Position numbers and translations under genes: made by a program | The notes under the pieces: model-generated | Databases searched by the model: none | Told to the model about the DNA's origin: nothing | The model's input: the letters and a program-made list of their open reading frames with translations, nothing else | Part shown: positions 1 to 64,000 of the stretch, piece by piece | Layout of the letters: every line of letters begins with the position of its first letter | Numbering within the stretch: the stretch's first letter is position 1 | Sequence record: PP724615.1 | DNA length: 64,000 nt | Strand: one strand, 5' to 3' | Source of the DNA: Escherichia phage HK6

Positions 1-47
1 CAAAATGGCTAGGATTCTGTCAAATCAAATCGTGCTGTTAATAAGTC

Positions 48-56
48 TGTGGATAA
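48..56 (+). promoter_or_regulatory. DnaA-box consensus match TGTGGATAA
   Basis: Exact 9-mer match to the DnaA box consensus; single copy. Confidence 0.3.
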
Positions 57-87
57 CTTAAATAATAGTGTTTCTCACTTCCATTCT

Positions 88-240
88 TAAATGAGAATCA
101 TTATCATTTGCATTCCACTATCTAAATGAGAATCGTTTCACTTCCTGAATAATTTTCATTCCACTTTTTAAATGAGAATCGTTTCACTTTCTAAATGCGA
201 ATTATTATCATTCTCATTCCGCTTTTTAAATGAGAATGAT
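88..240. repeat. Five degenerate direct repeats of TAAATGAGAAT(C/G)
   Basis: Copies near 88, 123, 170, 193 (variant) and 228, interleaved with CATTCCAC(T) motifs. Confidence 0.7.
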
Positions 241-255
241 TCTTATTATCATTCG

Positions 256-279
256 TATTTAGCGCAGGGCAATTGCCCT
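256..279. repeat. Perfect 24-bp palindrome AGCGCAGGGCAATTGCCCTGCGCT followed by TTTT
   Basis: Perfect inverted repeat, GC-rich arms, T-run downstream; hairpin/terminator-like or protein-binding site. Confidence 0.7.
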
Positions 280-286
280 GCGCTTT

Positions 287-511
287 TGTGCAAATCCGAC
301 ATTGCTCCACGGGTGTTACGTGCGGGCGTGTATGTGCAAATCCGACAATTTTTGGTAGTGTGCAAATCCGACCCCAAAATTTTTTATAGTGTGCAAATCC
401 GACAATGAATTTTTCCTAAAAACTCCAGCAATCACGAACTGCGTTCGAATCCTGTGGGGTATGTGCAAATCCGACATGGTTTTTCTAGGATTAAGATGTG
501 CGAATCCGACA
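287..511 (+). repeat. Cluster of six TGTGCAAATCCGAC(A/C) boxes (287, 333, 359, 390, 462, 497)
   Basis: Near-identical 15-mers in direct orientation at irregular spacing; the copy at 497 has one substitution (TGTGCGAATCCGACA). Confidence 0.85.
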
Positions 512-838
512 AGATTTTTGTGACTTCGATTAGATGGTGTGTGATTGTATGAGTTTGGGGAGAAGTTGAGAGATCGAGAGAAACTTGAGGGAACTGCGGG
601 AGGGGCGCATGTTTGGTGCGGGGCACCCGATTTGCGGGGATTTTGGGGAAGAGTTGAGAAGATTTGGGTTAATTTGAGATTAGTGGAGATAAAGTAAAAT
701 TTTATTAGCAAAATGGGGCAAAATAGCTTGACAAGTGAAAATTTCTGTGGCTCTAAAAACTCAGGCAATCATGGGCCTTCGGCCCGAAATAATGCTGCCA
801 TTTTCAGGAGATTATATGTTCCTAAAAACTTAGGCAAT

Positions 839-1037
839 TGTGCAAATCCGACCATAAATTTCTAGAAACACAATGTGCAAATCCGACAGTAATTTCTGAA
901 AAAGTGTTTTCAAAAAATGTCTTCTAGAAATAACCGCCCTCCCCATAACCGCCCTCCCCATAACCGCCCTGTATGGGAAAACCGGCCTAGGATATGTAGC
1001 GTTGGGAGAAACTGCCCTAGAACATGTGCAAATCCGA
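839..1037 (+). repeat. Three further TGTGCAAATCCGA boxes (839, 874, 1025)
   Basis: Same 15-mer family as the 287-511 cluster. Confidence 0.8.
930..971 (+). repeat. Tandem repeat ATAACCGCCCTCCCC x2 plus a partial third copy
   Basis: Head-to-tail 15-bp units at 930-944 and 945-959, partial at 960-971; followed by two GGGARAAACYGCCCTAG copies. Confidence 0.85.
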
Positions 1038-1321
1038 TTTAAAGTTTAGTGTAAACCCTAGAGTTAGTGTTCAACTATTCCTAAAAACTTAGGAGTCTAC
1101 TAGAAAGTGTTGTGCCATCCTAGGCAGAATGGCGGCAACCGGTGTATCATCTTGAATGTAAATTATGTGGTCAAAAGTTTTACCTTTAATTTAAGTATAA
1201 GATCCCCAAAGATTGGAAGAGATGCTCCACCCCTGGGATACGAATTGCGTGAGATGGTACAAAACTTCTTAAGATTTCCCTAGCCCTCCGACAAGCTACG
1301 GGGGAAATAGAAGTTTCCCAT

Positions 1322-1350
1322 CCACCATCCGTATCCGGGTGGATCTCTTT
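1322..1350 (+). terminator. Candidate hairpin plus T-rich tract
   Basis: ATCCACC...GGTGGAT inverted repeat followed by CTCTTTATTC. Confidence 0.3.
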
Positions 1351-1409
1351 ATTCTATGTTATTTCATAGAGTTATTATAACATGCAGAAATCATAACGTC
1401 AAGTAGAGT

Positions 1410-2300
1410 TTATTCATCGAACATGAGATTTCCTTTCATCCCCATCTCCGCATACTCCATGAGTTCTTTGATGGATCTCACAGGGTAATCTACTTTACTA
1501 AAGTTATCATATATCTTGCATGAACTCTCATACAACTCGTTAGGTATCTGCAATTTGTTATCCGTTAGCTTCTCATAACGTGCAGAAGAATTTGTACCGT
1601 CAAACAGAACTGCGATAACTGCGGCGATTTGTTTAGTAAGATCATCTGCTCCTAGAATTATTCTATTAATAGCACTCGTTACTTCATGCTTAGGTTTAGC
1701 AGGTGGAAGGATAGGTTCGAGATCCTTAGGTAAAGGTTCTGTTCCTAGGAATCCTTCTTTTGTGCGGAACCAATAATTATCTAGATCAGATATCGTTTTA
1801 GACTTATTCCAAATAGTGAAGCAGGGTTTATTTCCTTCACGATCTCTGTATTCACGAACTGGAAGGTAATGATCAGGGAATGAATTGAGTGCATCATGCA
1901 TCGGTGAGCCTGTCTTTTTGAAGGACAAACCATACAACTCATTATAATTCATAACTTCATCTTCGTAAACATGAAAATCTTTATATGCTGGAAGATTAAA
2001 CCATTCTTGAAGCGAATGAACTGCAAAACGTTGTGCCCAAGCATGCATCACTAGAACTCTGTATTCTTTTACTTCATCTTTTGGAGAAGTACCTTTAGCT
2101 GTTCTAGCTGAACGAATACAGAACATCTCAACAACACGTTTCTCATTTAAAGAGAGTTCAGAATAACAACGTTCATGGCAACCTTCTAGCATTTCTAGAA
2201 GTTCACGTAGTTTCTCTACATCGACCGGTGGAAAAGGTCTTTCTTCAACTGCGAATTTACCAGTTACACCTTTTGGTTTTCTATTACTATAAAATCCCAT
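1410..2300 (-). CDS. Hypothetical protein (296 aa)
   Basis: Long ORF, ATGA start/stop overlap with downstream gene; no motif recognised. Confidence 0.6.
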   Translation of the reverse strand: MGFYSNRKPKGVTGKFAVEERPFPPVDVEKLRELLEMLEGCHERCYSELSLNEKRVVEMFCIRSARTAKGTSPKDEVKEYRVLVMHAWAQRFAVHSLQEWFNLPAYKDFHVYEDEVMNYNELYGLSFKKTGSPMHDALNSFPDHYLPVREYRDREGNKPCFTIWNKSKTISDLDNYWFRTKEGFLGTEPLPKDLEPILPPAKPKHEVTSAINRIILGADDLTKQIAAVIAVLFDGTNSSARYEKLTDNKLQIPNELYESSCKIYDNFSKVDYPVRSIKELMEYAEMGMKGNLMFDE

Positions 2301-2914
2301 TAATTACCTCTCTTATCTTCATTAAGAGCAGCTCCCAACGCCTCCATAATAGCATCCTCTAAACTTCCATGTTTACCAGGATTATTAAAATGAATAGTAC
2401 AAACAGAACTCCTAGAAACTCCAGCATCCGCAGGTGCTACGCTTCGCATATCAGATTCAAAAGCTTCTTGAGTATGTTTCAACTGTACAGAAGGGCCGTA
2501 ATCTTCCGCAAACTTATATGACTGCGTACTACTTACTACACCCCCACAAGGAACATTGTGCAAATCCGACATTAATTTTTTATCGGAGTTATTCAGCATT
2601 GAGATTGTCCCTGACTGCCACGGATCTCTAATAGTCACTGGAGTACTAGGGCGGTTCACCTCGGTCTTCACGAGTTTGTACCCCGCATCGATTAATGTGT
2701 TAATTAGATTATCAGCTGGGATGCGAGCCTTGCCAAAAATCTTACGAGCATCTTCGAGCTTACCTTCAAGATCTTTACATGCTCTAAGGTCAGTGTGTGC
2801 AAATGTTAGCTTCATAGATTTGAATTGTACAGTAGCAGTTAAATCTTTAAGGCTATAATCCCACGTATTCAGTTCATGATCTGGCACTACTTGAATAGGT
2901 TGTTGTGTAAACAT
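2300..2914 (-). CDS. Hypothetical protein (204 aa)
   Basis: Long ORF in an overlapping gene string; carries an internal TGTGCAAATCCGACA box at 2557-2571. Confidence 0.6.
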   Translation of the reverse strand: MFTQQPIQVVPDHELNTWDYSLKDLTATVQFKSMKLTFAHTDLRACKDLEGKLEDARKIFGKARIPADNLINTLIDAGYKLVKTEVNRPSTPVTIRDPWQSGTISMLNNSDKKLMSDLHNVPCGGVVSSTQSYKFAEDYGPSVQLKHTQEAFESDMRSVAPADAGVSRSSVCTIHFNNPGKHGSLEDAIMEALGAALNEDKRGN

Positions 2915-3099
2915 TATTTATTCTCCAGTTTGTCTAACAGTTTATGGGCTGCTAGATTATATTGTTTAAGTTCACGATTAAGGATTTGGTTCTCACACTT
3001 TAGCTCTAGATTCTTATTATTAAGAATATTGCAGATTAGTAGAAGTGCTAGTATTAGTAACAGAGAACCTACGAGCATTAAAAGAAAAAGAGTTTCCAT
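2914..3099 (-). CDS. Small membrane protein (61 aa)
   Basis: Hydrophobic N-terminal segment; start/stop overlaps with neighbours. Confidence 0.45.
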   Translation of the reverse strand: METLFLLMLVGSLLLILALLLICNILNNKNLELKCENQILNRELKQYNLAAHKLLDKLENK

Positions 3100-3539
3100 T
3101 ATTTTATCTCCATTCTTAACTTTGAAAACTTATTATACCAAACTATATGATTATCGTCAATTACAAATTTATGATAACATGCCGGTACGGTATAAGTTCC
3201 ATAATCCGTGACACGCTGCACAACCTTGTGTGCACACAGTCGACAACCATGCCCTTCTAAATGAGATCTAGCAGTTTGCCAGTAATAACCATCATGGTCT
3301 GGACAGTAGATCTCTACTTGCTGTTGCATTGTTTTATAATTTACACGCTCATACCCAAAGAAAACTCCATGAACTGCAACAGCTTTCTTGATAAATATAA
3401 GGTTTAGTGCTTCTTGTTGAAAGTCGGGATGTAGCTGCTTAATCTTAGTTCTATTAATAGATCCATCCGATTTGATAAACCTATTTATTGGGAAGTTGTT
3501 AGCTTCCTCGATCAGTAATTCATTTACTTTTTCTCTCAT
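3099..3539 (-). CDS. Hypothetical Cys/His-containing protein
   Basis: ORF extends to 3641 in the track; start placed at the internal Met just after the upstream stop (uncertain). Confidence 0.5.
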   Translation of the reverse strand: MREKVNELLIEEANNFPINRFIKSDGSINRTKIKQLHPDFQQEALNLIFIKKAVAVHGVFFGYERVNYKTMQQQVEIYCPDHDGYYWQTARSHLEGHGCRLCAHKVVQRVTDYGTYTVPACYHKFVIDDNHIVWYNKFSKLRMEIK

Positions 3540-3540
3540 A

Positions 3541-3765
3541 TTAGATATTCTCACAGCTAAGGTAGAAACATTCGTAAGCATCACCAGTAAACTCTTTATC
3601 TTGTAGTATACACTTAGCCTGGTCTTCTGGTACTCCAGCATCTAATAATTGTTGTTTACTTGGCTTTTCAGCGAATACCTTTACAAAATATTCACCATCC
3701 TGATTATACTCATTTATATCTCTAGTAAGGACGTATACTTGCATCTGAAGTTCCTTGAAACACAA
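3541..3765 (-). CDS. Hypothetical protein (74 aa)
   Basis: ORF track; start uncertain. Confidence 0.4.
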   Translation of the reverse strand: MCFKELQMQVYVLTRDINEYNQDGEYFVKVFAEKPSKQQLLDAGVPEDQAKCILQDKEFTGDAYECFYLSCENI

Positions 3766-3798
3766 AAGGCCAGAACAATTAAGTCCTGGCCCCTAAAA

Positions 3799-4170
3799 TT
3801 AATGAAGTTGTTTACCACTTCTTAAAATAGTGGCCGTTTCCATAAGATTTAACGTTGTATCACGCTTTTTGATTTGTTTGTCGAGTTCATCGGTACGTTT
3901 GCCAATGTAAGCGTTAATAGCCATATTCATAGCTGAGGCGAGATCTTCTTTGGTTATCTCTTCATCATCTAAAGCTAATTTAGCCAAAGAATCGAAAGTA
4001 CTAGAAAGTCCTATAAGATCAGAAGCTTCCCCTGCCAAAATAGGATTTATATTATCTATTGTTACTTCTAGCATAGAGTTAACAATATCTTCTCCGTCTA
4101 CTAGACCAGATTCAATATTACTCTCCCATTCCTTCATCTGCTCCAGCAATGGATTTTTCTTTTCTGTCAT
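3799..4170 (-). CDS. Hypothetical acidic protein
   Basis: ORF extends to 4236; start moved to internal Met with AGGAAA-like RBS to reduce overlap with upstream gene (uncertain). Confidence 0.45.
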   Translation of the reverse strand: MTEKKNPLLEQMKEWESNIESGLVDGEDIVNSMLEVTIDNINPILAGEASDLIGLSSTFDSLAKLALDDEEITKEDLASAMNMAINAYIGKRTDELDKQIKKRDTTLNLMETATILRSGKQLH

Positions 4171-4579
4171 GGTAGAGGTTTCCTGTGTCAGTTGGTAAGA
4201 AGGACGATTGAGCTTTAGGTGGATGTTGTTTAGCAATCCAGTTAAGAATCAGCACACGACTAGGAACAATATCAGTGTTGTACCAGGAATCATGAACCCA
4301 TTGACGAGCATCCTCAAACTTACCAAATTTATACGCTTTCTTAAATAATTCAAACCCAAAACAATCTGGTGTGAAGTCTACTTCACGATACTGAATTACT
4401 TTAGAACCGGTTAGGTCTTGGATCGCTGCATTAATTTCTGTATGCGAGAATTTTGTTTCGTGAAACTTATTAAAGAATCGGTAGTTGAAGCGTCCGTTCG
4501 TTTCGACAAACAACTGGATGAAGAGATCGTTAAATTGATTATCAAACCAGTAATTCTGTAGTTGTTGTAGTGCTGTCAT
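4118..4579 (-). CDS. Hypothetical protein (153 aa)
   Basis: ORF track. Confidence 0.55.
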   Translation of the reverse strand: MTALQQLQNYWFDNQFNDLFIQLFVETNGRFNYRFFNKFHETKFSHTEINAAIQDLTGSKVIQYREVDFTPDCFGFELFKKAYKFGKFEDARQWVHDSWYNTDIVPSRVLILNWIAKQHPPKAQSSFLPTDTGNLYHDRKEKSIAGADEGMGE

Positions 4580-4776
4580 TTACGAACTCCGTTAATTGCC
4601 GCGATAATGCCTTCGTACATAAAAGGAAGTAGTTCAGAAGTGTAGAAGATATTTTCCGTTATTCCTAGATGTCGAAAAAGTATATTAAATAATGCTGTTA
4701 GAAATACAATCTGAGGCAGTAATACAAAATACTCAGTTACAATCTTTGGTGCCTGATAAACAAGACGTTTTATCAT
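4576..4776 (-). CDS. Small membrane protein (66 aa)
   Basis: Hydrophobic; ATGA overlap with downstream gene. Confidence 0.4.
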   Translation of the reverse strand: MIKRLVYQAPKIVTEYFVLLPQIVFLTALFNILFRHLGITENIFYTSELLPFMYEGIIAAINGVRK

Positions 4777-4875
4777 TGTTTTTATGTCTCCTTATTACTT
4801 TGGCCTGCTCCACAATAATAAAAACTGCGAGCACTAATAGTGCTAGTAGCCCCGCAGTAATTGGTACTAAATCAA

Positions 4876-5202
4876 TCATGGGAGACGCCATACGTAATTA
4901 GCTGTCTGTAGGATCTTAGGTGTGTCATCATGATACATTACTACAGACTTTGGTGAATAGCTATCAGCTAGTTCTTTACGAATCATTTCACACTCTTCAC
5001 CAGTATCAATATTTTTAACTATCACTTTCATATTAAGTGGTGTTAATACAGAAAGTGGTTTCCAGGAGTCCTCGATCTCAATTCCTACCTTTTTCTCGAT
5101 TAACATGAGAACTTCTAATGTATCGTCCGGAATACTAATATTATTATTCACAAACTGTAATATCTCATGTAAGGTATTTAATTCATTAAAATTAAGCTTC
5201 AT
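4876..5202 (-). CDS. Hypothetical protein (108 aa)
   Basis: ORF track. Confidence 0.5.
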   Translation of the reverse strand: MKLNFNELNTLHEILQFVNNNISIPDDTLEVLMLIEKKVGIEIEDSWKPLSVLTPLNMKVIVKNIDTGEECEMIRKELADSYSPKSVVMYHDDTPKILQTANYVWRLP

Positions 5203-5437
5203 CTTTAAGAATATCCTCTACCATATCACAAGACTGTTGCAATTCATCAGCAATACGTTTAATATCGGTTTTTGTTACTTTACCAACTAACATCACCAGT
5301 AACATAGAAAAGATAATAAGTGGAACTGGAATAACAAATAAGGCTACCTTAACAAGGTTCTTTGGCGTCCATGTGTGGTATTTAGTAACCAGTACACCAA
5401 CCACAATTAGATAAAACGCTAGAATAAACATCATCAT
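5192..5437 (-). CDS. Small membrane protein (81 aa)
   Basis: Two hydrophobic segments. Confidence 0.45.
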   Translation of the reverse strand: MMMFILAFYLIVVGVLVTKYHTWTPKNLVKVALFVIPVPLIIFSMLLVMLVGKVTKTDIKRIADELQQSCDMVEDILKDEA

Positions 5438-5715
5438 TTTTTAATCTCCGTAATTATCTGTGCACGCATTACTTTATTAGGTAATTTTGTATTCCCAGCT
5501 ATTGCTTCAATATTGTTTAATTTTTCTTTTAGAATATCCGAGCGTCTCTGTGCTAGTTCAATATCTTGTTCTTGTTCTATTAAGCGGCAGTGAAGTCCAC
5601 TATTAGTAATAAGCATACTCTCCATGTTTTTTCGTATGCTTACAATACCAATAACCCCACCAATCGCTGCTAGTGTCATAAGCACTAGCAATCCAATGAG
5701 AATTTCAATTAACAT
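5434..5715 (-). CDS. Membrane-anchored protein (93 aa)
   Basis: N-terminal transmembrane segment, charged C-terminus. Confidence 0.5.
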   Translation of the reverse strand: MLIEILIGLLVLMTLAAIGGVIGIVSIRKNMESMLITNSGLHCRLIEQEQDIELAQRRSDILKEKLNNIEAIAGNTKLPNKVMRAQIITEIKK

Positions 5716-5875
5716 TAAATACCCCTACATTTTTCGTTATCCGGGACTAATTTACACATTTCTACTTTCAGTTCTTTTGCTGAGTTTTCTAGTTTAGAAA
5801 CTTTATTGTGAATAAGTCCCAAAAATATCACTTGGAAAACTACCATTATTGCTACTAATGCTAGTTTACTCTCCA

Positions 5876-6145
5876 TTATTTCTTACCTTTCAGTTGCTTA
5901 ACTTCACGCTCAAAAGATGCTGCACGGCGTTCGGCAGTTGCTTGATGCTCTTTAGCAAAACGTGCTTCCTGTTTTGCTAGGTTGAACGCCATAGCATTCT
6001 TATTCAGGGAATCATACATCTTTTTCATTGCCGGAATAGACATCTTCATGAGCTGGCCTTCAAAACCCTGCATGTCGAGGAGAATTGCCAGAACGTTAGC
6101 CATTTCATTTTTAGTCATGTTTTCCATTAGAATTTCCTCTCTCAT
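5876..6145 (-). CDS. Hypothetical protein (89 aa)
   Basis: ORF track; promoter module upstream at about 6139-6190. Confidence 0.5.
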   Translation of the reverse strand: MREEILMENMTKNEMANVLAILLDMQGFEGQLMKMSIPAMKKMYDSLNKNAMAFNLAKQEARFAKEHQATAERRAASFEREVKQLKGKK

Positions 6146-6205
6146 TAATTTATGAACTTATTATACAGAATTTTAAGGCTTAAAGCAACTGAATTTTTTA
6201 ATTAC

Positions 6206-6637
6206 TTACCAATCGTTAACAACGCCGGAGAACTCAGAAGCAAAAACTTTTTCAAATTTCTCTGCAATTTCAGGATGATCTTTGCAGATCAGCTCAATAC
6301 AGGCTTCTGGAGTCATTCCTTCATCTTCAGGATCACCATAGTATTTATCCCAAAGATCATCAGGAATGATATGTTCCGCCAAATCTTGGAAAGAGATTAA
6401 CTGATAACGTTCTGCCTCCTCAGCGATAAGAATTTCGCACAGATCTTTATCTATATCACTACGATAATCCGCAATTAATAGGGCATTGCAAGCATGACAT
6501 TCCCAGACCATCAAACGTTCAGAGATAGGATTAGACTTATCTTGGACGTAAGACTGGAACAAGGTTCGGAAAGTTGCCTTAACTTGTTCAAACTTATCTG
6601 CTGCTGCGAAAACTAGAGCTTTATCAACTTTGTTCAT
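6206..6637 (-). CDS. Hypothetical protein (143 aa)
   Basis: ORF track; promoter module upstream at about 6646-6700. Confidence 0.55.
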   Translation of the reverse strand: MNKVDKALVFAAADKFEQVKATFRTLFQSYVQDKSNPISERLMVWECHACNALLIADYRSDIDKDLCEILIAEEAERYQLISFQDLAEHIIPDDLWDKYYGDPEDEGMTPEACIELICKDHPEIAEKFEKVFASEFSGVVNDW

Positions 6638-6804
6638 TTTGATTCCTTCTCATCAATTTATAAAATAATTATACAGAAACTTAAGCATTTTAGCAAATAA
6701 AACTTTTAATTAAAATGCCTAATCCCGTGCCAATAGCAATACAAAGGATTATAAGTATTGCTATCGCTTGTATGATTCGTTTAATAATAGCCTCAGCTAT
6801 ATAC

Positions 6805-7326
6805 TTAGACATCTAACATCCAACTAGTTTTATCATGAGATGTGTACTTACCACTCATGATGTCTTCCAGGCGTACTGGTGATTTTGCGTACTCAACACA
6901 AACGTTAATATAACGAGGATCTCCCATTAGCTCAAAGTGAGTATGCCCATGTAAGTTCTTTTTACCCCTCAGCTCCCCGGGGTGTATTGGGGCATGAGAA
7001 AGCCAGAAGTTTTTATACTTAACTAGTGACTGTATGTTATCTACAACTCCTATTAAGTCTTTGAAAGATAATCCTCCTCGTTCTAAGTCGTGGTTTCCCA
7101 AAACTAACGTAGTTCTAATATTGCTAAAGAGTTTTTCGAACTTCTCCAAACCATTTCTAGATACAAATGCATCTCCTAAAATATAGAATACTGTACGTTT
7201 ATCTTTCATGGATATAATAGTATCCATAATAAATTCGTCATGCTCTTCCATATTAGAGAAGATTGGTCTGAATTTAGTAATATTTGCATGTCCTAAGTGG
7301 AGATCACTCCAAAAACAAACTTTCAT
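6805..7326 (-). CDS. Calcineurin-like metallophosphoesterase (173 aa)
   Basis: Motifs SDLHLGH, GDAF, GNHD, GHTH. Confidence 0.8.
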   Translation of the reverse strand: MKVCFWSDLHLGHANITKFRPIFSNMEEHDEFIMDTIISMKDKRTVFYILGDAFVSRNGLEKFEKLFSNIRTTLVLGNHDLERGGLSFKDLIGVVDNIQSLVKYKNFWLSHAPIHPGELRGKKNLHGHTHFELMGDPRYINVCVEYAKSPVRLEDIMSGKYTSHDKTSWMLDV

Positions 7327-8201
7327 TAAAGAATCCTCTGTACACCGCAGCTATCTTCCCGGAGTGTAGTAAATGTGGTGATTTTGCCAGTTTCATCGTT
7401 AACTTGCGCAACCGTCAACTGCCCGTTGAAAACACCGCCAGTATCAAGATAAACACGGTTCTGGTATAAAATCGGGTAGGGTACTCCAGTATGCCCATGA
7501 AATACAAAGTCTACTCCATTAACTGGGGGTACTTCTACCATGTATTTTTCCTTAAATCCTGCATAACGCTGGAAATATGGGTGTTCCTCACCATTTTTGG
7601 ACAAGTAGAAGCCTATTTCTTGGATTACATCTCGATCCCATAAATATGGTTCAACATGGTACCCCGGATGGTCATGTGGGTCTTCCTTAGCTGCTTCTAC
7701 TTGCGCAATAAGATTATCCCATACTGGGGTTTCTACTTCATTACCACATTCTTTGTATGTAAAAGGTACACCACCATGAACAACACCAAATTTCTTACCA
7801 CGATGTCTAACAGTTAGGAATACTGGCATTTTTTCAGCCATATCTTCGGCAATATTTTTAATGGTGTCTGCATCTAGTTCATTCATAGCCCACATACCCC
7901 CATTATACATCCAATTAGCCCAATCTCCCACAATCATAAATTGGTCATGATTACCCCGGACACTGATAAAGCGTGGATTATATAGGAATTTGGCTAAAAC
8001 TTGTAAGTTTTGTGTGCCTCGATCAATTAAGTCACCAACACATACTACGCAATCTTTTTTGCTATTATACCCGGCTAATTTCAACGCATCTTCTAGCAAA
8101 TCATTGCATCCATGAATATCACCAACGAAAAACAAGTTGGCATCATCAGGCACTACTAGAGTTTTATGTACATTAAATTCTTTTTTCATAATTATTCCCA
8201 A
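7326..8201 (-). CDS. Ser/Thr protein phosphatase (PPP family, 291 aa)
   Basis: Motifs GDIHG, GDLIDRG, RGNHD; start may be the Met 4 codons downstream. Confidence 0.85.
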   Translation of the reverse strand: MGIIMKKEFNVHKTLVVPDDANLFFVGDIHGCNDLLEDALKLAGYNSKKDCVVCVGDLIDRGTQNLQVLAKFLYNPRFISVRGNHDQFMIVGDWANWMYNGGMWAMNELDADTIKNIAEDMAEKMPVFLTVRHRGKKFGVVHGGVPFTYKECGNEVETPVWDNLIAQVEAAKEDPHDHPGYHVEPYLWDRDVIQEIGFYLSKNGEEHPYFQRYAGFKEKYMVEVPPVNGVDFVFHGHTGVPYPILYQNRVYLDTGGVFNGQLTVAQVNDETGKITTFTTLREDSCGVQRIL

Positions 8202-8437
8202 ATAACAGTTAAAATAGTTGTGCCATAATCATTAGATAGTTGGAGAGTATAACCCTCTTTATAGAGGGCTTTTATAGCTTCATAACTAATCTCATCACGA
8301 TTAAACTGCACAAAAGAACCCCCAATCTCCACAGAAGAAACTATTCTCTTTTTAACATACTTATATGGTTTCTTCCTGTTATTAAGGAGTGCAGCTCTAT
8401 TTATCCTGGCTAAACGTTTTGCTTGTTCCGCTAACAT
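8192..8437 (-). CDS. Hypothetical protein (81 aa)
   Basis: ORF track. Confidence 0.45.
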   Translation of the reverse strand: MLAEQAKRLARINRAALLNNRKKPYKYVKKRIVSSVEIGGSFVQFNRDEISYEAIKALYKEGYTLQLSNDYGTTILTVIWE

Positions 8438-8503
8438 TTAATCCTCCAATCAATTTATATAAGTATTATATCAAAATTTTTAGCAAAAAGCAAGTAAAAT
8501 AAA

Positions 8504-8529
8504 AGCCTGATCAGCTAAGATCAGGCTTT
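8504..8529 (-). terminator. Hairpin plus T-run terminator downstream of thioredoxin-like gene
   Basis: AGCCTGATC..GATCAGGCT stem, T-rich tracts on both sides. Confidence 0.55.
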
Positions 8530-8534
8530 GTTTA

Positions 8535-8825
8535 TTAGTCCTCTGGATTATCATCCAGGAAATTTTTAATAGCTTCGTGCATAGTTTCTTTACGAAGCTG
8601 ACGTCCAATCAAAATATGATTAGCCTCTACTCGACCATTAGGTAAACGATCCGCCAGAACTACTACAGGAACTTGGCGCACACCAAATTTCTGCATTAAT
8701 TCTGTATTATCAGTCTCTTTATGGATTTCCAAATTATAGTCATTGACTACTTTATCAAATACTGGCTCAAACATTTTGCAAGGATTGCAAGTGGAACCTT
8801 TCAATAGATATACTAATTTACTCAT
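8535..8825 (-). CDS. Thioredoxin-like protein (96 aa)
   Basis: CxxC motif (CNPC) in a thioredoxin-sized protein. Confidence 0.7.
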   Translation of the reverse strand: MSKLVYLLKGSTCNPCKMFEPVFDKVVNDYNLEIHKETDNTELMQKFGVRQVPVVVLADRLPNGRVEANHILIGRQLRKETMHEAIKNFLDDNPED

Positions 8826-9249
8826 AGTTATTAATGGCCTCTAAGAAGTTTTTCATAGTTTTTACGGTTGCGGTGCTTAGATCAAGATTTACACCCAAAC
8901 ACTCGGTTAATGCTTCCTGATAAGGAGCCTTCAATCTGCCTTCTGGGACTTCTACCTTTTTATACTCTTTATTTTTGACCTTTTTAATCATAGTCTCTAG
9001 TACAAGAAGTGGTAATTTAGCACCCTCAATATCAGTACCCAAAAGTTCAGTTAAAATTTTATTAAGATCAAGACGAGTTAACTTTTTGCCCTTAGACATA
9101 GATGCACCTACCTTTGTATCAATAGATTTTTCCGCTTTCTTTTCGAGCTTTTTGTACTCAGGAGAGTCATGATCACGGAGTGCAATGTTTAGCTCGTAAT
9201 GTGGTATACGAAAATGTTCCGCCATTTGAGTATAGAAACGATCAGACAT
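8818..9249 (-). CDS. Hypothetical protein (143 aa)
   Basis: ORF track. Confidence 0.55.
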   Translation of the reverse strand: MSDRFYTQMAEHFRIPHYELNIALRDHDSPEYKKLEKKAEKSIDTKVGASMSKGKKLTRLDLNKILTELLGTDIEGAKLPLLVLETMIKKVKNKEYKKVEVPEGRLKAPYQEALTECLGVNLDLSTATVKTMKNFLEAINNYE

Positions 9250-9324
9250 AATATATACCTCTCTTAACTAATTTATGTATATATTATATAATAACTAGGG
9301 CTAAAAGTCAACTACTTTTTTATC

Positions 9325-9741
9325 TTAATCTACTGCATGTATAAATCTTTTCCTAACTAGATACATAGTTATTGGGTAAATTGAGTACATAAGTATCGGG
9401 GAGAAAAGGGTGAAATACGCTGTAACTCCCCCAGCTAACATCAAAGGTATTAATGCTAGAGTAAGGGCCATAAGAATCATGCCGAATGAAACAGCCAAAG
9501 CTATGGATATAGGATTCTCTAGTTCCATCCATAACCAACAATATTTCGTATCTCTATGGCAATTGCATTTACAAACGCCGAATGAACCCATAATTATATA
9601 CTCTAGTCCGTGAATAACCTTTATTAATAAGCTATTTCGGGTAGTTAATGCAAGGATAGTAAAGACTATCATTAAAACGAATACTACTAGACTTATTTTC
9701 CAGATACCTAGCAGCATCATAGTGAATAGTTCTGCAAACAT
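9325..9741 (-). CDS. Integral membrane protein (138 aa)
   Basis: Multiple hydrophobic segments. Confidence 0.55.
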   Translation of the reverse strand: MFAELFTMMLLGIWKISLVVFVLMIVFTILALTTRNSLLIKVIHGLEYIIMGSFGVCKCNCHRDTKYCWLWMELENPISIALAVSFGMILMALTLALIPLMLAGGVTAYFTLFSPILMYSIYPITMYLVRKRFIHAVD

Positions 9742-9818
9742 GGCTTTCTCCTATCTTCAAAAATTATTAAAGCCCCCTTTGCCTAAAAAGGCGGGAATAT
9801 TCCCGCCTAAGTTATTAA

Positions 9819-10232
9819 TTAAACTAGTTCGACATGACCGCCATCATAGGTACCACGTTTTATTTCATCGTGATAATCTCCCGAAGCATTCCAATCAGCA
9901 CCAAAACGAAGTTTAATGCCTAGTTCTTTACCAGCTTGTTCAAAAGCCTTTTTAACTGCCCAAAATGCTTCTAAATCATTCCAATCAATTTTGCCATTAA
10001 TGTATGGAGCAAAATCAAGGGCATCCCCAGTAATATGCTTGCTTTTACTAGGATCTTTTAAAAATGAAGTACCATTAGCAATATTCTGGGCACTTTGTGC
10101 TACTGTACGAATACCCTGTACGATCGTGAAATCATATGGAGATAATTCTAAAGCTCTACGAGCTACTTTTTGTAGCTCTGGCTTAACGGTAGCTAATTGT
10201 TTTTCGCTATTTTTACCAAATTTAAAACTCAT
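9819..10232 (-). CDS. lys: Endolysin, L-alanyl-D-glutamate peptidase type (137 aa)
   Basis: 137-aa protein matching my recollection of the T5 endolysin sequence; directly downstream of the holin gene. Confidence 0.85.
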   Translation of the reverse strand: MSFKFGKNSEKQLATVKPELQKVARRALELSPYDFTIVQGIRTVAQSAQNIANGTSFLKDPSKSKHITGDALDFAPYINGKIDWNDLEAFWAVKKAFEQAGKELGIKLRFGADWNASGDYHDEIKRGTYDGGHVELV

Positions 10233-10885
10233 ATTGATCTACCTAAAGATCTCTGTTGTGGAGAACAGAGCTTTGTTAAATACTCGTTAAATTTCTCAGA
10301 ATCGGCTGCATCTACAGGATTATCTTTCCAAGCAATACCAATATATCCAGCATAGATATTGTTTAGATTGAAATACGGACAAGTGTATATGTAATTAAAA
10401 GTAACGTTCTTAAACGCAGGTATATTTAACCCCATATATTTATTTACTTTTACACTTAAATCCGATGCGTAGTTAAAGCCGTCTAAGTGACGTCTATATA
10501 GCTCAGACGTCTTATTTACCGCTTTATCGGCCAAGTCAGCCCTATCTAATTGCGCATTGCTTTCCCATGCAATAATGTTAGAATAATCATTAATGGCATC
10601 GGGTTTATACTTGACTACAAAAACAGCATCCGCACCCGTTTGGGAAAAAAGCACCATGCTCTTTTCTCTAGCTACGTTAGGAAAATTACTTATCCTTTGA
10701 GTTTGAACATCCTGTAGAACCGCAGACGTGGAGAAAGTCTTTAAGAATGACATCACCTCACTAGTATTACTAACAAATAAGAAAATAATGACAGCAACTA
10801 AGATAGTTAGCAGACGTTTAAGAAGCGATGCTGGATCTTTCGCTTCTTGGAGCAGTACCGTTAATAATTGTAAGAACTTTTCCAA
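10229..10885 (-). CDS. Holin-like membrane protein (218 aa)
   Basis: N-terminal transmembrane segment; 4-bp overlap with the endolysin start. Confidence 0.65.
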   Translation of the reverse strand: MEKFLQLLTVLLQEAKDPASLLKRLLTILVAVIIFLFVSNTSEVMSFLKTFSTSAVLQDVQTQRISNFPNVAREKSMVLFSQTGADAVFVVKYKPDAINDYSNIIAWESNAQLDRADLADKAVNKTSELYRRHLDGFNYASDLSVKVNKYMGLNIPAFKNVTFNYIYTCPYFNLNNIYAGYIGIAWKDNPVDAADSEKFNEYLTKLCSPQQRSLGRSI

Positions 10886-11008
10886 TTGTAACCTCCTCTA
10901 ACCAGTACCATTATACTAATTTTGGAGGAAAATTACAATGTGTTTTTAAAGATCACTTCTGGAGCATAAAATTTTGTCGTTGTCAAGAAGAATTTTACAT
11001 AAAAGAAA

Positions 11009-11032
11009 AGCCAGGGTCGTTAAACCCTGGCT
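11009..11032 (-). terminator. Hairpin plus T-run terminator
   Basis: GCCAGGG..CCCTGGC stem followed on the minus strand by TTTTCTTTTATG. Confidence 0.6.
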
Positions 11033-11056
11033 TAAAACTACTTACTCTTCGTTATG

Positions 11057-11641
11057 CTACTCTGATTGAGGTAACTGGGCTTTATTATATTGCTCAGATC
11101 GATATTTTGCCAAGATTTCAATACGCTTATGGATTTCCTTGCTATCTAGATAGATATTTTTGTTGTCTTTTACCATCTCGTCGATTTCATCTATTGAGAA
11201 GAATGGATAGTAGACATCTAGCATCATATCTTCTACGAACTTGTTGTAAGATTCATAGGCTTTCTTGATTTCTTGACCCTTCTCACAGAATCCGCCAGAG
11301 AACGTGTGTCCCATTAGCGTAGCATGTGGATGTACTACCCATCCATGACAGGATAGGAAAATTGTGCAGTAAGCAGAAGCACTAGGACCAATCAGGTGTC
11401 CTATAACTGTTCCACGGCAATTAGCAATTAAGTTAGATAACTGTGCAGCAGTATCAACATAACCACCCGGGCCATTAATCATCAGATTAATTTCGTCGTC
11501 CTCATGTGCCTGCATAAGTACCATTGATAAATCACGGTATTCATCCGGCGGGCCTAGTTCTTCATCAAAGAAAAAGGTATACTCGTTAGATTGGCGAATG
11601 GAGTGAAACAGGTTAGTCTTTTCTTCTTTTTTATTAGTCAT
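11057..11641 (-). CDS. ClpP-like serine protease subunit (194 aa)
   Basis: ClpP-like motifs INGPGG, GPSASA, TLMGH. Confidence 0.6.
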   Translation of the reverse strand: MTNKKEEKTNLFHSIRQSNEYTFFFDEELGPPDEYRDLSMVLMQAHEDDEINLMINGPGGYVDTAAQLSNLIANCRGTVIGHLIGPSASAYCTIFLSCHGWVVHPHATLMGHTFSGGFCEKGQEIKKAYESYNKFVEDMMLDVYYPFFSIDEIDEMVKDNKNIYLDSKEIHKRIEILAKYRSEQYNKAQLPQSE

Positions 11642-11653
11642 AGCGATCCTTGA

Positions 11654-12406
11654 TTATCCAACTAGTGGTTCTAGCTCTAAGTCACAGAAGTTATAAACTT
11701 CTAGTTTAAGGTTATTGATACCATCGAATTTATTAACTAATTCGTGAGTAATATATTTTGCAGGAATACCACTTTCAGATGGATGATCTGATTTAATAGT
11801 GAACTTCTGCTCAGCGGGTACTACATTTACTATCAAAGAATCCATATCTAAATGGTTTGTTTCTCTGAGTAGCTCTCCTTCATTGGGGAATCTAACATCT
11901 GTTATTACGGCGACGTCTGGGTCGTCTTTAGCGATGGATTGCTCCAGAATTATGAGCCAAATGCGTTCATGCACCAGCTGCCTTCCTAGCTCTGTTCCTA
12001 CGAGCTGTAACATTTTTCTCGGAGAAATAAATAAACTATAAAGACCATCTTCTTTATTCTCTGAGATAAGTTGTTGAGGATTAAGGTATTTTTCCTCAAA
12101 AATAGGCCAAACGTACGAGAAGTCTTCAAACTTATCGATACCGTACTTAAACCATACATCTCTGGCTCGCTCCAATTGAGATTGTGTGACCGTAAACCAT
12201 TGGTCAATCTCTTTTCCCCTGCGCTCTCCTAGAAACTCTGGAGTTACACCGAGGATTACGGATGCAAGTTCATAAACGGGCTTAGCAAAACTATAACGAC
12301 GAGAAAAACACGTTGGATACGTGTCATTACACCAATCGATAATTAATTTTGCAACGGTATCTTTTCCCGAACCAGCTTCACCATGTAAACCGACTAATAC
12401 TGACAT
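11654..12406 (-). CDS. dnk: Deoxynucleoside monophosphate kinase (250 aa)
   Basis: P-loop GEAGSGKDT at the N-terminus; size fits phage dNMP kinase. Confidence 0.7.
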   Translation of the reverse strand: MSVLVGLHGEAGSGKDTVAKLIIDWCNDTYPTCFSRRYSFAKPVYELASVILGVTPEFLGERRGKEIDQWFTVTQSQLERARDVWFKYGIDKFEDFSYVWPIFEEKYLNPQQLISENKEDGLYSLFISPRKMLQLVGTELGRQLVHERIWLIILEQSIAKDDPDVAVITDVRFPNEGELLRETNHLDMDSLIVNVVPAEQKFTIKSDHPSESGIPAKYITHELVNKFDGINNLKLEVYNFCDLELEPLVG

Positions 12407-12759
12407 TAATCTTTCCTATTGTTAATTGGTGGATAATATACTAAACAACGTTTTTCTTGCAAATCTTGACGATAGAAGCAAACCATACTTGTCAGTCGTG
12501 AAATATATGAATATTCTGCCTCACGGCATTTTGCCAACATATTCCAATCTTTATATGGTACAACTACTACTACGCCATCTTCTCCATTTGTAGCTAATTT
12601 CTTTTCAAACTTAAAGTCAAAGCTACAAGGTTGAAGTCCTTTAGGCCAATCTACATGAGCTGTTGGTAACTCATGTGAGGGTTCTGGCTTTATTTCTTGC
12701 GCACAGCCTGTGATTGTGATTGCGGCTGCGAGCAGTATTCCAAGTTTCCAGTTAAACAC
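12406..12759 (-). CDS. Lipoprotein, candidate o-spanin (117 aa)
   Basis: Signal peptide with lipobox ITGC; overlaps the 3' end of the upstream coiled-coil gene. Confidence 0.45.
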   Translation of the reverse strand: MFNWKLGILLAAAITITGCAQEIKPEPSHELPTAHVDWPKGLQPCSFDFKFEKKLATNGEDGVVVVVPYKDWNMLAKCREAEYSYISRLTSMVCFYRQDLQEKRCLVYYPPINNRKD

Positions 12760-13139
12760 GCTAATCTTTCCTCGAACTCTTTATTCTGCTTTTTAGCAAT
12801 TAATGTTACCAACCCAGGCTTTGCAGCTATAATATCTTGGCGACTAAGTGCTTTATCTAACTGCTTGATCTTTTTGTCTAGATCTGCTTGCGAAATATTA
12901 TTCATTGTGAAATACTGATTCATTCTAGTCTCACGAAGTTCGCTTTCAGCTTTCACCTTATTAAGGGAAGTCTCTAGAGAAGAAATCTTTTTAGTAGCTA
13001 CCGCAAGATCTCCTGCTAAAGTCTCCACTTTATCTACTAAGTGATAAGCACCGAACCCGATGCCTATCGCTAGACCTGCTCCCAGAATATACCACTTACC
13101 GTGCCATATTCCTGAAAGAAGTTTTTGTATCAAATCCAT
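12690..13139 (-). CDS. Membrane-anchored coiled-coil protein, candidate i-spanin (149 aa)
   Basis: N-terminal TM then charged helical region; 70-bp overlap with the lipoprotein gene. Confidence 0.45.
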   Translation of the reverse strand: MDLIQKLLSGIWHGKWYILGAGLAIGIGFGAYHLVDKVETLAGDLAVATKKISSLETSLNKVKAESELRETRMNQYFTMNNISQADLDKKIKQLDKALSRQDIIAAKPGLVTLIAKKQNKEFEERLACLTGNLEYCSQPQSQSQAVRKK

Positions 13140-13794
13140 GCGCTGCTAACCTGTCTTTATCTGATACTTTAATCATATCAGGCTCACCAGTTCCTAGTAC
13201 ACCGAAGATATACTGTTCTAGAACTTGGTGTAAACGGTATAAATTACTTTCAATTTCCTGCCACGGAATACCTGACTGATGGAAACGAATGTTAGTCTGA
13301 ATCACGAAGTTACGAACATCATCGTTATCGTTCTTTTTAATACCTTTCACATATGCAATCGGTACGCGCAGTTCGGATAAGATACGTTCTGCTTTAGGTT
13401 TTGCTTCAGCTAGCAGATCACGCATTGTTTCACGAACATCTCCACGACTCTTATCCATTAAGTAAGAGCGAGCATGCAATCCCATCTCTTCCATTTTATC
13501 GAACATAGTGTCGAGATTAAACGTTTTGAAGCTAAATGCTGGATGCCAGCAGTACAGCTCGTGTAACCAGTAAACTTCACTTGCAACAAATAGTGGGTTT
13601 ACAAAGTATTCGAAATCGCCACGGAAAGATAGCGAACCATCACGAAATACCTGGCGAGTATGCACAATGTTCTTTTCTGCATCATCGGTTACTTTAACCA
13701 GTAACTCCTCAGTTTTACGTTCCCACACACGATCTGGGTCGAACAAACTGTTCTGCAAATCATACACATCGGCGAACTTAGAAATAATCCTCAT
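13096..13794 (-). CDS. Hypothetical protein (232 aa)
   Basis: Long ORF behind promoter module at about 13797-13860. Confidence 0.6.
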   Translation of the reverse strand: MRIISKFADVYDLQNSLFDPDRVWERKTEELLVKVTDDAEKNIVHTRQVFRDGSLSFRGDFEYFVNPLFVASEVYWLHELYCWHPAFSFKTFNLDTMFDKMEEMGLHARSYLMDKSRGDVRETMRDLLAEAKPKAERILSELRVPIAYVKGIKKNDNDDVRNFVIQTNIRFHQSGIPWQEIESNLYRLHQVLEQYIFGVLGTGEPDMIKVSDKDRLAAHGFDTKTSFRNMAR

Positions 13795-13861
13795 ATTTAA
13801 TCCTCTTGCCTCAATCTATAAACATATTATACAAAAGTTTGGGCATCTAAGCAACTAAAAT

Positions 13862-13903
13862 TTTATTATAAAAATAGCCCAGTCGCAAAAGTGCAGGCTG
13901 GGC
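13862..13903 (-). terminator. Hairpin plus T-run terminator
   Basis: AGCCCAG..CTGGGCT stem followed on the minus strand by ATTTTTATAAT. Confidence 0.5.
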
Positions 13904-13948
13904 TTTGTCATTATTTGCTTTTGCTAGTAAGTTGATTTAGTATCAATC

Positions 13949-14329
13949 TTATGTAATATTAGTTTCTCTAGCTTTGCGTAGTACCCCTGCATTTCTCCAC
14001 AATTTGATGTCAGCAACTGTTTCTTTATATGGAGCAATGGTAGAACCAATTGGGCCAGCAACTAATAGCCCAAAGAACCCTACAATACGCATATAGAACA
14101 AACATTCTTTGGCTGTCATACTACTTACTGCTTTTTTCTGTCTTTCATCTTTAAACTCATGTTCTTGATTATCAATGCGTAGATACTTAACAAACCATTC
14201 AGCAGAGTATTCGTCCAAATGTCTAATAATAGCTATAGCATATCCAGCACCGATTAAAAACCAAGCTGTAACAAGAATTAGTAATATAGTCATATTATCT
14301 CCAGTTATGGCTAGCAGCCACCTCACCAC
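13949..14329 (-). CDS. Membrane protein (126 aa)
   Basis: Hydrophobic segments. Confidence 0.5.
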   Translation of the reverse strand: MVRWLLAITGDNMTILLILVTAWFLIGAGYAIAIIRHLDEYSAEWFVKYLRIDNQEHEFKDERQKKAVSSMTAKECLFYMRIVGFFGLLVAGPIGSTIAPYKETVADIKLWRNAGVLRKARETNIT

Positions 14330-14403
14330 TTACCGCACTAAGGGGCACGACTCCCTTATCCGTAACAGTTGCAGGTGACGCAACTCGGTCCTACGCGAGT
14401 TCT

Positions 14404-14688
14404 TTAGGTATTCTGCATTTCAGCTTTAAATTTTTTCATATTACGAGTTTTTCTATAAAAGAAAAACACAGATGTTGGGCCTAGAAGAATATCCACAATA
14501 AATATCATAGATCTAGCACACCTGAGTAATGTTTTATCATCAAGAGGTGGCAGATCTAACGGTCGAGTTTTATGTATAACGTATAATATTACATCTTTAT
14601 TCTTAGAAATATACAGATCATCAACCAAGCTGTAAATAGCAACCACAGATCCAATGACGAACCAAAGAGCAAATGGAGAGATAATCAT
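14404..14688 (-). CDS. Membrane protein (94 aa)
   Basis: Hydrophobic segments. Confidence 0.45.
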   Translation of the reverse strand: MIISPFALWFVIGSVVAIYSLVDDLYISKNKDVILYVIHKTRPLDLPPLDDKTLLRCARSMIFIVDILLGPTSVFFFYRKTRNMKKFKAEMQNT

Positions 14689-14981
14689 TTCAGATCCTTT
14701 TCATTAATTAGAATATTAGTAAACAGTGGAGTAAATCCTAGACTCATAGTGGGTCCAAAGGTTTTCATAGCTATCCATAACTGCATGGTAATCATCCCAT
14801 CTTTAATCTCTGGATCTTTATATTCACCAATACGTTTTTTGGCAAAGGCAACTACATCTGGATTATTTTTATTTTCCTGAATATAGTCATGCCAAAACTG
14901 GGTATTCTCACTACGTAGGAATGTTAAAACATCCTTAGTTGCTGGAATCTGCACTGTGCTGTTGATGTTTAGTCTTTTCAC
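14685..14981 (-). CDS. Hypothetical protein (98 aa)
   Basis: ATGA overlap with downstream gene. Confidence 0.5.
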   Translation of the reverse strand: MKRLNINSTVQIPATKDVLTFLRSENTQFWHDYIQENKNNPDVVAFAKKRIGEYKDPEIKDGMITMQLWIAMKTFGPTMSLGFTPLFTNILINEKDLK

Positions 14982-15378
14982 GTTCTTCTCTCCGACGTTT
15001 ACTTTCTTTCATCATATGAGCTGCTACAACTTCATGGTAGTAGTCATTAATGTTACCTTCTGGCAAGAAATGCTTAATAGTCTCTAGCTGACAAATAACT
15101 CGATGAAGATGGTTATTTGGTAGACACAATTTTATACCTGCAACAAATCCAGAGAAGCCTGGAACACTGAACATGGGTTGGGCCTCTACTCTACCTTCAG
15201 AGTTGATATTAAGCTCAATTGAAATACCCATTTTCATGCTATAAAGCTGGCAATATTCTCCATTACCAGACCTTGACCAAACAGTGAAATCCTCATCAAT
15301 TTGATCTTGGATTTCTGTAATTGCAAATTTAATTCTAGGGTCTAAATTATTCATCTTCACCTTCAAAGTCGCAATCAT
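14935..15378 (-). CDS. Hypothetical protein (147 aa)
   Basis: ORF track. Confidence 0.5.
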   Translation of the reverse strand: MIATLKVKMNNLDPRIKFAITEIQDQIDEDFTVWSRSGNGEYCQLYSMKMGISIELNINSEGRVEAQPMFSVPGFSGFVAGIKLCLPNNHLHRVICQLETIKHFLPEGNINDYYHEVVAAHMMKESKRRREEREKTKHQQHSADSSN

Positions 15379-15652
15379 AACGACAAGTAAAAGAACTGGA
15401 GCTATTAGTACGTTGAGTGGTTATTTCACCGCGTTTGCTAATAGTAACGGCTGGAGTAGAGAAGTTTTTATTAGTATATATTTCTACTTTACCATTACGT
15501 TCCTTAACATCACGAACTTTACCATACTCGGTAATAATGCCGTTCTGTTGGACTTTAACATTACCATTTTTCATAGAAACTTTGGTAGATGCCAGAGAAC
15601 CGAAACTAACTGCGGAGATCACCAGTGCAATAATAAACTTATTCATCTTCAT
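15347..15652 (-). CDS. Secreted small protein with acidic C-terminus
   Basis: Signal-peptide-like MKMNKFIIALVISAVSFGSLAS at the internal Met; ends CRYDCDFEGEDE. Confidence 0.5.
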   Translation of the reverse strand: MKMNKFIIALVISAVSFGSLASTKVSMKNGNVKVQQNGIITEYGKVRDVKERNGKVEIYTNKNFSTPAVTISKRGEITTQRTNSSSSFTCRYDCDFEGEDE

Positions 15653-15920
15653 CCTCTCCACTACAATCACGACATACATCATAATCGTTGAAAGAACGTT
15701 CGTGAGCTTCACACCACCAAGAACAAGAATCGCAGAGAAACATTTCGGTTTTCTCCAGTGCTTGACCTAAAAGATCATCAGCTTCCTCAGCAGTAATCTT
15801 CAATCCGCACACATCTGCCACACGTTCTTTAATTAAACGACCTGCTTTGTGGTAAGACATGCAGGTTCCCGCAACATCATGTTCAAGAACATGAACAGCA
15901 CAGTCTAGACGAGTTTTCAT
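15639..15920 (-). CDS. Cys-rich small protein with acidic C-terminus (93 aa)
   Basis: Multiple Cys pairs; ends CRDCSGEDEDE. Confidence 0.5.
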   Translation of the reverse strand: MKTRLDCAVHVLEHDVAGTCMSYHKAGRLIKERVADVCGLKITAEEADDLLGQALEKTEMFLCDSCSWWCEAHERSFNDYDVCRDCSGEDEDE

Positions 15921-15950
15921 TTCAAACCTCTCTCATCAATTTATAAACAT

Positions 15951-15979
15951 ATTATAGCAAGAAAAGAGAGGTTTAGCAA
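15951..15979 (-). promoter_or_regulatory. Conserved early promoter (-35 TTGCTA, 17 bp, -10 TATAAT)
   Basis: Minus-sense TTGCTAaacctctcttttcttgcTATAAT; one of about 22 copies of this module. Confidence 0.65.
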
Positions 15980-15996
15980 ATGAATTATTTCAGAAT

Positions 15997-16344
15997 TTAG
16001 TCATAGCACCACCATAACCCACGTTTACGCATGTCATGATCGCGATTATAATCATAATTTTCTGGATCTTTCATCACGCGGTGGAGTTCTTGACGATTCC
16101 CTTGACGAACCATTTTATTAGAATGCCACTTAACATTCTTACTAATAGAATTCCAGTTATAACCATCCTTTTTCTCATTACGAATGGTTGCTTCCTTCAT
16201 TTCTTTTTTGATGTCGTCCCAGGATTTGGCATAAATAACACGAATCCAGTAGCCATTTTCTTTGAGGAAAGAATATTCTTGAGAGAATTGTTCTTTAGAC
16301 TTCCACCACTGATCACCAGATTGTCTACGATAAGTACGGCTCAT
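15997..16344 (-). CDS. Hypothetical Trp-rich protein (115 aa)
   Basis: ORF track. Confidence 0.5.
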   Translation of the reverse strand: MSRTYRRQSGDQWWKSKEQFSQEYSFLKENGYWIRVIYAKSWDDIKKEMKEATIRNEKKDGYNWNSISKNVKWHSNKMVRQGNRQELHRVMKDPENYDYNRDHDMRKRGLWWCYD

Positions 16345-16426
16345 ATTACCTCCATTAAGTCTTTTAAATTAACCTAATGTGGATGAATTTTATTATACAT
16401 ATATTATGTACCTTTATACAGAAAAA

Positions 16427-16454
16427 CCCCAGACTACTTATTCAATAGCTGGGG
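16427..16454 (-). terminator. Hairpin with T-runs on both sides
   Basis: CCCCAG..CTGGGG stem; TTTTTCTG follows on the minus strand. Confidence 0.55.
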
Positions 16455-16465
16455 TTTGTTATTAA

Positions 16466-16753
16466 TTACAGATCGGGGCGTTCATCTTCGAACGCTACAA
16501 AGCCATCAAATTCATCATTTGAGATGCCCATAATCATTGCTTCCATTTTCCTAATCTCCGAAATTTTCATGCCTGCTTTACTATTCTTATAATATTTGCG
16601 AGGGTTCCCGCACATCCAACAAGAACAGATGCAAGGAGTAGTAGTGATAATACCTAACCGCTTAGGGCTTTCTTCATGTGGAAAGACTGCCCAATACTTC
16701 TTGCGGTTGTTCTTCACACGTTGCCGGTGATGGCGTCTTAATGCTCGATCCAC
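16466..16753 (-). CDS. Hypothetical basic Cys-containing protein (95 aa)
   Basis: ORF track. Confidence 0.5.
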   Translation of the reverse strand: MDRALRRHHRQRVKNNRKKYWAVFPHEESPKRLGIITTTPCICSCWMCGNPRKYYKNSKAGMKISEIRKMEAMIMGISNDEFDGFVAFEDERPDL

Positions 16754-16834
16754 ACATTTCTCCTAAAACTTGGGAGATAAACGGAGTTTGCTCGACTACC
16801 TTGCGTAGCTGGGAGAAATCGTATCCAAACCCCA

Positions 16835-17203
16835 TTACATCGCCTGAGTAAATGTACGACTAATAACGTCGTTCTGCTGTTCACGAGTCAGTGCATTAAA
16901 ACGTACAGCGTACCCTGAAACACGGATAGTTAATTGAGGGTATTTTTCAGGATGTTTCTGTGCATCCAAAAGCTGATCACGGCTTAATACATTGACATTT
17001 AGGTGCTGACCACCTTCGATTTGAGGGGCGACTTCCACTTTGACTTCACGGAAGGCTTCGGGATCGAATTGTGGTGTGATACCTTCTAGATCTTCAACTA
17101 GAACTTTCTGTTTAAGTTCACCATTGTCGGAGTATAGCTGAATAATCTGATTTTCATGAACAAGGTTAATTACGCCAGATTTAAGATTTTGATATGCTTT
17201 CAT
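16835..17203 (-). CDS. grcA: Autonomous glycyl radical cofactor, GrcA/YfiD-like (122 aa)
   Basis: C-terminal [11 protein letters not shown]...[37 protein letters not shown] matches E. coli GrcA nearly residue-for-residue, including the RVSGY glycyl-radical motif. Confidence 0.85.
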
Positions 17204-17226
17204 TAGATCTCCCCGATGTTAGAATT

Positions 17227-17302
17227 TGGTAGTTAGTAGTGGATTTGAACCACTGTAGTCACTCCGTATGAAGGAGGTGCATAACCACTCTGCCAACTAA
17301 CT
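17227..17302 (-). tRNA. tRNA with CAT anticodon (Met-type)
   Basis: T-arm AGTGG-TTCAAAT-CCACT, 7-bp acceptor stem, encoded CCA; anticodon read by eye. Confidence 0.65.
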
Positions 17303-17398
17303 ATTATGTTTTACTAGACTAAGTAAGTATTCTTTATACTCTTTAGACCAATTAGCTTTTTTAAACTTTCCTGGACGCATAGTCTTAATTCCTAAATT

Positions 17399-17476
17399 TG
17401 GTACTCCGGGAGGGATTTAAACCCCCCGATCTCTCGGTTATCAGCCGAGTGCTTTAGATCGCTAAGCTACCGAAGC
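17399..17476 (-). tRNA. tRNA-Ile (GAT)
   Basis: Anticodon arm CTCGG-CTGATAA-CCGAG, acceptor GCTTCGG/CCGGAGT with G-U pairs. Confidence 0.65.
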
Positions 17477-17477
17477 A

Positions 17478-17705
17478 TTAACATTTAATTGCAGAACGTT
17501 TACCATTTCTAGGCGCACCTGGAAGTCGTGCACATTCCGCCATTTTTCTTTTTATTTTGTAGATATTTTCTTGTGTTTGTTCTTCAGGCTTAATACCTGA
17601 AACACTACACCACTGATTACCATCCCATGCAGTAATGATCATAACACCATTACTCATGATCTTTTCTGTGAAAGTAATCCTCATTATAGCAACTCGTCTA
17701 AGCAA
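17478..17705 (-). CDS. Hypothetical protein (75 aa)
   Basis: ORF track. Confidence 0.4.
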   Translation of the reverse strand: MLRRVAIMRITFTEKIMSNGVMIITAWDGNQWCSVSGIKPEEQTQENIYKIKRKMAECARLPGAPRNGKRSAIKC

Positions 17706-17977
17706 GAGGTATATTTAATTTTACCATCTTTATCTACTTTGATTTCGACTTCCGCTCGTGGTACTTGACGAACTACACCATGAATCATCTTATAGCGAAT
17801 GCCTTTAGCTGGTTCATGATCTTTTGGAAATACTTGCTTAACCGTTACTACCTTGAAACCCTCACGCGGTGTTAACACTACTACTTGATCACCTTCTTTG
17901 ATTTTCCAAGAGCTAGGAAATTCATAGGTATAGCGTTGACCACCAGTTTGGAACACAACAGAAAGATAACGTTTCAT
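17684..17977 (-). CDS. Hypothetical protein (97 aa)
   Basis: Promoter module upstream at about 17975-18040. Confidence 0.5.
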   Translation of the reverse strand: MKRYLSVVFQTGGQRYTYEFPSSWKIKEGDQVVVLTPREGFKVVTVKQVFPKDHEPAKGIRYKMIHGVVRQVPRAEVEIKVDKDGKIKYTSCLDELL

Positions 17978-18226
17978 TTGGTTTCCCTCTCATTAATTTA
18001 TATAAATATTATAACAAGAAATAAGAGAGAAAGCAAATGAATTTTTAATAAAGTTTAGTCACTTCATAAACTATACTACGAGATTCTTTATTACGTTCTA
18101 TTAAATTAGCATATGCTTTTTCAGCTTCATTTTTAGTATTAAAGTCTATAACGTGGGAGGTATTAGCTCTGTTTGATTGGCTATACCAGATAACTACTAG
18201 GAGTTTAAACATACTAGTCCTTAAAT

Positions 18227-18313
18227 TGGTGCTGGGCACAGGATTCGAACCTGCAATGGGATTACTCCTCCTGATTACAAATCAGGTGCATTCAACCATT
18301 CTGCCAACCCAGC
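18227..18313 (-). tRNA. tRNA, anticodon TGT by eye, with long variable arm (87 nt)
   Basis: Anticodon arm CCTGA-TTTGTAA-TCAGG; T-arm GCAGG-TTCGAAT-CCTGT; variable-arm hairpin; isotype uncertain. Confidence 0.6.
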
Positions 18314-18478
18314 AGAACCCGTTATTTCAACGGGATTTCTTTTTCAATAACAGGGGACTTATCAGTCATGACTGTCATTGCCATTTGTTGTAGAAATTCA
18401 AAGGTGAAGGCTACACGTTCTTCACCAATCTCTACTTCTACACGTTTCTTTTGTTTGTCGATCTTAACTTTTAGGTTA

Positions 18479-18730
18479 TCAGCCATTAGAGAGTACAGTA
18501 CTGGTAGTTGGCAATACTACAGATGAAGCAACAGTGTTTAAATGCTTTCTCCAGTCTAGGTTAAATTGTTTTCGAAACTCTTCATAAGGTTCTTCTGGAT
18601 AAAAGCTAAAACCTCCTTTCTCATCATTCAGGATAACAGAGCCGTCAGTTTGTTCGTATGCTCGGTATGTTTCTCCAATAACAATAACTCGTTTATCGGT
18701 ACTTTTATTACGAAACTCAAAAACGTGCAT
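18479..18730 (-). CDS. Hypothetical protein (83 aa)
   Basis: ORF track. Confidence 0.45.
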   Translation of the reverse strand: MHVFEFRNKSTDKRVIVIGETYRAYEQTDGSVILNDEKGGFSFYPEEPYEEFRKQFNLDWRKHLNTVASSVVLPTTSTVLSNG

Positions 18731-18746
18731 AATGTTTCCTTAAAGT

Positions 18747-18822
18747 TGGAGCGGCTAGAGGGAATCGAACCCTACTCAGCGAGGCTTGGAAGGCCTGCGA
18801 CACAACCCGTGTGCTTAACCGC
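18747..18822 (-). tRNA. tRNA-Gly (TCC)
   Basis: T-loop TTCGATT; anticodon loop CTTCCAA. Confidence 0.6.
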
Positions 18823-18830
18823 TTATTATT

Positions 18831-18906
18831 TGGCTGGAGAAGGAGGAATCGAACCTACCATTAACGGAGTCAAAGGCCGTTGTGCTAACCGTTACACTAC
18901 TCTCCA
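18831..18906 (-). tRNA. tRNA-Gln (TTG)
   Basis: Acceptor TGGAGAG/TTCTCCA; anticodon loop CTTTGAC; T-loop TTCGATT. Confidence 0.65.
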
Positions 18907-18912
18907 ATTATT

Positions 18913-18988
18913 TGGCTGGGATGCCACGGATCGAACGTGGAACCTTCGGAGTCAGAGGCCGACGATCTGCCAATTGATCTACATCCCA
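18913..18988 (-). tRNA. tRNA-Gln (CTG)
   Basis: Acceptor TGGGATG/CATCCCA; D-stem GATC/GATC; anticodon loop CTCTGAC; T-arm CCACG-TTCGATC-CGTGG. Confidence 0.7.
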
Positions 18989-18997
18989 AGAATGCTA

Positions 18998-19234
18998 TTA
19001 ACTAGATGCTGTTTCTACTGGCTGAGATACAGCCGGCTGTTCTAACGTATCTGGTGCTGATACGGAGAAAAGAGCTTGTAATGCTGCAATATCACGCTCG
19101 TAAGTATCAATACGAGTAGTAAGAGTATCTACCATTTGTTTATGGTAAGCTAAGTTATTCTGAGACTCATCTCGAAGAGTTTGCAGTTCTGCAAGACGTG
19201 TTAACATAATTTCACTAATTAAAGCATTACTCAT
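18998..19234 (-). CDS. Hypothetical coiled-coil protein (78 aa)
   Basis: ORF track. Confidence 0.4.
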   Translation of the reverse strand: MSNALISEIMLTRLAELQTLRDESQNNLAYHKQMVDTLTTRIDTYERDIAALQALFSVSAPDTLEQPAVSQPVETASS

Positions 19235-19424
19235 TTGTTTCTCCTAAGTTTTCCTGTTCTTCTAAACGTTTGCCTTCATGATCTACTCGAATAACTCCGC
19301 ATCCTTCGCAAATCACAACTGCACCATAACCTTCTTTGACCTCAGCTTCTGTAATCAAACCAGAAAGATCACCAGTATCTCTGCCCCACATATCAATGGA
19401 GCATTGTTTGCAGAAATCAGCCAT
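19227..19424 (-). CDS. Small zinc-ribbon-like protein (65 aa)
   Basis: CKQCS and CEGCG Cys pairs. Confidence 0.4.
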   Translation of the reverse strand: MADFCKQCSIDMWGRDTGDLSGLITEAEVKEGYGAVVICEGCGVIRVDHEGKRLEEQENLGETNE

Positions 19425-19451
19425 ATTTTATTTCCTATTTAAGTTAATTTG

Positions 19452-19528
19452 GGGTGGCTAGTGGAATTCGAATCCACATAGGCCTGATTCACAATCAGGA
19501 TCATTAACCAATTATGATATAGCCACAA
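19452..19528 (-). tRNA. tRNA-His (GTG)
   Basis: Anticodon arm CCTGA-TTGTGAA-TCAGG; T-arm GTGGA-TTCGAAT-TCCAC; acceptor GTGGCTA/TAGCCAC. Confidence 0.75.
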
Positions 19529-19892
19529 TTGAAAACTCGCAGGGTTAGCGAAACCTTCCTCAATTAGCATGTTCTAGAATACTAATCAAGTTATCTCCTA
19601 TTGCACGCAGCTCAAGACGAGTACGAATTTTCAATTGTGGCGGCTCTCAGAAACTCTTCTACTCTAGTCTTAGCAGCTTACTCCCGAACGCATGTCGGGG
19701 AAGTCTTACCAAGAGCATCAAATAGCACCGTTACACTTTGAGCCATAGGTGTATCAAGAAGCAGAAGGACTTGAACCTTCACGAGATAGACCATTTATCT
19801 CAGCCGCTTTATGAGGTATGTTGCTGGGAGTGGATGTTCCCCATAAACCTTTTAGGCAGCCCCGTCTACCGATTCCGGCATACTTCAAGATT

Positions 19893-19986
19893 TGGAGGTA
19901 GGTAAGGGGATCGAACCCTTACACCGTATCACTACGATCAACCGATTTCAAGTCGGAGTCCAGCGCCAGCCGTTGGATTGACCTAC
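19893..19986 (-). tRNA. tRNA-Ser (TGA), long variable arm
   Basis: T-arm AAGGG-TTCGATC-CCCTT; acceptor GGTAGGT/ACCTACC; anticodon loop CTTGAAA. Confidence 0.65.
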
Positions 19987-19998
19987 CGTATAAATTGT

Positions 19999-20093
19999 TT
20001 GGCGGAAAAGATGGGAGTTGAACCCATAAGGCGGTATTGCTACCACTCAACCGATTTCCAATCGGGTTTAGTCACCAGTCTATTTGCTTTTCC
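19999..20093 (-). tRNA. tRNA-Ser (GGA), long variable arm
   Basis: T-arm ATGGG-TTCAACT-CCCAT; acceptor GGAAAAG/CTTTTCC; anticodon loop TTGGAAA; 5' end overlaps the stop of the HNH gene by about 14 nt. Confidence 0.6.
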
Positions 20094-20664
20094 GTTGTTC
20101 TGTTAATACTTTTGGGCTTAATCCGGTTAGTTTAGTATATCGTCTACGTAAAGTGGACTCTGATACTTCTAGATCTTTAGCTGCCTTAACCCACCCCATT
20201 AATAAAACCTTTTCAGTTATGTCTTCTAAGGACAATTCTGGTTTTATTAACTTTCCTGTAGGTTTTGGCTTACAATTTGTACATGTTACTGATCTCTGAA
20301 GCATTAGATTTCCACATAAGGGGCAAGGTACTCTACTATCAGACCATCCATTATCTTTATTAGTTTTCTTCTGATGTTCTATTTTTGACAAAACTTGAAG
20401 ATTATCTTTAGATAGATTCAGCCTATCTCTATCCTTGTGATCTACTTCTAATTCAGGGTCAAATAGATTATATAAGTCCCCAAATACATGAGAAATAATT
20501 CGGTGTATAAGTACCGAAGTTTGCTTACCATTTATCTGTAATTTTACAGCAGGGTATCCATCAACTATATATCTTGATAAAATTTTATTAGTAAATGTAG
20601 ATAACACATCCCCTGTTTCATTTACTAAATACCCTGGTGCATCTTTTATTGGTACAAACTGCAT
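20080..20664 (-). CDS. HNH homing endonuclease (194 aa)
   Basis: N-terminal IKDAPGYLVNETGDV (NUMOD4-like), HNH core VDHKDRDRLNLSKDNLQVLSKIEHQKK, C-terminal HTH-like tail. Confidence 0.75.
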   Translation of the reverse strand: MQFVPIKDAPGYLVNETGDVLSTFTNKILSRYIVDGYPAVKLQINGKQTSVLIHRIISHVFGDLYNLFDPELEVDHKDRDRLNLSKDNLQVLSKIEHQKKTNKDNGWSDSRVPCPLCGNLMLQRSVTCTNCKPKPTGKLIKPELSLEDITEKVLLMGWVKAAKDLEVSESTLRRRYTKLTGLSPKVLTEQRKSK

Positions 20665-20680
20665 ACATTACCCTATAAGT

Positions 20681-20765
20681 TGGTGGGGCTAGGGAGACTC
20701 GAACTCCCACGCATTTAAGCTACGGAATCTAAGGCCGTATTGTCTACCAGTTCCAGCATAGCCCC
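20681..20765 (-). tRNA. tRNA-Leu (TAG), long variable arm
   Basis: T-arm GGGAG-TTCGAGT-CTCCC; acceptor GGGGCTA/TAGCCCC; anticodon loop CTTAGAT. Confidence 0.65.
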
Positions 20766-20770
20766 AAATT

Positions 20771-20844
20771 TGGTGGAGAAAGAGGGAGTTGAACCCTCGT
20801 CTTCTGCGTGCAAAGCAGATGTTCTACCATTAAACTATATCCCC
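20771..20844 (-). tRNA. tRNA-Ala (TGC)
   Basis: T-arm GAGGG-TTCAACT-CCCTC; anticodon arm TCTGC-TTTGCAC-GCAGA. Confidence 0.65.
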
Positions 20845-21129
20845 AAATTCTTTAGTTTACTAAGGCTATTAGCTCGGCGTAACTACAGCACCTTCGCTTC
20901 GAGCGGAAGGAACCGCGTCATCTCGCAAACCCGATACACTATTCAGTTGCCGCTGAATCTAGTGGACTAATCTAGAACTTCTCCCGAATCGTAGGGATCG
21001 TGCTTTTTGGCAGCCAGTCCTAGGTCGAGCTAATACCTTAGTGAACTATGATGAGGATTTCTCCTCATCAATTTATATTGATATTATAACAAGAAATTAA
21101 GCATCAAGCAACTGCATTTTTCTTGAAAT

Positions 21130-21209
21130 TGGTAGATCGCCTGGGACTCGAACCCAGAACCTTCCGATTAAAAGTCGGATGCTACTAAACCTATTGAGCT
21201 AGCGATCTA
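21130..21209 (-). tRNA. tRNA-Lys (TTT)
   Basis: Acceptor AGATCGC/GCGATCT; anticodon arm TCCGA-CTTTTAA-TCGGA; T-arm CTGGG-TTCGAGT-CCCAG. Confidence 0.7.
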
Positions 21210-21397
21210 TTAGTAACCATTATACACTTCTTTAATAGAGTGGACTTTTAAGTAAGGGTGATTAGTACTAAACTCTACCATTACTTCATCCCAATTTTTA
21301 CCGTAATGAGCAAGTAAGGATTTTGATGTATTCTTACCTGAACGTTTGTCACTTACTACTAATCGAAATACTTTCATTTCGAAATCCCCTATTAAAA

Positions 21398-21474
21398 TGG
21401 AAGCGGGTGCAGGAATCGAACCTACCTCTTTCTAGCTTATGAGACTAGTGATCTCTACCAGAGATCTAACCCGC
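21398..21474 (-). tRNA. tRNA with CAT anticodon (Met/fMet/Ile2-type)
   Basis: Anticodon arm CTAGT-CTCATAA-GCTAG; T-loop TTCGATT; acceptor pairing imperfect, ends approximate. Confidence 0.5.
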
Positions 21475-21481
21475 AATTGTT

Positions 21482-21557
21482 TGGTCAGTGCGGCAGGACT
21501 CGAACCTGCGACCCGAAGCATCCAAGGCTCCCACGCTACCAACTGCGCTACGCACTG
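21482..21557 (-). tRNA. tRNA-Pro (TGG)
   Basis: Acceptor CAGTGCG/CGCACTG; anticodon loop CTTGGAT; T-arm GCAGG-TTCGAGT-CCTGC. Confidence 0.75.
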
Positions 21558-21566
21558 TTAATTCTT

Positions 21567-21764
21567 TTATTGTGGAGGAATATTAATAATTCGTCCATCT
21601 ACACAATAAACGGTACTAGGAATCGTACTATATATGTAGAAATTCTTTATATTACTCTCTCCGCCACAGAAATTTTTAGCAAATTCATACTCTTTATTAA
21701 TGGTTGAGTCAAATTTAAAACAACCAGTAAGTAGGAATACAGATAGTAATAAAACTTTCTTCAT
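21567..21764 (-). CDS. Small lipoprotein (65 aa)
   Basis: Signal peptide with lipobox LLTGC; promoter module upstream. Confidence 0.5.
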   Translation of the reverse strand: MKKVLLLSVFLLTGCFKFDSTINKEYEFAKNFCGGESNIKNFYIYSTIPSTVYCVDGRIINIPPQ

Positions 21765-22217
21765 TTAGCTTTCCTTCTCTTCACTTTATAAGATATATTA
21801 TACAGAGAATTAAGCAGAATAGCAAATGAATTTTTAATAAATTTACTTATTGTGTAGGCCACCTGGAGGCTACCAACCCCACGGCTGACAAAGAAGTTTG
21901 CGAGACCTCTCTTAAATGCCAGAATAGACCCGCCGATCTATCGGAACCTACATAATAAGTAAACTTTATAGTGTCATTCTAGACAGGACTCGAACCTGTT
22001 ATCACTTGTGCGGACTTACGAGAACCATTCTTTCACTCGAATCGAACGAGCTTCTGCCCTCGCCAAGCTGGTTTCCCCATCAACCACGCTAGAATGTTTG
22101 ATTATTTTCAGTGCAAGAGTCCGAGTCTTGGACACGACCGCTTCGCAAGTACATAGGCTGCTTATCATGAGTCAGCACTTCCGAATTGCTAGCTCCGTGT
22201 TCTGCACTGAAATTTTG

Positions 22218-22565
22218 TTAATTTAACAGTAAAGTACGATCTACTTCACCATTAATTGTTCGGCATTCTTCTGGGATCTCTGGTGTAGCCTTATATTCCC
22301 ACCATTCAGAACCGTCGTATTCACCACGTTCTAACCAAGTTCCATCAGTAAACCACACGTTACCATAAAGCAATTGCCCACCATAACCAGAATCATATTT
22401 AAAGTCTAGATTATTTAGAAAATCTTCAATATCTTTTTCTGTATAACCTACGGGCAATACCCAAACTTCTTTGTCTCCATAATAACCGAATTCTATCTTA
22501 ATACACTTAACTTCAGAATTAGTATTCTTTAGGGCAAGTAACAACTCTTCTTTAGCATTAATCAT
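22218..22565 (-). CDS. Hypothetical protein (115 aa)
   Basis: ORF track. Confidence 0.5.
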   Translation of the reverse strand: MINAKEELLLALKNTNSEVKCIKIEFGYYGDKEVWVLPVGYTEKDIEDFLNNLDFKYDSGYGGQLLYGNVWFTDGTWLERGEYDGSEWWEYKATPEIPEECRTINGEVDRTLLLN

Positions 22566-22591
22566 AGCATATTTCTCGTGCTAGTTTAGTT

Positions 22592-22667
22592 TGGTACACC
22601 CACTAGGACTTGAACCTAGAACCCCCCGCTTAAGAGGCGGTAGCTCTAACCATTGAGCTATGGATGT
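22592..22667 (-). tRNA. tRNA-Lys (CTT) by eye
   Basis: Acceptor ACATCCA/TGGGTGT; anticodon loop CTCTTAA; T-arm CTAGG-TTCAAGT-CCTAG. Confidence 0.55.
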
Positions 22668-22843
22668 ATTAAATTACTTTTTCCAGTTCATCAGCTATGG
22701 CTTTGATTTTTTCAAAGTTTACATCACTTATAATGATACCTTCCAGTGACAGAGATATTCTAGCATTTTTTATAGCAGATTCTTTTATCTGCTCTATCTC
22801 TTCTGGAGTAAACTCCCTACGTTCCATAGCTAACCTACCTTAT

Positions 22844-22920
22844 TTGGCGCGACCGATGGGATTCGAACCCACATTCTCTCCCGTGACAGGGGAGTACCAT
22901 TACCAAACCAGCCCCGGTCG
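22844..22920 (-). tRNA. tRNA-Asp (GTC)
   Basis: Acceptor GCGACCG/CGGTCGC; anticodon arm CTCCC-CTGTCAC-GGGAG; T-loop TTCGAAT. Confidence 0.7.
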
Positions 22921-22930
22921 CATAATTCAT

Positions 22931-23116
22931 TTACTCAGCTTTGAGTTTTTCAATAGCTGCATTAAGTTCCTTAAGAAACTCTTTTCGTACATTAAGACGA
23001 TTAAGACTTACTAGTATATCATGTTTAAGTTCTTCGATGTATTTCTTCTCAACTTCAATATTGTTGATAGTGCTATCACGATGAACTTCTAGCTGTGCAA
23101 TTACATTCTTGGACAT
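22931..23116 (-). CDS. Hypothetical coiled-coil protein (61 aa)
   Basis: ORF track. Confidence 0.35.
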   Translation of the reverse strand: MSKNVIAQLEVHRDSTINNIEVEKKYIEELKHDILVSLNRLNVRKEFLKELNAAIEKLKAE

Positions 23117-23230
23117 GCTTGTTTCCTCAGTTATTAATGAAAATGGTATCTGTGGCTGAATTCGATGTCAGCAATGATAGCTGGTTGGCTACCGGTTTAC
23201 TTAACTCTACACAGAATTTGGCGGGCCGTG

Positions 23231-23313
23231 TAGGATTCGAACCTACGTTGTCTTTCGACACGGATTAACAATCCGCCGCCAAACCGCTTGGCTAACGACC
23301 CTAAATTTATATT
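23231..23313 (-). tRNA. tRNA, anticodon GTT (Asn-type) with unusually long variable arm (83 nt)
   Basis: Acceptor GGGTCGT/ACGGCCC; D-stem GCCA/TGGC; anticodon arm GCGGA-TTGTTAA-TCCGT; 13-nt variable arm; T-arm GTAGG-TTCGAAT-CCTAC. Confidence 0.6.
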
Positions 23314-23453
23314 GCTGACTAGGATTTTCACCTAGACGGAGTTAGCACCGTAGCGTGTAGCGGCATACCTCTCCAAACCGTGCCTCATCTTTCAATTACG
23401 GAGACAGTGTTCCTACGCGTGCCTGAATTGTTTTAACAATTCTTTCAGCAAAT

Positions 23454-23529
23454 TGGACGACCGCATGAGATTTGAACTCACATAAAAAGGATTTGCAATC
23501 CTTCGCCTAAGCCATTCAGCCAACGGTCG
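23454..23529 (-). tRNA. tRNA-Cys (GCA)
   Basis: Anticodon arm AAGGA-TTGCAAA-TCCTT; T-loop TTCAAAT; acceptor CGACCGT/GCGGTCG. Confidence 0.65.
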
Positions 23530-23598
23530 ATTTATCTTATTCTATCATGTTGCTTCTCCAGTTCAATTTATGTAATTATTATACAGAACTTTTGGAAA

Positions 23599-23886
23599 CT
23601 AAGCAACTACATTTTTTAAAAATTTGATGCCTTTCTTTTTCTTCTTATATTTCCACGTTAATGGATTCTGTCGATTATGAACGCTTGAGATCTTTGTCTC
23701 GTCAAAGTTCTTCAATATCATGTAATCACAAGATAATTGTTCTAGTGGAATGTGATCACCATCAAAAGCATATACATAAGGCTGTTGACTAGCACGATAA
23801 TGATAGACTTTGTTAATTCTACGTTTCAGCGACTTATCCGCGCAGTAAATAAAGAAGTTTTCAGGATGCATCAGCAGCTCCTTCAA
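23599..23886 (-). CDS. Hypothetical protein (95 aa)
   Basis: Promoter module upstream at about 23540-23620. Confidence 0.5.
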   Translation of the reverse strand: MKELLMHPENFFIYCADKSLKRRINKVYHYRASQQPYVYAFDGDHIPLEQLSCDYMILKNFDETKISSVHNRQNPLTWKYKKKKKGIKFLKNVVA

Positions 23887-23888
23887 AT

Positions 23889-23963
23889 TGGTGCACCCTG
23901 TTCGTATCGAACGAACCTCTCAAGCTCTTCAGGCAAGCGCTAATCCATCTCAGCTAAAGGTGC
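23889..23963 (-). tRNA. tRNA-like, possible Phe (GAA), weak anticodon stem
   Basis: Good acceptor (GCACCTT/AGGGTGC) and T-arm (GTTCG-TTCGATA-CGAAC) but the anticodon stem has two mismatches; may be degenerate. Confidence 0.4.
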
Positions 23964-23969
23964 AAATTT

Positions 23970-24040
23970 TGGCAGGGGTAAAGGTATTCGAAACCTTTTC
24001 ATGGGTTTTGGAGGCCCATTTGCAACCTATGCGTACCCCA
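23970..24040 (-). tRNA. tRNA-Trp (CCA) candidate, short D region
   Basis: T-arm AAGGT-TTCGAAT-ACCTT; anticodon loop CTCCAAA; only about 71 nt, 5' end approximate. Confidence 0.45.
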
Positions 24041-24049
24041 ATTATTAAT

Positions 24050-24124
24050 TGGCACACCCAACGAGGATCGAACTCGTGTTCCCACTGTGAAAGAGTAGTG
24101 TCCTAACCGCTAGACGATAGGTGC
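24050..24124 (-). tRNA. tRNA-Glu (TTC)
   Basis: D-stem GTCT/GGAC; anticodon arm CTACT-CTTTCAC-AGTGG; T-arm ACGAG-TTCGATC-CTCGT. Confidence 0.7.
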
Positions 24125-24131
24125 ATTAAAT

Positions 24132-24219
24132 TGGTGGGCGTTAATGGAGTCGAACCACTCGAGTCGCAATGACCAGGGATTTACAATCCCCTCCGCTACC
24201 ACTTACGGAATAAACGCCC
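24132..24219 (-). tRNA. tRNA-Tyr (GTA), long variable arm
   Basis: Anticodon arm GGGGA-TTGTAAA-TCCCT; D-arm TTCC..GG.AG resembles bacterial tRNA-Tyr; acceptor GGGCGTT/AACGCCC. Confidence 0.7.
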
Positions 24220-24417
24220 AAATTCTCTTTAAGGTAGCCAGTGTTACCGCACTGACTAGGAGTTATCGGTAAAATGGTGGGGGCCATCTGCCAAAAATTT
24301 ACTCTGCTAAAGTAAGAACTACCTTAAAAAGAACTTTCCAAATTAGATAAATATTATACCAAGTTTTATAGTATTGGGCAAGTCAAATTTTAAAGAACTT
24401 GCCCAATGCTGTATTAG

Positions 24418-24693
24418 TTAGTCGAACTTAGGAGTGACAGTTAAGGAGAATGGAAGTTCGAAAACTTCTTCCCCCTCATTACTAACGGTAACTACACGAC
24501 CTTTAAGTTCAGACATTGAAATATCAATATCAGCTTTTGCATCCGGAGCCATGCCAGCTTCAACACATTTAGCTTTAATTTCCGGCAGAAGTTCTACATC
24601 GTAGAAATAAAGCCATTCAATCTCACCTTCCCAGCCTTCCCAGGATTTACAGATTGCACTTTCAATACCAGCTGCTATAACACGATTTTGCAT
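24418..24693 (-). CDS. Hypothetical protein (91 aa)
   Basis: Promoter module upstream at about 24700-24770. Confidence 0.5.
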   Translation of the reverse strand: MQNRVIAAGIESAICKSWEGWEGEIEWLYFYDVELLPEIKAKCVEAGMAPDAKADIDISMSELKGRVVTVSNEGEEVFELPFSLTVTPKFD

Positions 24694-24783
24694 TCATTAA
24701 CTCCTTCATCAATTTATATAACTATTATATCAGAAATTTAAAGCAAAAGGCAAGTACATTTTTAAAAATTCTGTTTGGAGGAG

Positions 24784-24990
24784 CTAAACTCCAGATTCTT
24801 CAGCCAAGTCTAGACTAATAAGAGATATAGCCATAATTGCCGCTCCATGTTCTTTTTCTCCAGTTTCTTTAGCTAGAGTTATAATATCAAGAAATTGCTT
24901 ATGAAAATCTGCAACCTCTTGAGTTAAACCCGCCTCAGCAATCATACCTTTAAGCATGAAACGTTGTGCGGTAATTTCAGGATTAGCCAT
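24784..24990 (-). CDS. Hypothetical protein (68 aa)
   Basis: ORF track. Confidence 0.4.
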   Translation of the reverse strand: MANPEITAQRFMLKGMIAEAGLTQEVADFHKQFLDIITLAKETGEKEHGAAIMAISLISLDLAEESGV

Positions 24991-25164
24991 GTTGTTTCTC
25001 CAGTTTCATCTTTAATAGTCTACAAATAAAATCAATGTCTTCATCCGTGCCTAGATCTCTATCTTCAAGAGTTGCCTTGAAGTTTTTAGTCAACTCCATG
25101 AGAATAACTTCTCTAGAACGACGTGTTGGCGGAGGTGGATGTCTATACATCTTATTTCCTTAAT

Positions 25165-25241
25165 TTGGTAGGGGTGGTGGGATTCGAACCCACAAAACCT
25201 GAATTTTAAGTCCAGTACCTATGCCAATTCGATTACACCCC
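25165..25241 (-). tRNA. tRNA with TAA anticodon (Leu-type) but short variable arm
   Basis: Acceptor GGGGGTG/CACCCCT; anticodon arm CTGGA-CTTAAAA-TTCAG; T-arm GTGGG-TTCGAAT-CCCAC; 77 nt. Confidence 0.55.
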
Positions 25242-25343
25242 CATGTAATCAGTTTATTAGTTGATACATATTATAGCCTAGTGAAAATCCTACTACTAGT
25301 CCCACAAACCAACCAATATAGTAATCTTTTAGTTTCACAGGTA

Positions 25344-25529
25344 TTATCCTCGTTCAATATCTAGGGAAATACCACAGTTAGGATTAATACCTGTACCATT
25401 GCAATTTGGGCAAACCCAGATATTGCAAAAAGTATCTCCTGCTTCTGCATCAGAACTTTCACCAATTCCCCTACACTCAGGGCAGGCACATTCTTCTAGC
25501 TCTTGCTTGAGTTCTTGAAACTTGGACAT
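25344..25529 (-). CDS. Small zinc-ribbon protein (61 aa)
   Basis: CPECRG...CPNCNG Cys pairs. Confidence 0.45.
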   Translation of the reverse strand: MSKFQELKQELEECACPECRGIGESSDAEAGDTFCNIWVCPNCNGTGINPNCGISLDIERG

Positions 25530-25538
25530 ATAGTCTCC

Positions 25539-25727
25539 TTAGTCAATTACTTTTGAGGCTTCTAAAGCATTGACGTAGTAAACATCTTCTACATTATACA
25601 TATAGTCTACTACTTTGTCCATAGCATGGAGTTCGGATGTAGCCTTTACTAGTCTGTACCCTTGTTTAAACTCGTCCGAACGTTCTCTATCTTGTGCAAA
25701 TTTAACAGAAACTATGAATAATTCCAT
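25539..25727 (-). CDS. Hypothetical protein (62 aa)
   Basis: ORF track. Confidence 0.4.
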   Translation of the reverse strand: MELFIVSVKFAQDRERSDEFKQGYRLVKATSELHAMDKVVDYMYNVEDVYYVNALEASKVID

Positions 25728-25745
25728 TAATTGTCCTTATTTAAT

Positions 25746-25823
25746 TTGGTGGCTCCCCGAGGATTCGAACCTACGTACCTACCGGTTATGAGCCGGGTGC
25801 TCATACCATATGAGCTTGAGAAC
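25746..25823 (-). tRNA. tRNA with CAT anticodon (Met/fMet/Ile2-type)
   Basis: Acceptor GGTTCTC/GGGAGCC; D-arm GCTCA-TATGGTA-TGAGC; anticodon loop CTCATAA; T-loop TTCGAAT. Confidence 0.6.
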
Positions 25824-25829
25824 CAAAAT

Positions 25830-25918
25830 CTGGCGGAAGAAGTGGGAATCGAACCCACAAGGCTATATTTCAAACCGACAGATTAGCAATCTGCTGCAAT
25901 ACCGTTATGCTATTCTTC
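25830..25918 (-). tRNA. tRNA-Ser (GCT), long variable arm
   Basis: Acceptor GGAAGAA/TTCTTCC; anticodon arm GCAGA-TTGCTAA-TCTGT; T-arm GTGGG-TTCGATT-CCCAC. Confidence 0.7.
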
Positions 25919-25940
25919 CGAATTTATAAGATATATTATA

Positions 25941-26510
25941 TTAGAAATTTAGCTTCATAGCAAGAAAATTTTTCAAGTTTTCGGTAGACATCTCATCCAC
26001 ATCTACAGGAGAAACAAATCCATTTAATTTTCTAGCAAATTTTTCACCAGCAGGATCGTTGTCCCCGACAGCTACTAATTTAAAAGGTAATAATTTCAAT
26101 TGCTTTAATAACGCTTTTCCTGGAGAAGAACCCAACATTGCCAGGGCTGGGTAACCAGCATTATGTAACGCAACTGCCTTAAATACAGATTCAGCGATCA
26201 ATACTACTTTTTCATCTCCATTGAGAGTTTCTAGTCCCCATACACACTGGGTAGTAGAATAAGTAAAGTATTTAGCTTCAAAGGGGCACTTACCATGACC
26301 TTTTGGAGCAGAAGGATTGTAAGTTTGATAGCCCCTCAACATCCCAGAGAAGTCATACAACGGGACAGTTAGCCATCCTTCCGGACTTAACCAGCAATGA
26401 TATTTATCTGTATCAAATCCTCTAGATAAGAGGTGCTGTGTTAGCTCATCAACATTCATATTTGGTTCCTCTCTCAAATTTATAGATATATTATACAGAG
26501 AATTTAGCAT
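25941..26510 (-). CDS. Toprim-domain protein (189 aa)
   Basis: VAVGDNDPAGEKFARKL resembles the Toprim DxD acidic motif; no zinc-binding primase domain. Confidence 0.5.
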   Translation of the reverse strand: MLNSLYNISINLREEPNMNVDELTQHLLSRGFDTDKYHCWLSPEGWLTVPLYDFSGMLRGYQTYNPSAPKGHGKCPFEAKYFTYSTTQCVWGLETLNGDEKVVLIAESVFKAVALHNAGYPALAMLGSSPGKALLKQLKLLPFKLVAVGDNDPAGEKFARKLNGFVSPVDVDEMSTENLKNFLAMKLNF

Positions 26511-26634
26511 TCAAGCAATCAAATTTTTTAACTTTTTAGAGGAGAATCATAGGGCACTTAAGGGTAGCAGATAAGTGGTGAGGACCAAAATTTGTGACCC
26601 CACTAAAAATCCGGGGGCAATTTTTAAAGATCCC

Positions 26635-26663
26635 TTGACATTTTCGCTGGGGTAGTGTAAAGT
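26635..26663 (+). promoter_or_regulatory. sigma70-like promoter (TTGACA, 17 bp, TAAAGT) for the plus-strand operon
   Basis: Perfect -35 hexamer, weaker -10; shares the 13-mer TTGACATTTTCGC with the promoter at 55633. Confidence 0.5.
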
Positions 26664-26725
26664 ATATGTTATGGATGAGTGATCAAAGAGACACACATTT
26701 TCTATATACTAGGAGGTGTCAAAAA

Positions 26726-27718
26726 ATGACAGAAGAAGTAGCTAAGAGTCCTGAGACCGTCGCTAGCGTTGCAGCAGAACTGCACCGTCACGAGGAATCA
26801 GATAAGAAAAAGTGGGAGAAGGTCAGAGCCTACGAAGAAAAACATCGTGAACACGATGAAGATGATAAAGAAGATGACGATGATGAGCATTGTCATAAAT
26901 ATGGAAAACATAAAATGCAAGAACCAGTAAACGTATTTACTAGTGGCTTCCCTGGCCTACTGGGTGGTTACCCAGCAAACGCAGGTGCTTTCGGTGGTGA
27001 AGGTATGGGACTATTCGGAGCTATCCTAATCGGTGCTCTATTAACAGGCGGATTCGGTGGATTCGGTGGATTCGGTGGACGTGGTATAGTTGGTGATGGT
27101 ACCGCAGTTGATGCAGTACTTCAGAACCAAGATACCGCTAGTATTCTAGCAGCTATTAACACTACTCGTACAGAAGCTAATCAGGGTACTGGAGCTGTTT
27201 TAAGCGCAGTTAACAATGGTTTTAGCCAGACATCCCAAAACCAGAGCCGTGATACTCAGTCTGTACTAACTACGATCTATGGTACGGGTGCTAATCTGTC
27301 TAATCAAATCTGCCAGGAAACTCGCAACGTTATTCAGGGTCAGTTCGATCTTTCTCGCCAGATTGATCAATCTTTCGCAGCTAACCAGATAGCTCGTGCA
27401 CAAGATAAGTTTGATTCTGCACAGATCGCTTTCCAGCAGACTTTACAAACTAATAACCAGTTTGCCGCTGTTCAGGCTCAGATGTGTGCTAACCAGAACT
27501 CTCTGGAACGTCAGATTGCTGAATGTTGCTGTGAACTTCAGACTGCGATCGCTGGTGTAACTACTGCGCGTATCCAGGATGAGTTAGATGCGTGTCGCCT
27601 ACGTGAAGCAATCGCTGCGGGTAGCGGTGCTAACGGTCAGGTAATTAATCAAATCGCTTTAAGTCTTGGTACTATCACTCAGACTCTGGCTGGTCTGCAG
27701 GCTAAACTGCCGGCTTAA
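26726..27718 (+). CDS. Low-complexity membrane protein, acidic N-terminus, GGFGGFGGFGG segment, Q/T/N-rich C-terminus (330 aa)
   Basis: Start at the ATG 8 nt after AGGAGG (track ORF begins 26666); hydrophobic glycine-zipper GMGLFGAILIGALLTGGFGGFGGFGGRG; no family recognised. Confidence 0.65.
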   Translation: MTEEVAKSPETVASVAAELHRHEESDKKKWEKVRAYEEKHREHDEDDKEDDDDEHCHKYGKHKMQEPVNVFTSGFPGLLGGYPANAGAFGGEGMGLFGAILIGALLTGGFGGFGGFGGRGIVGDGTAVDAVLQNQDTASILAAINTTRTEANQGTGAVLSAVNNGFSQTSQNQSRDTQSVLTTIYGTGANLSNQICQETRNVIQGQFDLSRQIDQSFAANQIARAQDKFDSAQIAFQQTLQTNNQFAAVQAQMCANQNSLERQIAECCCELQTAIAGVTTARIQDELDACRLREAIAAGSGANGQVINQIALSLGTITQTLAGLQAKLPA

Positions 27719-27739
27719 TATTAAGGGGAGGAGCCCATT

Positions 27740-28156
27740 ATGAGTAAATATGGTTTTGTAAATAACGGACTTAATCAAAGTATGGGCTCCCAGCAGCCCA
27801 TTCCGGGTCTGGATAACCCCTACTTACAACAGTTGCAACAGCGTTTAGCAGAAGCGCAACAGATGCAGCAACAACTCCAGCAAAACCCTGGAAGTGTAAG
27901 TCCTATGCAAATGATGCAGCAAATGAGCGGGCAGTCGCAAATGCCTCAACAAATGCAGCAACAGATTCCGCAGCAGCAAGTTCAGCAACAAACCCAACAA
28001 CCGCAGGTTTCTGCGGAAGGACAGGCAGTACTAGCCCTTTTCGAAGACTTCGCAAAGACAGAGGATGGAAAACAGCTTGTATCACTTATGGGTAAGTTTA
28101 ATAGCTTCTGCCAAAGCCAAGTTGCAAAAGCTCAAAATGGTGGTAATAACTCCTAA
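27740..28156 (+). CDS. Gln-rich low-complexity protein (138 aa)
   Basis: RBS GGGGAGGAG; about 40 percent Q in the central region. Confidence 0.6.
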   Translation: MSKYGFVNNGLNQSMGSQQPIPGLDNPYLQQLQQRLAEAQQMQQQLQQNPGSVSPMQMMQQMSGQSQMPQQMQQQIPQQQVQQQTQQPQVSAEGQAVLALFEDFAKTEDGKQLVSLMGKFNSFCQSQVAKAQNGGNNS

Positions 28157-28165
28157 GGAGGAATT

Positions 28166-28360
28166 ATGTGTTGCAGAAAATCTGTTTCGTGCTGCCCAAT
28201 GCCTGTAGCACGTTGTTGCTCTCCAGCAATGTTTACGCAAATACCGGCGTTCAATCCGTTTGCCTTTAAGCCTACTCTTATCCTGCCCCCTAGAGTAGAT
28301 TTTCAGTCAAGATTGGCCTCCCGTATGGGTGGTTGCTGTAACAAGAGTATATGGTTCTAA
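28166..28360 (+). CDS. Small Cys-doublet protein (64 aa, four CC pairs)
   Basis: RBS AAGGAGG; MCCRKSVSCCPMPVARCC...GGCCNKSIWF. Confidence 0.55.
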   Translation: MCCRKSVSCCPMPVARCCSPAMFTQIPAFNPFAFKPTLILPPRVDFQSRLASRMGGCCNKSIWF

Positions 28361-28375
28361 GGAACCAAACAATAA

Positions 28376-28406
28376 AGCCCCTAAGTCTTTCGACTAGGGG
28401 CTTTTC
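28376..28406 (+). terminator. Rho-independent terminator ending the plus-strand operon
   Basis: GCCCCTAG..CTAGGGGC stem followed by TTTTCTTTT. Confidence 0.75.
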
Positions 28407-28426
28407 TTTTATCTTAAATACAGAAA

Positions 28427-28455
28427 AGCCCGCGCTTTCGGAGAAAACGCGGGCT
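28427..28455 (-). terminator. Rho-independent terminator downstream of SPFH gene
   Basis: AGCCCGCG..CGCGGGCT stem followed on the minus strand by TTTTCTGTATTT. Confidence 0.7.
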
Positions 28456-28479
28456 TGGTTCGAAGATTACGTGTAACTA

Positions 28480-29427
28480 TTACTTGTTACGCATATCCAT
28501 AATCATTTGACCATCATAGCCAGTGCCAACTACAGTCTGAGGTACACCACCTTGATACTTCTGAGCACGAATCATTTCAACTTCCAGTTGCTTCCAGCGA
28601 ATCATCTCAGGAGTAATGGTACGTTGCAATGCGGCGTTAGCTTCAGCTTCTTTCTTAGCTGCGTACAGTTTAGCATCTGCGTCACGTTCATTAGCAATAG
28701 CTTGGTTGTTGCGAGCCTCACGATCTGCTTCTGCTTGTTTAACTTTTTGCTGTGCTTCCTGTTCAACGCGAGCGAGTTCAGCTTTCGCAGCATTAACTTG
28801 TTCTTCACGAACTTTGGTATTCTGTACCTGTTCCATGATTACCGGTGGCAAAGTAATATCCTGAAGAAACACCTGCTTAACTGTGTAACCATATGGGCGT
28901 GCATACTCTTCAACTTCCTGTTGAATTGCAGTTTGCAATTGAGCCTGAATTTTAGCATCAAATAAATCTTGTGCTTTAGGTACAGACTTACCAAACTCAC
29001 GAATAGTAGACAGTAATTTTTCAGTTACATATTTGTCTAACGCTTGATCCTGAGTACCTGCGTTAATACGGTTAATCGGTGCCTTAGAACCATCAAACTG
29101 CAACATAACAGTCAAGTCAACAGTGGATTTAAACTTGTCCTGGCTAGGAACCTGAAGTTTATCTAATTTTACAGCAATATCTTTTGTACTAAAAGTATCA
29201 AAAGATGCAAACGGGTTTACAAGATGGAAACCAGGCAATACTGGATTAGGGTCTACTTTACCCAGGAATGTTTGGGTTTTAACCGTACCATCAGAAACAA
29301 TAGTATATGAATTAAAAGCTAGGATTAAACCTGCTAAACCAACTACAGCACCAATACCCCAACGTTTAATAGTACGAATTACTTTCTGCTCAGAAGTCAG
29401 TTCTTTCATATTTTTAGTATTAAACAT
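28480..29427 (-). CDS. SPFH/band-7 (stomatin/prohibitin-like) membrane protein (315 aa)
   Basis: N-terminal TM, SPFH-like core, long Ala/Gln/Glu-rich coiled coil. Confidence 0.7.
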   Translation of the reverse strand: MFNTKNMKELTSEQKVIRTIKRWGIGAVVGLAGLILAFNSYTIVSDGTVKTQTFLGKVDPNPVLPGFHLVNPFASFDTFSTKDIAVKLDKLQVPSQDKFKSTVDLTVMLQFDGSKAPINRINAGTQDQALDKYVTEKLLSTIREFGKSVPKAQDLFDAKIQAQLQTAIQQEVEEYARPYGYTVKQVFLQDITLPPVIMEQVQNTKVREEQVNAAKAELARVEQEAQQKVKQAEADREARNNQAIANERDADAKLYAAKKEAEANAALQRTITPEMIRWKQLEVEMIRAQKYQGGVPQTVVGTGYDGQMIMDMRNK

Positions 29428-29461
29428 ATATTTCCTTTGTTTTAGTTACAGTTAATAAAAT

Positions 29462-29536
29462 TGGCCGAGGTGACAGGATTCGAACCTGCATAAAGGAATT
29501 TAGAAGACTCCTGCCTCTCCCTTAGACTACACCCCG
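29462..29536 (-). tRNA. tRNA-Arg (TCT)
   Basis: Acceptor CGGGGTG/CACCTCG; anticodon arm GGAGT-CTTCTAA-ATTCC; T-arm GCAGG-TTCGAAT-CCTGT. Confidence 0.65.
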
Positions 29537-30040
29537 TTTAAGTATTTTTAAGAACTCTCGTAAAAACTCTTAAAAATACAGACGATACCGGGAGAGTCAT
29601 AAGTCTCACTCATTAAGTATTTCAAGACAAAATACGGTAACGTCTATTATTTTCCAGTTTAAGTCAGGGTGACTTAGTGGTTATGTCCTGCGGTATATTG
29701 AGGACTCGGTTAGGCTTGGGGTCATGACTTCCCGCCTTTTGCTGCTACTCAACAGGAATTATCGCGAATTACCTGTGCTATTGTGCACCATTAGTGACAT
29801 CTCTCATGTCAGCATTTCCCACTTTGTGGATAGCTTGAAAAACTACTCCGATATGGAGAAAGAACTTCACTATCCTAGAATACCTTCTAAAGTTCTTCTT
29901 TAGCCTGGACATAGTTAAATCGTAATAAAACTATTCAGCAGACTGGTTGGTTAGTCTGGAACCAACTACCGCGTGGTTTAGGCAGTGCGCAACTAACCTC
30001 GGAAGCTTTTACGTTAAAAGCACCAGTTATCCAGTTCTTA

Positions 30041-30112
30041 CCGACCGTAGGATTCGAACCTACATCTTCCACCAGTTACGGCTTGATAATACCAATTATA
30101 ATAGGACGGCAG
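30041..30112 (-). ncRNA. tRNA-like element without a clean anticodon stem
   Basis: Canonical T-arm GTAGG-TTCGAAT-CCTAC and partial acceptor pairing; no 5+7+5 anticodon arm found. Confidence 0.3.
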
Positions 30113-30370
30113 TGTTACTACATAAGTGATTTCCATACCCCACTATTTATAAATTAGAGAAGAGTTTAGGGGAGAGGTTTCAGACGCCTCATTTTACACG
30201 TTCTAGCCACTAACCGGGATTGCCGCCCCCTGTGTACTAGTTTTACAACTAACCCACCGACTCTATTCAATGCGCTCCGGTTGGGATTCTGCATTCAGCG
30301 TAATCGGCTCGCTGTTCCCTAATTTATGAATATATTATACATAATTTATAAGCATTTAGCAAATGAATTT

Positions 30371-30805
30371 TTAGAAAAATTCACTAGCAATCAAAGCAGT
30401 TGTTTTACCGTCATAACGTCCAGGAAACTCTGCCTTAATAGTTTTCATTAATAGAGCTTTGGTAATACCTGGGTTTAATTTAACCAGTTCTGCAAAATAC
30501 TCACGAATTTCAGTTTCAGTCAGTTGACTTGGCTGATACTCTTGCAGCATGGAATAAAGCAGTTGCTCATAGTCTACATCAGTAGGAACTTTCGTACCAA
30601 CTTTAATAGCGCGCTGTTTTGCATTTTCTAGAGCCTTAATCTGAGCTTTCAGATAGGCTACGAACTCGGTTCGAGTAACAATGTCTTTATCAATACGTTG
30701 CAGATCACCAATCATGGTCTGAAGATTAAGTGCCCGCTCTTTATCACCGTGAGTACGTGCTAGACTAAGCAGTCCACGAAGGGTCATTAGGATATTTTCA
30801 CCCAT
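30371..30805 (-). CDS. Hypothetical protein (144 aa)
   Basis: ORF track. Confidence 0.55.
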   Translation of the reverse strand: MGENILMTLRGLLSLARTHGDKERALNLQTMIGDLQRIDKDIVTRTEFVAYLKAQIKALENAKQRAIKVGTKVPTDVDYEQLLYSMLQEYQPSQLTETEIREYFAELVKLNPGITKALLMKTIKAEFPGRYDGKTTALIASEFF

Positions 30806-30808
30806 TAT

Positions 30809-30976
30809 TTCATCCCCAATGCTTGGTTAAAAGATTGTTCTGTCATAACTGCTGAGACTTTGGCGAAATCAAACTTTTTAGGGTTCGTAGTGATTTCAGC
30901 AACGTTAGAAGTTTTAACAGTTTTCGTAGTACGAAAACCGCGAGTGTTAACACCAATAATTACAACTGATTTCATA
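30809..30976 (-). CDS. Small hypothetical protein (55 aa, below track threshold)
   Basis: ATG behind a GAGAGGAAG RBS and a promoter module; read by eye. Confidence 0.35.
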
Positions 30977-31043
30977 TTTCGCTTCCTCTCATTAATTTAT
31001 GAAAGTATTATACAGAAATTTAAGTAATTAAGCAAGTAAATTT

Positions 31044-31511
31044 TTAAGTTTTAGTGACAACAGGTTTATAGAATGTATGTCCCTTAATCTTAGTTGTTTT
31101 CTTAAATTTCTTTGTCCAGTAAGGTTTATCTTTACCACTATGGAAGTATAGTGCTCCATGTGTAGGATCTTGTGGTAAATCAACGTAGTATATCACTCTA
31201 GCTAAATTCTTAGCGGTTTGCCAAGCCTCATCAGTTTTATCAACTTTTGGTCTCTTAGATACCCAAGAGAACTGGTTAGACTGATATACTACTTTACAGT
31301 AGGAATCTGGGAATTTACCGGAGTTTACACGGTTTTTAGTAACATGTGCAATCGCCGTCATTCCCTTTATGCCCTCACCACGACTTTCGAAATAGATATT
31401 TTTAGCAATGCAATCTATTTCTTTTGCATCGTGCGATGCCTGACTACTAAAGCTGAAGGTAAGGGCAGCTACTAAAAGCAAAGCTGCCTTCATTCTTCTT
31501 ACTCCTGCCAA
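31044..31511 (-). CDS. Secreted SleB-like cell wall hydrolase (155 aa)
   Basis: Signal peptide; IAKNIYFESRGEG...TAIAHVTKNRV resembles the SleB/hydrolase_2 family. Confidence 0.7.
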   Translation of the reverse strand: MAGVRRMKAALLLVAALTFSFSSQASHDAKEIDCIAKNIYFESRGEGIKGMTAIAHVTKNRVNSGKFPDSYCKVVYQSNQFSWVSKRPKVDKTDEAWQTAKNLARVIYYVDLPQDPTHGALYFHSGKDKPYWTKKFKKTTKIKGHTFYKPVVTKT

Positions 31512-31816
31512 TCATATTCAACACGATTGGGATTTTCTTTATACCCTAAGTCAAGCAAATCATTACGCATATTTTGCTTAGCTACTGGGTTCGAGGTTAC
31601 TAGTACCACTTTCTTTGGTCTCTGCCCAAATTCTAAGAGTAAACGAAGAATTTGATAACCTTCCATACCATCTACAGCCAAGTCATTATCCATATAAACG
31701 AAATGGCCTGTGGTATCAGTTTTATTCAGAAACTCTACAGCGGCTTCTGGGGTTCGAATGATAATGTCCATTCCGTGAAGATTACGCACATCATCAATCA
31801 AAATATGAAAAGTCAT
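31499..31816 (-). CDS. CheY-like receiver-domain candidate (105 aa)
   Basis: ILIDDV, VYMDNDL and LVTSNP spaced like receiver-domain acidic pocket, phospho-Asp and conserved Thr/Ser; weak. Confidence 0.4.
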   Translation of the reverse strand: MTFHILIDDVRNLHGMDIIIRTPEAAVEFLNKTDTTGHFVYMDNDLAVDGMEGYQILRLLLEFGQRPKKVVLVTSNPVAKQNMRNDLLDLGYKENPNRVEYDWQE

Positions 31817-32258
31817 AATAGCCTCGTTTCATCAATTTAAAAATATATTATACAGATAACTTAGTAAATTAGCAAATACATTTTTAAATTGTGAAACTAG
31901 TAAACCGATAAACAGCCTAGAGGCGCCACAGGCCATATCTTATGAGCCATGTACCTTTGATCTAGGGTTTGAATCATCAACGAATACTTTGCATCTTTTA
32001 GCTTTAAAAGTTTAGAAGTTTGAGTTCTTTAAACTTTTTAGCTTTCATACTTAAATGTTGATCTTTGAAGTTGTGTCGGTAATATCAACGACGCTTTGTT
32101 TTTACGTGTCAGATTAAATGTCTGATGTAATAAACATAATCTCCAATAGATTATACTTTATAGTATGGTCAGCGGTCTTATTTAACCTCGTATTTCAACC
32201 GCTGCTGCGAGGTAAGATGCTTGGGCTTTCGTCTACCGATTTACTAGCTTTTAAATTA

Positions 32259-32897
32259 TTACTCTACTTCAATGAAGGTAGAGGCGTTAGACTCGGACAG
32301 AACAAAGTCAACATTTGTTGCAAAGTCCTGGTATTCCTCGTCATGCTGCTTAATCAGCTTTTCCAGTTCCAGCGGGTCAATCAAGAATGGAGTATTCTTG
32401 AGTTCCAGCAGGTTGAGCTGCATTTTAACTTCATCTTCGGAAGTTTTCTTATCGCGGGTAGCCATGCTATCCTGCAAACGCTCATATTTAGCATCAAACT
32501 GTGCTTTCTGCGTATTAAACTTAACCGTAGCGGCATGGAACTGCTTACGCATGTTAGCCAGCAGTTGAGCTTTAAGTTCCATAGAACGCTTAGCTTCAAT
32601 TGCTTCCGCAACAGTCATCTTACGAGAGCCAATCTCAACGACTGTTTCCGCATTGCTTTTAATCAGAGCAGCTTTGATACGATCACGCTGGGACATCATA
32701 TCCAGGAGAGATTGGAAATCTGCCTTAATACGAGCAGACAGATCGTCTACTTCGATTGCAGCGCCAACTACAACCTTATTTTTATCCTTACCTTCACCAA
32801 CAGCGATCAGAAGCTGTTGTTCAGTAGCTTTACGAATTTTAGCTTCCAGAGATTTGATAGTTGCCAGAGCGCGAGTTTTAGAGATACGAGTAGTCAT
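32259..32897 (-). CDS. Hypothetical helical protein (212 aa)
   Basis: Chosen over the antisense 270-aa ORF by codon style and strand context. Confidence 0.55.
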   Translation of the reverse strand: MTTRISKTRALATIKSLEAKIRKATEQQLLIAVGEGKDKNKVVVGAAIEVDDLSARIKADFQSLLDMMSQRDRIKAALIKSNAETVVEIGSRKMTVAEAIEAKRSMELKAQLLANMRKQFHAATVKFNTQKAQFDAKYERLQDSMATRDKKTSEDEVKMQLNLLELKNTPFLIDPLELEKLIKQHDEEYQDFATNVDFVLSESNASTFIEVE

Positions 32898-32950
32898 TAT
32901 TTGCTTCCTTATATGAAGTTTGAGATTTGAATTTGTTTAAATTTGGTCTA

Positions 32951-33133
32951 TTACAGACCAATTGCCAGCAGAGTGCGCAGAACAGTATCATTACTGTTAT
33001 CAATTTTAGGATTAGCACGATTTAGCAGATCAAAGATTTTCTGGATACCTGATTGACGTTCAGCCATACGACGGATACCCAGATTACGAGTAGCTTTCTT
33101 ACCATTTTTACGAACATTTTTAGATACTGGCAT
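32951..33133 (-). CDS. Small basic protein (60 aa)
   Basis: ORF track; promoter module upstream. Confidence 0.4.
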   Translation of the reverse strand: MPVSKNVRKNGKKATRNLGIRRMAERQSGIQKIFDLLNRANPKIDNSNDTVLRTLLAIGL

Positions 33134-33203
33134 ATTTGTTTTCCTTTTATTGTTTTCTCAAATTTATGAATATATTATACAGAATTTTGGAGCCGGAAGC
33201 AAA

Positions 33204-33905
33204 TCAAATTTTCATTTTTTCGATCATAGCTGCAACACAATAGCTCTCAACTAAGGCATCGAATGCTGGATCATGTTTAACCGGATAGATCCCATAACGA
33301 ATAGTGTCCATTTTCTCCATTTTAGCGGTTGCCCAGCTAATACCTTCAGCCTCTAGCTCTTTGTAACTATATCCAGCTTGCATCCAGAGATTACGAAGAG
33401 ATCGAACATTGCCCAAATTCCAGAATTTCCACGGAACTACCTCTTCATTGGTTCCAGCATGGAAAGTGTTTGCAGAGTAGATAGTCATATCAAACTCTGG
33501 GCCATTGCCATAATACAAAGCATTATCGCCTAGAGCCAACTCCATAATATTTTGAGCCATAGAGTAGGCAGCATAGTTAGAGCCGAGTTTATTAGTACAA
33601 TGATGTTTACCGTTTTGGAATGCAATCAGCTTTGGATTACGCTCGTTCATAGCTTGCATAATGTGGATAGCAGACGGACTGTCTTTAGCTTGATCCATCC
33701 AGAATGCTAGAGTAGATGCTGTAACTTTGGCACCAGAATTAAGCTGATCCTGCACATCCAAAGTAACAAATACTAGATCAGGGTCTTTATCAATTCCATG
33801 CATAGCCACAAAAGCGAATGAAGGCATTGCGATATGAGTAGTACCACAATCTCCCGGAGTTCCCAGAGATTCAATATCTAGCATACCAAATGGTTTTACT
33901 TTCAT
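33204..33905 (-). CDS. DEDD-type 3'-5' exonuclease (233 aa)
   Basis: Exo I-like MLDIESLG near the N-terminus and H..D..AFDA near the C-terminus. Confidence 0.6.
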   Translation of the reverse strand: MKVKPFGMLDIESLGTPGDCGTTHIAMPSFAFVAMHGIDKDPDLVFVTLDVQDQLNSGAKVTASTLAFWMDQAKDSPSAIHIMQAMNERNPKLIAFQNGKHHCTNKLGSNYAAYSMAQNIMELALGDNALYYGNGPEFDMTIYSANTFHAGTNEEVVPWKFWNLGNVRSLRNLWMQAGYSYKELEAEGISWATAKMEKMDTIRYGIYPVKHDPAFDALVESYCVAAMIEKMKI

Positions 33906-33933
33906 AACTTATCCTTTATTGTGTAGAAAACTA

Positions 33934-34170
33934 TTAAAGAGCTGTCTCTTTAATAGACTCCCACTTCTTGGGGTCTTTAAAACCAGGAAGCATATCCTCA
34001 CTGACATCCCAGTTCTCTTCCATAGAGAAGTCGGGCCATTCATTCCAGCTACCTTCCAGCTCTTCATAACAGGTGTCCATTACCTCATGACTAGAAAGTC
34101 GTGTATAATCTCTAGCGGACTTATGAGTGCTAGCACGGTTAAAATCATTCTTTACTACAAAATTACGCAT
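33934..34170 (-). CDS. Hypothetical acidic protein (78 aa)
   Basis: ORF track. Confidence 0.45.
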   Translation of the reverse strand: MRNFVVKNDFNRASTHKSARDYTRLSSHEVMDTCYEELEGSWNEWPDFSMEENWDVSEDMLPGFKDPKKWESIKETAL

Positions 34171-34211
34171 AGTTTCTCCAAATAAGAGGGGCTTTCGCCC
34201 CCTGATTTAAA

Positions 34212-34427
34212 TTACTTGCCCAGCAGTTTAAGGATATTTTCCATAATAGTTTGGGCAGATTTTTCACTCTTGTTGGTTTCAGCCAACTTTAAAGCTAGTT
34301 CTTCCTGCTGTTTCTGAATATCCGCAGCAATTTTTTGATCAGCCTCAATACGAGCTTGAAGCTCATCAGTGATAGTGGTAAAGGAAGCAACGATTTCAGT
34401 AACGGAACGTGGTTTCTTAGAGAACAT
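34212..34427 (-). CDS. Hypothetical coiled-coil protein (71 aa)
   Basis: ORF track. Confidence 0.45.
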   Translation of the reverse strand: MFSKKPRSVTEIVASFTTITDELQARIEADQKIAADIQKQQEELALKLAETNKSEKSAQTIMENILKLLGK

Positions 34428-34491
34428 AAAAAATATCCTTGATTAGTTAGAGAATTAGTAGATTGTAGGGGCTTCTGCCCCTATTTATCTA

Positions 34492-35007
34492 TTACTTCGC
34501 TTTACGCTTGCGAGCTGGTTTAGCAGATTTACGGGCAGAATCACCCGTGAACTTAATGCCTACACCGTAACACAGAGCGCGAACGTTATCTTTACTATAC
34601 TCTACGCCAAAGATATTTGGCTTAACAGAACCAAACTGTCCACGAGCATCACGTAGTACGTCTGCCGTTGGTTTACGCTTCTGGTTAACTGCTTTCTCAT
34701 AGTCTTTCATAGCCATGCCATTACGAGAGAACAATTCAGCCCCAGCGTTGAAGCTCAGGGAAACTGGGACAGATTTGTGGCCGTAATTTTCTACATACAT
34801 AACCATTTTGTAGGATTTACGGGTGGCATTTTTAGCTTTAGGCTTCTGACGAATCGGAGCCGGATTATTCAGTGCTTGTGCAGCCTGAGCATCGGTAGGA
34901 TGCTTACGCAGGTGGCGTTCCAGACGAGCTTTGCGATTAGCCTCGGTCTGCGGGAAAGTTTTAACTGCCGGAGCTGCTTGAGTTTTTGCGTTTTTCTGCT
35001 TAGCCAT
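34492..35007 (-). CDS. Basic protein with Lys/Arg-rich termini (171 aa)
   Basis: Basic N- and C-termini, optimal-looking codons. Confidence 0.55.
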   Translation of the reverse strand: MAKQKNAKTQAAPAVKTFPQTEANRKARLERHLRKHPTDAQAAQALNNPAPIRQKPKAKNATRKSYKMVMYVENYGHKSVPVSLSFNAGAELFSRNGMAMKDYEKAVNQKRKPTADVLRDARGQFGSVKPNIFGVEYSKDNVRALCYGVGIKFTGDSARKSAKPARKRKAK

Positions 35008-35082
35008 TATTTGTTTTCCTTTTTGTTTATCAATTTATGAAGTATATTATACGAGAATTTGAAGCGTTTAGCAAATGAATTT

Positions 35083-35532
35083 TTAATTTATTAACTGTAA
35101 GCTTCTTTTAATTTCAGACCTTACCTGCATCAAAAGAACTCCTAAAGTATTATCCCCGATGCCTCGGCAAACACCCCAATATGTATCTCCCCAGGTATTT
35201 CCTTCGATCAAAGTTGCATTTTTTGTTGCTAACAGTTTGTCCCTCAAATCAGGGATTGCAAACTTTAACCGTAAAAGCTCTAGCATTACATCATCTTTTA
35301 CCTTATCCCAGTCAGAGCGCAGAGTTAATTTACGTCCTCTACGTTTGGCAACACCTGCATTTAGGGAGCGCAGTACATGAGCTACATCATCTTTTTGGTC
35401 GGATTTCATAGCCTGAAAAGCATGTTCTACAGTATCAGCATGCCATATTTCATTCAGATATTCAAAAGTAATTGGTGATAAATAAAAGTTTGATAAGAAA
35501 CTATAAGCACCTTTAAATTCAGTAATCTTCAT
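35083..35532 (-). CDS. NADAR / YbiA-like (DUF1768) protein (149 aa)
   Basis: Motifs FLSNFY, HAFQAMK, GNTWGDTYWGV typical of the YbiA/NADAR family. Confidence 0.7.
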   Translation of the reverse strand: MKITEFKGAYSFLSNFYLSPITFEYLNEIWHADTVEHAFQAMKSDQKDDVAHVLRSLNAGVAKRRGRKLTLRSDWDKVKDDVMLELLRLKFAIPDLRDKLLATKNATLIEGNTWGDTYWGVCRGIGDNTLGVLLMQVRSEIKRSLQLIN

Positions 35533-35813
35533 TTTTTACGCCCCGCATCTTTAGCCTCTTCGGCTGTATAGATATACTGATAAGCCCCTTTGGAGTATGC
35601 TGGAGCAGTACACATTTTCTTACGCTCAATCTCTTCTTGAGCTTTTCTTTCGCGTTCAGCTAATTCTTCGTCCAGATAAACTAAACGTTGTTCTGGAGGG
35701 GGTGGAAGACGTGTTTCTGGCTCACCAATATTAGCCTTTCTTATTTGACGAGGTGATTGTGCGCGTTTTCTCAATGGTTTAAATCCTAATGAATTTGAGT
35801 TATAAATCCGCAT
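35529..35813 (-). CDS. Hypothetical basic protein (94 aa)
   Basis: ORF track. Confidence 0.45.
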   Translation of the reverse strand: MRIYNSNSLGFKPLRKRAQSPRQIRKANIGEPETRLPPPPEQRLVYLDEELAERERKAQEEIERKKMCTAPAYSKGAYQYIYTAEEAKDAGRKK

Positions 35814-35890
35814 AAAGCCCTCCTCACTTTCAATACGAATATTATACTAAATTAGAGGGCTTTAAGCAAGAGAATTTTTCAATTTATTTA

Positions 35891-36379
35891 TCACATCTCA
35901 GCCATTTCAGCTTCAGTAATAACTGTATTACATAAGGCATCTACAGCTTCATTACCACTAATACCAGAATGTCCTTTAACCTTAATAAAGGTAGGGTTAG
36001 TATTATGAAAGTTGATATACTGCTGTGTTAATTTAAATGCTTCCTGCCAAAGTTCTAGATTAAGAGGAACTTCACCATCTGCTTTCTTCCAGCCTTTCCT
36101 TTGCCAAGAAAACATCCAACTTTCCATGCCATTTTTGCAATAAGCAGAGTCAGTATAGATAGCAATTGGTCTATTATCTTTTTTAACAGACCAACGTAGA
36201 GCTTCTACGATAGCTGTGAGTTCCATCTCATTATTTGTAGTTTTAGGATTATAACCAGATTTAGAACCTAAACGATCGTAGTTATCATCATAGACAATAA
36301 AACCCCAAGCACCTGGACCTGGGTTAGACTTACAAGCACCATCTGTGTAAATGTGGAAAACCGACATTATACCTCCCAA
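35891..36379 (-). CDS. rnhA: Ribonuclease HI (162 aa)
   Basis: TDGACKSNPGPGAWG, TNNEMEL and KGHSG motifs align with E. coli RNase HI. Confidence 0.85.
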   Translation of the reverse strand: MGGIMSVFHIYTDGACKSNPGPGAWGFIVYDDNYDRLGSKSGYNPKTTNNEMELTAIVEALRWSVKKDNRPIAIYTDSAYCKNGMESWMFSWQRKGWKKADGEVPLNLELWQEAFKLTQQYINFHNTNPTFIKVKGHSGISGNEAVDALCNTVITEAEMAEM

Positions 36380-36648
36380 CTAATTTTAAGACCCATGTCT
36401 ACAAAGGCGGCTTCTCGGTAGTATTGTGAGAGATGATACCCCTTATCCGATAAGGTTTTTAGTACCGATTTAGCTGCTCCTGGCATTTCTCTAGGATTAT
36501 ATAGCCACCTAGCGTAAGGATTATCTCGAATAATTACTTCTGTATTTCCAGACTTAGCAGCTTCTACAATCTTTTCTTCTATAAACTTTAGAAATGCAGG
36601 TACTTCTGTTAACCCTGCAAGTTCTTGAGCTTCTTTGGCTGAAATCAT
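36367..36648 (-). CDS. Hypothetical protein (93 aa)
   Basis: ORF track. Confidence 0.5.
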   Translation of the reverse strand: MISAKEAQELAGLTEVPAFLKFIEEKIVEAAKSGNTEVIIRDNPYARWLYNPREMPGAAKSVLKTLSDKGYHLSQYYREAAFVDMGLKISWEV

Positions 36649-36741
36649 TATATACCTCCAATTTATAAAATATATTATATTTAAATTTCACTAAATAAGC
36701 AAATGAAATTTAAATATAATAGCCCCGAAGGGCTACTTAAG

Positions 36742-37581
36742 TTAAGAGGACATTTTAGCTTTAAGAGCTGGATGTGGATCATATCCTTCAAGTTGGAAGG
36801 ACCAAGCCGCAGTATTATTCTCTAATAAATCATAGAGATCTACAAATTCTGGCATTACTAGAGTTGGCAAAGGACGTGGTTTGCGTTTCATTTGCTCCTC
36901 TACTTGCTCTATATGATCACTGTAAATATGTGTATCTCCACCACTAAAGATGAGATAACGAGGTTTTAATCCAGTCAGTTTTGCCAGGATATGTGTTAAT
37001 AAAGCATAGCTAGCAATATTGAAAGGCAGACCTAGAAAACAGTCTACAGAACGTTGTGTCCATTTAAGGTCTAAGTATCCATCATTACTTACGTAACATT
37101 GAAAACCATAGTGACATGGTGGTAATGCCATCTTATCCAGTTCAGCTACGTTCCATGCGGATACTAGGTGTCTACGACCGTGTGGATTATTCTTGAGACC
37201 CTCAATGAGTTCTAGGATCTGATCTCGTCCACCAAAGTTACGCCATTGTTTACCATATACTGGCCCTAGATTACCATTGTCATATCCCATACTTATGGCT
37301 TGGTCTTCATAATTTGGAGTCCAGATGGTCCACTGTCCTTCGTCACGCCCAAATGTGAATACTCGCAGATCATGGAGATTTGTAGATCCAGATAAAAACC
37401 ATAAGAGTTCTCCAACTACCGACTTCCAAGCTAGACGTTTTGTAGTTACAGCTGGAAATCCCTCACGTAAATCGAACTTAGCATAGGAATCAAAAATTGA
37501 AACTGTGCCTGTTCCTGTACGGTCGTTACGTGGTTCACCTAGTAGAATTACATCTGTTAGAATTTTTAAATATTGTTGCAT
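36742..37581 (-). CDS. thyA: Thymidylate synthase (279 aa)
   Basis: Active-site region PPCHYGFQ and other ThyA-conserved blocks. Confidence 0.9.
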   Translation of the reverse strand: MQQYLKILTDVILLGEPRNDRTGTGTVSIFDSYAKFDLREGFPAVTTKRLAWKSVVGELLWFLSGSTNLHDLRVFTFGRDEGQWTIWTPNYEDQAISMGYDNGNLGPVYGKQWRNFGGRDQILELIEGLKNNPHGRRHLVSAWNVAELDKMALPPCHYGFQCYVSNDGYLDLKWTQRSVDCFLGLPFNIASYALLTHILAKLTGLKPRYLIFSGGDTHIYSDHIEQVEEQMKRKPRPLPTLVMPEFVDLYDLLENNTAAWSFQLEGYDPHPALKAKMSS

Positions 37582-38114
37582 TAATAAGTAACCAATTCCT
37601 GTACAAATCGCAGGCTGTTATCACTGTTTGCGCCAGTTGCGTAAACTAAACGAGTAGATTCATAGTTGTAATCTAGAATCGTATTATCCAGATGTACATC
37701 TGCCTCTAGTTTTTGATTACTAAAGATTGTTGATACAAAAGCACTTTCAATATGTCCATGAATATACATTTCGTACAGTAATGTTGCACCGCCTAAAACC
37801 ACTGTCTGTTGATCTTTTAAGAATGTGGGTAATGTATCTCCAATCTTTGAAATTGGGGTATAGATACCATGTTTAATATCATCAGGCAGAGGACGATCCG
37901 CACGAATAAAGAGATCAGATTCTCCAATCATACGTTGCCGAACAACTTCTGGAAGTGCTAAATAAGTACCCGCACCAATGATGATGTTATCTGGATTCAA
38001 CACGTCCAGTTGAGAATAGAAAGCATCTAGTTCTTCTTTGAAGGAACCCCAGGGGAGTTTACCTCGGAGGCCGAACTCTCCATTCGGCCCAACTGCATAT
38101 ATTGCTGTAATCAT
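37581..38114 (-). CDS. frd: Dihydrofolate reductase (177 aa)
   Basis: DHFR-like N-terminus IYAVGPNGEFGLRGKLPW; directly upstream of thyA. Confidence 0.75.
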   Translation of the reverse strand: MITAIYAVGPNGEFGLRGKLPWGSFKEELDAFYSQLDVLNPDNIIIGAGTYLALPEVVRQRMIGESDLFIRADRPLPDDIKHGIYTPISKIGDTLPTFLKDQQTVVLGGATLLYEMYIHGHIESAFVSTIFSNQKLEADVHLDNTILDYNYESTRLVYATGANSDNSLRFVQELVTY

Positions 38115-39256
38115 AAGAAATCTCCAAATTCATTACCCAGATCTTTCAGAGTATCCGTAGAGGTCTCAGTTACCTGACCTACACGGTAGGCTGCACCAAT
38201 CTGGATTTCTTGTGGAGCAGGCTGTAAAGAAGTAGTATCCAACCAGTTCATGATCCACGGAATAGGGTTTTTGGTGATTACTGGTAAATGACTAGGCCAT
38301 TCTACACCAATGTGCATGAACGCATTACGCCCTACAAAATATAGGTACTCTTCTAGAAGTTCTGCGTTCAAACCAATCAGACTACGACCTTTGAAAATGA
38401 AATGACCCCATTCAATTTCAGTTTTCAGAGTTTTCAGGAGCTGTGCTGGTGCTTTAGCCACTGCTTCATCTACCAGATCTTTGTCAAACTGCTGGAACAT
38501 AATCTGGATGATTGCTTTAGACATCTGAGTGTGTAGAGCTTCATCTTTAGCGATTAATTGCAGATTTTTAGCAATACCTTGCAGAATATCGTTCTCTGCT
38601 AATGCAAAGGTACATGCAAAGGATGCGTAAAACTGCATTGCTTCCAGACCGTAGATCGCAAAGTAAGCATCTAATAGCTTAGCCTGAGTTTCACGTTTAA
38701 CTTCAGGGAACTCAGTTTCTGGATATGTATTGTCTCCACGATGATCGCGTACTGCGATGAAATACTGACCTAACTGGTACAGTTCATCGAATAGTTCAAC
38801 AGAATCAGCGATGCGTGCGAATGCTTCTTGGTTTTTGGTTACAGAATCAATAAATTCTGCTGGATCAGTCAGCACATTACGAATAATATTGCTATAAGCA
38901 CGACTATGCAGGTCTTCAAAATAGCTCCACTGTTTGAGCATACCTTCCAATTCTGGACGACTTACAAGGGGCATAATAGCTGCTTCAGGAGCACGACTAA
39001 TAAAGGAGTCTGTTTGAGTCTGCCATGCTAAGTTCAGGAGTGTAATTTCCTGAATTTCCCGTGGGAGATTAGGCCATTGTTTCTTATCTGCTTCCAGACT
39101 GATTTCAGTTTCAGTCCAAAATTGAGAGCGTTGCAGGAGTGCCAGACGTTCTAGTTCTGGATGTGCTACACGTACATAATCTGCGATACCGAGAGAATCT
39201 CCCAGGAAAAGGTCAGCGTTAGTATGATCCCAATTCAGGTTTAGTAAAGTAGTCAT
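38111..39256 (-). CDS. nrdB: Ribonucleotide reductase class Ia small subunit (381 aa)
   Basis: Strong similarity to E. coli NrdB blocks (HSRAYSNIIRNV, FACTFALAEND, IAKDEALH). Confidence 0.9.
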   Translation of the reverse strand: MTTLLNLNWDHTNADLFLGDSLGIADYVRVAHPELERLALLQRSQFWTETEISLEADKKQWPNLPREIQEITLLNLAWQTQTDSFISRAPEAAIMPLVSRPELEGMLKQWSYFEDLHSRAYSNIIRNVLTDPAEFIDSVTKNQEAFARIADSVELFDELYQLGQYFIAVRDHRGDNTYPETEFPEVKRETQAKLLDAYFAIYGLEAMQFYASFACTFALAENDILQGIAKNLQLIAKDEALHTQMSKAIIQIMFQQFDKDLVDEAVAKAPAQLLKTLKTEIEWGHFIFKGRSLIGLNAELLEEYLYFVGRNAFMHIGVEWPSHLPVITKNPIPWIMNWLDTTSLQPAPQEIQIGAAYRVGQVTETSTDTLKDLGNEFGDFL

Positions 39257-39333
39257 TGATTTTCCTCTTTCTCACTATTTCAGGAATATTATAGCAAATC
39301 TGATAGCGATTAGCAAGTAAAATTTCAAAGAAA

Positions 39334-39355
39334 AAGGAGACCCGAAGATCTCCTT
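39334..39355 (-). terminator. Hairpin plus T-run terminator between nrdA and nrdB
   Basis: AAGGAGA..TCTCCTT stem followed on the minus strand by TTTCTTTGA. Confidence 0.55.
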
Positions 39356-39362
39356 GTTTTTA

Positions 39363-41693
39363 TTAAATAGTACAACCACCGGATGCACAACCGGCTGCTT
39401 CTTCTCCAGCACCTCCACCATTTGCGGTATTGAAGTTAGCATAATACCAAGTTTTCCACCCATACTTAACAGCAGTCATGAAATCACGAACCACTACTGG
39501 GCCAGGAATGATTTCATTCTCAAACTTGGTGTAGTCATAGTACATATTCGTACTGATAGACTGACTGAAGAATTTCTGCATAGTTGCTACCCACTTGATC
39601 CACTCGATACGATCTACATCATAAGCCAGTTTATAGCTCATTAACGTTTCCCAATCGGTTGCACCCGGAGCAATTGCAATTACTTTATTCACTGCACTAC
39701 CCTTGATAGATACAATCTTACGAGGCGGTTCAATAGAGTTAGTAACACCTAACAGAACAGAAGAACTTTCTCCCGGCATCTGAGCAGTCAGAACAGAGTT
39801 ACGCATACCATATTTCAGAATATCTGCACGCAGAGACTCCCAGTCCATTTCTAGACCTACGGATACCAGTTCATCAACAGTTTTCTTGTACGTGTCGATT
39901 ACCAGAATTCCTTTAGATGGTTTAGTACGATCAAACCACTCACATGCACCCTGTTCTTTAGCTAGTCGTACAGAGGCTTTATGCAGGAAGTAAGACAGTT
40001 TTTCAGCCTCACGGTGAATCCAGTTACGGGCTTCAATACCTTCATAAGCCAGACCTTCTGCTGCCATTGCACCTGCTGCGTTCATTAGTCCAATACCAAC
40101 ATTACGACGTTTCTTAGCCGTATATTCCATAGTTGGGAACGGATAATCCTGAATTTCAATAATTGTATCAACGAATTTCAGAAGGATGTAGCAAGTTTTT
40201 TCCCACTCAGCTAGTGATTCCATACGTCCAAGTACAACACCACCTAAGTTACACAAAGATACTTCACCAATATCCTCCGGTTTCATTTGATCAAGCTGCT
40301 CTTTTGTCTTATACAGCTCTGTGATATGATGGAACGGGCGTGTAGGCTGAGTAATTTCAACACAAAGGTTTGTCATACGGATCGGATCAAGGAAATTACC
40401 GTGACGATTAGATTCCCCGATGTGATGAGCATACATACGTCCTGTTTCCATTCGGATACGTAGCCAAGTATCTAGGATTTCTTTTGCAGAGACTTTAGGA
40501 GCTGCAGGAACTGTTTTTCCTTCGTGGTCGATCTTTGTAAGAGATGCCACACGTTTCTCCGCTGCCACGTAGATTTCTTCAAATTTAGCCTCGTCATCAC
40601 TATAAAACGCTTCATGAACTTCTGGAGCATAGAAGTATGACATTAGCGTAATATCTTCGTTTTTAAGATAACGTTTTAACAAAAGATTGTTAAAGCTCAG
40701 AGAATAATCCATCTTATCGATTTTATTCTCATCTGTAGCACGTTGTTGCTTAACCTGCATCAATTGAATGATTTCAGGGTCGAAGTATGGATAAGACACT
40801 GTAGCAGAACCACCACGAGTTTGCTGAGTATTGGCCTTTACTGAGCGGTCAATGTGTCGATAATATGGCAGTTTTCCGGAATGCGGGAATGCCCCATTTC
40901 GCACCGGATCAGCAATTGATCGGCTTTCAAGATGATACCCGATTCCCGCTCTGGCTGCGACCATTTTGAAGACGATGTGCTCGGCGGTGTCGATTGAATC
41001 CAACGTGTCAGTGGAATCCACGAGGCAGCAACTAGCAAATCCACGGTCACTAGAGCGCAGACCAACCAGTGGCGGCGTAGGAACGTTGATTTTGTGGAGT
41101 GACATTGCGTTGTAGAGATCGATTGCATCTAGAATTGTCCAGTTAGGTTGAGATAGCATCGCCATTGCCATACCCATGTAGGCAAACTGCGGAGTTTCGT
41201 AAATTTCACCAGTGGCTATGTTACGACGGGAATACTTATCAAAGAACTGCTTCAGTCCACCACTAGTAAAAAGACGGTCACGATCATGGTCGATAACCTG
41301 ATTCAGAGCTTCAAATTGCTCATCGGTAATCCATGCACTCATGTCTTCCCATGCACCTACGCTAACCATATGGTCATGGAAGAAGCGTAGAGAAGGTGGT
41401 TCGAAAGAATCATAAAGGCGTTTACGCATTTGCGCAAGACGTAATTCCTTTGCTGGCACATCATATGCTGGATTATCTTTAATAAGACTTTCAGCAGCTT
41501 TAATTAATGCATCCATCAGAGTGTCGGAATCTACAACCCCTTTAGGCAGAGTTTTTTGAGCAGCCATAGTAATGGCTGACCAACTTACATCAACTGTTTT
41601 GCAACCATACTCTGCCCAACCATTGATTTTTTCAGGAGCAAAGTCTTCTACAGTACCGTCACGTTTAATTACTTTTTCAATGCGATGGCTCAT
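39363..41693 (-). CDS. nrdA: Ribonucleotide reductase class Ia large subunit (776 aa)
   Basis: ATP-cone N-terminus, catalytic core blocks, C-terminal Cys pair; start set at MSHRIEK behind an AGGAAA RBS, not the longer track ORF. Confidence 0.9.
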   Translation of the reverse strand: MSHRIEKVIKRDGTVEDFAPEKINGWAEYGCKTVDVSWSAITMAAQKTLPKGVVDSDTLMDALIKAAESLIKDNPAYDVPAKELRLAQMRKRLYDSFEPPSLRFFHDHMVSVGAWEDMSAWITDEQFEALNQVIDHDRDRLFTSGGLKQFFDKYSRRNIATGEIYETPQFAYMGMAMAMLSQPNWTILDAIDLYNAMSLHKINVPTPPLVGLRSSDRGFASCCLVDSTDTLDSIDTAEHIVFKMVAARAGIGYHLESRSIADPVRNGAFPHSGKLPYYRHIDRSVKANTQQTRGGSATVSYPYFDPEIIQLMQVKQQRATDENKIDKMDYSLSFNNLLLKRYLKNEDITLMSYFYAPEVHEAFYSDDEAKFEEIYVAAEKRVASLTKIDHEGKTVPAAPKVSAKEILDTWLRIRMETGRMYAHHIGESNRHGNFLDPIRMTNLCVEITQPTRPFHHITELYKTKEQLDQMKPEDIGEVSLCNLGGVVLGRMESLAEWEKTCYILLKFVDTIIEIQDYPFPTMEYTAKKRRNVGIGLMNAAGAMAAEGLAYEGIEARNWIHREAEKLSYFLHKASVRLAKEQGACEWFDRTKPSKGILVIDTYKKTVDELVSVGLEMDWESLRADILKYGMRNSVLTAQMPGESSSVLLGVTNSIEPPRKIVSIKGSAVNKVIAIAPGATDWETLMSYKLAYDVDRIEWIKWVATMQKFFSQSISTNMYYDYTKFENEIIPGPVVVRDFMTAVKYGWKTWYYANFNTANGGGAGEEAAGCASGGCTI

Positions 41694-42058
41694 TTGGCTT
41701 TCCTTTTTATAGTTATCAGGATTTAAGGAATATTCTACTTTATTATCGGTCATTAGGCAAATAAAATTTTCTGATAGAAAAGGCCCGAGTATTTTCATAC
41801 CCAGGCCCTGTATATTACCAGTCTAGCTTTTTAGCTTATTCAATTACTTTAGCTCTAGCTACTTCTTTTAATAGAATATCTATGGAGGTGCTCAGCTCGT
41901 TATAATTGAATGGTTTATTTGGATTTGAGGTTACAATTTTCCACGCTAGGGTTGTCTTAGGACTTTCTTCCCCTTCCTTACGTGTAATCATATTAGCAGC
42001 ACTCAGTGAAGTACGATGTATTTTAGTTTTACGGCTCAGATGAACGACGTTTCCCATA

Positions 42059-42820
42059 TTACACCTTCCCCATGTCTTTAAAAATATCATAGAATGCTTT
42101 AGACTCAACAGAACGAACGTTATCAATCAATTCGATCATTGAGAATGGGGCATTTTCGTATTTCTCATAGACTTCCATAAGGAGTGCTAGACCTGAGTCA
42201 CCTTTAATGTCTTTCTGAGCTATATCTCCGCAGATAATTAAACGGCAGTCTTGTCCTACACGAGTTAGGAGACAAATCATTGCCTCAACGGAAATATTCT
42301 GAGCTTCATCGACAATTACATAGGAGTTGTTGAAAGTTCTGCCACGAGCATGTTCGATAGCCAAAAATTTAATTTTCTGACGTTCGACATATCCTTTATA
42401 TGCATGATCGCCGATGGCCCATTTCATACCATCAGCTATTGGCTCCAACCAAGGTTCTAGCTTTTCCGCTAGATCACCAGGAAGCATACCAAGAGACTTG
42501 CCTAGAGGTTCATTAGGACGTACGAGAATCACTTGCTCAATATCTGAGTGAATGTCTACGAGTTCCTGAGCTGCAAGAACGGACGGAATAAAGGTTTTAC
42601 CAGTACCCGGCTCACCGATACCCACAGTCACTGTGTTGTTCTTGATCATATTGATATATGATTTTTGCTCGCGGTTTTTACCTACTAGGGATTTAGCAAC
42701 TGGATTAGCGTAATCATTAGAAAAATCAGCCTGAATTACGTTGTTCTCATATTTGTTGCCACGCTTTCTTGAACCATTGCGGTTCTCTCTTTTTTGACGT
42801 GCTTTTCCCATAAATAACAC
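42059..42820 (-). CDS. phoH: PhoH-like ATPase (253 aa)
   Basis: Walker A GEPGTGKT and VIVDEAQN Walker B; RBS AGGAG. Confidence 0.85.
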   Translation of the reverse strand: MLFMGKARQKRENRNGSRKRGNKYENNVIQADFSNDYANPVAKSLVGKNREQKSYINMIKNNTVTVGIGEPGTGKTFIPSVLAAQELVDIHSDIEQVILVRPNEPLGKSLGMLPGDLAEKLEPWLEPIADGMKWAIGDHAYKGYVERQKIKFLAIEHARGRTFNNSYVIVDEAQNISVEAMICLLTRVGQDCRLIICGDIAQKDIKGDSGLALLMEVYEKYENAPFSMIELIDNVRSVESKAFYDIFKDMGKV

Positions 42821-43105
42821 TCCTATAGTGTACTTCGCTAACAGAGGATCAACAAAAAGATCTTGTTTATCAACTTACAAATATATTATACCAATATATA
42901 CAGTAAAAAGCAACTACAATTTTAAATAAGCCTATGATATTGCATTTAAATAAAAAATTTGCTTGCTTTTAACGTGAGATGTGTGATACTAGATAATCAT
43001 TTTATATCGCGTGCACGAGTGCGTGATTATACAATTTTTAATAGAGATTGGCAAATAAAATTTTTTGACTCAGATCATGTTACAGAACTTTATAGTAAAA
43101 TATTG

Positions 43106-43134
43106 TTGACATCCGCCCTCGAATGAGTTATAAT
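43106..43134 (+). promoter_or_regulatory. Consensus sigma70 promoter (TTGACA, 17 bp, TATAAT) upstream of nrdD
   Basis: Perfect -35 and -10 hexamers with 17-bp spacer; about 30 bp before the nrdD RBS. Confidence 0.75.
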
Positions 43135-43163
43135 AGTAGTCTTAGTTAGAGAAGGAGAGTATA

Positions 43164-45038
43164 ATGAATCGCAATGAAGAACTAAAGTATAAAGAAATGC
43201 AGGCGTTAATTAGAAACTGCAAAGAGATTATCGAAGGGTCAGCAGATGAAGAGCTGCTGTTTAATAATGCTAATAAACCCTCAGAACGTTTCCCTACACA
43301 AAGGGATATGCTTGCAGGTGAGTTGAGTAAGTATCTGATTCTAGAAGAAATGCCAATTCAGATTCGAAATGCTCATATGATTGGGGATATTCATTTCCAT
43401 GATGCTGATTATGCTGCATTAGGCATGACTAATTGTTGTCTGGTAGCTCTGGAAGATATGTTAAAGAATGGTATGAAGGTTGGTAATGCTGAAATTAGCA
43501 CTCCAAACTCTATTACCACTGCGGCGGCTATTACTGCTCAAATTATCACTCAGGTTAGCTCCCATCAGTATGGTGGTACTTCTGTAGATCGCCTTGATGA
43601 AGTATTAGCCCCTTATGTTCGTAAATCCTATGACAAAAATCATGCGTTTGCAAAACGTTGGACTAAGGATGAAGCCAAAGCATCCGTAATGGCTACGGAG
43701 ATGACTGAAAAAGAAGTCTATGACGCTTGTCAGGGTTTAGAATATGAAATCAATACCATGTTCAACTCTAATGGTCAGAGTCCATTTATTACCTTTGGTT
43801 TTGGTCTAGGAACTTCTTGGGAAGCACGTCTAGTACAGAAAGCAATACTGAAAGTACGCATGGATGGTTTAGGTATCAATAAACGTACAGCTATCTTCCC
43901 AAAACTGGTATTTGTACTTCGTGATGGTGTTAACATGAAACCAGGAGATGTTAATTATGACATCAAGAAGTTAGCTATGAAATGTACTGCTGAACGTATG
44001 TATCCAGATTATATCAGCTATGACAAGGTTGTAGAAGTTACTGGAGACTACAAAGTTTCTATGGGCTGCCGTTCATTCCTAGCTGCTACAGAAGATGGTG
44101 AAACTGCCGGTCGTAATAACTTAGGTGTTGTTTCTGTAAACTTGCCTAGAATTGCTATCGAAGCTGAAGGAAATATTGACCTATTCTTTGATTTGCTTGA
44201 GCTACGTGTGGATACAGCGTTAAAAGCATTGGAGTGGAGAGTTGATCGCTTAAAATACATTCAAGCTAAAGCTGCACCTATCCTCTATATGTCCGGAGCC
44301 TTTGGGTTACGCTTGGGGCCTGATGAGTATGTGTTCGATCATTTCTATAACCGTGCTTCTGTATCTCTAGGGTATATTGGTTGCCATGAAATGCTACAGT
44401 TCATGTTTGGCAAAGATGTAGACACAATGTCCGAGACCTGCATCAAGTTTGTTCAGCGTGTATTGCAGTACATGCGGGATAGAGTCGATCAGAAGAAGGA
44501 AGAGACTAAGTTAGGTTATAGCTTGTATGCTACACCGTCAGAGTCCCTATGCGATAGGTTTTGCCGTTTAGATCGTGAATATTTCCCAGAGCATGAAGAT
44601 ATTCTGTCTAAAGGATACTACACTAACTCGCACCACCTTGATGTAGAACGTAAAGTTGCTCCCAATGTGAAATTTGATTATGAATCTAACTTTACTCCTA
44701 TTGCTTCTGGTGGGTGCATTTCCTATGTAGAACTACCAGATATGAAACGATTCCCAGATGCACTGGAATGGGTTATTAATTATGCTGCTAGTAAAGTTCA
44801 TTACTTCGGTATTAATACTCCAGTGGATTCTTGTGGTAAATGTGGATTCTTAGGTGAAACAGTAGCATCCGAAGATGGGTTTAAGTGCCCTATCTGTGGT
44901 AATCATGACCCCGAAACTCTTGAAGTAACTCGTCGAGTTTGTGGGTATCTTGGAAATCCAGGTGCTCGTCCATTTAACCCCGGCAAACAGCACGAGGTAA
45001 TGGGCAGAGTGAAGCATCAAGATATTCGAGCTAAGTAA
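43164..45038 (+). CDS. nrdD: Anaerobic ribonucleoside-triphosphate reductase (624 aa)
   Basis: C-terminal zinc ribbon CGKCGF...CPICG and glycyl-radical motif RVCGYLG. Confidence 0.9.
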   Translation: MNRNEELKYKEMQALIRNCKEIIEGSADEELLFNNANKPSERFPTQRDMLAGELSKYLILEEMPIQIRNAHMIGDIHFHDADYAALGMTNCCLVALEDMLKNGMKVGNAEISTPNSITTAAAITAQIITQVSSHQYGGTSVDRLDEVLAPYVRKSYDKNHAFAKRWTKDEAKASVMATEMTEKEVYDACQGLEYEINTMFNSNGQSPFITFGFGLGTSWEARLVQKAILKVRMDGLGINKRTAIFPKLVFVLRDGVNMKPGDVNYDIKKLAMKCTAERMYPDYISYDKVVEVTGDYKVSMGCRSFLAATEDGETAGRNNLGVVSVNLPRIAIEAEGNIDLFFDLLELRVDTALKALEWRVDRLKYIQAKAAPILYMSGAFGLRLGPDEYVFDHFYNRASVSLGYIGCHEMLQFMFGKDVDTMSETCIKFVQRVLQYMRDRVDQKKEETKLGYSLYATPSESLCDRFCRLDREYFPEHEDILSKGYYTNSHHLDVERKVAPNVKFDYESNFTPIASGGCISYVELPDMKRFPDALEWVINYAASKVHYFGINTPVDSCGKCGFLGETVASEDGFKCPICGNHDPETLEVTRRVCGYLGNPGARPFNPGKQHEVMGRVKHQDIRAK

Positions 45039-45045
45039 GCTAATC

Positions 45046-45080
45046 AGCCGGGTTGCTAGTCGACCTGGCTTTTATTTTAT
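45046..45080 (+). terminator. Rho-independent terminator after nrdD
   Basis: GC-rich imperfect hairpin followed by TTTATTTTATTT. Confidence 0.55.
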
Positions 45081-45109
45081 TTGCTTTCATCCAAAAATTT
45101 ATATATAAT
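45081..45109 (+). promoter_or_regulatory. Conserved early promoter (TTGCTT, 17 bp, TATAAT)
   Basis: Same module as the other early promoters, followed by AGAGGAG RBS. Confidence 0.65.
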
Positions 45110-45137
45110 AGATTTATAAATTTGAGAGGAGAAAGAT

Positions 45138-45518
45138 ATGGAATTAAAGCCCTATATAGTTGAATCTACATGTGGTAGTTTCCATCTGGGTGTGGATGAT
45201 ATTGCTGAGGCTGTCTTTGCTGCTACAGGTGATTACTCGCATATAGAGGGTGTTGCATACCCTACCATTATTGGCGATTGGGTGGAAACAAATCTAGATG
45301 TATCGCCTTATAACCCATATTGCTTGTTTGATGAAGACAGAGATGAAGTAAAATGTAATCTTGAATTTGTGTATAATAGAGTGTTAAAAGTATACCAACG
45401 TAGCCCCAATGGGTACGAAGATATTACTTGGAGTATTAAACAGTATCTTAAAGATATATACTCTAGTTTTTCTGACGAAGACCTAGAAATAGTTGCAGTG
45501 GAGTTTAATAATGACTAA
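45138..45518 (+). CDS. Hypothetical acidic protein (126 aa)
   Basis: ORF with strong RBS behind promoter. Confidence 0.6.
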   Translation: MELKPYIVESTCGSFHLGVDDIAEAVFAATGDYSHIEGVAYPTIIGDWVETNLDVSPYNPYCLFDEDRDEVKCNLEFVYNRVLKVYQRSPNGYEDITWSIKQYLKDIYSSFSDEDLEIVAVEFNND

Positions 45519-45717
45519 GAATGTGAAACACCTTAAATATCGCTTAATTTACAACGGACGTATGGAAACAGAAGATCTGGCCCAGTTAGCTATTAATTCT
45601 AAGGAGGTTACAGTGCGTGCGCTGGCAATTGAAAAGTTGCGTGCCTCTTATGAAAATCGTGTTATGGAATTAGAGGAGAAACTTTATGGCATTCTCGAAG
45701 CCGATGCTACCAGATAA
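45493..45717 (+). CDS. Hypothetical protein (74 aa)
   Basis: ORF track. Confidence 0.4.
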   Translation: MQWSLIMTKNVKHLKYRLIYNGRMETEDLAQLAINSKEVTVRALAIEKLRASYENRVMELEEKLYGILEADATR

Positions 45718-45907
45718 GGGTTTAAACGCCGCTTTGGAAAACGCATTAATGCAGCACTGGGAAACTGGCTATAAGGATGGTGTTGAATCCTGCGCTACTA
45801 TGCTAGAAGTTATTGCTAATACCTTAATGGAGAAAGGCAATAAAGAATTAGCTGAGCTATTAGATAGTATTGGGCAAAACTTCAGAGAACAGGTGAAAAA
45901 TGCGTAG
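45686..45907 (+). CDS. Hypothetical protein (73 aa)
   Basis: ORF track. Confidence 0.4.
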   Translation: MAFSKPMLPDKGLNAALENALMQHWETGYKDGVESCATMLEVIANTLMEKGNKELAELLDSIGQNFREQVKNA

Positions 45908-46736
45908 ATTAATTATTATTAGTGGTGCAGGTTTGAGTGTTGAAAGTGGTGTACGAGCTTTTCGTACTAATACTGCTAGCGGTAAAGCATTGTGGGATGA
46001 TTATGATCTAGAAGAAGTATGTAATATTCATGCCTTTCGTGGTAATTTTTATCATAAAACCCATATGTTTTACAACAAGCGTCGTGAAGAGCTAAAAACT
46101 GTTGAACCCAATCTTGCGCATTTGCGTATTGGTGAATGGTATAAACAATATCCAGGTCAAGTAGTAAACTTGACTACCAACGTTGATGACCTTATTGAGC
46201 GTGCTGGCGTTTCACATAGTGACATTCTGCACATTCACGGATATTTAAAAGAGGTTGTTGTAGCTGATAGCTACAATAGTAGCAATAAACGGATTATTGA
46301 TGTAGGATACAGTTCTATCGATCCGGATGATTATAAATGGGTTAAACCTAATGTAATCTTCTTTGGAGAGCATGCTCCAGCATATGCAGAAATGTACAAT
46401 GTTTTTGATGGTATTACCAGTCAAGATATGATTGTTGTGGTTGGTTGTTCTAACCAAGTAATTAACTTCTACTGGGAATTATTTCCTGTTCTTAATTTGA
46501 CTGCTGCGAAACTTATGGTTGTTAACTACCATGATAGTGCCCTCGCAGCGGAACCGGGCTATCAAGGTATGACTCGTAGTGAGATGTACCAGCTGGAGGA
46601 ACGCGGTATCCCTTACTGGAGTAAAGGTGCGGTAGATGCTTTCAGTGACCCTGATTTTATTGCTCGTGTAGAAGCTCATTTAGAGGGTAGACCTTATGTG
46701 TTGAGAAGCAAGGGAAACAGATATGTCCATAGTTAA
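45900..46736 (+). CDS. Sir2-like (sirtuin family) protein (278 aa)
   Basis: N-terminal Rossmann motif IIISGAGLSVESGVRAFR resembles the sirtuin GAGxS...FR signature. Confidence 0.6.
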   Translation: MRRLIIISGAGLSVESGVRAFRTNTASGKALWDDYDLEEVCNIHAFRGNFYHKTHMFYNKRREELKTVEPNLAHLRIGEWYKQYPGQVVNLTTNVDDLIERAGVSHSDILHIHGYLKEVVVADSYNSSNKRIIDVGYSSIDPDDYKWVKPNVIFFGEHAPAYAEMYNVFDGITSQDMIVVVGCSNQVINFYWELFPVLNLTAAKLMVVNYHDSALAAEPGYQGMTRSEMYQLEERGIPYWSKGAVDAFSDPDFIARVEAHLEGRPYVLRSKGNRYVHS

Positions 46737-46905
46737 ATCTGTATATACACATCCCGATGACATATTTGTATGGGCAGATGGTAGTTGGTGCTATCGATGT
46801 GAGTTATGGGAAATGGACTATAAATCCGATGACTATGGCGTCATATATGTTGATACGGTTGAGTATGATACGTTCTTAGAAAGGAACAAAAATGGAAATA
46901 AGTAA
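46723..46905 (+). CDS. Hypothetical protein (60 aa)
   Basis: ORF track. Confidence 0.35.
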   Translation: MSIVKSVYTHPDDIFVWADGSWCYRCELWEMDYKSDDYGVIYVDTVEYDTFLERNKNGNK

Positions 46906-47398
46906 TACTCCAATTATTTTTCTAGATATTGATGGGGTGCTCAATTCGAGCATCTCCCACCATCATGCACCTGATAATGAAAAGATTTTCTTTGGAAGTG
47001 ACTGGGTTTTCAAACCGCTTCTCAAGGCTTTTCAGGATTTTATTCGTCCTTCTCCGATAATGATTGTTGGAGTATCCTCATGGTTCTCTGTCAGGAATGA
47101 GATGGAAAACGTTCAGATTATGACCGGATTAGGTCTTATCGATCGTTTTCTTGGTACAACGGATTTTACTGGGGGTGGATTATCTAGGGGTAATTCTGTT
47201 CTTCGCTTCGTTGAAAAGCATAAGCTCAAACATTGGTGTGTGCTTGATGATGCTGGTGCTATGATGTATCAGTATCCAACGGTTATAGTCAACGGTAGGA
47301 CTGGGATAAATCTTCAAGATTTAAAAGCTGTTAGCTATATGCTAGAATTTAGCCCAGATCTTGAAATGTGTAAATCCTTACAACAATTTAAGGTGTAA
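46892..47398 (+). CDS. HAD-superfamily phosphatase (168 aa)
   Basis: Motif I FLDIDGVLN near the N-terminus; later acidic VLDDAG. Confidence 0.6.
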   Translation: MEISNTPIIFLDIDGVLNSSISHHHAPDNEKIFFGSDWVFKPLLKAFQDFIRPSPIMIVGVSSWFSVRNEMENVQIMTGLGLIDRFLGTTDFTGGGLSRGNSVLRFVEKHKLKHWCVLDDAGAMMYQYPTVIVNGRTGINLQDLKAVSYMLEFSPDLEMCKSLQQFKV

Positions 47399-47400
47399 AT

Positions 47401-47829
47401 ATGTTCAATAATGTATTCTCTAAAGAAGCTAACCCAATTTTGGTTAACTTTTGGCGTACTCTCCCAGCTAGCCTGTATAATGAGGCTATTAACTCCTTGA
47501 AAATATGGTGTGAGAATAATGAAATCTCCTTTGCTTTTAAAGATGATATTGATGAGGCCCCCTGTATTGGTTTAATTGTTCAGGTAGAGGAGGGTCTTGA
47601 GGAGATTGTCGGCTGGAAAGAGTTAGATGAAATAGGCTTAGTTTTTGCGTTAAACTATAAGCTGTTTATGCCTGCTAAGCATCGCCTCGTTGTTAACTAT
47701 AAAACTAGTGAATCTCCTGGTTTTCAAGTTAATGAACGTTACGGTTGGTCTTACTTACCGGAAGAAGTAAATGATGGTATCCAAAAACTTCGCCGTTTTG
47801 GTTATCAAATTCCGGGTTTAACTGCTTAA
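47401..47829 (+). CDS. Hypothetical protein, paralog A (142 aa)
   Basis: Shares blocks with the next ORF (PCIG, LNY/LNF, shared C-terminal PGL). Confidence 0.55.
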   Translation: MFNNVFSKEANPILVNFWRTLPASLYNEAINSLKIWCENNEISFAFKDDIDEAPCIGLIVQVEEGLEEIVGWKELDEIGLVFALNYKLFMPAKHRLVVNYKTSESPGFQVNERYGWSYLPEEVNDGIQKLRRFGYQIPGLTA

Positions 47830-47838
47830 GGAGGAAGA

Positions 47839-48231
47839 ATGGAACAAGTATATTGGCGTCAGATTGACCCTAGTTTGGTGAAGCGTGCGGAAAAGCTGCT
47901 ACAACGTTGGTTAGGGGTAAGGCAAGCCTCCTTCACTTTTCCGGAGCAGCAAACGGATGATCCCTGCATTGGCGTTTTCCTGTCTGGATATGCCGGGGAA
48001 TGGGAGATGGACTGGAATGAATTGTCAGCTATGGGTTTAATTGTTGCCCTAAACTTCTCTATATTCCATCCACGTGGTTTGGCCATATGTCGCGTGCCTG
48101 ATGACGGTTGTTCGCCCCATCTTTTACAGGTGGAAAATGATATTTGGGAGTACACTCCAGATATTCTCGCAGAAGCTAAAGAACAATTAAATCGTGTTGG
48201 GATTTATGTTCCGGGATTAAATGATGAATAA
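47839..48231 (+). CDS. Hypothetical protein, paralog B (130 aa)
   Basis: Tandem paralog of 47401-47829. Confidence 0.55.
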   Translation: MEQVYWRQIDPSLVKRAEKLLQRWLGVRQASFTFPEQQTDDPCIGVFLSGYAGEWEMDWNELSAMGLIVALNFSIFHPRGLAICRVPDDGCSPHLLQVENDIWEYTPDILAEAKEQLNRVGIYVPGLNDE

Positions 48232-48418
48232 GGAATTTTGGAAAATAAAAGGGAAGATTTCTAAGTGGAATACTACAGGGAAAATTAGTAAGTCTCTAGA
48301 GATAGAGATAGCTAGAATGTTTACTGATCCTAATTTTGATATAGAAAAACTAAGCAAAGTAGATGCTAAAAAAGTAGATAAGTATATAGAAGAGATTAGA
48401 AGTATTTTAAGTGTCTAA
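48221..48418 (+). CDS. Hypothetical protein (65 aa)
   Basis: ORF track. Confidence 0.35.
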   Translation: MMNKEFWKIKGKISKWNTTGKISKSLEIEIARMFTDPNFDIEKLSKVDAKKVDKYIEEIRSILSV

Positions 48419-48494
48419 TCCACGTAACCGAGTCATTTTGGCTCGGTTTTATCCGTACTCAAGACCAATGATAGCACCATCCGGAAAATTTTAC

Positions 48495-48523
48495 TTGCAG
48501 GATGCCCAAAATCTTGATATAAT
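48495..48523 (+). promoter_or_regulatory. Early-type promoter (TTGCAG, 17 bp, TATAAT) at the start of a long leader
   Basis: TTGCAGgatgcccaaaatcttgaTATAAT; about 500 nt before the next start codon. Confidence 0.5.
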
Positions 48524-49021
48524 ATTTATATTGAATTGAGAGACATTAGTAAAAATTGATTTTGCTAATTTTTCTTGTTTACAATCCGCGATACGGAACA
48601 GTTAGGCTGCCCCATTAAGGGTTGTTTTAACTGTTACGTGTTAGTTTTTAAACAAATAGTTAATAGAATACTTAGCGATCTACATCCCGTAGGAACCCTG
48701 GTAAGGCCTCGAAGCAACCTAGTGTGAGGTGGTTGTGAAGTGAGACGGGAAGAGTGAAAAACTCTGAGAAGTGATGACGTAAGGTATACTGCATCTAGTA
48801 TGAGCTAGTACATGAAGCATTAGGTGAGCAAATCTGGCTTAGCGGCCATCCTCAAGGATTTGTGCGGTATAGTGAAGCGGCAGTGTAGCGTGAAAGGGGA
48901 AGTTGCCACCCCCCTTCAGTATTTGCGATTAATTGTTGAGAAATTGACAGTAACAGTTGTTCTATTCTTTCTGAATAGTCCTAAAGAAAACTTATTTCAT
49001 TTCCAACACAGGAGTATTGTT

Positions 49022-51811
49022 GTGTTCTCAATCCTACAAGGTCATGCAGGATTTCATCGCGACTTAGCCACAGGCATTTGGCGAGAAGTTAAAGCAGAAG
49101 ACTATCTTTTTGCTAAAAGATTTTCCTCAAAGCATCCTGAAGGTAAACCAGCTTCAATGCCCTTCAAGTTTGATGTAATTGATGAAGTTGATCCTCAAAC
49201 CCTAGTAGAAATGCTCCCTCTTATGAGACGTTTAACGTCTGACCCTCATATCGTTGCGGTACGAGGTCGATGTCTTGCACCCAAAAATAACGTGCGGCGT
49301 AAGAAGGGCAACTTTAATGTATCTAACCCAAGTCATATAATTGCATTGGACGTGGATGGTATTGTAGATACAGGTGGTTGTAACAAGTTTGATCTTGTTG
49401 GCATGGCTCGACATATTATTAGGATGTTAAATAGTATTAGTGAGGATATGTTTCCTCTTGATGCAGGGTTTATTGCTCATGCATCGTCTTCGGCTGGGCT
49501 AAAACCAGGTATCCGAATGCACTTAATACTAGAATCTAATGTTAAAGTAACTCAGGGTCAAATCAAATTCTTATTTACATCTATCAACGAAAGTAGTAGA
49601 CAAAAGTATGGCTTTGATATTGCCGACTTAGCTTATTACTCTTCCGTACAGCTCCATTATTTTGCAGATCCGTTATTTACCGATGGTATAGTAGATCCGT
49701 TTAAAGCGGAGGGTGCCTCACGTCTGGTATTTGTTAAGGGTTCTAAAGTAAATTTACCTAATAATCTGGTTGACTATGAAACAACTAGAGGTGAGTTTAA
49801 AGAGGAGTTCTACTCTTTACTCGACCAAATTAAGGGTAAAAAAGCTGCCTCTGATAAAGTAGAGGAAACTATCAGCGAACTAGAAGAAGCTGAGGATGGA
49901 GTGTACCTACGTATTATACCTAAACTCTATCATAGAGCTTTGGAGGATGGTGTTGATTTTGCATGGCTAGAAAAAGAAATCCGTCCAGCCTTATCAGAAT
50001 ATATTGCAACTAAAGATAATAGTCGCAATATTCAAGATTACTTTAATAACGGTCGTAAGCAGGCTCTAAAAGCATTTGTTAATAATTCTAAACGTGATAT
50101 ACCTGATGTTTTAAAAGGTATTCCACTTAAAAAGCTAGAAACTAACTCTCTAGAAACTGATAACTTCTTGAAATTAAATACTGTACCACCAGAAGGTTAT
50201 ATGACTTTTGTAAAAGCAAGTCTAGGTACAGGTAAAACTACGGCGGTTGTGCGTTGGTTAGATTCAGGAGTTATTAAAGGTAATTTCTTAGCAATTACCA
50301 ATACTCGAGCACTGGTATCTTCAAATGCTAAGAAATTTAGTGCAGGACAATATGATAAGTCTGTAGATATGCTTAATTTTAAGCGTGGCGCTATTGACCG
50401 TATGTCCACAACTATACATTCTTTGCATAAGTTCAAGAGTTTTATTGGTCAAATTGATGCAATCTTTATCGATGAATGTGATGCTGTAATGAATGACCTA
50501 TTATTCGCCCCGGTTGTTAAACAACGTCGTGAATGTATTCAGGTTCTTCGGGATATTCTTGCAACTGCAAAAATCATTATATTATCTGATGGGGATATTA
50601 GTGCAGAAACAATTGAAGCATACGGTTCTTTGATTGAGTTTGATAAACCAGTAGCATTTTATAATCATCACCGTAAGATGCTGTCAAAAGCTCATGCTTA
50701 TGAGTTCCCTGACGAATCCAGTATTTGGGTTGCACTTCAGACTTCTCTAGAGATGGGTGAGAAATCTATCCTAGTATCTGACTGTGGTCCAGATGAACTG
50801 AATGAGAAGGGCATGGCGTTGCGTCGTAATACGGGTGCGTTAGTTAAGGAAATCCACTCAAACTCTACGTCTGATGTAGATATTCGACGTATTCTGGATT
50901 ACACAACTAATGAGTTAATTGACCAACAAATTGATTGCTTATTATGTAGCCCATCCGTAACGAGCGGTGTTGACTTTAACTATTTTGATAACGTATTCGT
51001 TATTACTAGGACCAGTAACCAAGCGCCAAACATGCGTTTTCAAGCAATCAGGCGCGACCGTGGCGCTCAGAACATTTATTATTTTATTGATAAATCTACG
51101 AGTGGATTCTCCGCAGGTTCTGAGCAATATAACATTGACGAGGGTTGGCTGGAGTTAGCACAGCAATTATACGCACGTCGCAGAGAGCTGGAATCTAGGA
51201 ACTATACTAGTACTTTACGTTACTATTTGCTTGATCAGGGTGCAACTATTGATATTTTCAGTGAAAGCTGGGGAACTATCGAAGGTGCGGGGAAAGAATA
51301 TACAGAAGAGCGAATCAAAGCCATTTTGTATTCAACCCCTGATTATTGTGCTCCACGCCATGCAGATGCGTATGAAGCTAAACTACTTCTTGTACGCTAT
51401 TATCATCTTGAGTCTATTAAAGATGTAACAGTTGAGCATGTTGAACAATATATCAAGGATAAACCGAATGATCGAGCTGCATTCTTCCATAAGATGCACG
51501 AGATGTTCTGGGAAGATATTAAGAAGTGTTCAAATGTCACTATCAAACCATTCATAGAAGCTCTGAAAGGTAAGAAGAAAGATTTCTTCCTTAAAACAGG
51601 TCAGAGTGCTAACCCAAAATATGCAAGAATGTATCTTGGTATGATGGGTATTGGTAAGGATATGAACACGGAGAATATTGTAGACTGGTACAGAACCTAT
51701 TGTAAAATCGAGTGTATGCCAATCCCATATAAGTTTATGACTGATGAGGAGAAACATATGCATGATGAAGCAATGGCAGAGCTAGGTGCTAGAAATGACA
51801 GTGAAGAATAA
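49022..51811 (+). CDS. SF2 helicase-like ATPase, putative replication origin-binding protein (929 aa)
   Basis: Walker A SLGTGKTT and DExD-like IFIDECD; start set at GTG 49022, 7 nt after AGGAG, not the track start 48824. Confidence 0.75.
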   Translation: MFSILQGHAGFHRDLATGIWREVKAEDYLFAKRFSSKHPEGKPASMPFKFDVIDEVDPQTLVEMLPLMRRLTSDPHIVAVRGRCLAPKNNVRRKKGNFNVSNPSHIIALDVDGIVDTGGCNKFDLVGMARHIIRMLNSISEDMFPLDAGFIAHASSSAGLKPGIRMHLILESNVKVTQGQIKFLFTSINESSRQKYGFDIADLAYYSSVQLHYFADPLFTDGIVDPFKAEGASRLVFVKGSKVNLPNNLVDYETTRGEFKEEFYSLLDQIKGKKAASDKVEETISELEEAEDGVYLRIIPKLYHRALEDGVDFAWLEKEIRPALSEYIATKDNSRNIQDYFNNGRKQALKAFVNNSKRDIPDVLKGIPLKKLETNSLETDNFLKLNTVPPEGYMTFVKASLGTGKTTAVVRWLDSGVIKGNFLAITNTRALVSSNAKKFSAGQYDKSVDMLNFKRGAIDRMSTTIHSLHKFKSFIGQIDAIFIDECDAVMNDLLFAPVVKQRRECIQVLRDILATAKIIILSDGDISAETIEAYGSLIEFDKPVAFYNHHRKMLSKAHAYEFPDESSIWVALQTSLEMGEKSILVSDCGPDELNEKGMALRRNTGALVKEIHSNSTSDVDIRRILDYTTNELIDQQIDCLLCSPSVTSGVDFNYFDNVFVITRTSNQAPNMRFQAIRRDRGAQNIYYFIDKSTSGFSAGSEQYNIDEGWLELAQQLYARRRELESRNYTSTLRYYLLDQGATIDIFSESWGTIEGAGKEYTEERIKAILYSTPDYCAPRHADAYEAKLLLVRYYHLESIKDVTVEHVEQYIKDKPNDRAAFFHKMHEMFWEDIKKCSNVTIKPFIEALKGKKKDFFLKTGQSANPKYARMYLGMMGIGKDMNTENIVDWYRTYCKIECMPIPYKFMTDEEKHMHDEAMAELGARNDSEE

Positions 51812-52028
51812 AAAATGGGAAACAAGGAAGTTCCCAGTAAAAGAACGTAAAGTTCCTGTTTACGACACTTCGGAAAAGCTATGTAGGGTAGTACCGCATA
51901 GATTAGCTGGCATCCCTAACATATCCGAGTGGTTACTTAAACAACGGAAAACAAACGTGTCTCTTCGTATCGGCTTTGAGTTAGATAAAGTCTACGCTGA
52001 ACTTGCTTCTTTGCTCAAGGAATCGTAA
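51786..52028 (+). CDS. Hypothetical protein (80 aa)
   Basis: ORF track. Confidence 0.4.
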   Translation: MLEMTVKNKKWETRKFPVKERKVPVYDTSEKLCRVVPHRLAGIPNISEWLLKQRKTNVSLRIGFELDKVYAELASLLKES

Positions 52029-52036
52029 AAATTTAT

Positions 52037-52065
52037 TTGCTTTCAGGAAAATTTTTCTGTATAAT
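52037..52065 (+). promoter_or_regulatory. Conserved early promoter (TTGCTT, 17 bp, TATAAT)
   Basis: Followed by AGAGGAG RBS and the ATG at 52097. Confidence 0.65.
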
Positions 52066-52096
52066 AGATTCATAAATTTGAGAGAGGAGTTTAAAT

Positions 52097-52801
52097 ATGG
52101 CTGGTTCTCGCAGAAAGAAACATATCCATGAAATCCCGGATGAAGTCTTTAAAAAGGTTATAGAGCATCTGGAGAACGGTGGTACTAAGAAAGCAGCATG
52201 TGAAATGCTCGGCGTATCATCCAATCCAACTATGGAAAGGATGATTGAAGAATGGCAAGACCGCCAGATTCAAGTTGCCGAAATGAAGAAAAAGAAACGT
52301 GGTACACTCATTGAAGGCATTGAGTTAGCTAACGTTATTGAGCAGTATTTATCTGGTGATTCTTTTGAAGAAATTGCCGATCGTAATTATCGCTCTGTAG
52401 CAATGGTCAAATCAGTTTTGGAACGCTATGGTGCTTTACTTCGTTTGAACGATATTGTAGACCCATTGAATCCTCCAATTATTCCTGATGATGCTGTAGC
52501 AGAAGAATTTGCAGTTGGTGAGCTTGTTTGGGTTCCTGGATACCAGTGTATAGGCGAAATCAAAAAGGCAATGGATAATCCTGTAGGTTGCTACCGTGTA
52601 TGGCTTCTATCGGAAGGCAAACAACAGAACGTCCATTATATGAATTACGAGCTGGCCTCTGTTAAACATCTGGAAAAATTAGGGGTTGACGTAAAATCTC
52701 TAGGGTACAAGTGGACTCGTGAAGAAGTAATTTCATTAATTAATGAAGCTGTTAAGGCTGCCTTGAAACTTGATAAAGAAAAAGGAAAACGCCGTGAGTA
52801 G
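52097..52801 (+). CDS. Hypothetical protein with HTH-like segment (234 aa)
   Basis: Segment TKKAACEMLGVSSNPTMERMIEEW looks HTH-like. Confidence 0.6.
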   Translation: MAGSRRKKHIHEIPDEVFKKVIEHLENGGTKKAACEMLGVSSNPTMERMIEEWQDRQIQVAEMKKKKRGTLIEGIELANVIEQYLSGDSFEEIADRNYRSVAMVKSVLERYGALLRLNDIVDPLNPPIIPDDAVAEEFAVGELVWVPGYQCIGEIKKAMDNPVGCYRVWLLSEGKQQNVHYMNYELASVKHLEKLGVDVKSLGYKWTREEVISLINEAVKAALKLDKEKGKRRE

Positions 52802-53045
52802 GCTAACTGATTTGCTTAAAGATGGGGAAGTAAAAACTCTCTATCGTAGAAGCTGGGATAATGATAATAATGGCTTAGTATTACTAACTCTAGATGCTGA
52901 CTCAGATGTAGTTACCCAACATACCTGGGTAGCTGGTAATTATCCCTATAGTGAGGTTGTTACGTTAACAGTATGCGAAGCTATTGCCGACGATTGGGAG
53001 GTTGCCAGCATCGATGATATGCTCGCTGTTGGCCTGGTGGAGTAA
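52770..53045 (+). CDS. Hypothetical protein (91 aa)
   Basis: ORF track; start uncertain. Confidence 0.45.
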   Translation: MIKKKENAVSRLTDLLKDGEVKTLYRRSWDNDNNGLVLLTLDADSDVVTQHTWVAGNYPYSEVVTLTVCEAIADDWEVASIDDMLAVGLVE

Positions 53046-53148
53046 CTACAGAAAAATTTCAGTTGCTTAATCCTATAATTCTTGATATAATATTCTCATA
53101 GTTTGAAAGAACTATTCTGTTTAATTCTTAATTAAGGAAATATAAAAT

Positions 53149-53559
53149 ATGACTACTCCAACTCAGTGGACTGATGAACTGTTCGAAAAAATGTCTTCCG
53201 AATACGTTGCTCGCATGGAGCAATTTCCAGAGGATGAACGTCCGGGTGTTAGCATGGAAATTGTTAGCGAAATTGCCCAGGAAAATGGTGTAACTCCGAA
53301 TGGTTTTCGTATGAAGCTAACTAAAGCAGGTGTGTATATCAAGAAAGCTGCTGGCTCCGCTTCTAAATCTAGCGCATCTACTGGAGAAAAAGCTTCTGGT
53401 GGTTCTCGTACTTCTAAAGCCCAAGCTCATGCCGACCTTCGTTCAGCATTCTCTGATGCTGGCCTAGCACCAGATTTTCTGGATGATGCAATTATCGACA
53501 AACTGACCGGTAAAGCGGCTGCTCATCTGGCAGAAGCAATCCGAGCTATCACTAAGTAA
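53149..53559 (+). CDS. Hypothetical protein with optimal-looking codons (136 aa)
   Basis: Promoter-like TTGCTT...TATAAT upstream; Ser/Ala-rich central segment. Confidence 0.6.
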   Translation: MTTPTQWTDELFEKMSSEYVARMEQFPEDERPGVSMEIVSEIAQENGVTPNGFRMKLTKAGVYIKKAAGSASKSSASTGEKASGGSRTSKAQAHADLRSAFSDAGLAPDFLDDAIIDKLTGKAAAHLAEAIRAITK

Positions 53560-53595
53560 TTTTTAGATAAATCCACCAACAAAAGGAACACAGTT

Positions 53596-53892
53596 ATGAC
53601 CAAAGCTGAAATTATCGCACAATGTGAAAAATTTGGTGAGTTTTATCTTCATTACGAAAAACTTCGTCAGAAAGGAACCACGTACCTTCAGGGTACGATG
53701 GAATTTGATCCAGCTCAAGATAAATATCTGGCTGAGCGTATTAAACGTGAACGTATTCGTAAAGCGAAAGATGATGAGATCCTTGTCTTCTCTCGTACTA
53801 ATGATAGCTTCCGTTTTATTCCTGTCGAGAAAGTCCGTCGTGTGACTAGCCTCCAATCAGAGTTAGATCGTGCTTCTCCAGTAGGCCGATAA
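53596..53892 (+). CDS. Hypothetical protein (98 aa)
   Basis: ORF with RBS. Confidence 0.55.
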   Translation: MTKAEIIAQCEKFGEFYLHYEKLRQKGTTYLQGTMEFDPAQDKYLAERIKRERIRKAKDDEILVFSRTNDSFRFIPVEKVRRVTSLQSELDRASPVGR

Positions 53893-53902
53893 GAAACCAA
53901 TT

Positions 53903-53925
53903 AGCCCCTATATGGGGCTTTTTGT
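53903..53925 (+). terminator. Rho-independent terminator
   Basis: AGCCCCTATATGGGGCT hairpin followed by TTTTTGTG. Confidence 0.7.
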
Positions 53926-53942
53926 GTATTTGGGATATGTAA

Positions 53943-54251
53943 ATGAGCGAACAGGTAAATCAAAACTATGAAGGACACGTTGATGACCAGTCCATCATAC
54001 TCTGGGAGAAGGAGGGAGAACAAGTAAGATTAACAGTATCTGAATTTCGTGGGAATCTATACATGGGTATTCGTTACTGGCTTCTTGATATTAATGATGA
54101 ATGGTTTCCAACGAAATCTGGCTTCTCTTTTCCTTACACCCTAGAAACAACATCACAGCTTTTCTATGCGTTTACACAGATTCTTAGCGAATCTGAGGTT
54201 TTACATGAGGTACAGAAACGAGCTGAAGAACTCAAAGCCAAGAATGCCTAG
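53943..54251 (+). CDS. Hypothetical protein (102 aa)
   Basis: ORF track. Confidence 0.5.
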   Translation: MSEQVNQNYEGHVDDQSIILWEKEGEQVRLTVSEFRGNLYMGIRYWLLDINDEWFPTKSGFSFPYTLETTSQLFYAFTQILSESEVLHEVQKRAEELKAKNA

Positions 54252-54278
54252 TTCTTGGCTTTTTCTTTATAAATGTAT

Positions 54279-54307
54279 TTGCTTTCAACTCAGTTTTGTT
54301 ATATAAT
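54279..54307 (+). promoter_or_regulatory. Conserved early promoter (TTGCTT, 17 bp, TATAAT)
   Basis: Same module; precedes the GTG-start ORF at 54338. Confidence 0.65.
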
Positions 54308-54337
54308 ATTTATATAAATTAATGAGAGGGTTGCAAA

Positions 54338-54610
54338 GTGAAAAAGATAAATATAAGTACACTTAAACCTTTCCCATATATCGGACAGCCTCTTATACTT
54401 ATGTGGGAGGAGAAGATTAATGGAGAAAAGTATACTAAAATTAGAAGTGGGTATAAGCTGATTTCACTTCATTACGAAAAAGAAGTATTAACAGCTGAAA
54501 TATACTCTCCATTATCAGATAGGCTAGTAAAAACCACGTATTTGCATCTCTGCAAAAATTTTACATGGCACGGATCCACTAGACAGCCCACGTACTATGA
54601 GGCAGAATAA
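54338..54610 (+). CDS. Hypothetical protein, GTG start (90 aa)
   Basis: GAGAGGG RBS then GTG. Confidence 0.5.
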   Translation: MKKINISTLKPFPYIGQPLILMWEEKINGEKYTKIRSGYKLISLHYEKEVLTAEIYSPLSDRLVKTTYLHLCKNFTWHGSTRQPTYYEAE

Positions 54611-55582
54611 ATGACTAATGTAAAAGACTTTATTAAACGTTGCCAAGAAGCGTATTACCAGGGAATGTCTTTAATCTCTGACGAAGAATATGATCGTCTG
54701 ATTAAAAGATTTCCGTTAGAAGAAGAGATCGGGCCTAAGGGCGATATTCCACATCTGTATCGTATGTATTCTTTACAGAAAGTTTATTATAATCGTGGAG
54801 ATAAACCTCCATTTAACCCATTAGGTCAGGTAGAAACTGATAAGTTAGATGGTTGTGCGATTTCTCTGTTATATATTAATGGAGAATTTGTTCAAGCACT
54901 AACTCGTGGTAATGGTATTCTAGGGAATGATGTCACAAGCAACGTAAGATTGCTGAACATCCCTAAAAAGATTTCCCAAAAAGTACCTACTCAAATCACT
55001 GGTGAAGTTCTAATTACAAAAGAAGTAGAAAATAAACGTAACTTTGCCTCTGGTGCTATTAACCTCAAAGATAGTGATGATTTCGTACAACGTATCGGAG
55101 AAGGTGGTTTAATCTTCGTTGCATACGGTATCCAGTGTTCTGCTGAATCTGTAGGTATTACAGAAGCATATTTAAAAGATATGCTTTGGCTAGAGAATGA
55201 GGACTTCTTAACAGTTGTTAATGTGCGTTCCTTCTTTAAATGGATTCCGACGGACGGTAAAGTTGTTCGTATTAATGATAACAACAAATTCTTTCGTGAA
55301 GGCTGGACTAATAAATTTCCTCGTGGCGCATTCGCTATTAAAGAAGATGAAGAAGGCGAAATTACAACTCTTACTAAAGTTGAATGGCAGGTAGGGGCTT
55401 CTGGTAAAGTAACTCCAGTTGGTTATTTCGAACCGGTAATTATTGATGATGCTACAATTGTTAAGGCGACTCTTAATAACGTTGATTATATTAACTCTCT
55501 TGATCTAGAGATCGGTTGCCAGATTCGAGTAATTCGTGCTGGTGGTGTGATCCCGTGCATAGTAGAGCGAGTATACGATTAA
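54611..55582 (+). CDS. NAD-type DNA ligase, N-terminal part (adenylation and OB, 323 aa)
   Basis: LigA-like N-terminus YYQGMSLISDEEYDRL; adenylation lysine motif KLDG. Confidence 0.75.
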   Translation: MTNVKDFIKRCQEAYYQGMSLISDEEYDRLIKRFPLEEEIGPKGDIPHLYRMYSLQKVYYNRGDKPPFNPLGQVETDKLDGCAISLLYINGEFVQALTRGNGILGNDVTSNVRLLNIPKKISQKVPTQITGEVLITKEVENKRNFASGAINLKDSDDFVQRIGEGGLIFVAYGIQCSAESVGITEAYLKDMLWLENEDFLTVVNVRSFFKWIPTDGKVVRINDNNKFFREGWTNKFPRGAFAIKEDEEGEITTLTKVEWQVGASGKVTPVGYFEPVIIDDATIVKATLNNVDYINSLDLEIGCQIRVIRAGGVIPCIVERVYD

Positions 55583-55632
55583 TACATAACCCTTTGCTAC
55601 CCATCTACCATATCGGAATTATAAAGTGGTTA

Positions 55633-55661
55633 TTGACATTTTCGCCGCTTAGGTATATACT
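55633..55661 (+). promoter_or_regulatory. sigma70-like promoter (TTGACA, 17 bp, TATACT) inside the ligase split
   Basis: Perfect -35; shares TTGACATTTTCGC with the promoter at 26635. Confidence 0.55.
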
Positions 55662-55725
55662 ATTATCATTCAGTTGAGGGATAGAAAGTTATGGCGAGGG
55701 TAAGCAAAGTTAGTTAAAATTGTAG

Positions 55726-55754
55726 TTGCTAAATGCTTAAATACTTGCTATAAT
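55726..55754 (+). promoter_or_regulatory. Conserved early promoter (TTGCTA, 17 bp, TATAAT)
   Basis: Directly upstream of the second ligase ORF. Confidence 0.6.
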
Positions 55755-55784
55755 ATTTATATAAATTGATAAGGAAGAAATTTG

Positions 55785-56564
55785 ATGAAAATCGAAATTC
55801 CAACACAATGTCCCTCTTGTGGTTCTAAGCTAGATCTTGTCAACGGACAATTATTCTGTAGGAATAAGTCCAACTGTCCAGCGCAATCAAGTAAGTTAAT
55901 TGAGAACTTCTGTTCAAAAATGAAGTTAAAGGGCTTTGGCCCAAAAACTATTGAGAAGCTGGAGCTGACGAAGATTTCAGAACTATTTTACCTAACCGAA
56001 GAAGATTTGGTTAGAGCCGTGGGTAGCAAGGTTGCCGCTAAGTTAATTAGCGAATTAAATACTAAAGTTCGCGGAGGCATTGACTTTGGTTCAGTTCTCG
56101 GTTCTTTAGGAATCCCTCTAATTGGAGAGGTTGCAGCAAAGAAATTATCCCAAAATTGCACTAGCTTCCACGATGTGAAGGCTGACGGCAAGGCTGGAGA
56201 AAACTATAAAGCCTGGCTAAATTCCCCACAAGGCAAGGATGTTATCGAACTACCGTGGAAATTCTCAACTGGTATTAAGGGCACTAAAGCCGACATCATC
56301 ATTACAGATGAGTTAGTTGCCCAGCCAAATGGAATCGCGGTATGTATTACCGGATCTTTGCAAGATTTTGCAAATCGAACGGATGCAACAAACTATTTAG
56401 AGAGTCTAGGATATACGGTTAAGAAATCCGTTACCAAAGACGTCAAATACCTAATCTGTGAGGATGAATCAAAACGTTCTTCCTCATCTTATAAGAAAGC
56501 CGAAACGAATGGGATAGAAATCCTGTCGATTAAAGAACTATTGGAGAAAAATAATAATGTCTAA
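55785..56564 (+). CDS. NAD-type DNA ligase, C-terminal part (Zn finger, HhH, BRCT, 260 aa)
   Basis: Four-Cys zinc finger CPSCGSKL...CRNKSNCPAQ, HhH-like segments, BRCT-like C-terminus; ATG 8 nt after AAGGAAG. Confidence 0.75.
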   Translation: MKIEIPTQCPSCGSKLDLVNGQLFCRNKSNCPAQSSKLIENFCSKMKLKGFGPKTIEKLELTKISELFYLTEEDLVRAVGSKVAAKLISELNTKVRGGIDFGSVLGSLGIPLIGEVAAKKLSQNCTSFHDVKADGKAGENYKAWLNSPQGKDVIELPWKFSTGIKGTKADIIITDELVAQPNGIAVCITGSLQDFANRTDATNYLESLGYTVKKSVTKDVKYLICEDESKRSSSSYKKAETNGIEILSIKELLEKNNNV

Positions 56565-57324
56565 ACTGAACTGGAACGTAGAAGGTGTAACCGAGTCTCT
56601 GAAAGCAAAAGCCACTGCTCTGGGTGTTGCTGTAATCTCTCAAGAACAAGTAGCTGCTATCGCTGCTGAACTGGCTGCTGAAACTGGCAAAGATGTTACT
56701 GCTCGCTCTGTTGGCTCTAAACTGCGTAAAGAAGGTTTTGAAGTACAGAAAGCTAACGAAGTGCAGAAATCTCCGTGGACTCCTGAGCAGGAAGCTGAAC
56801 TGGTTGATTTCCTGAACGCTCATGCTGGTCAGTATACCTATGCTGAAATCGCTGCTGCTGTAGCTGGTGGTCAGTTCGGTGCTAAACAGGTACAGGGTAA
56901 GATCCTGAGTCTGGAAATGACCGCTTCTGTTAAACCAACTGAAAAAGCTGCTGCTGTTCGTTCCTTCACTCCGGATGAAGAAACTGATTTTGTTAATCAG
57001 GTTGTTGCTGGTGCTACTATTGAAGCTATCGCTGCTCACTTCGGTCGCAATATTAAGCAGATCCGTGGTAAAGCTCTGAGCCTGCTTCGTGAAGGTCGTA
57101 TTGCTGCTATGCCGGTACAGGAAACTTCAAGTGCTAAAACTCGTGAAGATCTGTTAGAAGGTCTAGATCTGGTTAACATGACTGTTGCTGAGATCGCTGA
57201 GAAAACCGGTAAGTCTGAGCGTGGTGTTAAATCTATGCTGTCTCGTCGTGGTCTGGTTGCTAAGGACTATGATGGTGCCGCTAAGCGTGCTAAACTGGAT
57301 GCAAAAGCTGCGGCTGCTGAATAA
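56557..57324 (+). CDS. Ala-rich protein with three internal HTH-like repeats (255 aa)
   Basis: Three related segments (TYAEIAAAVAGGQFGAKQVQGKILSL / TIEAIAAHFGRNIKQIRGKALSL / TVAEIAEKTGKSERGVKSMLSR); codon usage looks tuned for high expression. Confidence 0.65.
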   Translation: MSKLNWNVEGVTESLKAKATALGVAVISQEQVAAIAAELAAETGKDVTARSVGSKLRKEGFEVQKANEVQKSPWTPEQEAELVDFLNAHAGQYTYAEIAAAVAGGQFGAKQVQGKILSLEMTASVKPTEKAAAVRSFTPDEETDFVNQVVAGATIEAIAAHFGRNIKQIRGKALSLLREGRIAAMPVQETSSAKTREDLLEGLDLVNMTVAEIAEKTGKSERGVKSMLSRRGLVAKDYDGAAKRAKLDAKAAAAE

Positions 57325-57342
57325 TCTGGTAAATTAAACCTA

Positions 57343-57374
57343 AGGGGAGGGGGCTATGCTCCTTCCCCTTTTTG
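57343..57374 (+). terminator. Rho-independent terminator
   Basis: AGGGGAGGGGG..CTCCTTCCCCT hairpin followed by TTTTTGCATTT. Confidence 0.7.
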
Positions 57375-57406
57375 CATTTAGAAGGCACGAAAGCGTGCAA
57401 AGGAGA

Positions 57407-58879
57407 ATGACCTTGTTTAACGTGCAAGCTGTAGTGTTGAAGATGCTTCTCGCTTCCGAACAGAAGCAAATAGCATTGGAAACATTCTCAAAACTGCATA
57501 AAGATCATTTTAATGACGCTTTCTCCTCAATTTACCAAGCCGTCCAGAATTATTATAAAAAATATAACACAATGCCGTCCATTGACGCACTTATGCTTGA
57601 AGCTAATAGGAACGCCCGCCTTTCTCAAGCTCTAGTCGTCTTAGCTAACACTCAAATTCCAGAAGTGAGCATGGAACAGGCACTTGAAGTCCTAGAGGCC
57701 GAATATACACAGGATTTATTCCTGAAGCTTCTAGAAACAGACGTGCTTCAAGATTTAACAATGCTGGATCAGGGAGAAATTCTCAACCGAGTTGCCTCCC
57801 TTCACTTAAAATTAGAAGAGAAAGTAACGAATACTGGAAAAGTATTCAACGCAGATAACATGCGTATTTTCCAGAGAGAAGAAGATACCAAACTGAACTT
57901 AATCGCTCTTGGTATTTGTAATGAGTTCGACGCTCAAATTGGTTTAGCTCGCACAGAAACGTTACTGCTTGGTGGTTGGCGTGGTACTGGTAAATCCATT
58001 ATCTGTTCAAACATACAGGTTCAGCAATATTTGAATGGGGATATTGCTCCATACTTCTCAATTGAGATGAAAGAACATGAAGTATTTAGACGTAATCTAG
58101 CCATGTTAGCTGGTGTATCAGCATTAGCAATGCGTAATAATACTCTAGAAGGTGCAGCTCTATTAAGATTAGCCAGAACTAGAGCTAGAATGTTTAATGG
58201 TGGTGAAGAGCTTTTCGATAACTTCGTTAAACAGTACACAATGGCTAAGATGAGTGATTTCTACGATATGGAGAGTAAACTAATAGAAGGGTATGAGCTA
58301 CATACTCCTATGATTATTGTTTATGACCCTGAGCTGTCTATTACAACAGTTGACGTAGAATTAAATAAATTAGTTGCTAGATATGGAGATAAAGTTACAG
58401 TAGCTTTACTGGACTATATTAACCAAACCCGACTTCCAGATTCTAAAACCATTGATATGTATGACTGGAAAGAACAGATGGTTGTTAGCTCGTCTTTCAA
58501 ATCTATCTGCCAGAAACATAACGTGGCTGGTGTAGCTCCTTACCAGATCGATCAAGATGGTAGAACACGTATGTCAAAGGGGATTCTTGATTCCGCAGAC
58601 ATGGCTGCTAATCTTAATGCTGCAAAAGCTGATAATGGTCAAGGTGCTATTATGTTTGACTTCGTTAAGACTCGTTCTTCTGATAGCGTGAAGTTTATGC
58701 CTAAAATGAACTGGGAAACTCTGCGAATGGATAACACTACCAACCTAGCAATGGAAGATATATCTCAAATGGAAGCTGAGTTCGTTATCCCTATTGAGAA
58801 GGATAAGCCGGCTCAACCTAAACGTGCTAAGAAAGACAAAACTGAAAATTCAACAGGTGAACAGGCCAGCGATATATGA
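57407..58879 (+). CDS. DnaB/RecA-like replicative helicase candidate (490 aa)
   Basis: Walker A GGWRGTGKS; start set at the ATG after AAAGGAGA (track start 57356 lies inside the terminator hairpin). Confidence 0.65.
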   Translation: MTLFNVQAVVLKMLLASEQKQIALETFSKLHKDHFNDAFSSIYQAVQNYYKKYNTMPSIDALMLEANRNARLSQALVVLANTQIPEVSMEQALEVLEAEYTQDLFLKLLETDVLQDLTMLDQGEILNRVASLHLKLEEKVTNTGKVFNADNMRIFQREEDTKLNLIALGICNEFDAQIGLARTETLLLGGWRGTGKSIICSNIQVQQYLNGDIAPYFSIEMKEHEVFRRNLAMLAGVSALAMRNNTLEGAALLRLARTRARMFNGGEELFDNFVKQYTMAKMSDFYDMESKLIEGYELHTPMIIVYDPELSITTVDVELNKLVARYGDKVTVALLDYINQTRLPDSKTIDMYDWKEQMVVSSSFKSICQKHNVAGVAPYQIDQDGRTRMSKGILDSADMAANLNAAKADNGQGAIMFDFVKTRSSDSVKFMPKMNWETLRMDNTTNLAMEDISQMEAEFVIPIEKDKPAQPKRAKKDKTENSTGEQASDI

Positions 58880-59766
58880 GTAGAATAACAGAACTACTTG
58901 ATCTGAAAGGCATTGAATATAAAGACACAGGTGGGGACATCCTCATCTGTTGTCTCAATCCAGATCATGACGATAAACACCCAAGTTTGCGTATTGATCC
59001 TGAAACAGGTATTATGCACTGCTTGAGTTGTGGCTTCGGTAAAGGTATACCGAGCATTTACCATTATTTTAATGAGACTCAGTACAGACAGTCCCCAAGG
59101 CTATCGCAAGTACGCAAAAAGATTTCAGAGATTAGGAATGGATCAACGAATCTTGCAATTCCTGAATCTGCTTACCTTTTCGAAGGTGATTTCCGAGGTA
59201 TAAGTTCTAAGACCTTGAAGAAATATTTTGCTTTCCAACACCAAGCAGACTGGGAAGGCAGAATTGTATTCCCAATCACAGATGCTGTTGGACGCAATAT
59301 CCTATTTTTGGGTCGTTCTATAAACAGTTCTGCCCCTCCTAAATACTTAGTAAAACCAAAACAAGTTTCACCGCCGATTTTCCCTGTACGATATAATACT
59401 CCAGTGCTTATTCTAGTTGAAGGTATCTTTGATATGCTGAACCTAGAGGATAATGGTATAGACTATGCTTCTTGCTGCTTTGGTACACATCAGTTCACTT
59501 CAGATAACATTGCAGATAAGTTCAGTCCTTATATTATTGCTGGTGTAAAAGTTGTTGTTATCTTACTAGATAATGATGCTTCTGGTAATAAAGCTGCACA
59601 AGCGTTGGCCAAGCTAATTCGTACAAAAACGCGTTTAACACCTGTAGTTGCTAACTTTCTCCTACCTGAAGGCAAAGATCCAGGTGAGTTAAACAAAGAT
59701 GAAATTGATATGTTAGCAAAACGTATTGAAATTTTAGTTGCTGAATCGCTTAAAGATTTGGTATAA
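58876..59766 (+). CDS. DNA primase, zinc-binding plus Toprim (296 aa)
   Basis: Zinc-binding CC...H...C..C region and Toprim motifs LVEGIFDMLN and LLDNDASGNKAAQ. Confidence 0.8.
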   Translation: MSRITELLDLKGIEYKDTGGDILICCLNPDHDDKHPSLRIDPETGIMHCLSCGFGKGIPSIYHYFNETQYRQSPRLSQVRKKISEIRNGSTNLAIPESAYLFEGDFRGISSKTLKKYFAFQHQADWEGRIVFPITDAVGRNILFLGRSINSSAPPKYLVKPKQVSPPIFPVRYNTPVLILVEGIFDMLNLEDNGIDYASCCFGTHQFTSDNIADKFSPYIIAGVKVVVILLDNDASGNKAAQALAKLIRTKTRLTPVVANFLLPEGKDPGELNKDEIDMLAKRIEILVAESLKDLV

Positions 59767-59828
59767 TATATTGGTAAGTTAGAGAAGAAACACTGAAGTT
59801 ATACTTACTTACCAAGAGGAGATTAAAT

Positions 59829-62396
59829 TTGAAAATCGCAGTAGTTGATAAAGCTCTAAATAACACTCGTTATGATAAACATTTCCAGCTATACGGCGAG
59901 GAAGTTGATGTATTCCATATGTGTAACGAGAAGTTATCTGGTCGTTTGCTTAAAAAGCACATTACTATTGGAACACCAGAAAACCCATTTGATCCGAATG
60001 ATTATGATTTTGTTATACTAGTAGGTGCTGAACCTTTCCTGTATTTCGCAGGTAAGAAAGGCATTGGTGACTATACTGGTAAACGTGTAGAGTATAATGG
60101 ATATGCTAACTGGATTGCGAGTATCAGCCCAGCCCAGTTACACTTTAAACCTGAAATGAAACCAGTTTTTGATGCAACAGTAGAGAATATCCACGATATT
60201 ATCAATGGTCGTGAGAAGATTGCAAAAGCTGGTGATTACCGTCCTATTACTGACCCTGACGAGGCGGAAGAATATATCAAGATGGTGTATAATATGGTTA
60301 TCGGACCTGTAGCATTCGACTCCGAAACCTCAGCACTATACTGTCGAGATGGTTATCTGCTTGGTGTTTCTATGTCTCACCAAGAGTATCAGGGTGTGTA
60401 TATCGATTCTGATTGCCTCACAGAGGTTGCAGTATATTATCTCCAGAAAATTCTGGATAGTGAAAATCACACTATTGTTTTTCACAACCTGAAGTTTGAT
60501 ATGCACTTTTATAAGTACCATCTGGGACTTACTTTTGACAAAGCACATAAAGAACGCAGGCTCCATGATACCATGTTGCAGCATTATGTTCTGGATGAGC
60601 GTCGTGGTACTCATGGCTTGAAATCTCTAGCAATGAAGTATACCGATATGGGTGACTATGACTTTGAACTAGATAAGTTCAAGGAGGATTACTGCAAAGC
60701 ACATAAAATCAAGAAAGAAGATTTCACTTATGATTTAATTCCGTTTGATATTATGTGGCCTTACGCTGCAAAAGATACCGATGCCACCATACGTTTGCAC
60801 AATTTCTTCTTACCAAAAATTGAGAAGAATGAAAAACTTTGCAGTCTGTATTATGATGTTCTAATGCCTGGTTGTGTATTTCTCCAGCGTGTTGAGGATC
60901 GTGGTGTACCAATTTCTATTGATCGCTTGAAAGAAGCTCAGTATCAGTTAACTCATAATCTGAATAAAGCTCGTGAGAAGCTGTATACTTATCCAGAAGT
61001 CGTTCAGCTAGAGAAAGATCAGAACGAAGCGTTTAACCCAAACTCTGTTAAACAACTCCGTGTTCTTCTGTTTGATTATGTTGGCTTAACTCCAACAGGT
61101 AAATTGACGGATACTGGAGCAGACTCTACAGATGCAGAGGCTTTGAACGAATTGTCTACGCAGCATCCAATTGCTAAGACTCTACTAGAAATTCGTAAGC
61201 TGACTAAGCTGATCTCTACTTATGTTGAGAAGATTCTTCTGAGTATTGATGCAGATGGTTGCATTCGTACTGGCTTCCATGAACACATGACTACTTCTGG
61301 TCGTCTGAGTTCTTCTGGTAAACTGAACCTGCAACAGTTACCTCGTGATGAATCTATTATCAAGGGTTGTGTAGTAGCTCCTCCCGGGTATCGTGTAATC
61401 GCATGGGACTTAACAACTGCGGAAGTTTATTATGCTGCTGTTCTATCTGGTGATAGAAATATGCAACAGGTATTTATCAACATGAGAAATGAACCTGATA
61501 AATACCCTGACTTCCACTCTAACATCGCACACATGGTATTTAAGCTCCAATGCGAACCTCGTGATGTTAAAAAGTTGTTCCCAGCTCTGCGTCAGGCTGC
61601 TAAGGCAATTACCTTTGGTATTTTGTATGGTTCTGGCCCGGCTAAAGTAGCTCATTCTGTTAATGAAGCTCTTCTGGAACAAGCTGCTAAGACAGGCGAA
61701 CCGTTTGTAGAATGTACTGTTGCAGATGCTAAAGAGTACATTGAAACTTATTTCGGTCAGTTCCCGCAGCTTAAGCGTTGGATTGATAAGTGCCACGATC
61801 AAATCAAGAATCATGGGTTTATCTATAGTCACTTTGGGCGTAAACGTCGTCTGCATAATATCCACTCCGAAGACCGTGGTGTTCAGGGTGAAGAAATTCG
61901 TTCTGGATTTAACGCAATCATTCAGTCTGCTTCCTCTGATAGCCTCCTTTTAGGTGCTGTAGATGCAGATAATGAGATCATTTCTCTTGGCCTAGAACAA
62001 GAGATGAAGATTGTTATGCTGGTTCATGACTCCGTAGTTGCTATTGTTCGTGAGGATTTGATTGATCAATACAATGAAATCCTGATTCGTAATATCCAAA
62101 AAGACCGTGGTATCAGTATTCCTGGCTGTCCGATTGGTATTGATTCTGATTCTGAAGCTGGAGGTTCTCGTGACTACTCTTGTGGTAAGATGAAGAAGCA
62201 GCATCCATCAATCGCTTGTATTGATGATGATGAATATACTCGTTATGTCAAGGGTGTATTACTTGACGCAGAATTCGAGTATAAGAAACTAGCTGCAATG
62301 GATAAAGAGCATCCAGATCATAGCAAATACAAGGATGATAAGTTTATTGCTGTATGTAAAGATTTGGATAACGTGAGAAGGATTCTCGGTGCTTGA
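59829..62396 (+). CDS. DNA polymerase, family A with 3'-5' exonuclease (855 aa)
   Basis: Exo motifs near the N-terminal third, Pol A motifs RQAAKAITFGILYG and VHDS; TTG start after AAGAGGAG RBS; 855 aa matches T5 polymerase length. Confidence 0.9.
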   Translation: MKIAVVDKALNNTRYDKHFQLYGEEVDVFHMCNEKLSGRLLKKHITIGTPENPFDPNDYDFVILVGAEPFLYFAGKKGIGDYTGKRVEYNGYANWIASISPAQLHFKPEMKPVFDATVENIHDIINGREKIAKAGDYRPITDPDEAEEYIKMVYNMVIGPVAFDSETSALYCRDGYLLGVSMSHQEYQGVYIDSDCLTEVAVYYLQKILDSENHTIVFHNLKFDMHFYKYHLGLTFDKAHKERRLHDTMLQHYVLDERRGTHGLKSLAMKYTDMGDYDFELDKFKEDYCKAHKIKKEDFTYDLIPFDIMWPYAAKDTDATIRLHNFFLPKIEKNEKLCSLYYDVLMPGCVFLQRVEDRGVPISIDRLKEAQYQLTHNLNKAREKLYTYPEVVQLEKDQNEAFNPNSVKQLRVLLFDYVGLTPTGKLTDTGADSTDAEALNELSTQHPIAKTLLEIRKLTKLISTYVEKILLSIDADGCIRTGFHEHMTTSGRLSSSGKLNLQQLPRDESIIKGCVVAPPGYRVIAWDLTTAEVYYAAVLSGDRNMQQVFINMRNEPDKYPDFHSNIAHMVFKLQCEPRDVKKLFPALRQAAKAITFGILYGSGPAKVAHSVNEALLEQAAKTGEPFVECTVADAKEYIETYFGQFPQLKRWIDKCHDQIKNHGFIYSHFGRKRRLHNIHSEDRGVQGEEIRSGFNAIIQSASSDSLLLGAVDADNEIISLGLEQEMKIVMLVHDSVVAIVREDLIDQYNEILIRNIQKDRGISIPGCPIGIDSDSEAGGSRDYSCGKMKKQHPSIACIDDDEYTRYVKGVLLDAEFEYKKLAAMDKEHPDHSKYKDDKFIAVCKDLDNVRRILGA

Positions 62397-62886
62397 TTTC
62401 AAATTGCCCGTATATGCTTTACGGGCGTTTGTATCAATTGAGCAAGAAGGTGATTATTCCGTAATTACAACAAGGTATAATAAATACGTGCTAGATAACA
62501 GGAAGTTGCCTGGCACTTTTTCTCAACGTAGGCTTATTCTATTTGAGAAACGGAAAGAATTACCATACAAGCTCTATCCTATTAGAGGTAGAATATCAAT
62601 GTTGTCTCAATTAGTTGGGTCAAAGCGTAGCCAATTTATAGATTCTGATGGAAATCTTATTAACTGGAAGAAAACTACGTTCTATGATGTTGTCACCTCT
62701 AAAGTTTTGCATTCAGCTAGAATTTATAACGGAAAATACCAATGCTATGTAGCTAAAGTTCCATACCCATTTGTATTATCCTATGTTCCAGCTTATATAA
62801 GCTATATTCTGGTAAATAATAGCCCTGTTATTTATCAAGTCCATCAAGAGGAGCCTGAAATTCCTAGACTTAGAATAAAATTATGA
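62389..62886 (+). CDS. Hypothetical protein (165 aa)
   Basis: Overlaps the polymerase stop by 8 nt. Confidence 0.5.
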   Translation: MLDFKLPVYALRAFVSIEQEGDYSVITTRYNKYVLDNRKLPGTFSQRRLILFEKRKELPYKLYPIRGRISMLSQLVGSKRSQFIDSDGNLINWKKTTFYDVVTSKVLHSARIYNGKYQCYVAKVPYPFVLSYVPAYISYILVNNSPVIYQVHQEEPEIPRLRIKL

Positions 62887-64000
62887 AGGTTGTCATATCT
62901 AATAAAGCATATTTCAAGCCCGATGATGAACTTTGGGATTATTGTAGTAAGCAAACCACTTATCACATTGAGACAATGACTAGTAAATACCCTATTATGT
63001 ATAAGAATAGTGGTGTTGTTGCCAAAGAGATTAAGTGGATTCCTATTACGCGTCTGGACTTACTAGACGCTAAAGGAGTAAAATACGAATTAGTCGATAA
63101 ACGTACATTAGCTCCGGTAGATATACCAAAACCTAAGTTCAAACTGCGTGAAGAAGACCAGCTCCCAATATATGAAGAGTGTGATGATACCTGTATTATT
63201 AATGGTAAGCCCGGATTCGGTAAAACTATCCTAGCCCTTGCACTTGCGTATAAATTTGGCCAAAAAACTCTGGTAATATGTACGAATACATCCATTCGTG
63301 AGATGTGGGCAGCAGAAGTTCGTAAATGGTTTGGGTTTGAGCCTGGTATCATAGGTTCTGGGAAATATAACATTGATCCACCAATTGTGGTCAGTAATAT
63401 TCAAACAGTGAATAAACATGCGAATAATCTTTCTAAAGTATTCGGTACTGTTATAGTTGATGAGGTTCACCATTGTGTGGCTACAACTTTCACTAACTTC
63501 CTAGAAATATCATGTGCTCGCTATAAGATTGGGCTATCTGGAACATTAAAACGTAAAGACGGTCTACAAGTTATGTTCAAAGATTTCTTTGGATATAAGA
63601 TCTTTAGCCCACCGGTTAATAATACTGTTGCACCTACAATCCATAGATACTCCGTACCTGTTGAGTTATCAGGGAACCAAAACGTACCATGGGCATTACG
63701 TGCTAACGATGTATATAATCATCCTGAATATCGAGAGACTATTATAAATCTAGCACATCTATACGTGAATATGGGGCATAAAGTACTCATTGTAAGCGAT
63801 AGAACAGAGTTAATCCAAACAGTACTAGAAGCTCTTGCACAGCGTGGTGTTACAACATATGAAATTATAGGGGCAACCCACTTAGATGATCGATTAAAAA
63901 TTCAGGAAGATATAGCAAAAGGTGGACCTTGTGTACTTGCAGCAGCTCAAAGTATCTTCTCTGAAGGTATTTCTCTTAATGAGTTGTCCTGTTTAATAAT
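62883..64000 (+). CDS. SF2 helicase, 3'-truncated at window edge
   Basis: Not in the track because it runs off the window; ATGA overlap with the upstream stop; Walker A GKPGFGKT and DEVHH box. Confidence 0.75.
   Translation, partial: MKVVISNKAYFKPDDELWDYCSKQTTYHIETMTSKYPIMYKNSGVVAKEIKWIPITRLDLLDAKGVKYELVDKRTLAPVDIPKPKFKLREEDQLPIYEECDDTCIINGKPGFGKTILALALAYKFGQKTLVICTNTSIREMWAAEVRKWFGFEPGIIGSGKYNIDPPIVVSNIQTVNKHANNLSKVFGTVIVDEVHHCVATTFTNFLEISCARYKIGLSGTLKRKDGLQVMFKDFFGYKIFSPPVNNTVAPTIHRYSVPVELSGNQNVPWALRANDVYNHPEYRETIINLAHLYVNMGHKVLIVSDRTELIQTVLEALAQRGVTTYEIIGATHLDDRLKIQEDIAKGGPCVLAAAQSIFSEGISLNELSCLI

What the first reader, a model, noticed from the sequence alone, without database searches (positions are those of the whole stretch)
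19530..19890. ORF-free 360-bp spacer with tRNA-like fragments between tRNA-His and tRNA-Ser
No ORF of 60 aa or more and no clean cloverleaf, yet the segment contains a T-arm-like hairpin (GAAGG-ACTTGAA-CCTTC at about 19764-19780) and other stable hairpins (for example CCCGAACGCATGTCGGGG near 19680-19700). It could be a degenerate tRNA, a small RNA or a processing element.
Basis: seen in the sequence. Interest (0 to 1): 0.45.

Follow-up and report, generated by a model that had tools for sequence, protein, structure and literature searches.

The report
Known phage T5 small RNAs
The "empty" 360-bp gap in this T5-like phage's tRNA cluster holds three structured small RNAs already annotated in phage T5 (RNA1, RNAI, RNAIII), one of them a leucine-tRNA look-alike that cannot decode; they are conserved in about 500 phages but nobody knows what they do.

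Summary
The interval has no ORF of 60 aa or more, and both named hairpins are at the stated coordinates. It is not a spacer, though. The window is a T5-like phage (Tequintavirus), and the interval matches three misc_RNA genes annotated in the T5 record AY692264, just upstream of tRNA-His:

- **RNA1**: window 19745-19889, minus strand
- **RNAI**: 19638-19744
- **RNAIII**: 19528-19633

RNA1 is a full tRNA-Leu-type cloverleaf whose 7-nt anticodon loop is replaced by a ~48-nt irregular hairpin. That hairpin ends in an invariant 8-nt loop, ACAUCCAC. Across 25 distinct homologues, 93% of pair cells are paired and 14 pairs show compensatory changes. The "anticodon" position is not conserved and no CCA is encoded, so RNA1 is a non-decoding tRNA mimic. 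It is neither a decaying pseudogene nor an intron-bearing tRNA.

RNAI is a rod-like RNA with a 5-bp acceptor-type stem and an encoded G-CCA 3' end. RNAIII is a covarying 14-bp helix that abuts tRNA-His, with a hypervariable tip of 33-138 nt.

All three most likely come from the tRNA operon transcript and are released by tRNA-processing nucleases (inferred). Their function is unknown. A viable T5 deletion mutant lacks them. A tRNA-shaped decoy or counter-defence role is my preferred but unproven guess. Their existence is already known.

The parts
19893..19987 (-). tRNA-Ser(UGA) with encoded U73-CCA; the true upstream neighbour of the 'spacer'
   Evidence: Rfam E-value scan, 38.3 bits, anticodon loop CUUGAAA. 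Annotated as tRNA-Ser (TCA codon) in HildyBeyeler and as tRNAS1 in T5. Missed by default ARAGORN.
19745..19889 (-). RNA1: tRNA-Leu-derived, non-decoding tRNA mimic (orthologue of T5 rna1, 144 nt). The tRNA-like core is 19756-19887.
   Evidence: 87% identical to T5 rna1. ARAGORN -i draws a cloverleaf. Covariation on alignment A2. Model R1 built from it scores the window's two tRNA-Leu genes as best non-self hits, 36.8 and 30.6 bits.
19754..19890 (-). RNA1 terminal (acceptor-type) helix: 19890-19881 pairs with 19763-19754. It has 7 acceptor pairs (1-72 is U.U), a further U.U, then 2 more pairs. Position 73 is U and there is no CCA.
   Evidence: helix 1: 5 of 10 pairs have compensatory changes (e.g. 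pair 7-133 is AU:15 GC:6 UG:4; pair 9-131 is GC:16 AU:5 CG:4).
19862..19878 (-). RNA1 D arm of tRNA-Leu type (CCGG-AAUCGGUAG-ACGG; 3 bp plus G13.A22; G18 G19 invariant)
   Evidence: Invariant columns. The stretch UAUGCCGGAAUCGGUAGAC matches the window's own tRNA-Leu(UAG) at 17 of 19 bases (my count from the alignment printed).
19803..19860 (-). RNA1 extended anticodon arm: 5-bp anticodon stem (19860-19856 with 19807-19803), A-rich internal loop, 4-bp extension helix (19850-19847 with 19817-19814), apical hairpin
   Evidence: helices 3-5: compensatory changes in 3 of 5, 2 of 4 and 3 of 6 pairs.
19824..19843 (-). RNA1 apical hairpin with an invariant 8-nt loop ACAUCCAC (19837-19830), closed by invariant GA/UC pairs
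   Evidence: Loop columns 55-62 are invariant in 25 distinct sequences from 5 phage lineages. The lower stem pairs covary: pair 50-67 is GC:8 AU:7 UA:6; pair 51-66 is GC:10 AU:8 CG:4.
19783..19801 (-). RNA1 long variable arm (GAGAUA-AAUGGUC-UAUCUC), a class II tRNA feature
   Evidence: helix 6: 100% paired; pair 94-106 is AU:21 UA:3 CG:1.
19764..19780 (-).
   Evidence: helix 7: 100% paired and nearly invariant. The T-loop UUCAAGU is the tRNA-Leu type (my recollection of E. coli tRNA-Leu, used).
19638..19744 (-). RNAI: 107-nt rod-like RNA with a 5-bp acceptor-type stem GGCUC/GAGCC, discriminator G and an encoded CCA 3' end (orthologue of T5 rnaI).
   Evidence: 91.6% identical to T5 rnaI. Two interior versions (107 and 100 nt) share invariant ends. 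Consensus rod fold with 6 compensatory pairs.
19528..19633 (-). RNAIII (orthologue of T5 rnaIII, 106 nt); the full slot between the RNAI CCA and tRNA-His is 19527-19637
   Evidence: 99.1% identical to T5 rnaIII. Folding z-score -3.18.
19527..19636 (-). RNAIII closing helix: 19636-19623 pairs with 19540-19527. It is 14 bp and ends on the base before tRNA-His G1.
   Evidence: Six versions with interiors of 33-138 nt keep the helix: 97.6% paired, 9 of 14 pairs compensatory.
19450..19526 (-). tRNA-His(GUG), downstream neighbour, with encoded C73-CCA; the base at -1 (19527) is U
21047..21130 (-). Orthologue of T5 promoter P13b, the nearest annotated promoter upstream of the unit RNA2H, tRNA-Ala, tRNA-Leu, HNH ORF, tRNA-Ser x2, RNA1, RNAI, RNAIII, tRNA-His
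   Evidence: T5 annotation; 90% match in the window. No room for a promoter between tRNA-Ser(UGA) CCA and RNA1 (3 nt).

Best explanation
The interval is the window's copy of the phage T5 locus rna1-rnaI-rnaIII. It encodes three structured non-coding RNAs on the minus strand, inside a tRNA operon.

**RNA1** arose from a class II tRNA-Leu gene. It keeps the acceptor-type helix, the Leu-type D arm, the long variable arm, the T arm and the bases that build the L-shape. Its anticodon loop has been replaced by a covarying ~48-nt irregular hairpin that presents an invariant 8-nt loop (ACAUCCAC). It has no conserved anticodon, a U at position 73 and no CCA. It therefore cannot decode and is very unlikely to be charged. 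It is a tRNA-shaped RNA, not a tRNA.

**RNAI** is a rod closed by a 5-bp acceptor-type stem with a G-CCA tail.

**RNAIII** is a long helix butted against the 5' end of tRNA-His, with a freely varying tip.

**Biogenesis (inferred, not shown).** The RNAs are transcribed with the flanking tRNAs from a P13b-type promoter. RNase P cutting at RNAI G1 and at tRNA-His would set the 3' ends of RNA1 and RNAIII. RNase E and exonucleases, possibly with RNase III on the RNAIII helix, would make the other ends.

**Function (inferred, low confidence, about 0.3).** RNA1, and perhaps the CCA-tailed RNAI, may act in trans as tRNA mimics that occupy or titrate a tRNA-binding host or phage protein. The T5 tRNA region is rich in counter-defence genes, so a counter-defence role is the leading guess. 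The conserved part of RNAIII (the helix) more likely works in cis on tRNA-His maturation.

The confidence figure below covers identity, structure and non-decoding status. It does not cover function.
For: **Identity**
- The window is 99% identical to a Tequintavirus over this region.
- AY692264 annotates RNA1, RNAI and RNAIII in the same order next to tRNA-His.
- They map to the window at 87%, 91.6% and 99.1% identity.

**RNA1 structure**
- MFE fold and ARAGORN -i both give a cloverleaf plus extended anticodon arm.
- 39 pairs, 93% paired, 14 compensatory, 0/500 shuffles. RNAalifold independently recovers the same helices apart from the D arm.

**Leu origin**
- Model R1 ranks the window's tRNA-Leu(UAG) and tRNA-Leu(UAA) first among non-self hits (36.8 and 30.6 bits; next best is tRNA-Pro at 19.9).
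- The D-arm region matches tRNA-Leu(UAG) at 17 of 19 bases (my count).

**Non-decoding**
- Bases at positions 34-36 are AAA in the window, AAU (with G33) in T5 and AAC in DU_PP_V.
- No Rfam tRNA hit even at E = 10.
- Neighbouring tRNAs encode CCA; RNA1 does not.

**Selection**
- RNA1 is found in 492-499 phage records across Tequintavirus, Epseptimavirus, Sugarlandvirus, Pectobacterium phage DU_PP_V and Yersinia phage phiR2-01.
- Sugarlandvirus keeps only RNA1.
- ORFs across RNA1 are broken in relatives.

**RNAI and RNAIII**.

**Co-transcription**: only 3 nt separate tRNA-Ser CCA from RNA1. RNA1 abuts RNAI, and RNAIII abuts tRNA-His. A P13b orthologue lies upstream.

**Context**: the T5 tRNA region carries tRNA-Lys (anti-PARIS), tRNA-Tyr and Rad (anti-retron) (PMC11464382; bioRxiv 10.1101/2023.03.15.532788).
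Against: - No expression or end-mapping data were available to me. I could not read the 1980s papers behind the T5 annotation. The Arabic-numbered 'rna1' may be a sequence-based prediction rather than an observed RNA.
- Function is untested. T5 mutant 123 (deletion 29191-32442) removes the AY692264 coordinates of all three RNAs (30287-30647) and is viable. Cloned fragments of that deletion other than the one carrying tRNA-Lys did not rescue infection of PARIS+ cells.
- The RNA1 sequences are closely related (effective sequence number 1.02). Many compensatory 'cells' therefore reflect a few events. Several pairs differ only in the Sugarlandvirus lineage.
- The D arm shows no covariation, and RNAalifold prefers a different local pairing there.
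- Folding energies of RNA1 and RNAI are no better than shuffles.
- No target for the invariant loop was found.
Confidence: 0.8

Rival explanations
1. RNA1 is a genuine, functional tRNA gene interrupted by a 41-nt intron. The intron is removed to give a decoding tRNA, as software and one GenBank record call it: tRNA-Phe(AAA).
For: ARAGORN with introns allowed reports tRNA-Phe(aaa) with intron (37,41) at 19756-19887. Phage JLBYU43 annotates the orthologue as tRNA-Phe(aaa), 135 nt. The cloverleaf is complete and its tertiary-core bases are conserved.
Against: - The would-be anticodon differs between orthologues (AAA, AAU, AAC), and U33 is G in T5.
- The body is class II and Leu-like, not Phe-like.
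- 41 nt is far too short for a self-splicing group I or II intron, and Rfam finds no intron family.
- As far as I know, E. coli has no tRNA splicing endonuclease.
- The 'intron' carries the most conserved sequence and its own covarying helices. That pattern is the opposite of what is expected for a spliced-out spacer.
- No CCA, and U at position 73.
- The window already has a normal tRNA-Phe(GAA) at 23889-23963.
Confidence: 0.04
2. The interval is a decaying remnant: a pseudo-tRNA plus junk spacer, carried along between functional tRNA genes with no function of its own.
For: The region is dispensable in the laboratory (T5 deletion mutant 123). RNAIII interiors and the RNAI interior are swapped or resized between phages. 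Folding energies of RNA1 and RNAI are unremarkable.
Against: - Compensatory changes maintain every RNA1 helix, the RNAI stem and the RNAIII helix.
- The 8-nt loop and the tertiary-core bases are invariant across lineages whose acceptor-stem sequence has been entirely replaced.
- RNA1 is retained in Sugarlandvirus at a different position in the cluster, after the neighbouring RNAs were lost.
- About 500 genomes keep it.
Confidence: 0.05
3. All three units are purely cis-acting processing scaffolds. Their helices exist only to position RNase P, RNase E or RNase III so that the flanking tRNAs (Ser, His) mature correctly. The excised pieces are by-products.
For: - Each unit directly abuts a tRNA or another unit.
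- In the RNAIII slot only the 14-bp helix next to tRNA-His is conserved, and one phage has nothing but a 33-nt hairpin there.
- The ends annotated for T5 RNAIII leave a 2-nt 3' overhang on that helix, as an RNase III cut would (my reading of coordinates).
- RNase III has been implicated in T4 tRNA synthesis (McClain 1979, seen in the reference list of PMC4810235).
Against: - A processing scaffold does not need an invariant 8-nt apical loop, a full L-shape core, or the invariant internal-loop sequences of RNAI.
- Sugarlandvirus keeps RNA1 without tRNA-Ser or tRNA-His beside it.
- Most tRNAs in the same cluster mature without such elements.
Confidence: 0.15
4. The interval encodes small proteins, as several GenBank records annotate ('hypothetical protein' CDSs of 29-55 codons on either strand).
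For: CDS features overlie the region in phages MM-1, K7_rec14, JLBYU43 and others. The window has ORFs of 55, 46, 44 and 38 aa.
Against: In the two frames that span RNA1, many of the 25 homologues carry in-frame stops, and T5-type and DU_PP_V sequences carry a 1-nt indel that shifts the frame. Substitutions follow base-pairing rather than codon position. The ORFs in RNAI and RNAIII were not tested this way.
Confidence: 0.02

Closest known systems
[quoted passage not shown] 1982, cited in PMC8084836)
   Same: Same order, strand and neighbours (tRNA-Ser, then the three RNAs, then tRNA-His). Identities are 87%, 91.6% and 99.1%. Lengths are 145/144, 107/107 and 106/106 nt.
   Different: T5 has a 174-bp ORF (T5p061) between tRNA-Ser(UGA) and RNA1 that the window lacks. 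RNA1 differs by compensated changes in the acceptor, anticodon and apical stems and by a 1-nt indel.
Phage T4 species 1 and species 2 RNAs (rnaC, rnaD)
   Same: Two stable small RNAs (139 and 119 nt) sit at the end of the T4 tRNA cluster, directly abutting a tRNA. From the sequence, rnaC carries a canonical T arm and rnaD ends in ACCA. Their roles are also unknown (PMC3014915; PMC9697503).
   Different: No detectable homology: the RNA1 covariance model gives no hit on the T4 locus at E up to 10. By eye, rnaC lacks a Leu-type D arm and the ACAUCCAC hairpin.
Canonical class II tRNA-Leu (Rfam RF00005 tRNA)
   Same: Acceptor helix, 3-bp D stem with G13.A22, G18 G19, 5-bp anticodon stem, long variable arm and T arm with UUCAAGU loop. 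The window's tRNA-Leu genes are the best non-self hits of the RNA1 model.
   Different: The anticodon loop is replaced by a ~48-nt hairpin. There is no conserved anticodon, a U1.U72 mismatch, U73 instead of A73, and no CCA. It falls below any Rfam tRNA threshold.
tRNA-like domains of non-decoding RNAs: tmRNA and bacterial Y RNA YrlA (compared from memory)
   Same: The concept is shared: an L-shaped tRNA mimic (acceptor/T arm/D loop) fused to a non-tRNA module where the anticodon arm would be.
   Different: No Rfam hit to tmRNA or YrlA families and no ARAGORN tmRNA call. There is no tag ORF or pseudoknots. As I recall, in YrlA the RNA ends are at the anticodon side and the acceptor is closed. 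RNA1 is the reverse topology.
Hairpin-type RNase P substrates such as the 4.5S RNA precursor (from memory)
   Same: RNAI is a rod whose terminal stem is followed by a single-stranded NCCA-type tail. That geometry is what RNase P accepts in non-tRNA substrates.
   Different: No sequence or Rfam similarity. Cleavage of RNAI by RNase P is inferred, not shown.

Membership tests
Phage T5 RNA1/RNAI/RNAIII locus | Sequence orthology to the annotated T5 misc_RNA genes | tested here: met
   blastn of the three T5 features against the window gives 87.0%, 91.6% and 99.1% identity at 19752-19889, 19638-19744 and 19528-19633. Full alignment.
Phage T5 RNA1/RNAI/RNAIII locus | Synteny: same strand as the tRNAs, between tRNA-Ser(UGA) and tRNA-His, in the order RNA1, RNAI, RNAIII | tested here: met
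Phage T5 RNA1/RNAI/RNAIII locus | Accumulation as discrete stable RNAs in infected cells | not testable with these tools
   No expression data were available. The original papers are not in the library.
Canonical tRNA (RF00005) | Cloverleaf with acceptor, D, anticodon and T arms | tested here: met
   ARAGORN -i drawing; covariation. Met only if a 41-nt insertion in the anticodon loop is allowed.
Canonical tRNA (RF00005) | 7-nt anticodon loop with U33 and an anticodon conserved among orthologues | tested here: not met
   The loop is replaced by a ~48-nt hairpin. Positions 33-36 read U-AAA, G-AAU and U-AAC in different orthologues.
Canonical tRNA (RF00005) | Score at or above the Rfam gathering threshold (29 bits) | tested here: not met
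   No tRNA hit on 19745-19889 even at E = 10.
Canonical tRNA (RF00005) | 3' discriminator plus CCA (encoded in the other tRNAs of this cluster); for Leu identity in E. coli, A73 (from memory) | tested here: not met
   The sequence after the acceptor strand is U-GAUAC. tRNA-Ser and tRNA-His beside it encode CCA.
Intron-containing tRNA (group I intron in the anticodon loop) | Intron of roughly 200 nt or more with a group I core | tested here: not met
   The insertion is 41 nt. No Intron_gpI hit.
Intron-containing tRNA (enzymatic, bulge-helix-bulge type) | Two 3-nt bulges on opposite strands separated by a 4-bp helix, and a host splicing endonuclease | tested here: inconclusive
   The structure has a 4-bp helix flanked by internal loops of 5x6 and 3x6 nt, not 3-nt bulges. 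Absence of the enzyme in Enterobacteria is from memory and was not tested.
tmRNA | tRNA-Ala-like domain with CCA plus a tag-peptide reading frame and pseudoknots | tested here: not met
   ARAGORN tmRNA search found none. No Rfam tmRNA-clan hit.
T4 rnaC/rnaD | Sequence and structure homology | tested here: not met
   The RNA1 model gives no hit on the T4 tRNA-cluster locus L039. RNAI and RNAIII were not tested against T4.
Protein-coding gene | ORF kept open among relatives | tested here: not met
   Stops and frameshifts in both frames spanning RNA1. The ORFs inside RNAI and RNAIII were not tested.

The most novel reading that the evidence does not exclude
RNA1 is a trans-acting, non-decoding tRNA-Leu mimic. 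Its L-shaped body would dock into a tRNA-binding site of a host factor, for example a tRNA-targeting defence nuclease or a tRNA-sensing immune protein. Its invariant ACAUCCAC loop would then block or mis-engage that factor. That would make it an RNA-only counter-defence element, distinct from the known strategy of supplying cleavage-resistant decoding tRNAs. The CCA-tailed RNAI, and the T-arm-bearing rna2 elsewhere in the cluster, could be further members of such a decoy set.
Probability: 0.18. Interest if true: 0.75.

Novelty: already known. Interest (0 to 1): 0.35.

Why it matters
Phage tRNA clusters are now seen as counter-defence toolkits. T5 tRNA-Lys defeats PARIS and T5-family tRNA-Tyr defeats retron Ec78. 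The small RNAs embedded in these clusters have been known for about 40 years, in both T5 and T4, yet have no assigned role.

This analysis adds three things to the bare annotation:
- RNA1 is a selectively maintained tRNA-Leu mimic with an invariant loop where the anticodon should be.
- It is the one element of the trio kept in every lineage examined.
- Annotation pipelines variously ignore it, call it tRNA-Phe(AAA), or lay hypothetical proteins over it.

These points give a concrete, mutable target (the 8-nt loop) for genetics. They also argue for a curated RNA family so that about 500 genomes are annotated consistently. If the RNAs turn out to be mere processing by-products, the finding is ordinary.

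Tried and rejected
- **Rfam.** A gathering-threshold scan of the whole window and an E <= 10 scan of 19400-20150 found no family for any of the three RNAs. A further scan of 20840-22600 found none for the other T5 RNAs.
- **tmRNA.** ARAGORN found none.
- **T4 homology.** The RNA1 model does not hit rnaC or rnaD.
- **Wider homologue search in IMG/VR.** The looser pattern AACATCCACT..GGTTCRA returned 120 mostly random loci. The RNA1 model found only one weak, tRNA-sized hit among the 71 new loci searched (27.3 bits) and no new RNA1. RNA1 therefore appears confined to T5-like phages, within what I could search.
- **Host origin or target of the insertion.**
  - The 58-nt anticodon-arm insertion gave no blastn match in 5,426 E. 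coli genomes.
  - The complement of the loop (GTGGATGT) occurs 4 times in the window against 1.2 expected, and one of those is RNA1 itself.
  - It does not occur on the sense strand of the E. coli rrnB operon. 16S rRNA contains the same-sense 8-mer ACAUCCAC once, which is within chance.
- **Promoter and terminator scan.** It gave no more sites than shuffles. The two 'terminators' inside the interval are simply the RNA1 T arm and an RNAIII hairpin.
- **Literature.** Searches for a function or transcriptome evidence for the T5 RNAs found nothing. Glukhov 2018 and Miller 2003 are not held.
- **Other readings rejected.** Intron-bearing tRNA, decaying pseudogene and small-protein readings were rejected for the reasons listed under the rival explanations.
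Full report
**What the window is.** The region 19400-20150 is 99.1% identical to Escherichia phage vB_EcoS_I14. It matches more than 600 T5-like phage records (Tequintavirus, Epseptimavirus and relatives). It lies in the phage's tRNA cluster. ARAGORN finds 22 tRNA genes, all on the minus strand, and Rfam adds one more.

**Checking the observation.** No ORF of 60 aa or more lies in the interval. The flanking tRNA-His is at 19450-19526. The flanking tRNA-Ser is a tRNA-Ser(UGA) at 19893-19987 that default ARAGORN missed. Rfam's E-value scan shows it, and relatives annotate it. The gap is therefore 19527-19892.

**What is already annotated there.** A blastn search with the gap alone hits 499 phage records. 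One is the T5 st0 record AY692264. It annotates three misc_RNA genes in this interval: rna1 (144 nt), rnaI (107 nt) and rnaIII (106 nt), the last abutting tRNA-His. Alignment and blastn place them in the window as follows:

| RNA | Window coordinates (minus strand) | Identity to T5 |
|---|---|---|
| RNA1 | 19745-19889 | 87% |
| RNAI | 19638-19744 | 91.6% |
| RNAIII | 19528-19633 | 99.1% |

The same record annotates three further RNAs (RNA2H, RNAIV, rna2) and promoters P13a and P13b in the cluster. All have orthologues in the window. [quoted passage not shown] 1982), cited in PMC8084836. I could not read the primary papers. I therefore do not know which ends were determined experimentally, or whether rna1 was ever seen as an RNA.

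**RNA1 is a tRNA-Leu-shaped RNA without an anticodon loop.**
- *Fold.* On the minus strand the sequence folds, by MFE, into a cloverleaf whose anticodon arm is greatly extended. ARAGORN with introns allowed draws the same cloverleaf at 19756-19887 and calls it "tRNA-Phe(aaa) with a 41-nt intron". One GenBank record (JLBYU43) annotates the orthologue that way.
- *Homologues.* I collected 25 distinct RNA1 sequences from Tequintavirus, Epseptimavirus, Klebsiella Sugarlandvirus, Pectobacterium phage DU_PP_V and Yersinia phage phiR2-01.
- *Covariation.* On their alignment, a structure of 39 pairs is 93.0% paired, against 38-51% when partners are slid by 1-3 columns. It has 14 pairs with compensatory changes, and no shuffle out of 500 reaches it. 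The 39 pairs comprise a 10-pair terminal helix, a 3-bp D stem, a 5-bp anticodon stem, a 4-bp extension helix, a 6-bp apical stem, a 6-bp variable arm and a 5-bp T stem. RNAalifold recovers the same helices apart from the D arm. In the Sugarlandvirus copies the whole acceptor-helix sequence is different, yet it still pairs.
- *Invariant bases.* These include U8, A14, G18, G19 and the T-loop UUC, the bases that lock a tRNA into its L-shape. They also include the 8-nt apical loop ACAUCCAC with its closing GA/UC pairs.
- *Leu ancestry.* A covariance model built from the alignment scores the window's own tRNA-Leu(UAG) and tRNA-Leu(UAA) as the two best non-self hits (36.8 and 30.6 bits; the next best, tRNA-Pro, scores 19.9). 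The D-arm region matches tRNA-Leu(UAG) at 17 of 19 bases by my count. The long variable arm and the UUCAAGU T-loop are also Leu-like. RNA1 therefore descends from a class II tRNA-Leu.

**Why RNA1 is not a tRNA and not an intron-bearing tRNA.**
- The triplet that software reads as the anticodon is AAA in the window, AAU (with G at position 33) in T5 and AAC in DU_PP_V.
- Position 73 is U and no CCA is encoded, although the tRNAs on either side encode CCA.
- Pair 1-72 is U.U in most copies.
- Rfam's tRNA model does not report RNA1 even at E = 10.
- The 41-nt insertion is far too short for a self-splicing intron.
- The insertion is the best-conserved part of the molecule, with covarying helices of its own. 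That is the opposite of what a discarded intron would show.
- The two extra pairs beyond the acceptor stem (U-A/C-G in most copies, G-C/U.G in Sugarlandvirus) suggest that leader and trailer bases stay in the functional RNA. This fits the 144-nt T5 annotation, but it rests on a single lineage difference.
- The small ORFs that some records place over RNA1 are broken by stops or a 1-nt indel in many homologues.

**RNAI.** All 29 distinct copies share the ends GGCUCAAAG(U/A)GUAACGGUGC ... GA(A/U)GAGUUUC(U/G)GAGAGCC-G-CCA. The interior comes in two versions: 107 nt (window, T5) and 100 nt (Epseptimavirus-type phages, DU_PP_V). Both fold as a single irregular rod closed by a 5-bp acceptor-type stem. 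Support is moderate: 89.7% paired against 30-52% when slid, with 6 compensatory pairs. The terminal stem followed by G-CCA is what RNase P and the tRNA 3'-end machinery act on. That is the basis for my inference that RNase P cleavage at RNAI G1 creates both the RNAI 5' end and the RNA1 3' end.

**RNAIII.** The slot between the RNAI CCA and tRNA-His holds 33, 68, 111, 122, 126 or 138 nt in different phages, with largely unrelated interiors. In all six versions the first and last 14 bases pair with each other: 97.6% paired, 9 of 14 pairs compensatory. The helix ends on the base before tRNA-His G1. In one phage the slot is just this hairpin. The conserved feature is therefore the helix, which points to a cis role in maturation of tRNA-His. 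In the T5 annotation the RNAIII ends leave a 2-nt 3' overhang on this helix, the signature of RNase III. I cannot tell whether those ends are experimental.

**Transcription.** Only 3 nt separate tRNA-Ser(UGA) CCA from RNA1, and the units abut one another. A pattern scan finds no promoters or terminators above the shuffle background. The nearest annotated promoter upstream is the P13b orthologue at 21047-21130. Co-transcription with the tRNAs is inferred.

**Function.**
- Nothing in the library assigns a role. The analogous T4 RNAs, rnaC and rnaD, sit at the end of the T4 tRNA cluster and are explicitly described as of unknown function.
- T5 mutant 123 carries a deletion (29191-32442) that covers the three genes and is viable. 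Cloned fragments of that deletion other than the tRNA-Lys fragment did not rescue plating on PARIS+ cells.
- The surrounding region is known to carry counter-defence functions: tRNA-Lys against PARIS; tRNA-Tyr, Rad and others against retrons, described as an "anti-defence island".
- From anatomy and context, my preferred mechanism is that RNA1 is a tRNA mimic that occupies a tRNA-binding protein, with specificity supplied by the invariant loop. I put this at roughly 0.3. For a specific counter-defence role I put it at about 0.18.
- I found no target for the loop in the window, in E. coli genomes or in the rrnB operon.

**Comparison and verdict.** The locus is a member of the T5 RNA1/RNAI/RNAIII set by orthology and synteny. 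It works like, but is not homologous to, T4 rnaC/rnaD. RNA1 is derived from tRNA-Leu but fails the defining tests of a tRNA. It has no Rfam family. Existence is already known. The structural reading, the breadth of conservation (about 500 genomes; RNA1 alone is kept in Sugarlandvirus) and the inconsistent public annotation are modest additions. Interest is moderate to low unless the decoy hypothesis proves true.

Noticed in passing
window 19893-19987 (-): A tRNA-Ser(UGA) is missed by default ARAGORN but found by Rfam (38.3 bits to the tRNA-Sec model, below its threshold). Relatives annotate it as tRNA-Ser.
   Followed up: yes
window 25750-25824 (-): Rfam reports a tRNA (40.2 bits) that ARAGORN does not list, next to tRNA-Ser(GCU). 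Its anticodon was not determined.
   Followed up: no
window 20864-21035, 21851-21953, 21972-22096 (-): These are orthologues (97-98%) of three further T5 misc_RNAs: RNA2H, RNAIV and rna2. All are closed by long terminal helices in MFE folds. rna2 has a canonical T arm (ACAGG-UUCGAGU-CCUGU) directly next to an 8-bp closing stem, so it is a second tRNA-like RNA. None has an Rfam match.
   Followed up: partly
window 19527 (-), the base 5' of tRNA-His G1: The base at position -1 of tRNA-His is U, opposite C73, rather than the encoded G-1 that I recall as typical of enterobacterial tRNA-His. T5's record makes the tRNA 78 nt by including this U. It is also the last base of the RNAIII closing helix.
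   Followed up: no
L001 (Salmonella phage bux) and L007 (LVR16A), between RNA1 and RNAI: These Epseptimavirus genomes carry an extra ~120-125-nt non-coding module between RNA1 and RNAI that is absent from the window and from T5. It was not analysed.
   Followed up: no
L005 300-1000 (Klebsiella phage vB_Kpn_K7_rec14): In Sugarlandvirus, RNA1 sits about 250 nt downstream of tRNA-Val, with unannotated non-coding sequence on both sides. A GC-rich hairpin (ACCGCUCUUCGGAGCGG) lies downstream. RNAI and RNAIII are absent. Small 'hypothetical protein' CDSs are annotated over RNA1.
   Followed up: partly
window 20080-20093: The 194-aa HNH endonuclease ORF (20080-20664, minus strand) overlaps the 5' end of tRNA-Ser(GGA) by 14 nt. 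The same arrangement is annotated in T5 (T5p062 and tRNAS2).
   Followed up: no
L146 1653-1660 (E. coli 16S rRNA, about nt 994-1001): 16S rRNA contains the same-sense 8-mer ACAUCCAC as the invariant RNA1 loop. About 0.2 exact matches are expected by chance in that locus, so this is not significant.
   Followed up: partly
window 30033-30114 (-): A weak hit of the RNA1/tRNA-like model (11.6 bits, E 0.27) falls where no tRNA is called. It could be a tRNA remnant or noise.
   Followed up: no

What the first reader, a model, noticed from the sequence alone, without database searches (positions are those of the whole stretch)
21850..22210. Second ORF-free tRNA-like region with two T-arm motifs and acceptor-like complementarity 120 nt apart
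T-arm-like motifs at 21984-21998 (CAGG-ACTCGAA-CCTG) and 22036-22050 (CTCG-AATCGAA-CGAG), plus complementary CTAGAAT segments about 120 nt apart that could pair as an acceptor stem, suggest a disrupted or insert-containing tRNA or another structured RNA. I could not fold a canonical tRNA.
Basis: seen in the sequence. Interest (0 to 1): 0.45.

Follow-up and report, generated by a model that had tools for sequence, protein, structure and literature searches.

The report
Phage T5 tRNA-like stable RNA genes

Summary

Window 21851-22212 holds three stem-closed RNA modules:
- **22096→21972:** the 97%-identical orthologue of phage T5 gene rna2, annotated in the T5 record as "tRNA-like stable RNA with unknown functions".
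- **21953→21851:** the orthologue of T5 rnaIV.
- **22212→22100:** conserved but unannotated.

rna2 belongs to a phage-restricted family found in T5-like phages, Acinetobacter T4-like phages and contigs up to 363 kb. It is a complete tRNA cloverleaf, and covariation supports every helix. The 7-nt anticodon loop is replaced by a conserved ~55-nt module.

It has no anticodon loop. Unlike all 22 tRNAs in the window, it has no encoded CCA. There is no group I intron, no tmRNA feature and no Rfam hit in the window, although Rfam's tRNA model hits distant members end to end.

A T5 deletion mutant lacking it is viable. My best reading is a non-decoding tRNA mimic cut out by the tRNA-processing machinery; its target is unknown. 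The gene is known; its biology is unexplained.

The parts
   Evidence: 96.8% identical over all 125 nt to T5 misc_RNA rna2 (NC_005859 32959-33083). The covariance model R1 hits 21975-22095 at 148.7 bits.
22089..22095 (-). rna2 acceptor stem, 5' strand (AUUCUAG)
   Evidence: Pairs with 21976-21982. All 7 pairs show two-sided changes across the family, 94% of cells paired.
22069..22086 (-). rna2 D arm (UGGU / UGAUGGGGAA / ACCA)
   Evidence: All 4 stem pairs covary. The loop carries the GG typical of D loops.
22064..22068 (-). rna2 anticodon stem, 5' strand (G-CUUG)
   Evidence: Pairs with 22004-22008. All 5 pairs covary, 97.5% of cells paired. Rfam's tRNA model aligns this stem as the anticodon stem in relatives.
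22009..22063 (-). 55-nt module that replaces the 7-nt anticodon loop
   Evidence: The Rfam tRNA alignment of relatives shows 55-58 nt where the model has 6-7. The module contains the conserved blocks GGGYWG, UUCGAUU, (A)UGGU and CGUAANUCCGCA.
22056..22059 (-). Helix H4, 5' strand (GGGC); pairs with 22012-22015 (GUCC)
   Evidence: Three pairs never vary and the fourth covaries (C-G 15, U-A 12, U-U 5). The flanking 2-bp helix G22054-C22020 and A22053-U22021 has one covarying pair.
22035..22051 (-).
   Evidence: 4 of 5 stem pairs covary, and the loop is UUCGAUU in nearly all members.
22009..22020 (-). Conserved block CGUAAGUCCGCA directly 5' of the anticodon-stem 3' strand
   Evidence: CGUAA.UCCGCA is identical in all 32 aligned members. 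It is also present in members found by BLAST and by a pattern that did not require it.
   Evidence: 3 of 5 pairs covary and the other two never vary (G-C).
21976..21982 (-). rna2 acceptor stem, 3' strand (CUAGAAU), followed by G-ACA, not CCA
   Evidence: All 22 tRNAs of the window encode CCA.
21851..21953 (-). rnaIV orthologue: 103-nt stable RNA, with a cloverleaf-shaped predicted fold and a 7-nt loop CUCGCAA on a long arm
   Evidence: 98% identical to T5 misc_RNA rnaIV. The minus strand folds better than the plus strand (z -1.98 against -0.63). The few substitutions are G-U to G-C or A-U swaps inside predicted stems.
22100..22212 (-). Upstream stem-closed module ('domain 1'), not annotated in T5
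   Evidence: 97.5% identical to the unannotated T5 gap 33084-33204. GC is 0.49-0.52 against about 0.3 in the flanks. A long terminal helix (about 11 base pairs) closes the module. Too little variation exists for covariation. Epseptimavirus has tRNA-Lys(ctt) in its place.
21797..21825 (-). Sigma-70 promoter-like site just downstream of rnaIV (T5 promoter P13a)
   Evidence: TTGCTA-17-TATAAT, 10 of 12 matches. It is syntenic with the annotated T5 promoter P13a.

Best explanation
The interval holds three consecutive non-coding RNA modules on the minus strand, inside the tRNA gene array of a T5-like phage (Demerecviridae).

It is a tRNA-derived RNA with a full cloverleaf: a 7-bp acceptor stem, a D arm, a 5-bp anticodon stem and a T arm. 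The 7-nt anticodon loop has been replaced by a conserved 55-nt module. That module consists of:
- a 4-bp helix, GGGY:RUCC;
- a 2-bp helix next to an unpaired GUAA;
- a second T-arm hairpin with a UUCGAUU loop;
- a conserved GG-containing strand;
- the hexamer UCCGCA abutting the anticodon stem.

Shown here: the identity with T5 rna2 and rnaIV, the fold, its restriction to phages, and its position in tRNA arrays.

Inferred:
- It is transcribed with the tRNAs.
- RNase P and the 3'-end tRNA-trimming nucleases cut it out.
- It accumulates as the 125-nt stable RNA that the T5 record describes.
- It cannot decode, because it has no anticodon loop. It is probably not a normal aminoacyl acceptor, because it has no encoded CCA and no conserved acceptor identity.

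Most likely, but untested: it works as a tRNA mimic that occupies a tRNA-binding factor. The most plausible version is a decoy or inhibitor for a host tRNA-targeting nuclease or enzyme. It is an accessory function, not an essential one.

The downstream module is T5 rnaIV. The upstream module is an unannotated structured element of the same transcript.

My confidence differs by layer: identity with T5 rna2 and rnaIV about 0.97, the fold about 0.9, a non-decoding role about 0.75, and the decoy function about 0.25. The overall figure of 0.6 is for the statement as a whole.
For: **Identity**
- The window matches T5-like phages at 99.6%.
- The interval aligns with T5 32838-33204, where the record annotates rna2 as 'tRNA-like stable RNA with unknown functions', rnaIV, and promoter P13a.

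**Fold**
- In 32 family members, 95.7% of pair cells are standard pairs, against 70% in shuffles.
- 25 of 32 pairs show two-sided changes.
- The covariation score is 0.65, against 0.17 in shuffles and 0.08 or less with slid partners.
- RNAalifold recovers the same helices on its own.
- An alignment-free search finds 6-7-bp acceptor stems of many different sequences.

**tRNA ancestry**
- Rfam's tRNA model hits distant members end to end above its gathering score (51.9, 40.9 and 38.4 bits), with 55-58 nt in place of the anticodon loop.
- My model also picks up ordinary tRNAs at 15-34 bits.

**Array context**
- The element is always on the tRNA strand.
- It often lies 0-10 nt from a neighbouring tRNA.

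**Not a normal tRNA**
- 22 of 22 window tRNAs and 229 of 237 tRNAs in the loci encode CCA. At most 4 of 24 rna2 homologues could encode CCA (clearly 1-2).
- ARAGORN at default settings and Rfam miss the window copy.

**Phage-restricted**
- Of 28 pattern hits in 185,579 bacterial species genomes, only one is a member, and it sits on a phage-sized 167-kb contig.

**Accessory**
- T5Mos, with deletion 30661-38625, lacks rna2 and rnaIV and still grows (PMC11464382).
Against: - No expression or end-mapping data could be examined here. 'Stable RNA' rests on the T5 record's annotation.
- The decoy or mimic function is pure inference. No partner was identified, and neighbouring ORFs are uninformative.
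- The conserved UCCGCA sits exactly where positions 33-38 of an anticodon loop would be. This also fits an intron-type reading.
- One or two members (Klebsiella phage KPN4, probably L041) do encode CCA.
- The covariation alignment was fitted to the model, and most members were collected with a sequence pattern. Conservation of the pattern blocks is therefore partly by ascertainment, though mitigate this.
- Folding-energy z-scores are unremarkable (-1.3 to -2.0).
Confidence: 0.6

Rival explanations
1. It is a precursor tRNA with a new kind of short intron. The ~48-nt insert would be removed by host or phage enzymes, leaving a 7-nt loop N-U-CCG-C-A, that is a tRNA-Arg(CCG)-like decoder.
For: - ARAGORN with introns allowed and a relaxed score calls 'tRNA-Arg(ccg), 48-nt intron'.
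- Rfam's tRNA model accepts distant members as tRNA with a long loop insert.
- U-CCG-C-A is conserved and directly abuts the 3' strand of the anticodon stem.
- Helix H4 pairs the would-be anticodon with the insert, as anticodon-intron helices do in eukaryal pre-tRNAs (my own knowledge).
Against: - No bacterial or phage system is known that splices a ~50-nt tRNA insert, and the insert is too small for a group I intron. Rfam gives no intron hit.
- Position 37 would be C, whereas tRNAs almost always have a purine there (my own knowledge).
- There is no encoded CCA, whereas 97% of co-resident tRNAs have one.
- The insert is the most conserved part of the molecule and has its own covarying helices. 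That is unlike a disposable intron.
- The T5 record describes a 125-nt stable RNA.
- An AT-rich phage with a full tRNA set has little need for a CGG decoder (inference).
Confidence: 0.12
2. It has no function in trans. The tRNA-like modules are only processing signals ('punctuation') or stabilisers, directing RNase P and RNase E cleavage of the long early transcripts that carry small ORFs and tRNAs.
For: - Three stem-closed modules lie between an ORF (22218-22565) and the next promoter.
- tRNA-like shapes are RNase P substrates (my own knowledge).
- Modules are shuffled between related phages, for example tRNA-Lys in place of domain 1 and tRNA-Gly inserted between rna2 and rnaIV.
Against: - A plain tRNA would serve as punctuation. 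This does not explain the invariant insert blocks and the second T-arm kept across T5-like phages, T4-like phages and large phage contigs.
- In many loci rna2 sits between tRNAs that already supply cleavage sites.
Confidence: 0.15
3. It is a tmRNA-like or otherwise chargeable tRNA mimic that enters the ribosome or another aminoacyl-tRNA-using enzyme.
For: - An intact acceptor stem, T arm and D arm give an L-shaped body.
- The segment CUCGUAAGUCCGCA resembles by eye the E. coli tmRNA PK1 segment CCUCGUAAAAAGCCGCA (my memory of that sequence, not tested).
- A few members encode CCA.
Against: - ARAGORN finds no tmRNA, even with relaxed settings, and Rfam gives no tmRNA hit.
- There is no G3-U70 pair and no conserved acceptor or discriminator identity.
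- There is no conserved reading frame in the insert. The ATG-led frames differ between members (read directly).
- The pseudoknot-type pairing CGAG:CUCG is not kept across the family, and the nested helix is.
- Most members lack CCA.
Confidence: 0.08
4. It is a decaying tRNA pseudogene hit by an insertion, or the region encodes the small hypothetical proteins that some GenBank records annotate.
For: - The window copy fails the default tRNA finders and has odd core bases (C8, U14).
- CDSs are annotated over it in some records.
Against: - The insert and all stems are conserved, with compensatory changes, across distant phage lineages.
- Length differences of 1-5 nt between members break any reading frame.
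- The longest ORFs are 50-72 aa and are not kept in KPN4 or DU_PP_V.
Confidence: 0.03

Closest known systems
Phage T5 rna2 (T5s06, 'tRNA-like stable RNA with unknown functions') and rnaIV (T5s05), as annotated in NC_005859
   Same: They share 97-98% identity over their full lengths, the same order, the same strand and the same flanks: the T5.067 homologue upstream, and promoter P13a, the T5.066 homologue and tRNA-Pro downstream.
   Different: There is nothing material. The window copy has A instead of G at two positions, and G-ACA follows the acceptor stem as in T5. The upstream 113-nt module is present in T5 but not annotated there.
Canonical tRNA (Rfam RF00005)
   Same: It has acceptor, D, anticodon and T stems of standard length, a T loop UUCGAGU, a GG in the D loop, and a place in a tRNA array. 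Distant family members pass Rfam's tRNA threshold.
   Different: The anticodon loop is 55 nt instead of 7. There is no anticodon and no encoded CCA. The window copy gets no tRNA hit even at E up to 10.
tmRNA (SsrA)
   Same: Both are tRNA-derived RNAs in which the anticodon region is replaced by another structured domain while the acceptor and T arm are kept.
   Different: This RNA is 125 nt, not about 360. It keeps a full D arm and anticodon stem. It has no tag reading frame, no alanine identity pair and no pseudoknots supported by covariation.
Intron-containing tRNAs (bacterial group I introns in anticodon loops; archaeal and eukaryal short introns after position 37)
   Same: The extra sequence sits in the anticodon loop, and a helix pairs the loop's anticodon-like bases with the insert.
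   Different: The insert is too short for a group I intron, and Rfam gives no intron hit. It lies 5' of position 32-33, not 3' of position 37. The insert is more conserved than the tRNA body. No splicing system for it is known in these hosts (my own knowledge).
Other phage stable RNAs in tRNA clusters: T5 rna1, rnaI, rnaIII, rna2H, rnaX; T4 species 1 and 2 RNAs (rnaC, rnaD)
   Same: They are small stable RNAs of unknown function encoded among phage tRNA genes. T5 rna1 is likewise a tRNA-like RNA (Leu-type) whose anticodon loop is replaced by a ~49-nt extension.
   Different: They are different sequences and different inserts. My rna2 model hits neither T5 rna1 nor T4 rnaC or rnaD.
Bacterial Y-RNA-like YrlA
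   Same: It is a tRNA-like module with T and D arms in a non-decoding RNA, also reported in some phages (my own knowledge).
   Different: Rfam returns no hit of any kind across the rna2 interval at E up to 10. The rna2 ends lie at the acceptor stem, whereas in YrlA the ends form the Ro-binding stem on the anticodon side (my own knowledge).

Membership tests
T5 rna2 orthologue | Full-length sequence identity to the annotated T5 rna2 | tested here: met
   96.8% over 125 of 125 nt; aligned.
T5 rna2 orthologue | Same genomic position and strand (between the T5.067 homologue and rnaIV, P13a, T5.066 and tRNA-Pro) | tested here: met
T5 rna2 orthologue | Accumulates as a stable ~125-nt RNA in infected cells | not testable with these tools
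T5 rnaIV orthologue | Full-length sequence identity and position | tested here: met
   98.1% over 103 of 103 nt, directly downstream of rna2.
Canonical tRNA (RF00005) | Cloverleaf with acceptor, D, anticodon and T stems | tested here: met
   All four stems covary. The Rfam tRNA model spans positions 1-71 in relatives.
Canonical tRNA (RF00005) | 7-nt anticodon loop with U33, an anticodon and a purine at position 37 | tested here: not met
   The loop is 55 nt. The only U33-compatible reading gives C at position 37.
Canonical tRNA (RF00005) | Detected by ARAGORN or Rfam at standard thresholds | tested here: not met
   The window copy is not found. Distant members L046, L048 and L009 are found.
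Canonical tRNA (RF00005) | 3' CCA encoded, as in the other tRNAs of this phage | tested here: not met
   The 3' end reads G-ACA. 22 of 22 window tRNAs have CCA. At most 4 of 24 family members could encode CCA (clearly 1-2).
tRNA with group I intron | Group I catalytic core (about 200 nt or more, P3-P8) | tested here: not met
   The insert is 48-55 nt, and Rfam gives no intron match at E up to 10.
tmRNA | tRNA-like domain with alanine identity, a tag reading frame and pseudoknots | tested here: not met
   ARAGORN tmRNA search is negative, including with a relaxed score. There is no G3-U70 pair, no conserved frame, and the pseudoknot pairing is not conserved.
YrlA / bacterial Y RNA | Match to the Rfam model, with termini forming the Ro-binding stem | tested here: not met
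   Rfam gives no hit. The termini form an acceptor stem.

The most novel reading that the evidence does not exclude
rna2 would define a widespread, phage-restricted class of 'two-elbow' tRNA mimics that is absent from Rfam. Each member is a full tRNA body whose anticodon loop is replaced by a conserved module with a second T-loop. On this reading the RNA acts in trans on host tRNA-recognising machinery, for example as a decoy that neutralises tRNA-cleaving immune nucleases. T5-like phages would carry several such engineered tRNA derivatives (rna1, rna2).
Probability: 0.2. Interest if true: 0.75.

Novelty: already known. Interest (0 to 1): 0.4.

Why it matters
The gene is not new. The T5 reference record lists rna2 and rnaIV as stable RNAs of unknown function.

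What this work adds:
- rna2 is not a T5 oddity. It is a conserved, phage-only RNA family with a covariation-backed fold, found in T5-like phages, Acinetobacter T4-like phages and large uncultured phage contigs.
- It is missing from Rfam. Nearly all deposited genomes leave it unannotated or annotate it as 'hypothetical protein'.

Phage tRNAs have recently been shown to defeat tRNA-cleaving defence systems: T5 tRNA-Lys against PARIS, and T5 tRNA-Tyr against retron Eco7 (PMC11464382, PMC10644984). A non-decoding tRNA mimic in the same array is therefore a natural candidate for a related role.

The practical gains are a covariance model for annotation and a short list of testable hypotheses for a 40-year-old orphan RNA.

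Tried and rejected
- **Standard RNA finders.** ARAGORN at default settings and Rfam at gathering score and at E up to 10 found nothing in 21850-22210.
- **tmRNA.** ARAGORN tmRNA mode with a relaxed score was negative.
- **Pseudoknot like tmRNA PK1 (CGAG:CUCG).** It is kept in the window and DU_PP_V copies, is imperfect in L009 and fails in most other members. The nested 2-bp helix is supported instead.
- **Helix between AGAAG and UUCU in the insert.** The register is not consistent across members (read directly).
- **Small coding frame starting at the conserved AUGG.** Frames differ between members.
- **Parent tRNA isotype.** Global alignment of the insert-less body to the window's 23 tRNAs (22 from ARAGORN plus the Rfam-only one) gave no clear relative. 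D loops carry no ArgRS-type A20.
- **Protein partner from neighbours.** The flanking ORFs match only PHROGs of unknown function or a spanin-like family, and nothing in Pfam.
- **Bacterial homologues.** 27 of 28 pattern hits in bacterial genomes were chance matches.
- **T4 rnaC and rnaD as relatives.** My model does not hit them.
- **Covariation for rnaIV and domain 1.** Relatives are 97% identical or more, so the test has almost no power.
- **Literature.** No paper in the held library describes rna2 or rnaIV function. The 2018 T5 deletion-mutant paper is not held.

Full report
**Checking the observation**

- CAGG-ACTCGAA-CCTG at 21984-21998.
- CTCG-AATCGAA-CGAG at 22036-22050.
- ATTCTAG at 21976-21982 and its complement CTAGAAT at 22089-22095, 113 nt apart.

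All 22 tRNA genes that ARAGORN finds in the window lie on the minus strand, from 17227 to 29536. On that strand the motifs read as a T arm, a second T-arm-like hairpin and a 7-bp acceptor stem. The interval has 49-53% G+C, against about 22-30% in its flanks. Only mechanical ORFs of 72 aa or less overlap it. ARAGORN at default settings and Rfam (gathering score, and E up to 10) report nothing inside 21850-22210.

**What the locus is**

The window is a T5-like phage. The interval matches 492 phage records, the best at 99.6% (Salmonella phages HMD-P5 and SE11).

The curated T5 record NC_005859 annotates these features at the syntenic place:
- misc_RNA rna2 (32959-33083, 'tRNA-like stable RNA with unknown functions').
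- misc_RNA rnaIV (32838-32940, 'stable RNA with unknown functions').
- Promoter P13a.

Mapped onto the window:
- rna2 = 22096→21972 (96.8% identity).
- rnaIV = 21953→21851 (98.1% identity).
- The unannotated T5 gap 33084-33204 = 22216→22097 (97.5% identity).
- A promoter-like TTGCTA-17-TATAAT at 21825→21797 corresponds to P13a.

All the other T5 stable RNA genes are also present in the window.

**The pieces are modular**

- In Epseptimavirus, tRNA-Lys(ctt) takes the place of the upstream module.
- In BF23 and related phages, a tRNA-Gly(gcc) and another structured element sit between rna2 and rnaIV.
- Only the rna2 core reaches distant genera: Pectobacterium phage DU_PP_V (77.5%), Klebsiella Sugarlandvirus (76.8%), and a 63-nt stretch at 85.7% in the T4-like Acinetobacter phage 133. 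In phage 133 it lies in an unannotated gap between tRNA-Gly and tRNA-Cys.

**The rna2 family**

- A pattern taken from these relatives (CGTAANTCCGCA, 10-14 nt, GGTTNRANNCC) found 49 IMG/VR loci. They include contigs of 164, 204, 251, 359 and 363 kb.
- This gave 36 distinct sequences, mostly 118-126 nt long. Their acceptor stems have many different sequences, such as ATTCTAG, TACGGGG, GACTTTG, TTACCGT, GGGCGAG, ATACTGT and GATTGAA.
- A covariance model built from seven sequences recovered 32 members at E below 1e-6. Only one is in the window, at 21975-22095.
- The same model scores ordinary tRNAs at 15-34 bits, which shows how tRNA-like the body is.
- In GenBank phages a distant member matches 425 records, including 14 Acinetobacter phages. 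Almost none has any annotation under the match.

**The fold**

On the 32-sequence alignment:

| Measure | Observed | Shuffled | Slid partners |
|---|---|---|---|
| Pair cells that are standard pairs | 95.7% | 70% | 33-44% |
| Covariation score | 0.65 | 0.17 | 0.08 or less |

25 of 32 pairs show changes on both sides.

Every helix is supported:

| Helix | Pairs with two-sided change |
|---|---|
| Acceptor stem | 7 of 7 |
| D stem | 4 of 4 |
| Anticodon stem | 5 of 5 |
| Second hairpin T2 | 4 of 5 |
| T stem | 3 of 5 |
| H4 (GGGY:RUCC) | 1 of 4 (C-G 15, U-A 12, U-U 5) |
| 2-bp helix next to H4 | 1 of 2 |

- RNAalifold predicts the same structure unaided.
- The alignment was fitted to the model. 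However, the alignment-free acceptor search and the Rfam result below are independent of it.
- The blocks GGG..G, most of the T2 loop and CGUAA.UCCGCA are identical in all 32 members.
- A second pattern that did not require the last block still returned only members that carry it, plus one chance hit.

**Relation to tRNA**

Rfam's tRNA model hits three distant members end to end above its gathering score of 29 bits:
- L046, 51.9 bits.
- L048, 40.9 bits.
- L009, 38.4 bits.

In each case all four arms align, and 55-58 nt stand where the model has the anticodon loop. The family is therefore a tRNA in which the anticodon loop has been replaced.

Several results show it is not an ordinary tRNA gene:
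- There is no 7-nt loop.
- ARAGORN calls 'tRNA-Arg(ccg) with a 48-nt intron' only when introns are allowed and the score is relaxed. That reading puts C at position 37.
- All 22 window tRNAs end in an encoded CCA, whereas rna2 has G-ACA.
- Across the loci 229 of 237 tRNAs encode CCA, against at most 4 of 24 rna2 homologues (clearly 1-2).
- Acceptor and discriminator bases vary freely, so no shared aminoacylation identity is visible.
- The insert is far too short for a group I intron, and no intron model matches.

**Context and distribution**

- In every locus the element is on the same strand as the tRNAs, and none of the tRNAs is on the other strand.
- It often lies 0-10 nt from the next tRNA. 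This is the spacing of co-transcribed, RNase P-processed arrays (inference).
- The pattern found 28 places in one genome each of 185,579 bacterial and archaeal species. Only one is a family member, and it lies on a 167-kb contig, the size of a T4-like phage. The family looks phage-restricted.
- T5Mos, a T5 stock with deletion 30661-38625 in AY543070 coordinates, removes rna2 and rnaIV. It plates normally on cells without PARIS (PMC11464382). The RNAs are therefore dispensable in the laboratory.
- Flanking ORFs give no lead.

**The other two modules**

*rnaIV*
- It is predicted to fold into a stem-closed, cloverleaf-shaped RNA with a long arm ending in the 7-nt loop CUCGCAA.
- The minus strand folds better than the plus strand (z -1.98 against -0.63).
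- The rare substitutions are G-U to G-C or A-U swaps within predicted stems. In two phages a different hairpin replaces the third hairpin.

*The upstream 113-nt module*
- A long terminal helix (about 11 base pairs) closes it.
- It is 97% or more conserved among Tequintavirus relatives.
- It has too little variation to test.
- Its status as a separate RNA is unproven.

**How it most likely works**

Shown:
- Identity with T5 rna2 and rnaIV.
- The fold.
- tRNA ancestry.
- Array context.
- Lack of an anticodon loop and of CCA.
- Restriction to phages.
- Dispensability.

Inferred:
- Co-transcription with the tRNAs.
- Excision by RNase P and 3' trimming enzymes.
- Accumulation as a stable 125-nt RNA.
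- No decoding role.

Guess:
- It acts as a tRNA mimic towards a tRNA-binding factor.
- Phage T5 tRNAs are known to defeat tRNA-cleaving defences: tRNA-Lys against PARIS and tRNA-Tyr against retron Eco7 (cited in PMC10644984). A decoy or inhibitor of such nucleases is therefore my preferred version, at roughly one chance in four.
- The conserved GG strand beside the T2 loop suggests a second 'elbow', like the D-loop/T-loop contact of tRNA. This is inference only.

**Rivals**

- A precursor tRNA with a novel short intron.
- A pure processing signal.
- A chargeable tmRNA-like mimic.
- A pseudogene or small-protein gene.

The first is kept alive by the conserved U-CCG-C-A sitting exactly at loop positions 33-38. 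The last is excluded by the conservation pattern.

**Verdict**

- It is already catalogued in the T5 reference genome, so it is not novel as a gene.
- Its function remains unknown.
- The family-wide fold, the second T-arm module and the phage-only distribution shown here are not in Rfam or in the papers I could search.

Noticed in passing
window 19752-19889 (-): This is the orthologue of T5 rna1. It is a Leu-type (class II) tRNA-like RNA whose anticodon loop is replaced by about 49 nt, forming an elongated arm that ends in a conserved 8-nt loop ACAUCC(A/G)C. The stem under the loop varies with compensating changes (read by eye) among 19 T5-like sequences. It is a second, different tRNA derivative with a replaced anticodon loop in the same phage.
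   Followed up: partly
window 19528-19744, 20864-21035, 23144-23216, 29537-30166 (-): These are orthologues of the other T5 'stable RNAs of unknown function': rnaIII, rnaI, rna2H, rna3 and the ~630-nt rnaX next to tRNA-Arg. Identities are 91-100%. None has an Rfam match at the gathering score.
   Followed up: partly
window 25750-25824 (-): Rfam finds a tRNA here (40.2 bits) that ARAGORN does not. Its anticodon loop reads CUCAUAA, so the anticodon is CAU.
   Followed up: no
window 18227-18313 and 23219-23301 (-): tRNA-Thr is 87 nt and tRNA-Asn is 83 nt. Both carry a long variable arm, which is unusual for these isotypes. T5's own tRNA-Thr is 75 nt.
   Followed up: no
window 21954-21971 (-); L004 1820-1966; L005 1640-1830: In BF23, Epseptimavirus and DU_PP_V, the space between rna2 and rnaIV holds a tRNA-Gly(gcc) in BF23 and Epseptimavirus, plus (also in DU_PP_V) another ~110-nt stem-closed element (CTACCA...TGGTAG) and a hairpin AAGTAAAC-GAAA-GTTTACTT. 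The window keeps only the 3' half of that hairpin.
   Followed up: no
L044 652-1136: A GOLLD RNA (176 bits) lies in the same tRNA array as an rna2-like gene on an 86-kb uncultured phage contig.
   Followed up: no
L052 1051-1150; L020 9906-10039 / L047; L007 767-872: Three structural variants of the rna2 family turned up. One lacks the second T-arm and has a short GAAGU-AGUU-ACUUC hairpin in its place. One has an extra ~50-nt insert after the second T-arm. The Acinetobacter phage 133 copy appears to lack a D arm.
   Followed up: partly
window 22096 and 21975: The base before the acceptor stem (C) can pair with the discriminator (G), giving a possible 8-bp acceptor stem. The T5 record starts rna2 at that C. 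The same -1:73 complementarity holds in about 15 of 24 family members, but the AT-rich flanks make this weak evidence.
   Followed up: partly
window 22218-22565 (-): The 115-aa ORF upstream (the T5.067 homologue, phrog_3972, function unknown) is labelled 'excisionase' in several GenBank records. The label seems to rest on a weak 26-residue match to phrog_16544.
   Followed up: no

What the first reader, a model, noticed from the sequence alone, without database searches (positions are those of the whole stretch)
26580..28460. Plus-strand three-gene operon of low-complexity and Cys-doublet proteins embedded in the minus-strand tRNA region
Three tightly spaced plus-strand ORFs (26726-27718, 27740-28156, 28166-28360) each have strong Shine-Dalgarno sites, sit behind a TTGACA-type promoter rather than the TTGCTT early-promoter module used elsewhere, and are bracketed by clean terminators on both strands. 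The products are atypical for a replication/tRNA region: an acidic N-terminus followed by a GGFGGFGGFGG glycine-zipper membrane segment and a long Q/T/N-rich tail; a poly-Gln protein; and a 64-aa peptide with four CC doublets. I recognise no family. This could be a membrane-associated assembly, a superinfection-exclusion or anti-defence module, or a metal-binding peptide system.
Basis: seen in the sequence. Interest (0 to 1): 0.8.

Follow-up and report, generated by a model that had tools for sequence, protein, structure and literature searches.

The report
Mobile three-gene cysteine-motif phage cassette
The three plus-strand genes are real and are the long-annotated but uncharacterised phage T5 genes T5.077-T5.079; they form a dispensable cassette with its own promoter and terminators that moves between unrelated phages, encodes a predicted membrane-anchored helical rod plus two small cysteine-bearing partners, and has no known function.

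Summary
Observation confirmed. ORFs 26726-27718, 27740-28156 and 28166-28360 are under purifying selection. They have strong ribosome-binding sites, a TTGACA-17-TAAAGT promoter unlike the window's 16 TTGCTT-type promoters, and convergent terminators.

They equal T5.077/078/079, annotated in T5 with promoter P12 and a bidirectional terminator, all "hypothetical". The cassette is dispensable. The viable T5 st0 mutant lacks it, CRISPRi-ART scores all three "Not Fit", and about half of T5-like phages have lost it by a 1,759-bp deletion that keeps the last 32 nt of ORF3.

The whole trio recurs in an unrelated Pseudomonas phage and in a contig with a lambda-like lysis cassette, so the unannotated 64-aa CC-doublet ORF is a real gene.

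ORF1 belongs to a large uncharacterised phage superfamily (645 clusters; PHROGs 8119/16490/9288, including crAss-like "spike/fiber" proteins). Its members share a Gly-rich hydrophobic segment, a predicted ~155-residue helix and a near-invariant CCC.

No Pfam, NCBIfam, PADLOC, PDB or fold match. It is not the spanin pair, which T5-likes encode elsewhere.

Function unresolved. Favoured: an accessory complex at the cell envelope. Membrane topology is undecided.

The parts
26635..26663 (+). Sigma-70-type promoter TTGACA-17-TAAAGT, equivalent to T5 'promoter P12'. The bases after the -10 read ATATG, 4 of 5 matches to the ATATT that PMC7472727 reports for T5 early promoters.
   Evidence: 78-98% invariant columns across five diverged phages
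26664..26725 (+). 5' leader with ribosome-binding site AGGAGG (26711-26716). It is unusually conserved, and no significant RNA structure was found.
   Evidence: 60-nt windows overlapping the leader (26640-26759) have 85-98% invariant columns, against 0.5-0.8 in most ORF1 windows; fold z -0.77
26726..27718 (+). ORF1 (330 aa) = T5.077, PHROG 8119. N-terminal helix plus an acidic/His-rich stretch, a Gly-rich hydrophobic segment, then a long helical Q/N/T/A-rich domain ending in a highly conserved C-terminus.
27002..27079 (+). Predicted transmembrane / glycine-zipper segment (residues 93-118, GMGLFGAILIGALLTGGFGGFGGFGG).
   Evidence: Kyte-Doolittle 19-residue maximum 1.72; G114 conserved in at least 90% of 111 superfamily members
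27524..27532 (+). CCC motif (Cys267-Cys269), the signature of the superfamily.
   Evidence: each of the three Cys conserved in at least 90% of 111 representatives; seen in crAss-like, eiAU-like and T5-like members
27740..28156 (+). ORF2 (138 aa) = T5.078, PHROG 7894. A conserved N-terminal helix (YLQQLQQRLAEAQ) and a conserved C-terminal domain (E.Q..F..T.DGK.L..KFN..CQ, invariant Cys124), joined by a poly-Gln/Met linker of variable length.
28166..28360 (+). ORF3 (64 aa) = T5.079. A Pro-rich peptide with CC doublets. Conserved core: CC-P-x-PV-x-(R/Q)-CC ... G-x-CC. No signal peptide or lipobox. Usually not called by genome annotators.
28374..28412 (+). Rho-independent terminator of the operon (hairpin plus U tract), annotated in T5 as an efficient bidirectional terminator.
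28426..28456 (-). Convergent terminator of the minus-strand SPFH/band-7 gene. It contains GCGC at the position where T5 carries its major 32.6% nick.
26570..28328 (.). The exact segment missing from T5-like phages that lack the cassette. They keep both flanks and the last 32 nt of ORF3.

Best explanation
This is an autonomous, dispensable accessory cassette of T5-like phages (T5.077-079) whose three products work together as one membrane-anchored complex. Shown: the genes are real, conserved and insulated by their own promoter and terminators; they are inherited and transferred as a trio; they are non-essential in the laboratory. Predicted: ORF1 has one Gly-rich hydrophobic segment and a helix of about 155 residues (about 23 nm if straight). 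Inferred: ORF1 sits in the inner membrane with its charged 92-residue N-domain in the cytoplasm. There it docks ORF2 and ORF3, which have no export signal and occur only where ORF1 carries this long N-domain. The rod projects into the periplasm and oligomerises. It is locked through the near-invariant CCC by inter-chain disulfides. Its very conserved C-terminal tip contacts peptidoglycan or the outer membrane. The favoured role is an auxiliary action on the envelope of the infected cell, such as help with lysis or envelope remodelling, or exclusion of other phages. That role would be redundant on laboratory hosts because T5-likes already have a holin, endolysin and Rz/Rz1-type spanins.
For: Real genes and one unit. 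Identity with T5.077-079, including the annotated promoter P12 and terminator. Dispensable: the viable st0 deletion mutant lacks T5p066-079; CRISPRi-ART scores all three 'Not Fit' (PMC11879866 supplement); 222 records carry ORF1 against 434 that match the 2.2-kb query, which includes the flanks; the loss is a clean 1,759-bp deletion that leaves an ORF3 remnant. Trio co-inherited in unrelated backgrounds: Pseudomonas phage RSP, where it lies divergent from the terminase gene; contig L023, where it lies divergent from a holin/lysozyme/Rz cassette; ORF3 pairwise matches 37% (E 1e-10) and 39% (E 9e-8). Membrane segment. Long helix: AlphaFold with 111 sequences, mean pLDDT 71.6, helix 173-327 at about 85-93 between residues 190 and 300, N-helix 9-41 above 90. 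CCC conserved in at least 90% of members. Superfamily members often lie next to lysis genes or just after tail genes. The long N-domain and ORF2/ORF3 co-occur only in the PHROG 8119 branch.
Against: No experiment bears on function, location or timing. The positive-inside rule across 111 superfamily members points the other way: 45 have more Lys/Arg just after the hydrophobic segment and 7 just before it, and the N-tails are net acidic. That result favours N-out/C-in. The hydrophobic segment is borderline in many members (median Kyte-Doolittle maximum 1.46). No significant heptad periodicity was found. ORF2 and ORF3 each have invariant cysteines yet would sit in a different compartment from ORF1's CCC. 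The nearness to lysis genes is anecdotal, and the phage already has a full lysis set.
Confidence: 0.35

Rival explanations
1. Same trio, opposite topology. The short or acidic N-tail is outside and the long helix with its CCC is on the cytoplasmic face of the membrane. There ORF1's CCC, ORF2's invariant Cys and ORF3's three invariant CC doublets, plus the His/Asp/Glu-rich stretch, jointly bind a soft metal (Zn, Cu, Ni, Fe-S). The result is a membrane-tethered metal-thiolate scaffold, or a metal- or redox-handling device.
For: Positive-inside statistic 45 versus 7, and acidic N-tails. ORF2 and ORF3 lack export signals and carry invariant Cys. His-rich expansions recur (HHYHHHHHEH in L005/L006, P0008, P0013; HRHEHGDMDHAVEHKHKHKH in P0112). 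Vicinal Cys pairs and His-rich tracts are typical of soft-metal binders such as MerT/MerA and Hpn (my own knowledge, not tested here).
Against: The T5-type N-domain has 92 residues, 36 of them charged, with a confident helix, which is hard to translocate without a signal. No metal-binding family is matched. The evidence is compositional only.
Confidence: 0.25
2. ORF1-type proteins are a new kind of envelope-spanning lysis protein that works like a spanin. They would be anchored in the inner membrane, have a rod spanning the periplasm, and (in the crAss type) engage the outer membrane through an aromatic C-terminal tail. The T5 cassette would be a three-part variant that backs up Rz/Rz1.
For: Architecture of transmembrane segment, helical rod and cysteines. 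A 155-residue helix is about 23 nm, close to the width of the periplasm (my own inference). Members lie beside a holin or endolysin in cr4_1, cr272_1 and L023. crAss-type tails end in Gly/aromatic/Cys-rich ...(S/G)xW(G/N/S).
Against: ORF3 has no signal peptide or lipobox. T5-likes already carry annotated Rz/Rz1-like spanins, and L023 has a PF03245 Rz-type gene. The st0 mutant still forms plaques. T5-type ORF1 lacks the aromatic tail. The topology statistic disagrees.
Confidence: 0.12
3. ORF1-type proteins are virion fibres or spikes, as the crAss-like genome annotations say ('outer capsid protein/viral fiber', 'spike protein/glycoprotein').
For: Those annotations. Position just after tail or tail-fibre genes in several phages. 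The long helix is compatible with a trimeric fibre. Weak, non-significant profile hits to HA2 and coronavirus HR1.
Against: In T5-likes the gene lies in the deletable accessory/tRNA region, is absent from half of the relatives and from the viable st0 mutant, and its knock-down has no fitness cost. The PDB hits have E of 0.39 or more. A hydrophobic Gly-rich segment is unusual for a fibre.
Confidence: 0.05
4. Low-complexity, condensate-type host-takeover proteins. The poly-Gln ORF2 and the GLFG/GGF-rich ORF1 would form a phase-separated compartment.
For: Composition only.
Against: The poly-Gln tract is lost without harm in L015 and P0181, while the ends of ORF2 are invariant. The GGF stretch is part of a hydrophobic segment that looks like a transmembrane helix.
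Confidence: 0.03

Closest known systems
T5 genes T5.077, T5.078, T5.079 (NC_005859 38064-39671; PHROG 8119, PHROG 7894, singleton)
   Same: Orthologues: ORF1 is 78.9% identical in protein to T5.077 by tblastn. Same gene order, same promoter position (P12), same bidirectional terminator, and a neighbouring nick site.
   Different: Nothing of substance. The window is an SPC35/HMD-7-type Tequintavirus rather than T5 itself (97.7% DNA identity). Function is unknown in both.
Two-component spanins (lambda Rz/Rz1 type)
   Same: ORF1 resembles an i-spanin in outline: one N-proximal transmembrane segment, a long helical domain and conserved cysteines. ORF3 is small and Pro-rich, like o-spanins.
   Different: No sequence similarity. 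ORF3 lacks a signal peptide and lipobox. ORF1 is about twice as long and has a 92-residue N-domain. The phage has its own Rz/Rz1-like pair next to the dNMP kinase gene, about 1.5 kb beyond the holin and endolysin. The cassette is dispensable.
Phage 'morons' (autonomous accessory transcription units)
   Same: Own promoter and terminators, opposite orientation to the neighbours, present or absent among close relatives, shared between unrelated phages.
   Different: Morons were defined in temperate phages and are expressed from the prophage. This phage is virulent. Here the absence is a secondary deletion, not a missing insertion.
crAss-like phage proteins annotated 'spike protein/glycoprotein' or 'outer capsid protein/viral fiber' (PHROG 16490) and Edwardsiella phage eiAU gp08 (PHROG 9288)
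   Same: Same superfamily by profile search: a Gly-rich hydrophobic segment, a long Q/N-rich helix and the C-x-CCC-E motif.
   Different: They have short N-tails, many have an extra C-terminal tail (PNTVPVxYPNLTAV plus a Gly/aromatic/Cys-rich end), and they have no ORF2 or ORF3 partners. Their names rest on remote resemblance, not on experiment.
Class I viral fusion proteins (influenza HA2, coronavirus S2)
   Same: A Gly-rich hydrophobic peptide (ORF1 even contains GLFGAI, the start of the HA2 fusion peptide, from my own knowledge) followed by a long helix.
   Different: Profile hits are not significant (E 0.39-4.8). No fold match.

Membership tests
PHROG 8119 / PHROG 7894 (phage protein families of unknown function) | Full-length match to the family profile | tested here: met
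   ORF1 E 1.7e-205 over 1-330; ORF2 E 2.4e-80 over 1-138; ORF3 matches no family
Two-component spanin | i-spanin: N-terminal transmembrane segment with a periplasmic helical domain | tested here: inconclusive
   Hydrophobic segment and long helix are predicted, but the topology is undecided
Two-component spanin | o-spanin: lipoprotein signal peptide with a lipobox Cys | tested here: not met
   ORF3 starts MCCRKSVSCCPMP. Its Kyte-Doolittle maximum is 0.85, and it has no hydrophobic signal or lipobox
Two-component spanin | It is the phage's only outer-membrane disruption function, encoded in the lysis cassette | tested here: not met
   Rz/Rz1-like genes are annotated elsewhere in T5-like Sw2 and in Shivani. 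The cassette is deleted in viable T5 st0
Moron-like autonomous accessory unit | Own promoter and terminator, and a presence/absence polymorphism among relatives | tested here: met
   222 records carry ORF1 and 434 match the locus query
Moron-like autonomous accessory unit | Expression independent of the neighbouring operons (from the prophage, in the classical definition) | not testable with these tools
   No expression data were found. The phage is virulent
Known anti-phage defence or anti-defence proteins (PADLOC models) | Profile match | tested here: not met
   No hit for ORF1-3
Metallothionein / Hpn-like metal-binding peptides | Cys (or His) clusters that bind metal stoichiometrically | not testable with these tools
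   Composition fits (8 Cys in 64 residues; three invariant CC doublets), but there is no family match
Class I viral fusion protein | Significant sequence or fold similarity to HA2/S2-type heptad-repeat cores | tested here: not met
   E 0.39-4.8; no Foldseek hit at E of 0.001 or better
cAMP-dependent protein kinase catalytic subunit (label on ORF2 in some GenBank records) | Protein kinase domain | tested here: not met
   No kinase family in Pfam or NCBIfam. The label appears and has no support

The most novel reading that the evidence does not exclude
The CCC-motif rod proteins (645 or more clusters, from T5-like to crAss-like phages) are a previously unrecognised, widespread class of phage envelope proteins. 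They would be a third architectural type of periplasm-spanning lysis or fusion device, or a thiol/metal-locked membrane rod. The T5.077-079 trio would be a mobile three-component version whose cytosolic Cys-doublet and Gln-linker partners regulate it.
Probability: 0.12. Interest if true: 0.8.

Novelty: new variant of a known kind. Interest (0 to 1): 0.5.

Why it matters
T5 is a model phage, and these genes have stayed "hypothetical" for twenty years. This work shows three things. They form a mobile trio that is inherited together. The 64-aa CC-doublet ORF that most annotators skip is a real gene. ORF1 ties three function-less PHROG families, including abundant human-gut crAss-like phage proteins, into one superfamily with a near-invariant CCC. 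Together these give a defined, genetically tractable entry point: a T5 deletion, or expression in E. coli. If the family acts at the envelope, in lysis, exclusion or metal/thiol chemistry, the answer would carry over to hundreds of uncultured phages. If it does not, the cassette is still one more dispensable accessory module in the deletable region of T5.

Tried and rejected
1. ORF3 as a detached copy of the Gly/aromatic/Cys-rich C-terminal tail of crAss-type members. The motifs look alike (GGCCNKSIWF versus GCCGNSLWG), but a tail profile scores ORF3 no better than 79 of 2000 shuffles, and the L023 ORF3 no better than 1775 of 2000. Not supported.

2. RNA element instead of, or on top of, ORF3. 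Synonymous divergence is low (dS 0.08-0.20 against 0.55-0.85 for ORF1 and ORF2), but the fold z-score is only -1.73. The best Rfam match, at 28337-28422, scores 32 bits against a gathering score of 114. Unexplained.

3. Structured 5' leader: z -0.77.

4. Heptad or hendecad periodicity in the rod: not significant.

5. First AlphaFold model, built with 33 close sequences: pLDDT 45.6, unusable. The deeper alignment gave 71.6, but the model is a bare helix. Foldseek against PDB and BFVD found nothing.

6. ORF2-like domain next to distant ORF1 homologues: none, apart from a compositionally Gln-rich ORF in L008.

7. Homology searches with ORF3 and with the ORF2 C-terminal domain returned only close relatives.

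8. Spanin, holin, kinase, defence and fusion-protein memberships were rejected; see the membership table.

9. Published expression or virion data for T5.077-079: none found.

10. The longer ORF1 reading from ATG 26666 (350 aa) was rejected in favour of 26726. That start has the AGGAGG site and matches the start annotated for T5.077 and for the other annotated homologues fetched.
Full report
WHAT IS THERE

The window is a T5-like phage (genus Tequintavirus). The region is 97.7% identical to Salmonella phages HMD-7 and SPC35. It lies among 22 minus-strand tRNA genes.

Each has a strong ribosome-binding site.

The promoter is TTGACA-17-TAAAGT at 26635-26663. The window contains 16 TTGCTT-N16-18-TAWAAT promoters where 0.21 are expected by chance, and the operon does not use one.

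After ORF3 come two convergent hairpin terminators:
- plus strand, 28374-28404: -19.3 kcal/mol, z -5.2
- minus strand, 28426-28456: -24 kcal/mol, z -4.9

I found no terminator upstream of the promoter.

ARE THEY GENES

Yes. I compared the window with four phages that are 80-86% identical in DNA across ORF1 and ORF2.

| Gene | dN/dS |
|---|---|
| ORF1 | 0.15-0.19 |
| ORF2 | 0.10-0.26 |
| ORF3 | 0.12-0.45 (where computable) |

ORF3 keeps its frame and 89-97% of its residues. Most annotators do not call it.

ORF3 is unusual in one respect. Its synonymous divergence is low as well (dS 0.08-0.20 against 0.55-0.85 for ORF1 and ORF2). Its DNA is 87-97% invariant in sliding windows. RNA folding does not explain this (z -1.73). 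Mosaic recombination contributes: phage Sw2 is 95-99% identical in ORF2 and ORF3 but only 83% in ORF1.

The promoter and 5' leader are also highly conserved. Windows spanning 26610-26729 have 90-98% invariant columns.

WHAT IS ALREADY KNOWN

The operon is T5.077-T5.078-T5.079. The T5 record annotates all three as hypothetical proteins. It also annotates 'promoter P12', an 'efficient bidirectional rho-independent terminator' and the adjacent major DNA nick.

ORF1 and ORF2 fall in PHROGs 8119 and 7894, both of unknown function. ORF3 matches no family. Pfam, NCBIfam, PADLOC and PDB sequence or profile searches give nothing significant for any of the three. The label 'cAMP-dependent protein kinase catalytic subunit' that some records put on ORF2 has no support.

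A full-text search found no paper that discusses these genes. The exception is the CRISPRi-ART screen, whose supplement lists all three as 'unknown' and 'Not Fit' (PMC11879866).

DISPENSABLE AND MOBILE

The viable T5 st0 deletion mutant lacks T5p066-T5p079, which includes the cassette.

Among public phage genomes, 434 records match the 2.2-kb locus query, which includes the flanks, but only 222 encode ORF1. In phages without it (TrudiRoth, phiR2-01), window positions 26570-28328 are missing. The flanks are intact and the last 32 nt of ORF3 remain. The cassette is therefore ancestral, and a clean deletion removed it.

The complete trio also occurs in two unrelated backgrounds:
- The GC-rich, 63-kb Pseudomonas phage RSP, where it lies divergent from the terminase gene.
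- A 24.8-kb contig (L023), where it lies divergent from a holin/lysozyme/Rz cassette.

A divergent T5-like contig (L015) has ORF1, ORF2 and, in the third position, an ORF that starts with MCC.

ORF3 of T5-likes aligns with the L023 copy at 37% (E 1e-10) and with the RSP copy at 39% (E 9e-8). Three CC doublets are invariant, along with PV and several Pro.

In ORF2 an N-terminal helix and a C-terminal domain (E.Q..F..T.DGK.L..KFN..CQ) are invariant. The poly-Gln tract is a linker that is absent in L015 and P0181.

ORF1 BELONGS TO A LARGE SUPERFAMILY

A profile of ORF1 relatives was searched against 1.84 billion representative proteins. It finds 645 clusters at E of 0.001 or better and 141 at 1e-10 or better. 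Nearly all of the 150 listed are 200-370 residues long and match from the hydrophobic segment towards the C-terminus.

The hits join PHROGs 8119, 16490 and 9288, all of unknown function. They include:
- crAss-like phage proteins annotated 'spike protein/glycoprotein' or 'outer capsid protein/viral fiber'
- Edwardsiella phage eiAU gp08

In an alignment of 111 members, Cys267, Cys268, Cys269 and Gly114 are each conserved in at least 90%.

AlphaFold with this alignment gives a mean pLDDT of 71.6. It predicts an N-terminal helix (9-41, pLDDT above 90), a short helix within the hydrophobic segment, and one continuous helix from 173 to 327 (pLDDT about 85-93 between residues 190 and 300). Fold searches return only unrelated long helices.

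Many crAss-type members carry an extra tail: PNTVPVxYPNLTAV followed by a Gly/aromatic/Cys-rich end. ORF2-like and ORF3-like partners were found only in the branch that also has the long charged N-domain.

Superfamily genes typically sit just after tail genes or near lysis genes.

HOW IT PROBABLY WORKS

The following is shown: the unit is real, insulated, dispensable and mobile; the trio is co-inherited; cysteine motifs are invariant in all three proteins.

The following is predicted: one hydrophobic Gly-rich segment in ORF1 (Kyte-Doolittle maximum 1.72) and a helix of about 23 nm.

The rest is inference. I favour N-in/C-out (confidence 0.35) for two reasons. The T5-type N-domain has 92 residues, 36 of them charged. 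That domain also co-occurs with the two signal-less partners, which suggests they meet it in the cytoplasm. The rod would then be periplasmic, the CCC would form inter-chain disulfides, and the conserved tip would reach the wall or outer membrane. The role would be an accessory one in lysis, envelope remodelling or exclusion.

The main counter-evidence is my own topology statistic. Across the superfamily, 45 members have more Lys/Arg after the hydrophobic segment and 7 have more before it, and the N-tails are acidic. That pattern favours a cytoplasmic rod. On that reading, the cysteines of all three proteins and the recurrent His-rich stretches would form a metal-thiolate complex on the inner face of the membrane (confidence 0.25).

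A true spanin role is unlikely. ORF3 has no lipobox, and T5-likes have their own T-type holin, endolysin and Rz/Rz1-like pair. A virion-fibre role is unlikely in T5-likes because the cassette is dispensable.

Timing is unknown. The neighbouring divergent promoter P15A is early, and the bases after the operon's -10 (ATATG) nearly match the early consensus ATATT (PMC7472727). That is only a hint.

VERDICT

What is new here:
- the trio is a mobile module that is inherited together
- the loss in about half of the relatives is a secondary deletion
- ORF3 is a real gene
- ORF1 belongs to a CCC-motif superfamily that reaches into crAss-like phages

Function remains open. I chose 'new variant of a known kind' for novelty because the cassette behaves like a known kind of element, an autonomous accessory unit encoding a membrane protein. 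Its proteins match no characterised family.

Noticed in passing
window 25941-26510 (-): A Toprim-type protein that GenBank calls 'DNA primase' (= T5.076). The CRISPRi-ART re-annotation lists it as 'subverts retron-mediated defense' and scores it Semi-Fit. It gives a PADLOC hit to an RT-associated DnaG-like DRT model (E 6e-7). The cassette therefore sits next to an anti-defence gene.
   Followed up: partly
window 28426-28456: The minus-strand terminator hairpin contains GCGC at the position where T5 is annotated with its major 32.6% single-strand nick (consensus Pu-GCGC). The nick site and the terminator appear to overlap.
   Followed up: no
window 28480-29427 (-): SPFH/band-7 membrane protein (= T5.080, labelled 'lipoprotein'), convergent with the cassette. 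It is retained in phages that lost the cassette.
   Followed up: partly
window 28166-28360: ORF3 DNA is far more conserved than its neighbours (dS 0.08-0.20 against 0.55-0.85). Predicted RNA structure does not explain this. Recombination, an overlapping signal or codon constraint are possible causes.
   Followed up: partly
window 26610-26729: The promoter and 5' leader have 90-98% invariant columns across phages whose coding DNA has dS of about 0.6, yet they have no significant fold. This may be an operator or a site for a regulator.
   Followed up: partly
window 6160-54307: There are 16 TTGCTT-N17-TATAAT promoters (0.21 expected by chance). All are on the minus strand up to 42.9 kb and all on the plus strand from 45.1 kb, which marks a divergence point of early transcription near 43-45 kb.
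   Followed up: no
window 55633-55661 (+): A second promoter-like site shares TTGACATTTTCGC with the cassette promoter. It lies between two adjacent ORFs (54611-55582 and 55782-56564) that look like the two halves of a split NAD-dependent DNA ligase.
   Followed up: no
L018 and L022 (crAss-like cr4_1, cr272_1): Downstream of the ORF1-family gene there is a conserved small beta-rich protein (PHROG 31654 in cr4_1). Further downstream is a coiled-coil protein full of in-frame TAG codons, in genomes that recode TAG. This may be the 'spanin' family of the stop-codon recoding preprint (10.1101/2021.08.26.457843).
   Followed up: partly
L007 (Salmonella phage Sw2) versus window: There is a mosaic breakpoint inside the cassette. 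ORF1 is 83% identical in DNA while ORF2 and ORF3 are 95-99% identical. Recombination therefore occurs within the operon.
   Followed up: no
window 18227-18313, 23219-23301: ARAGORN reports a tRNA-Thr of 87 nt and a tRNA-Asn of 83 nt. Both are longer than usual for these tRNA types.
   Followed up: no
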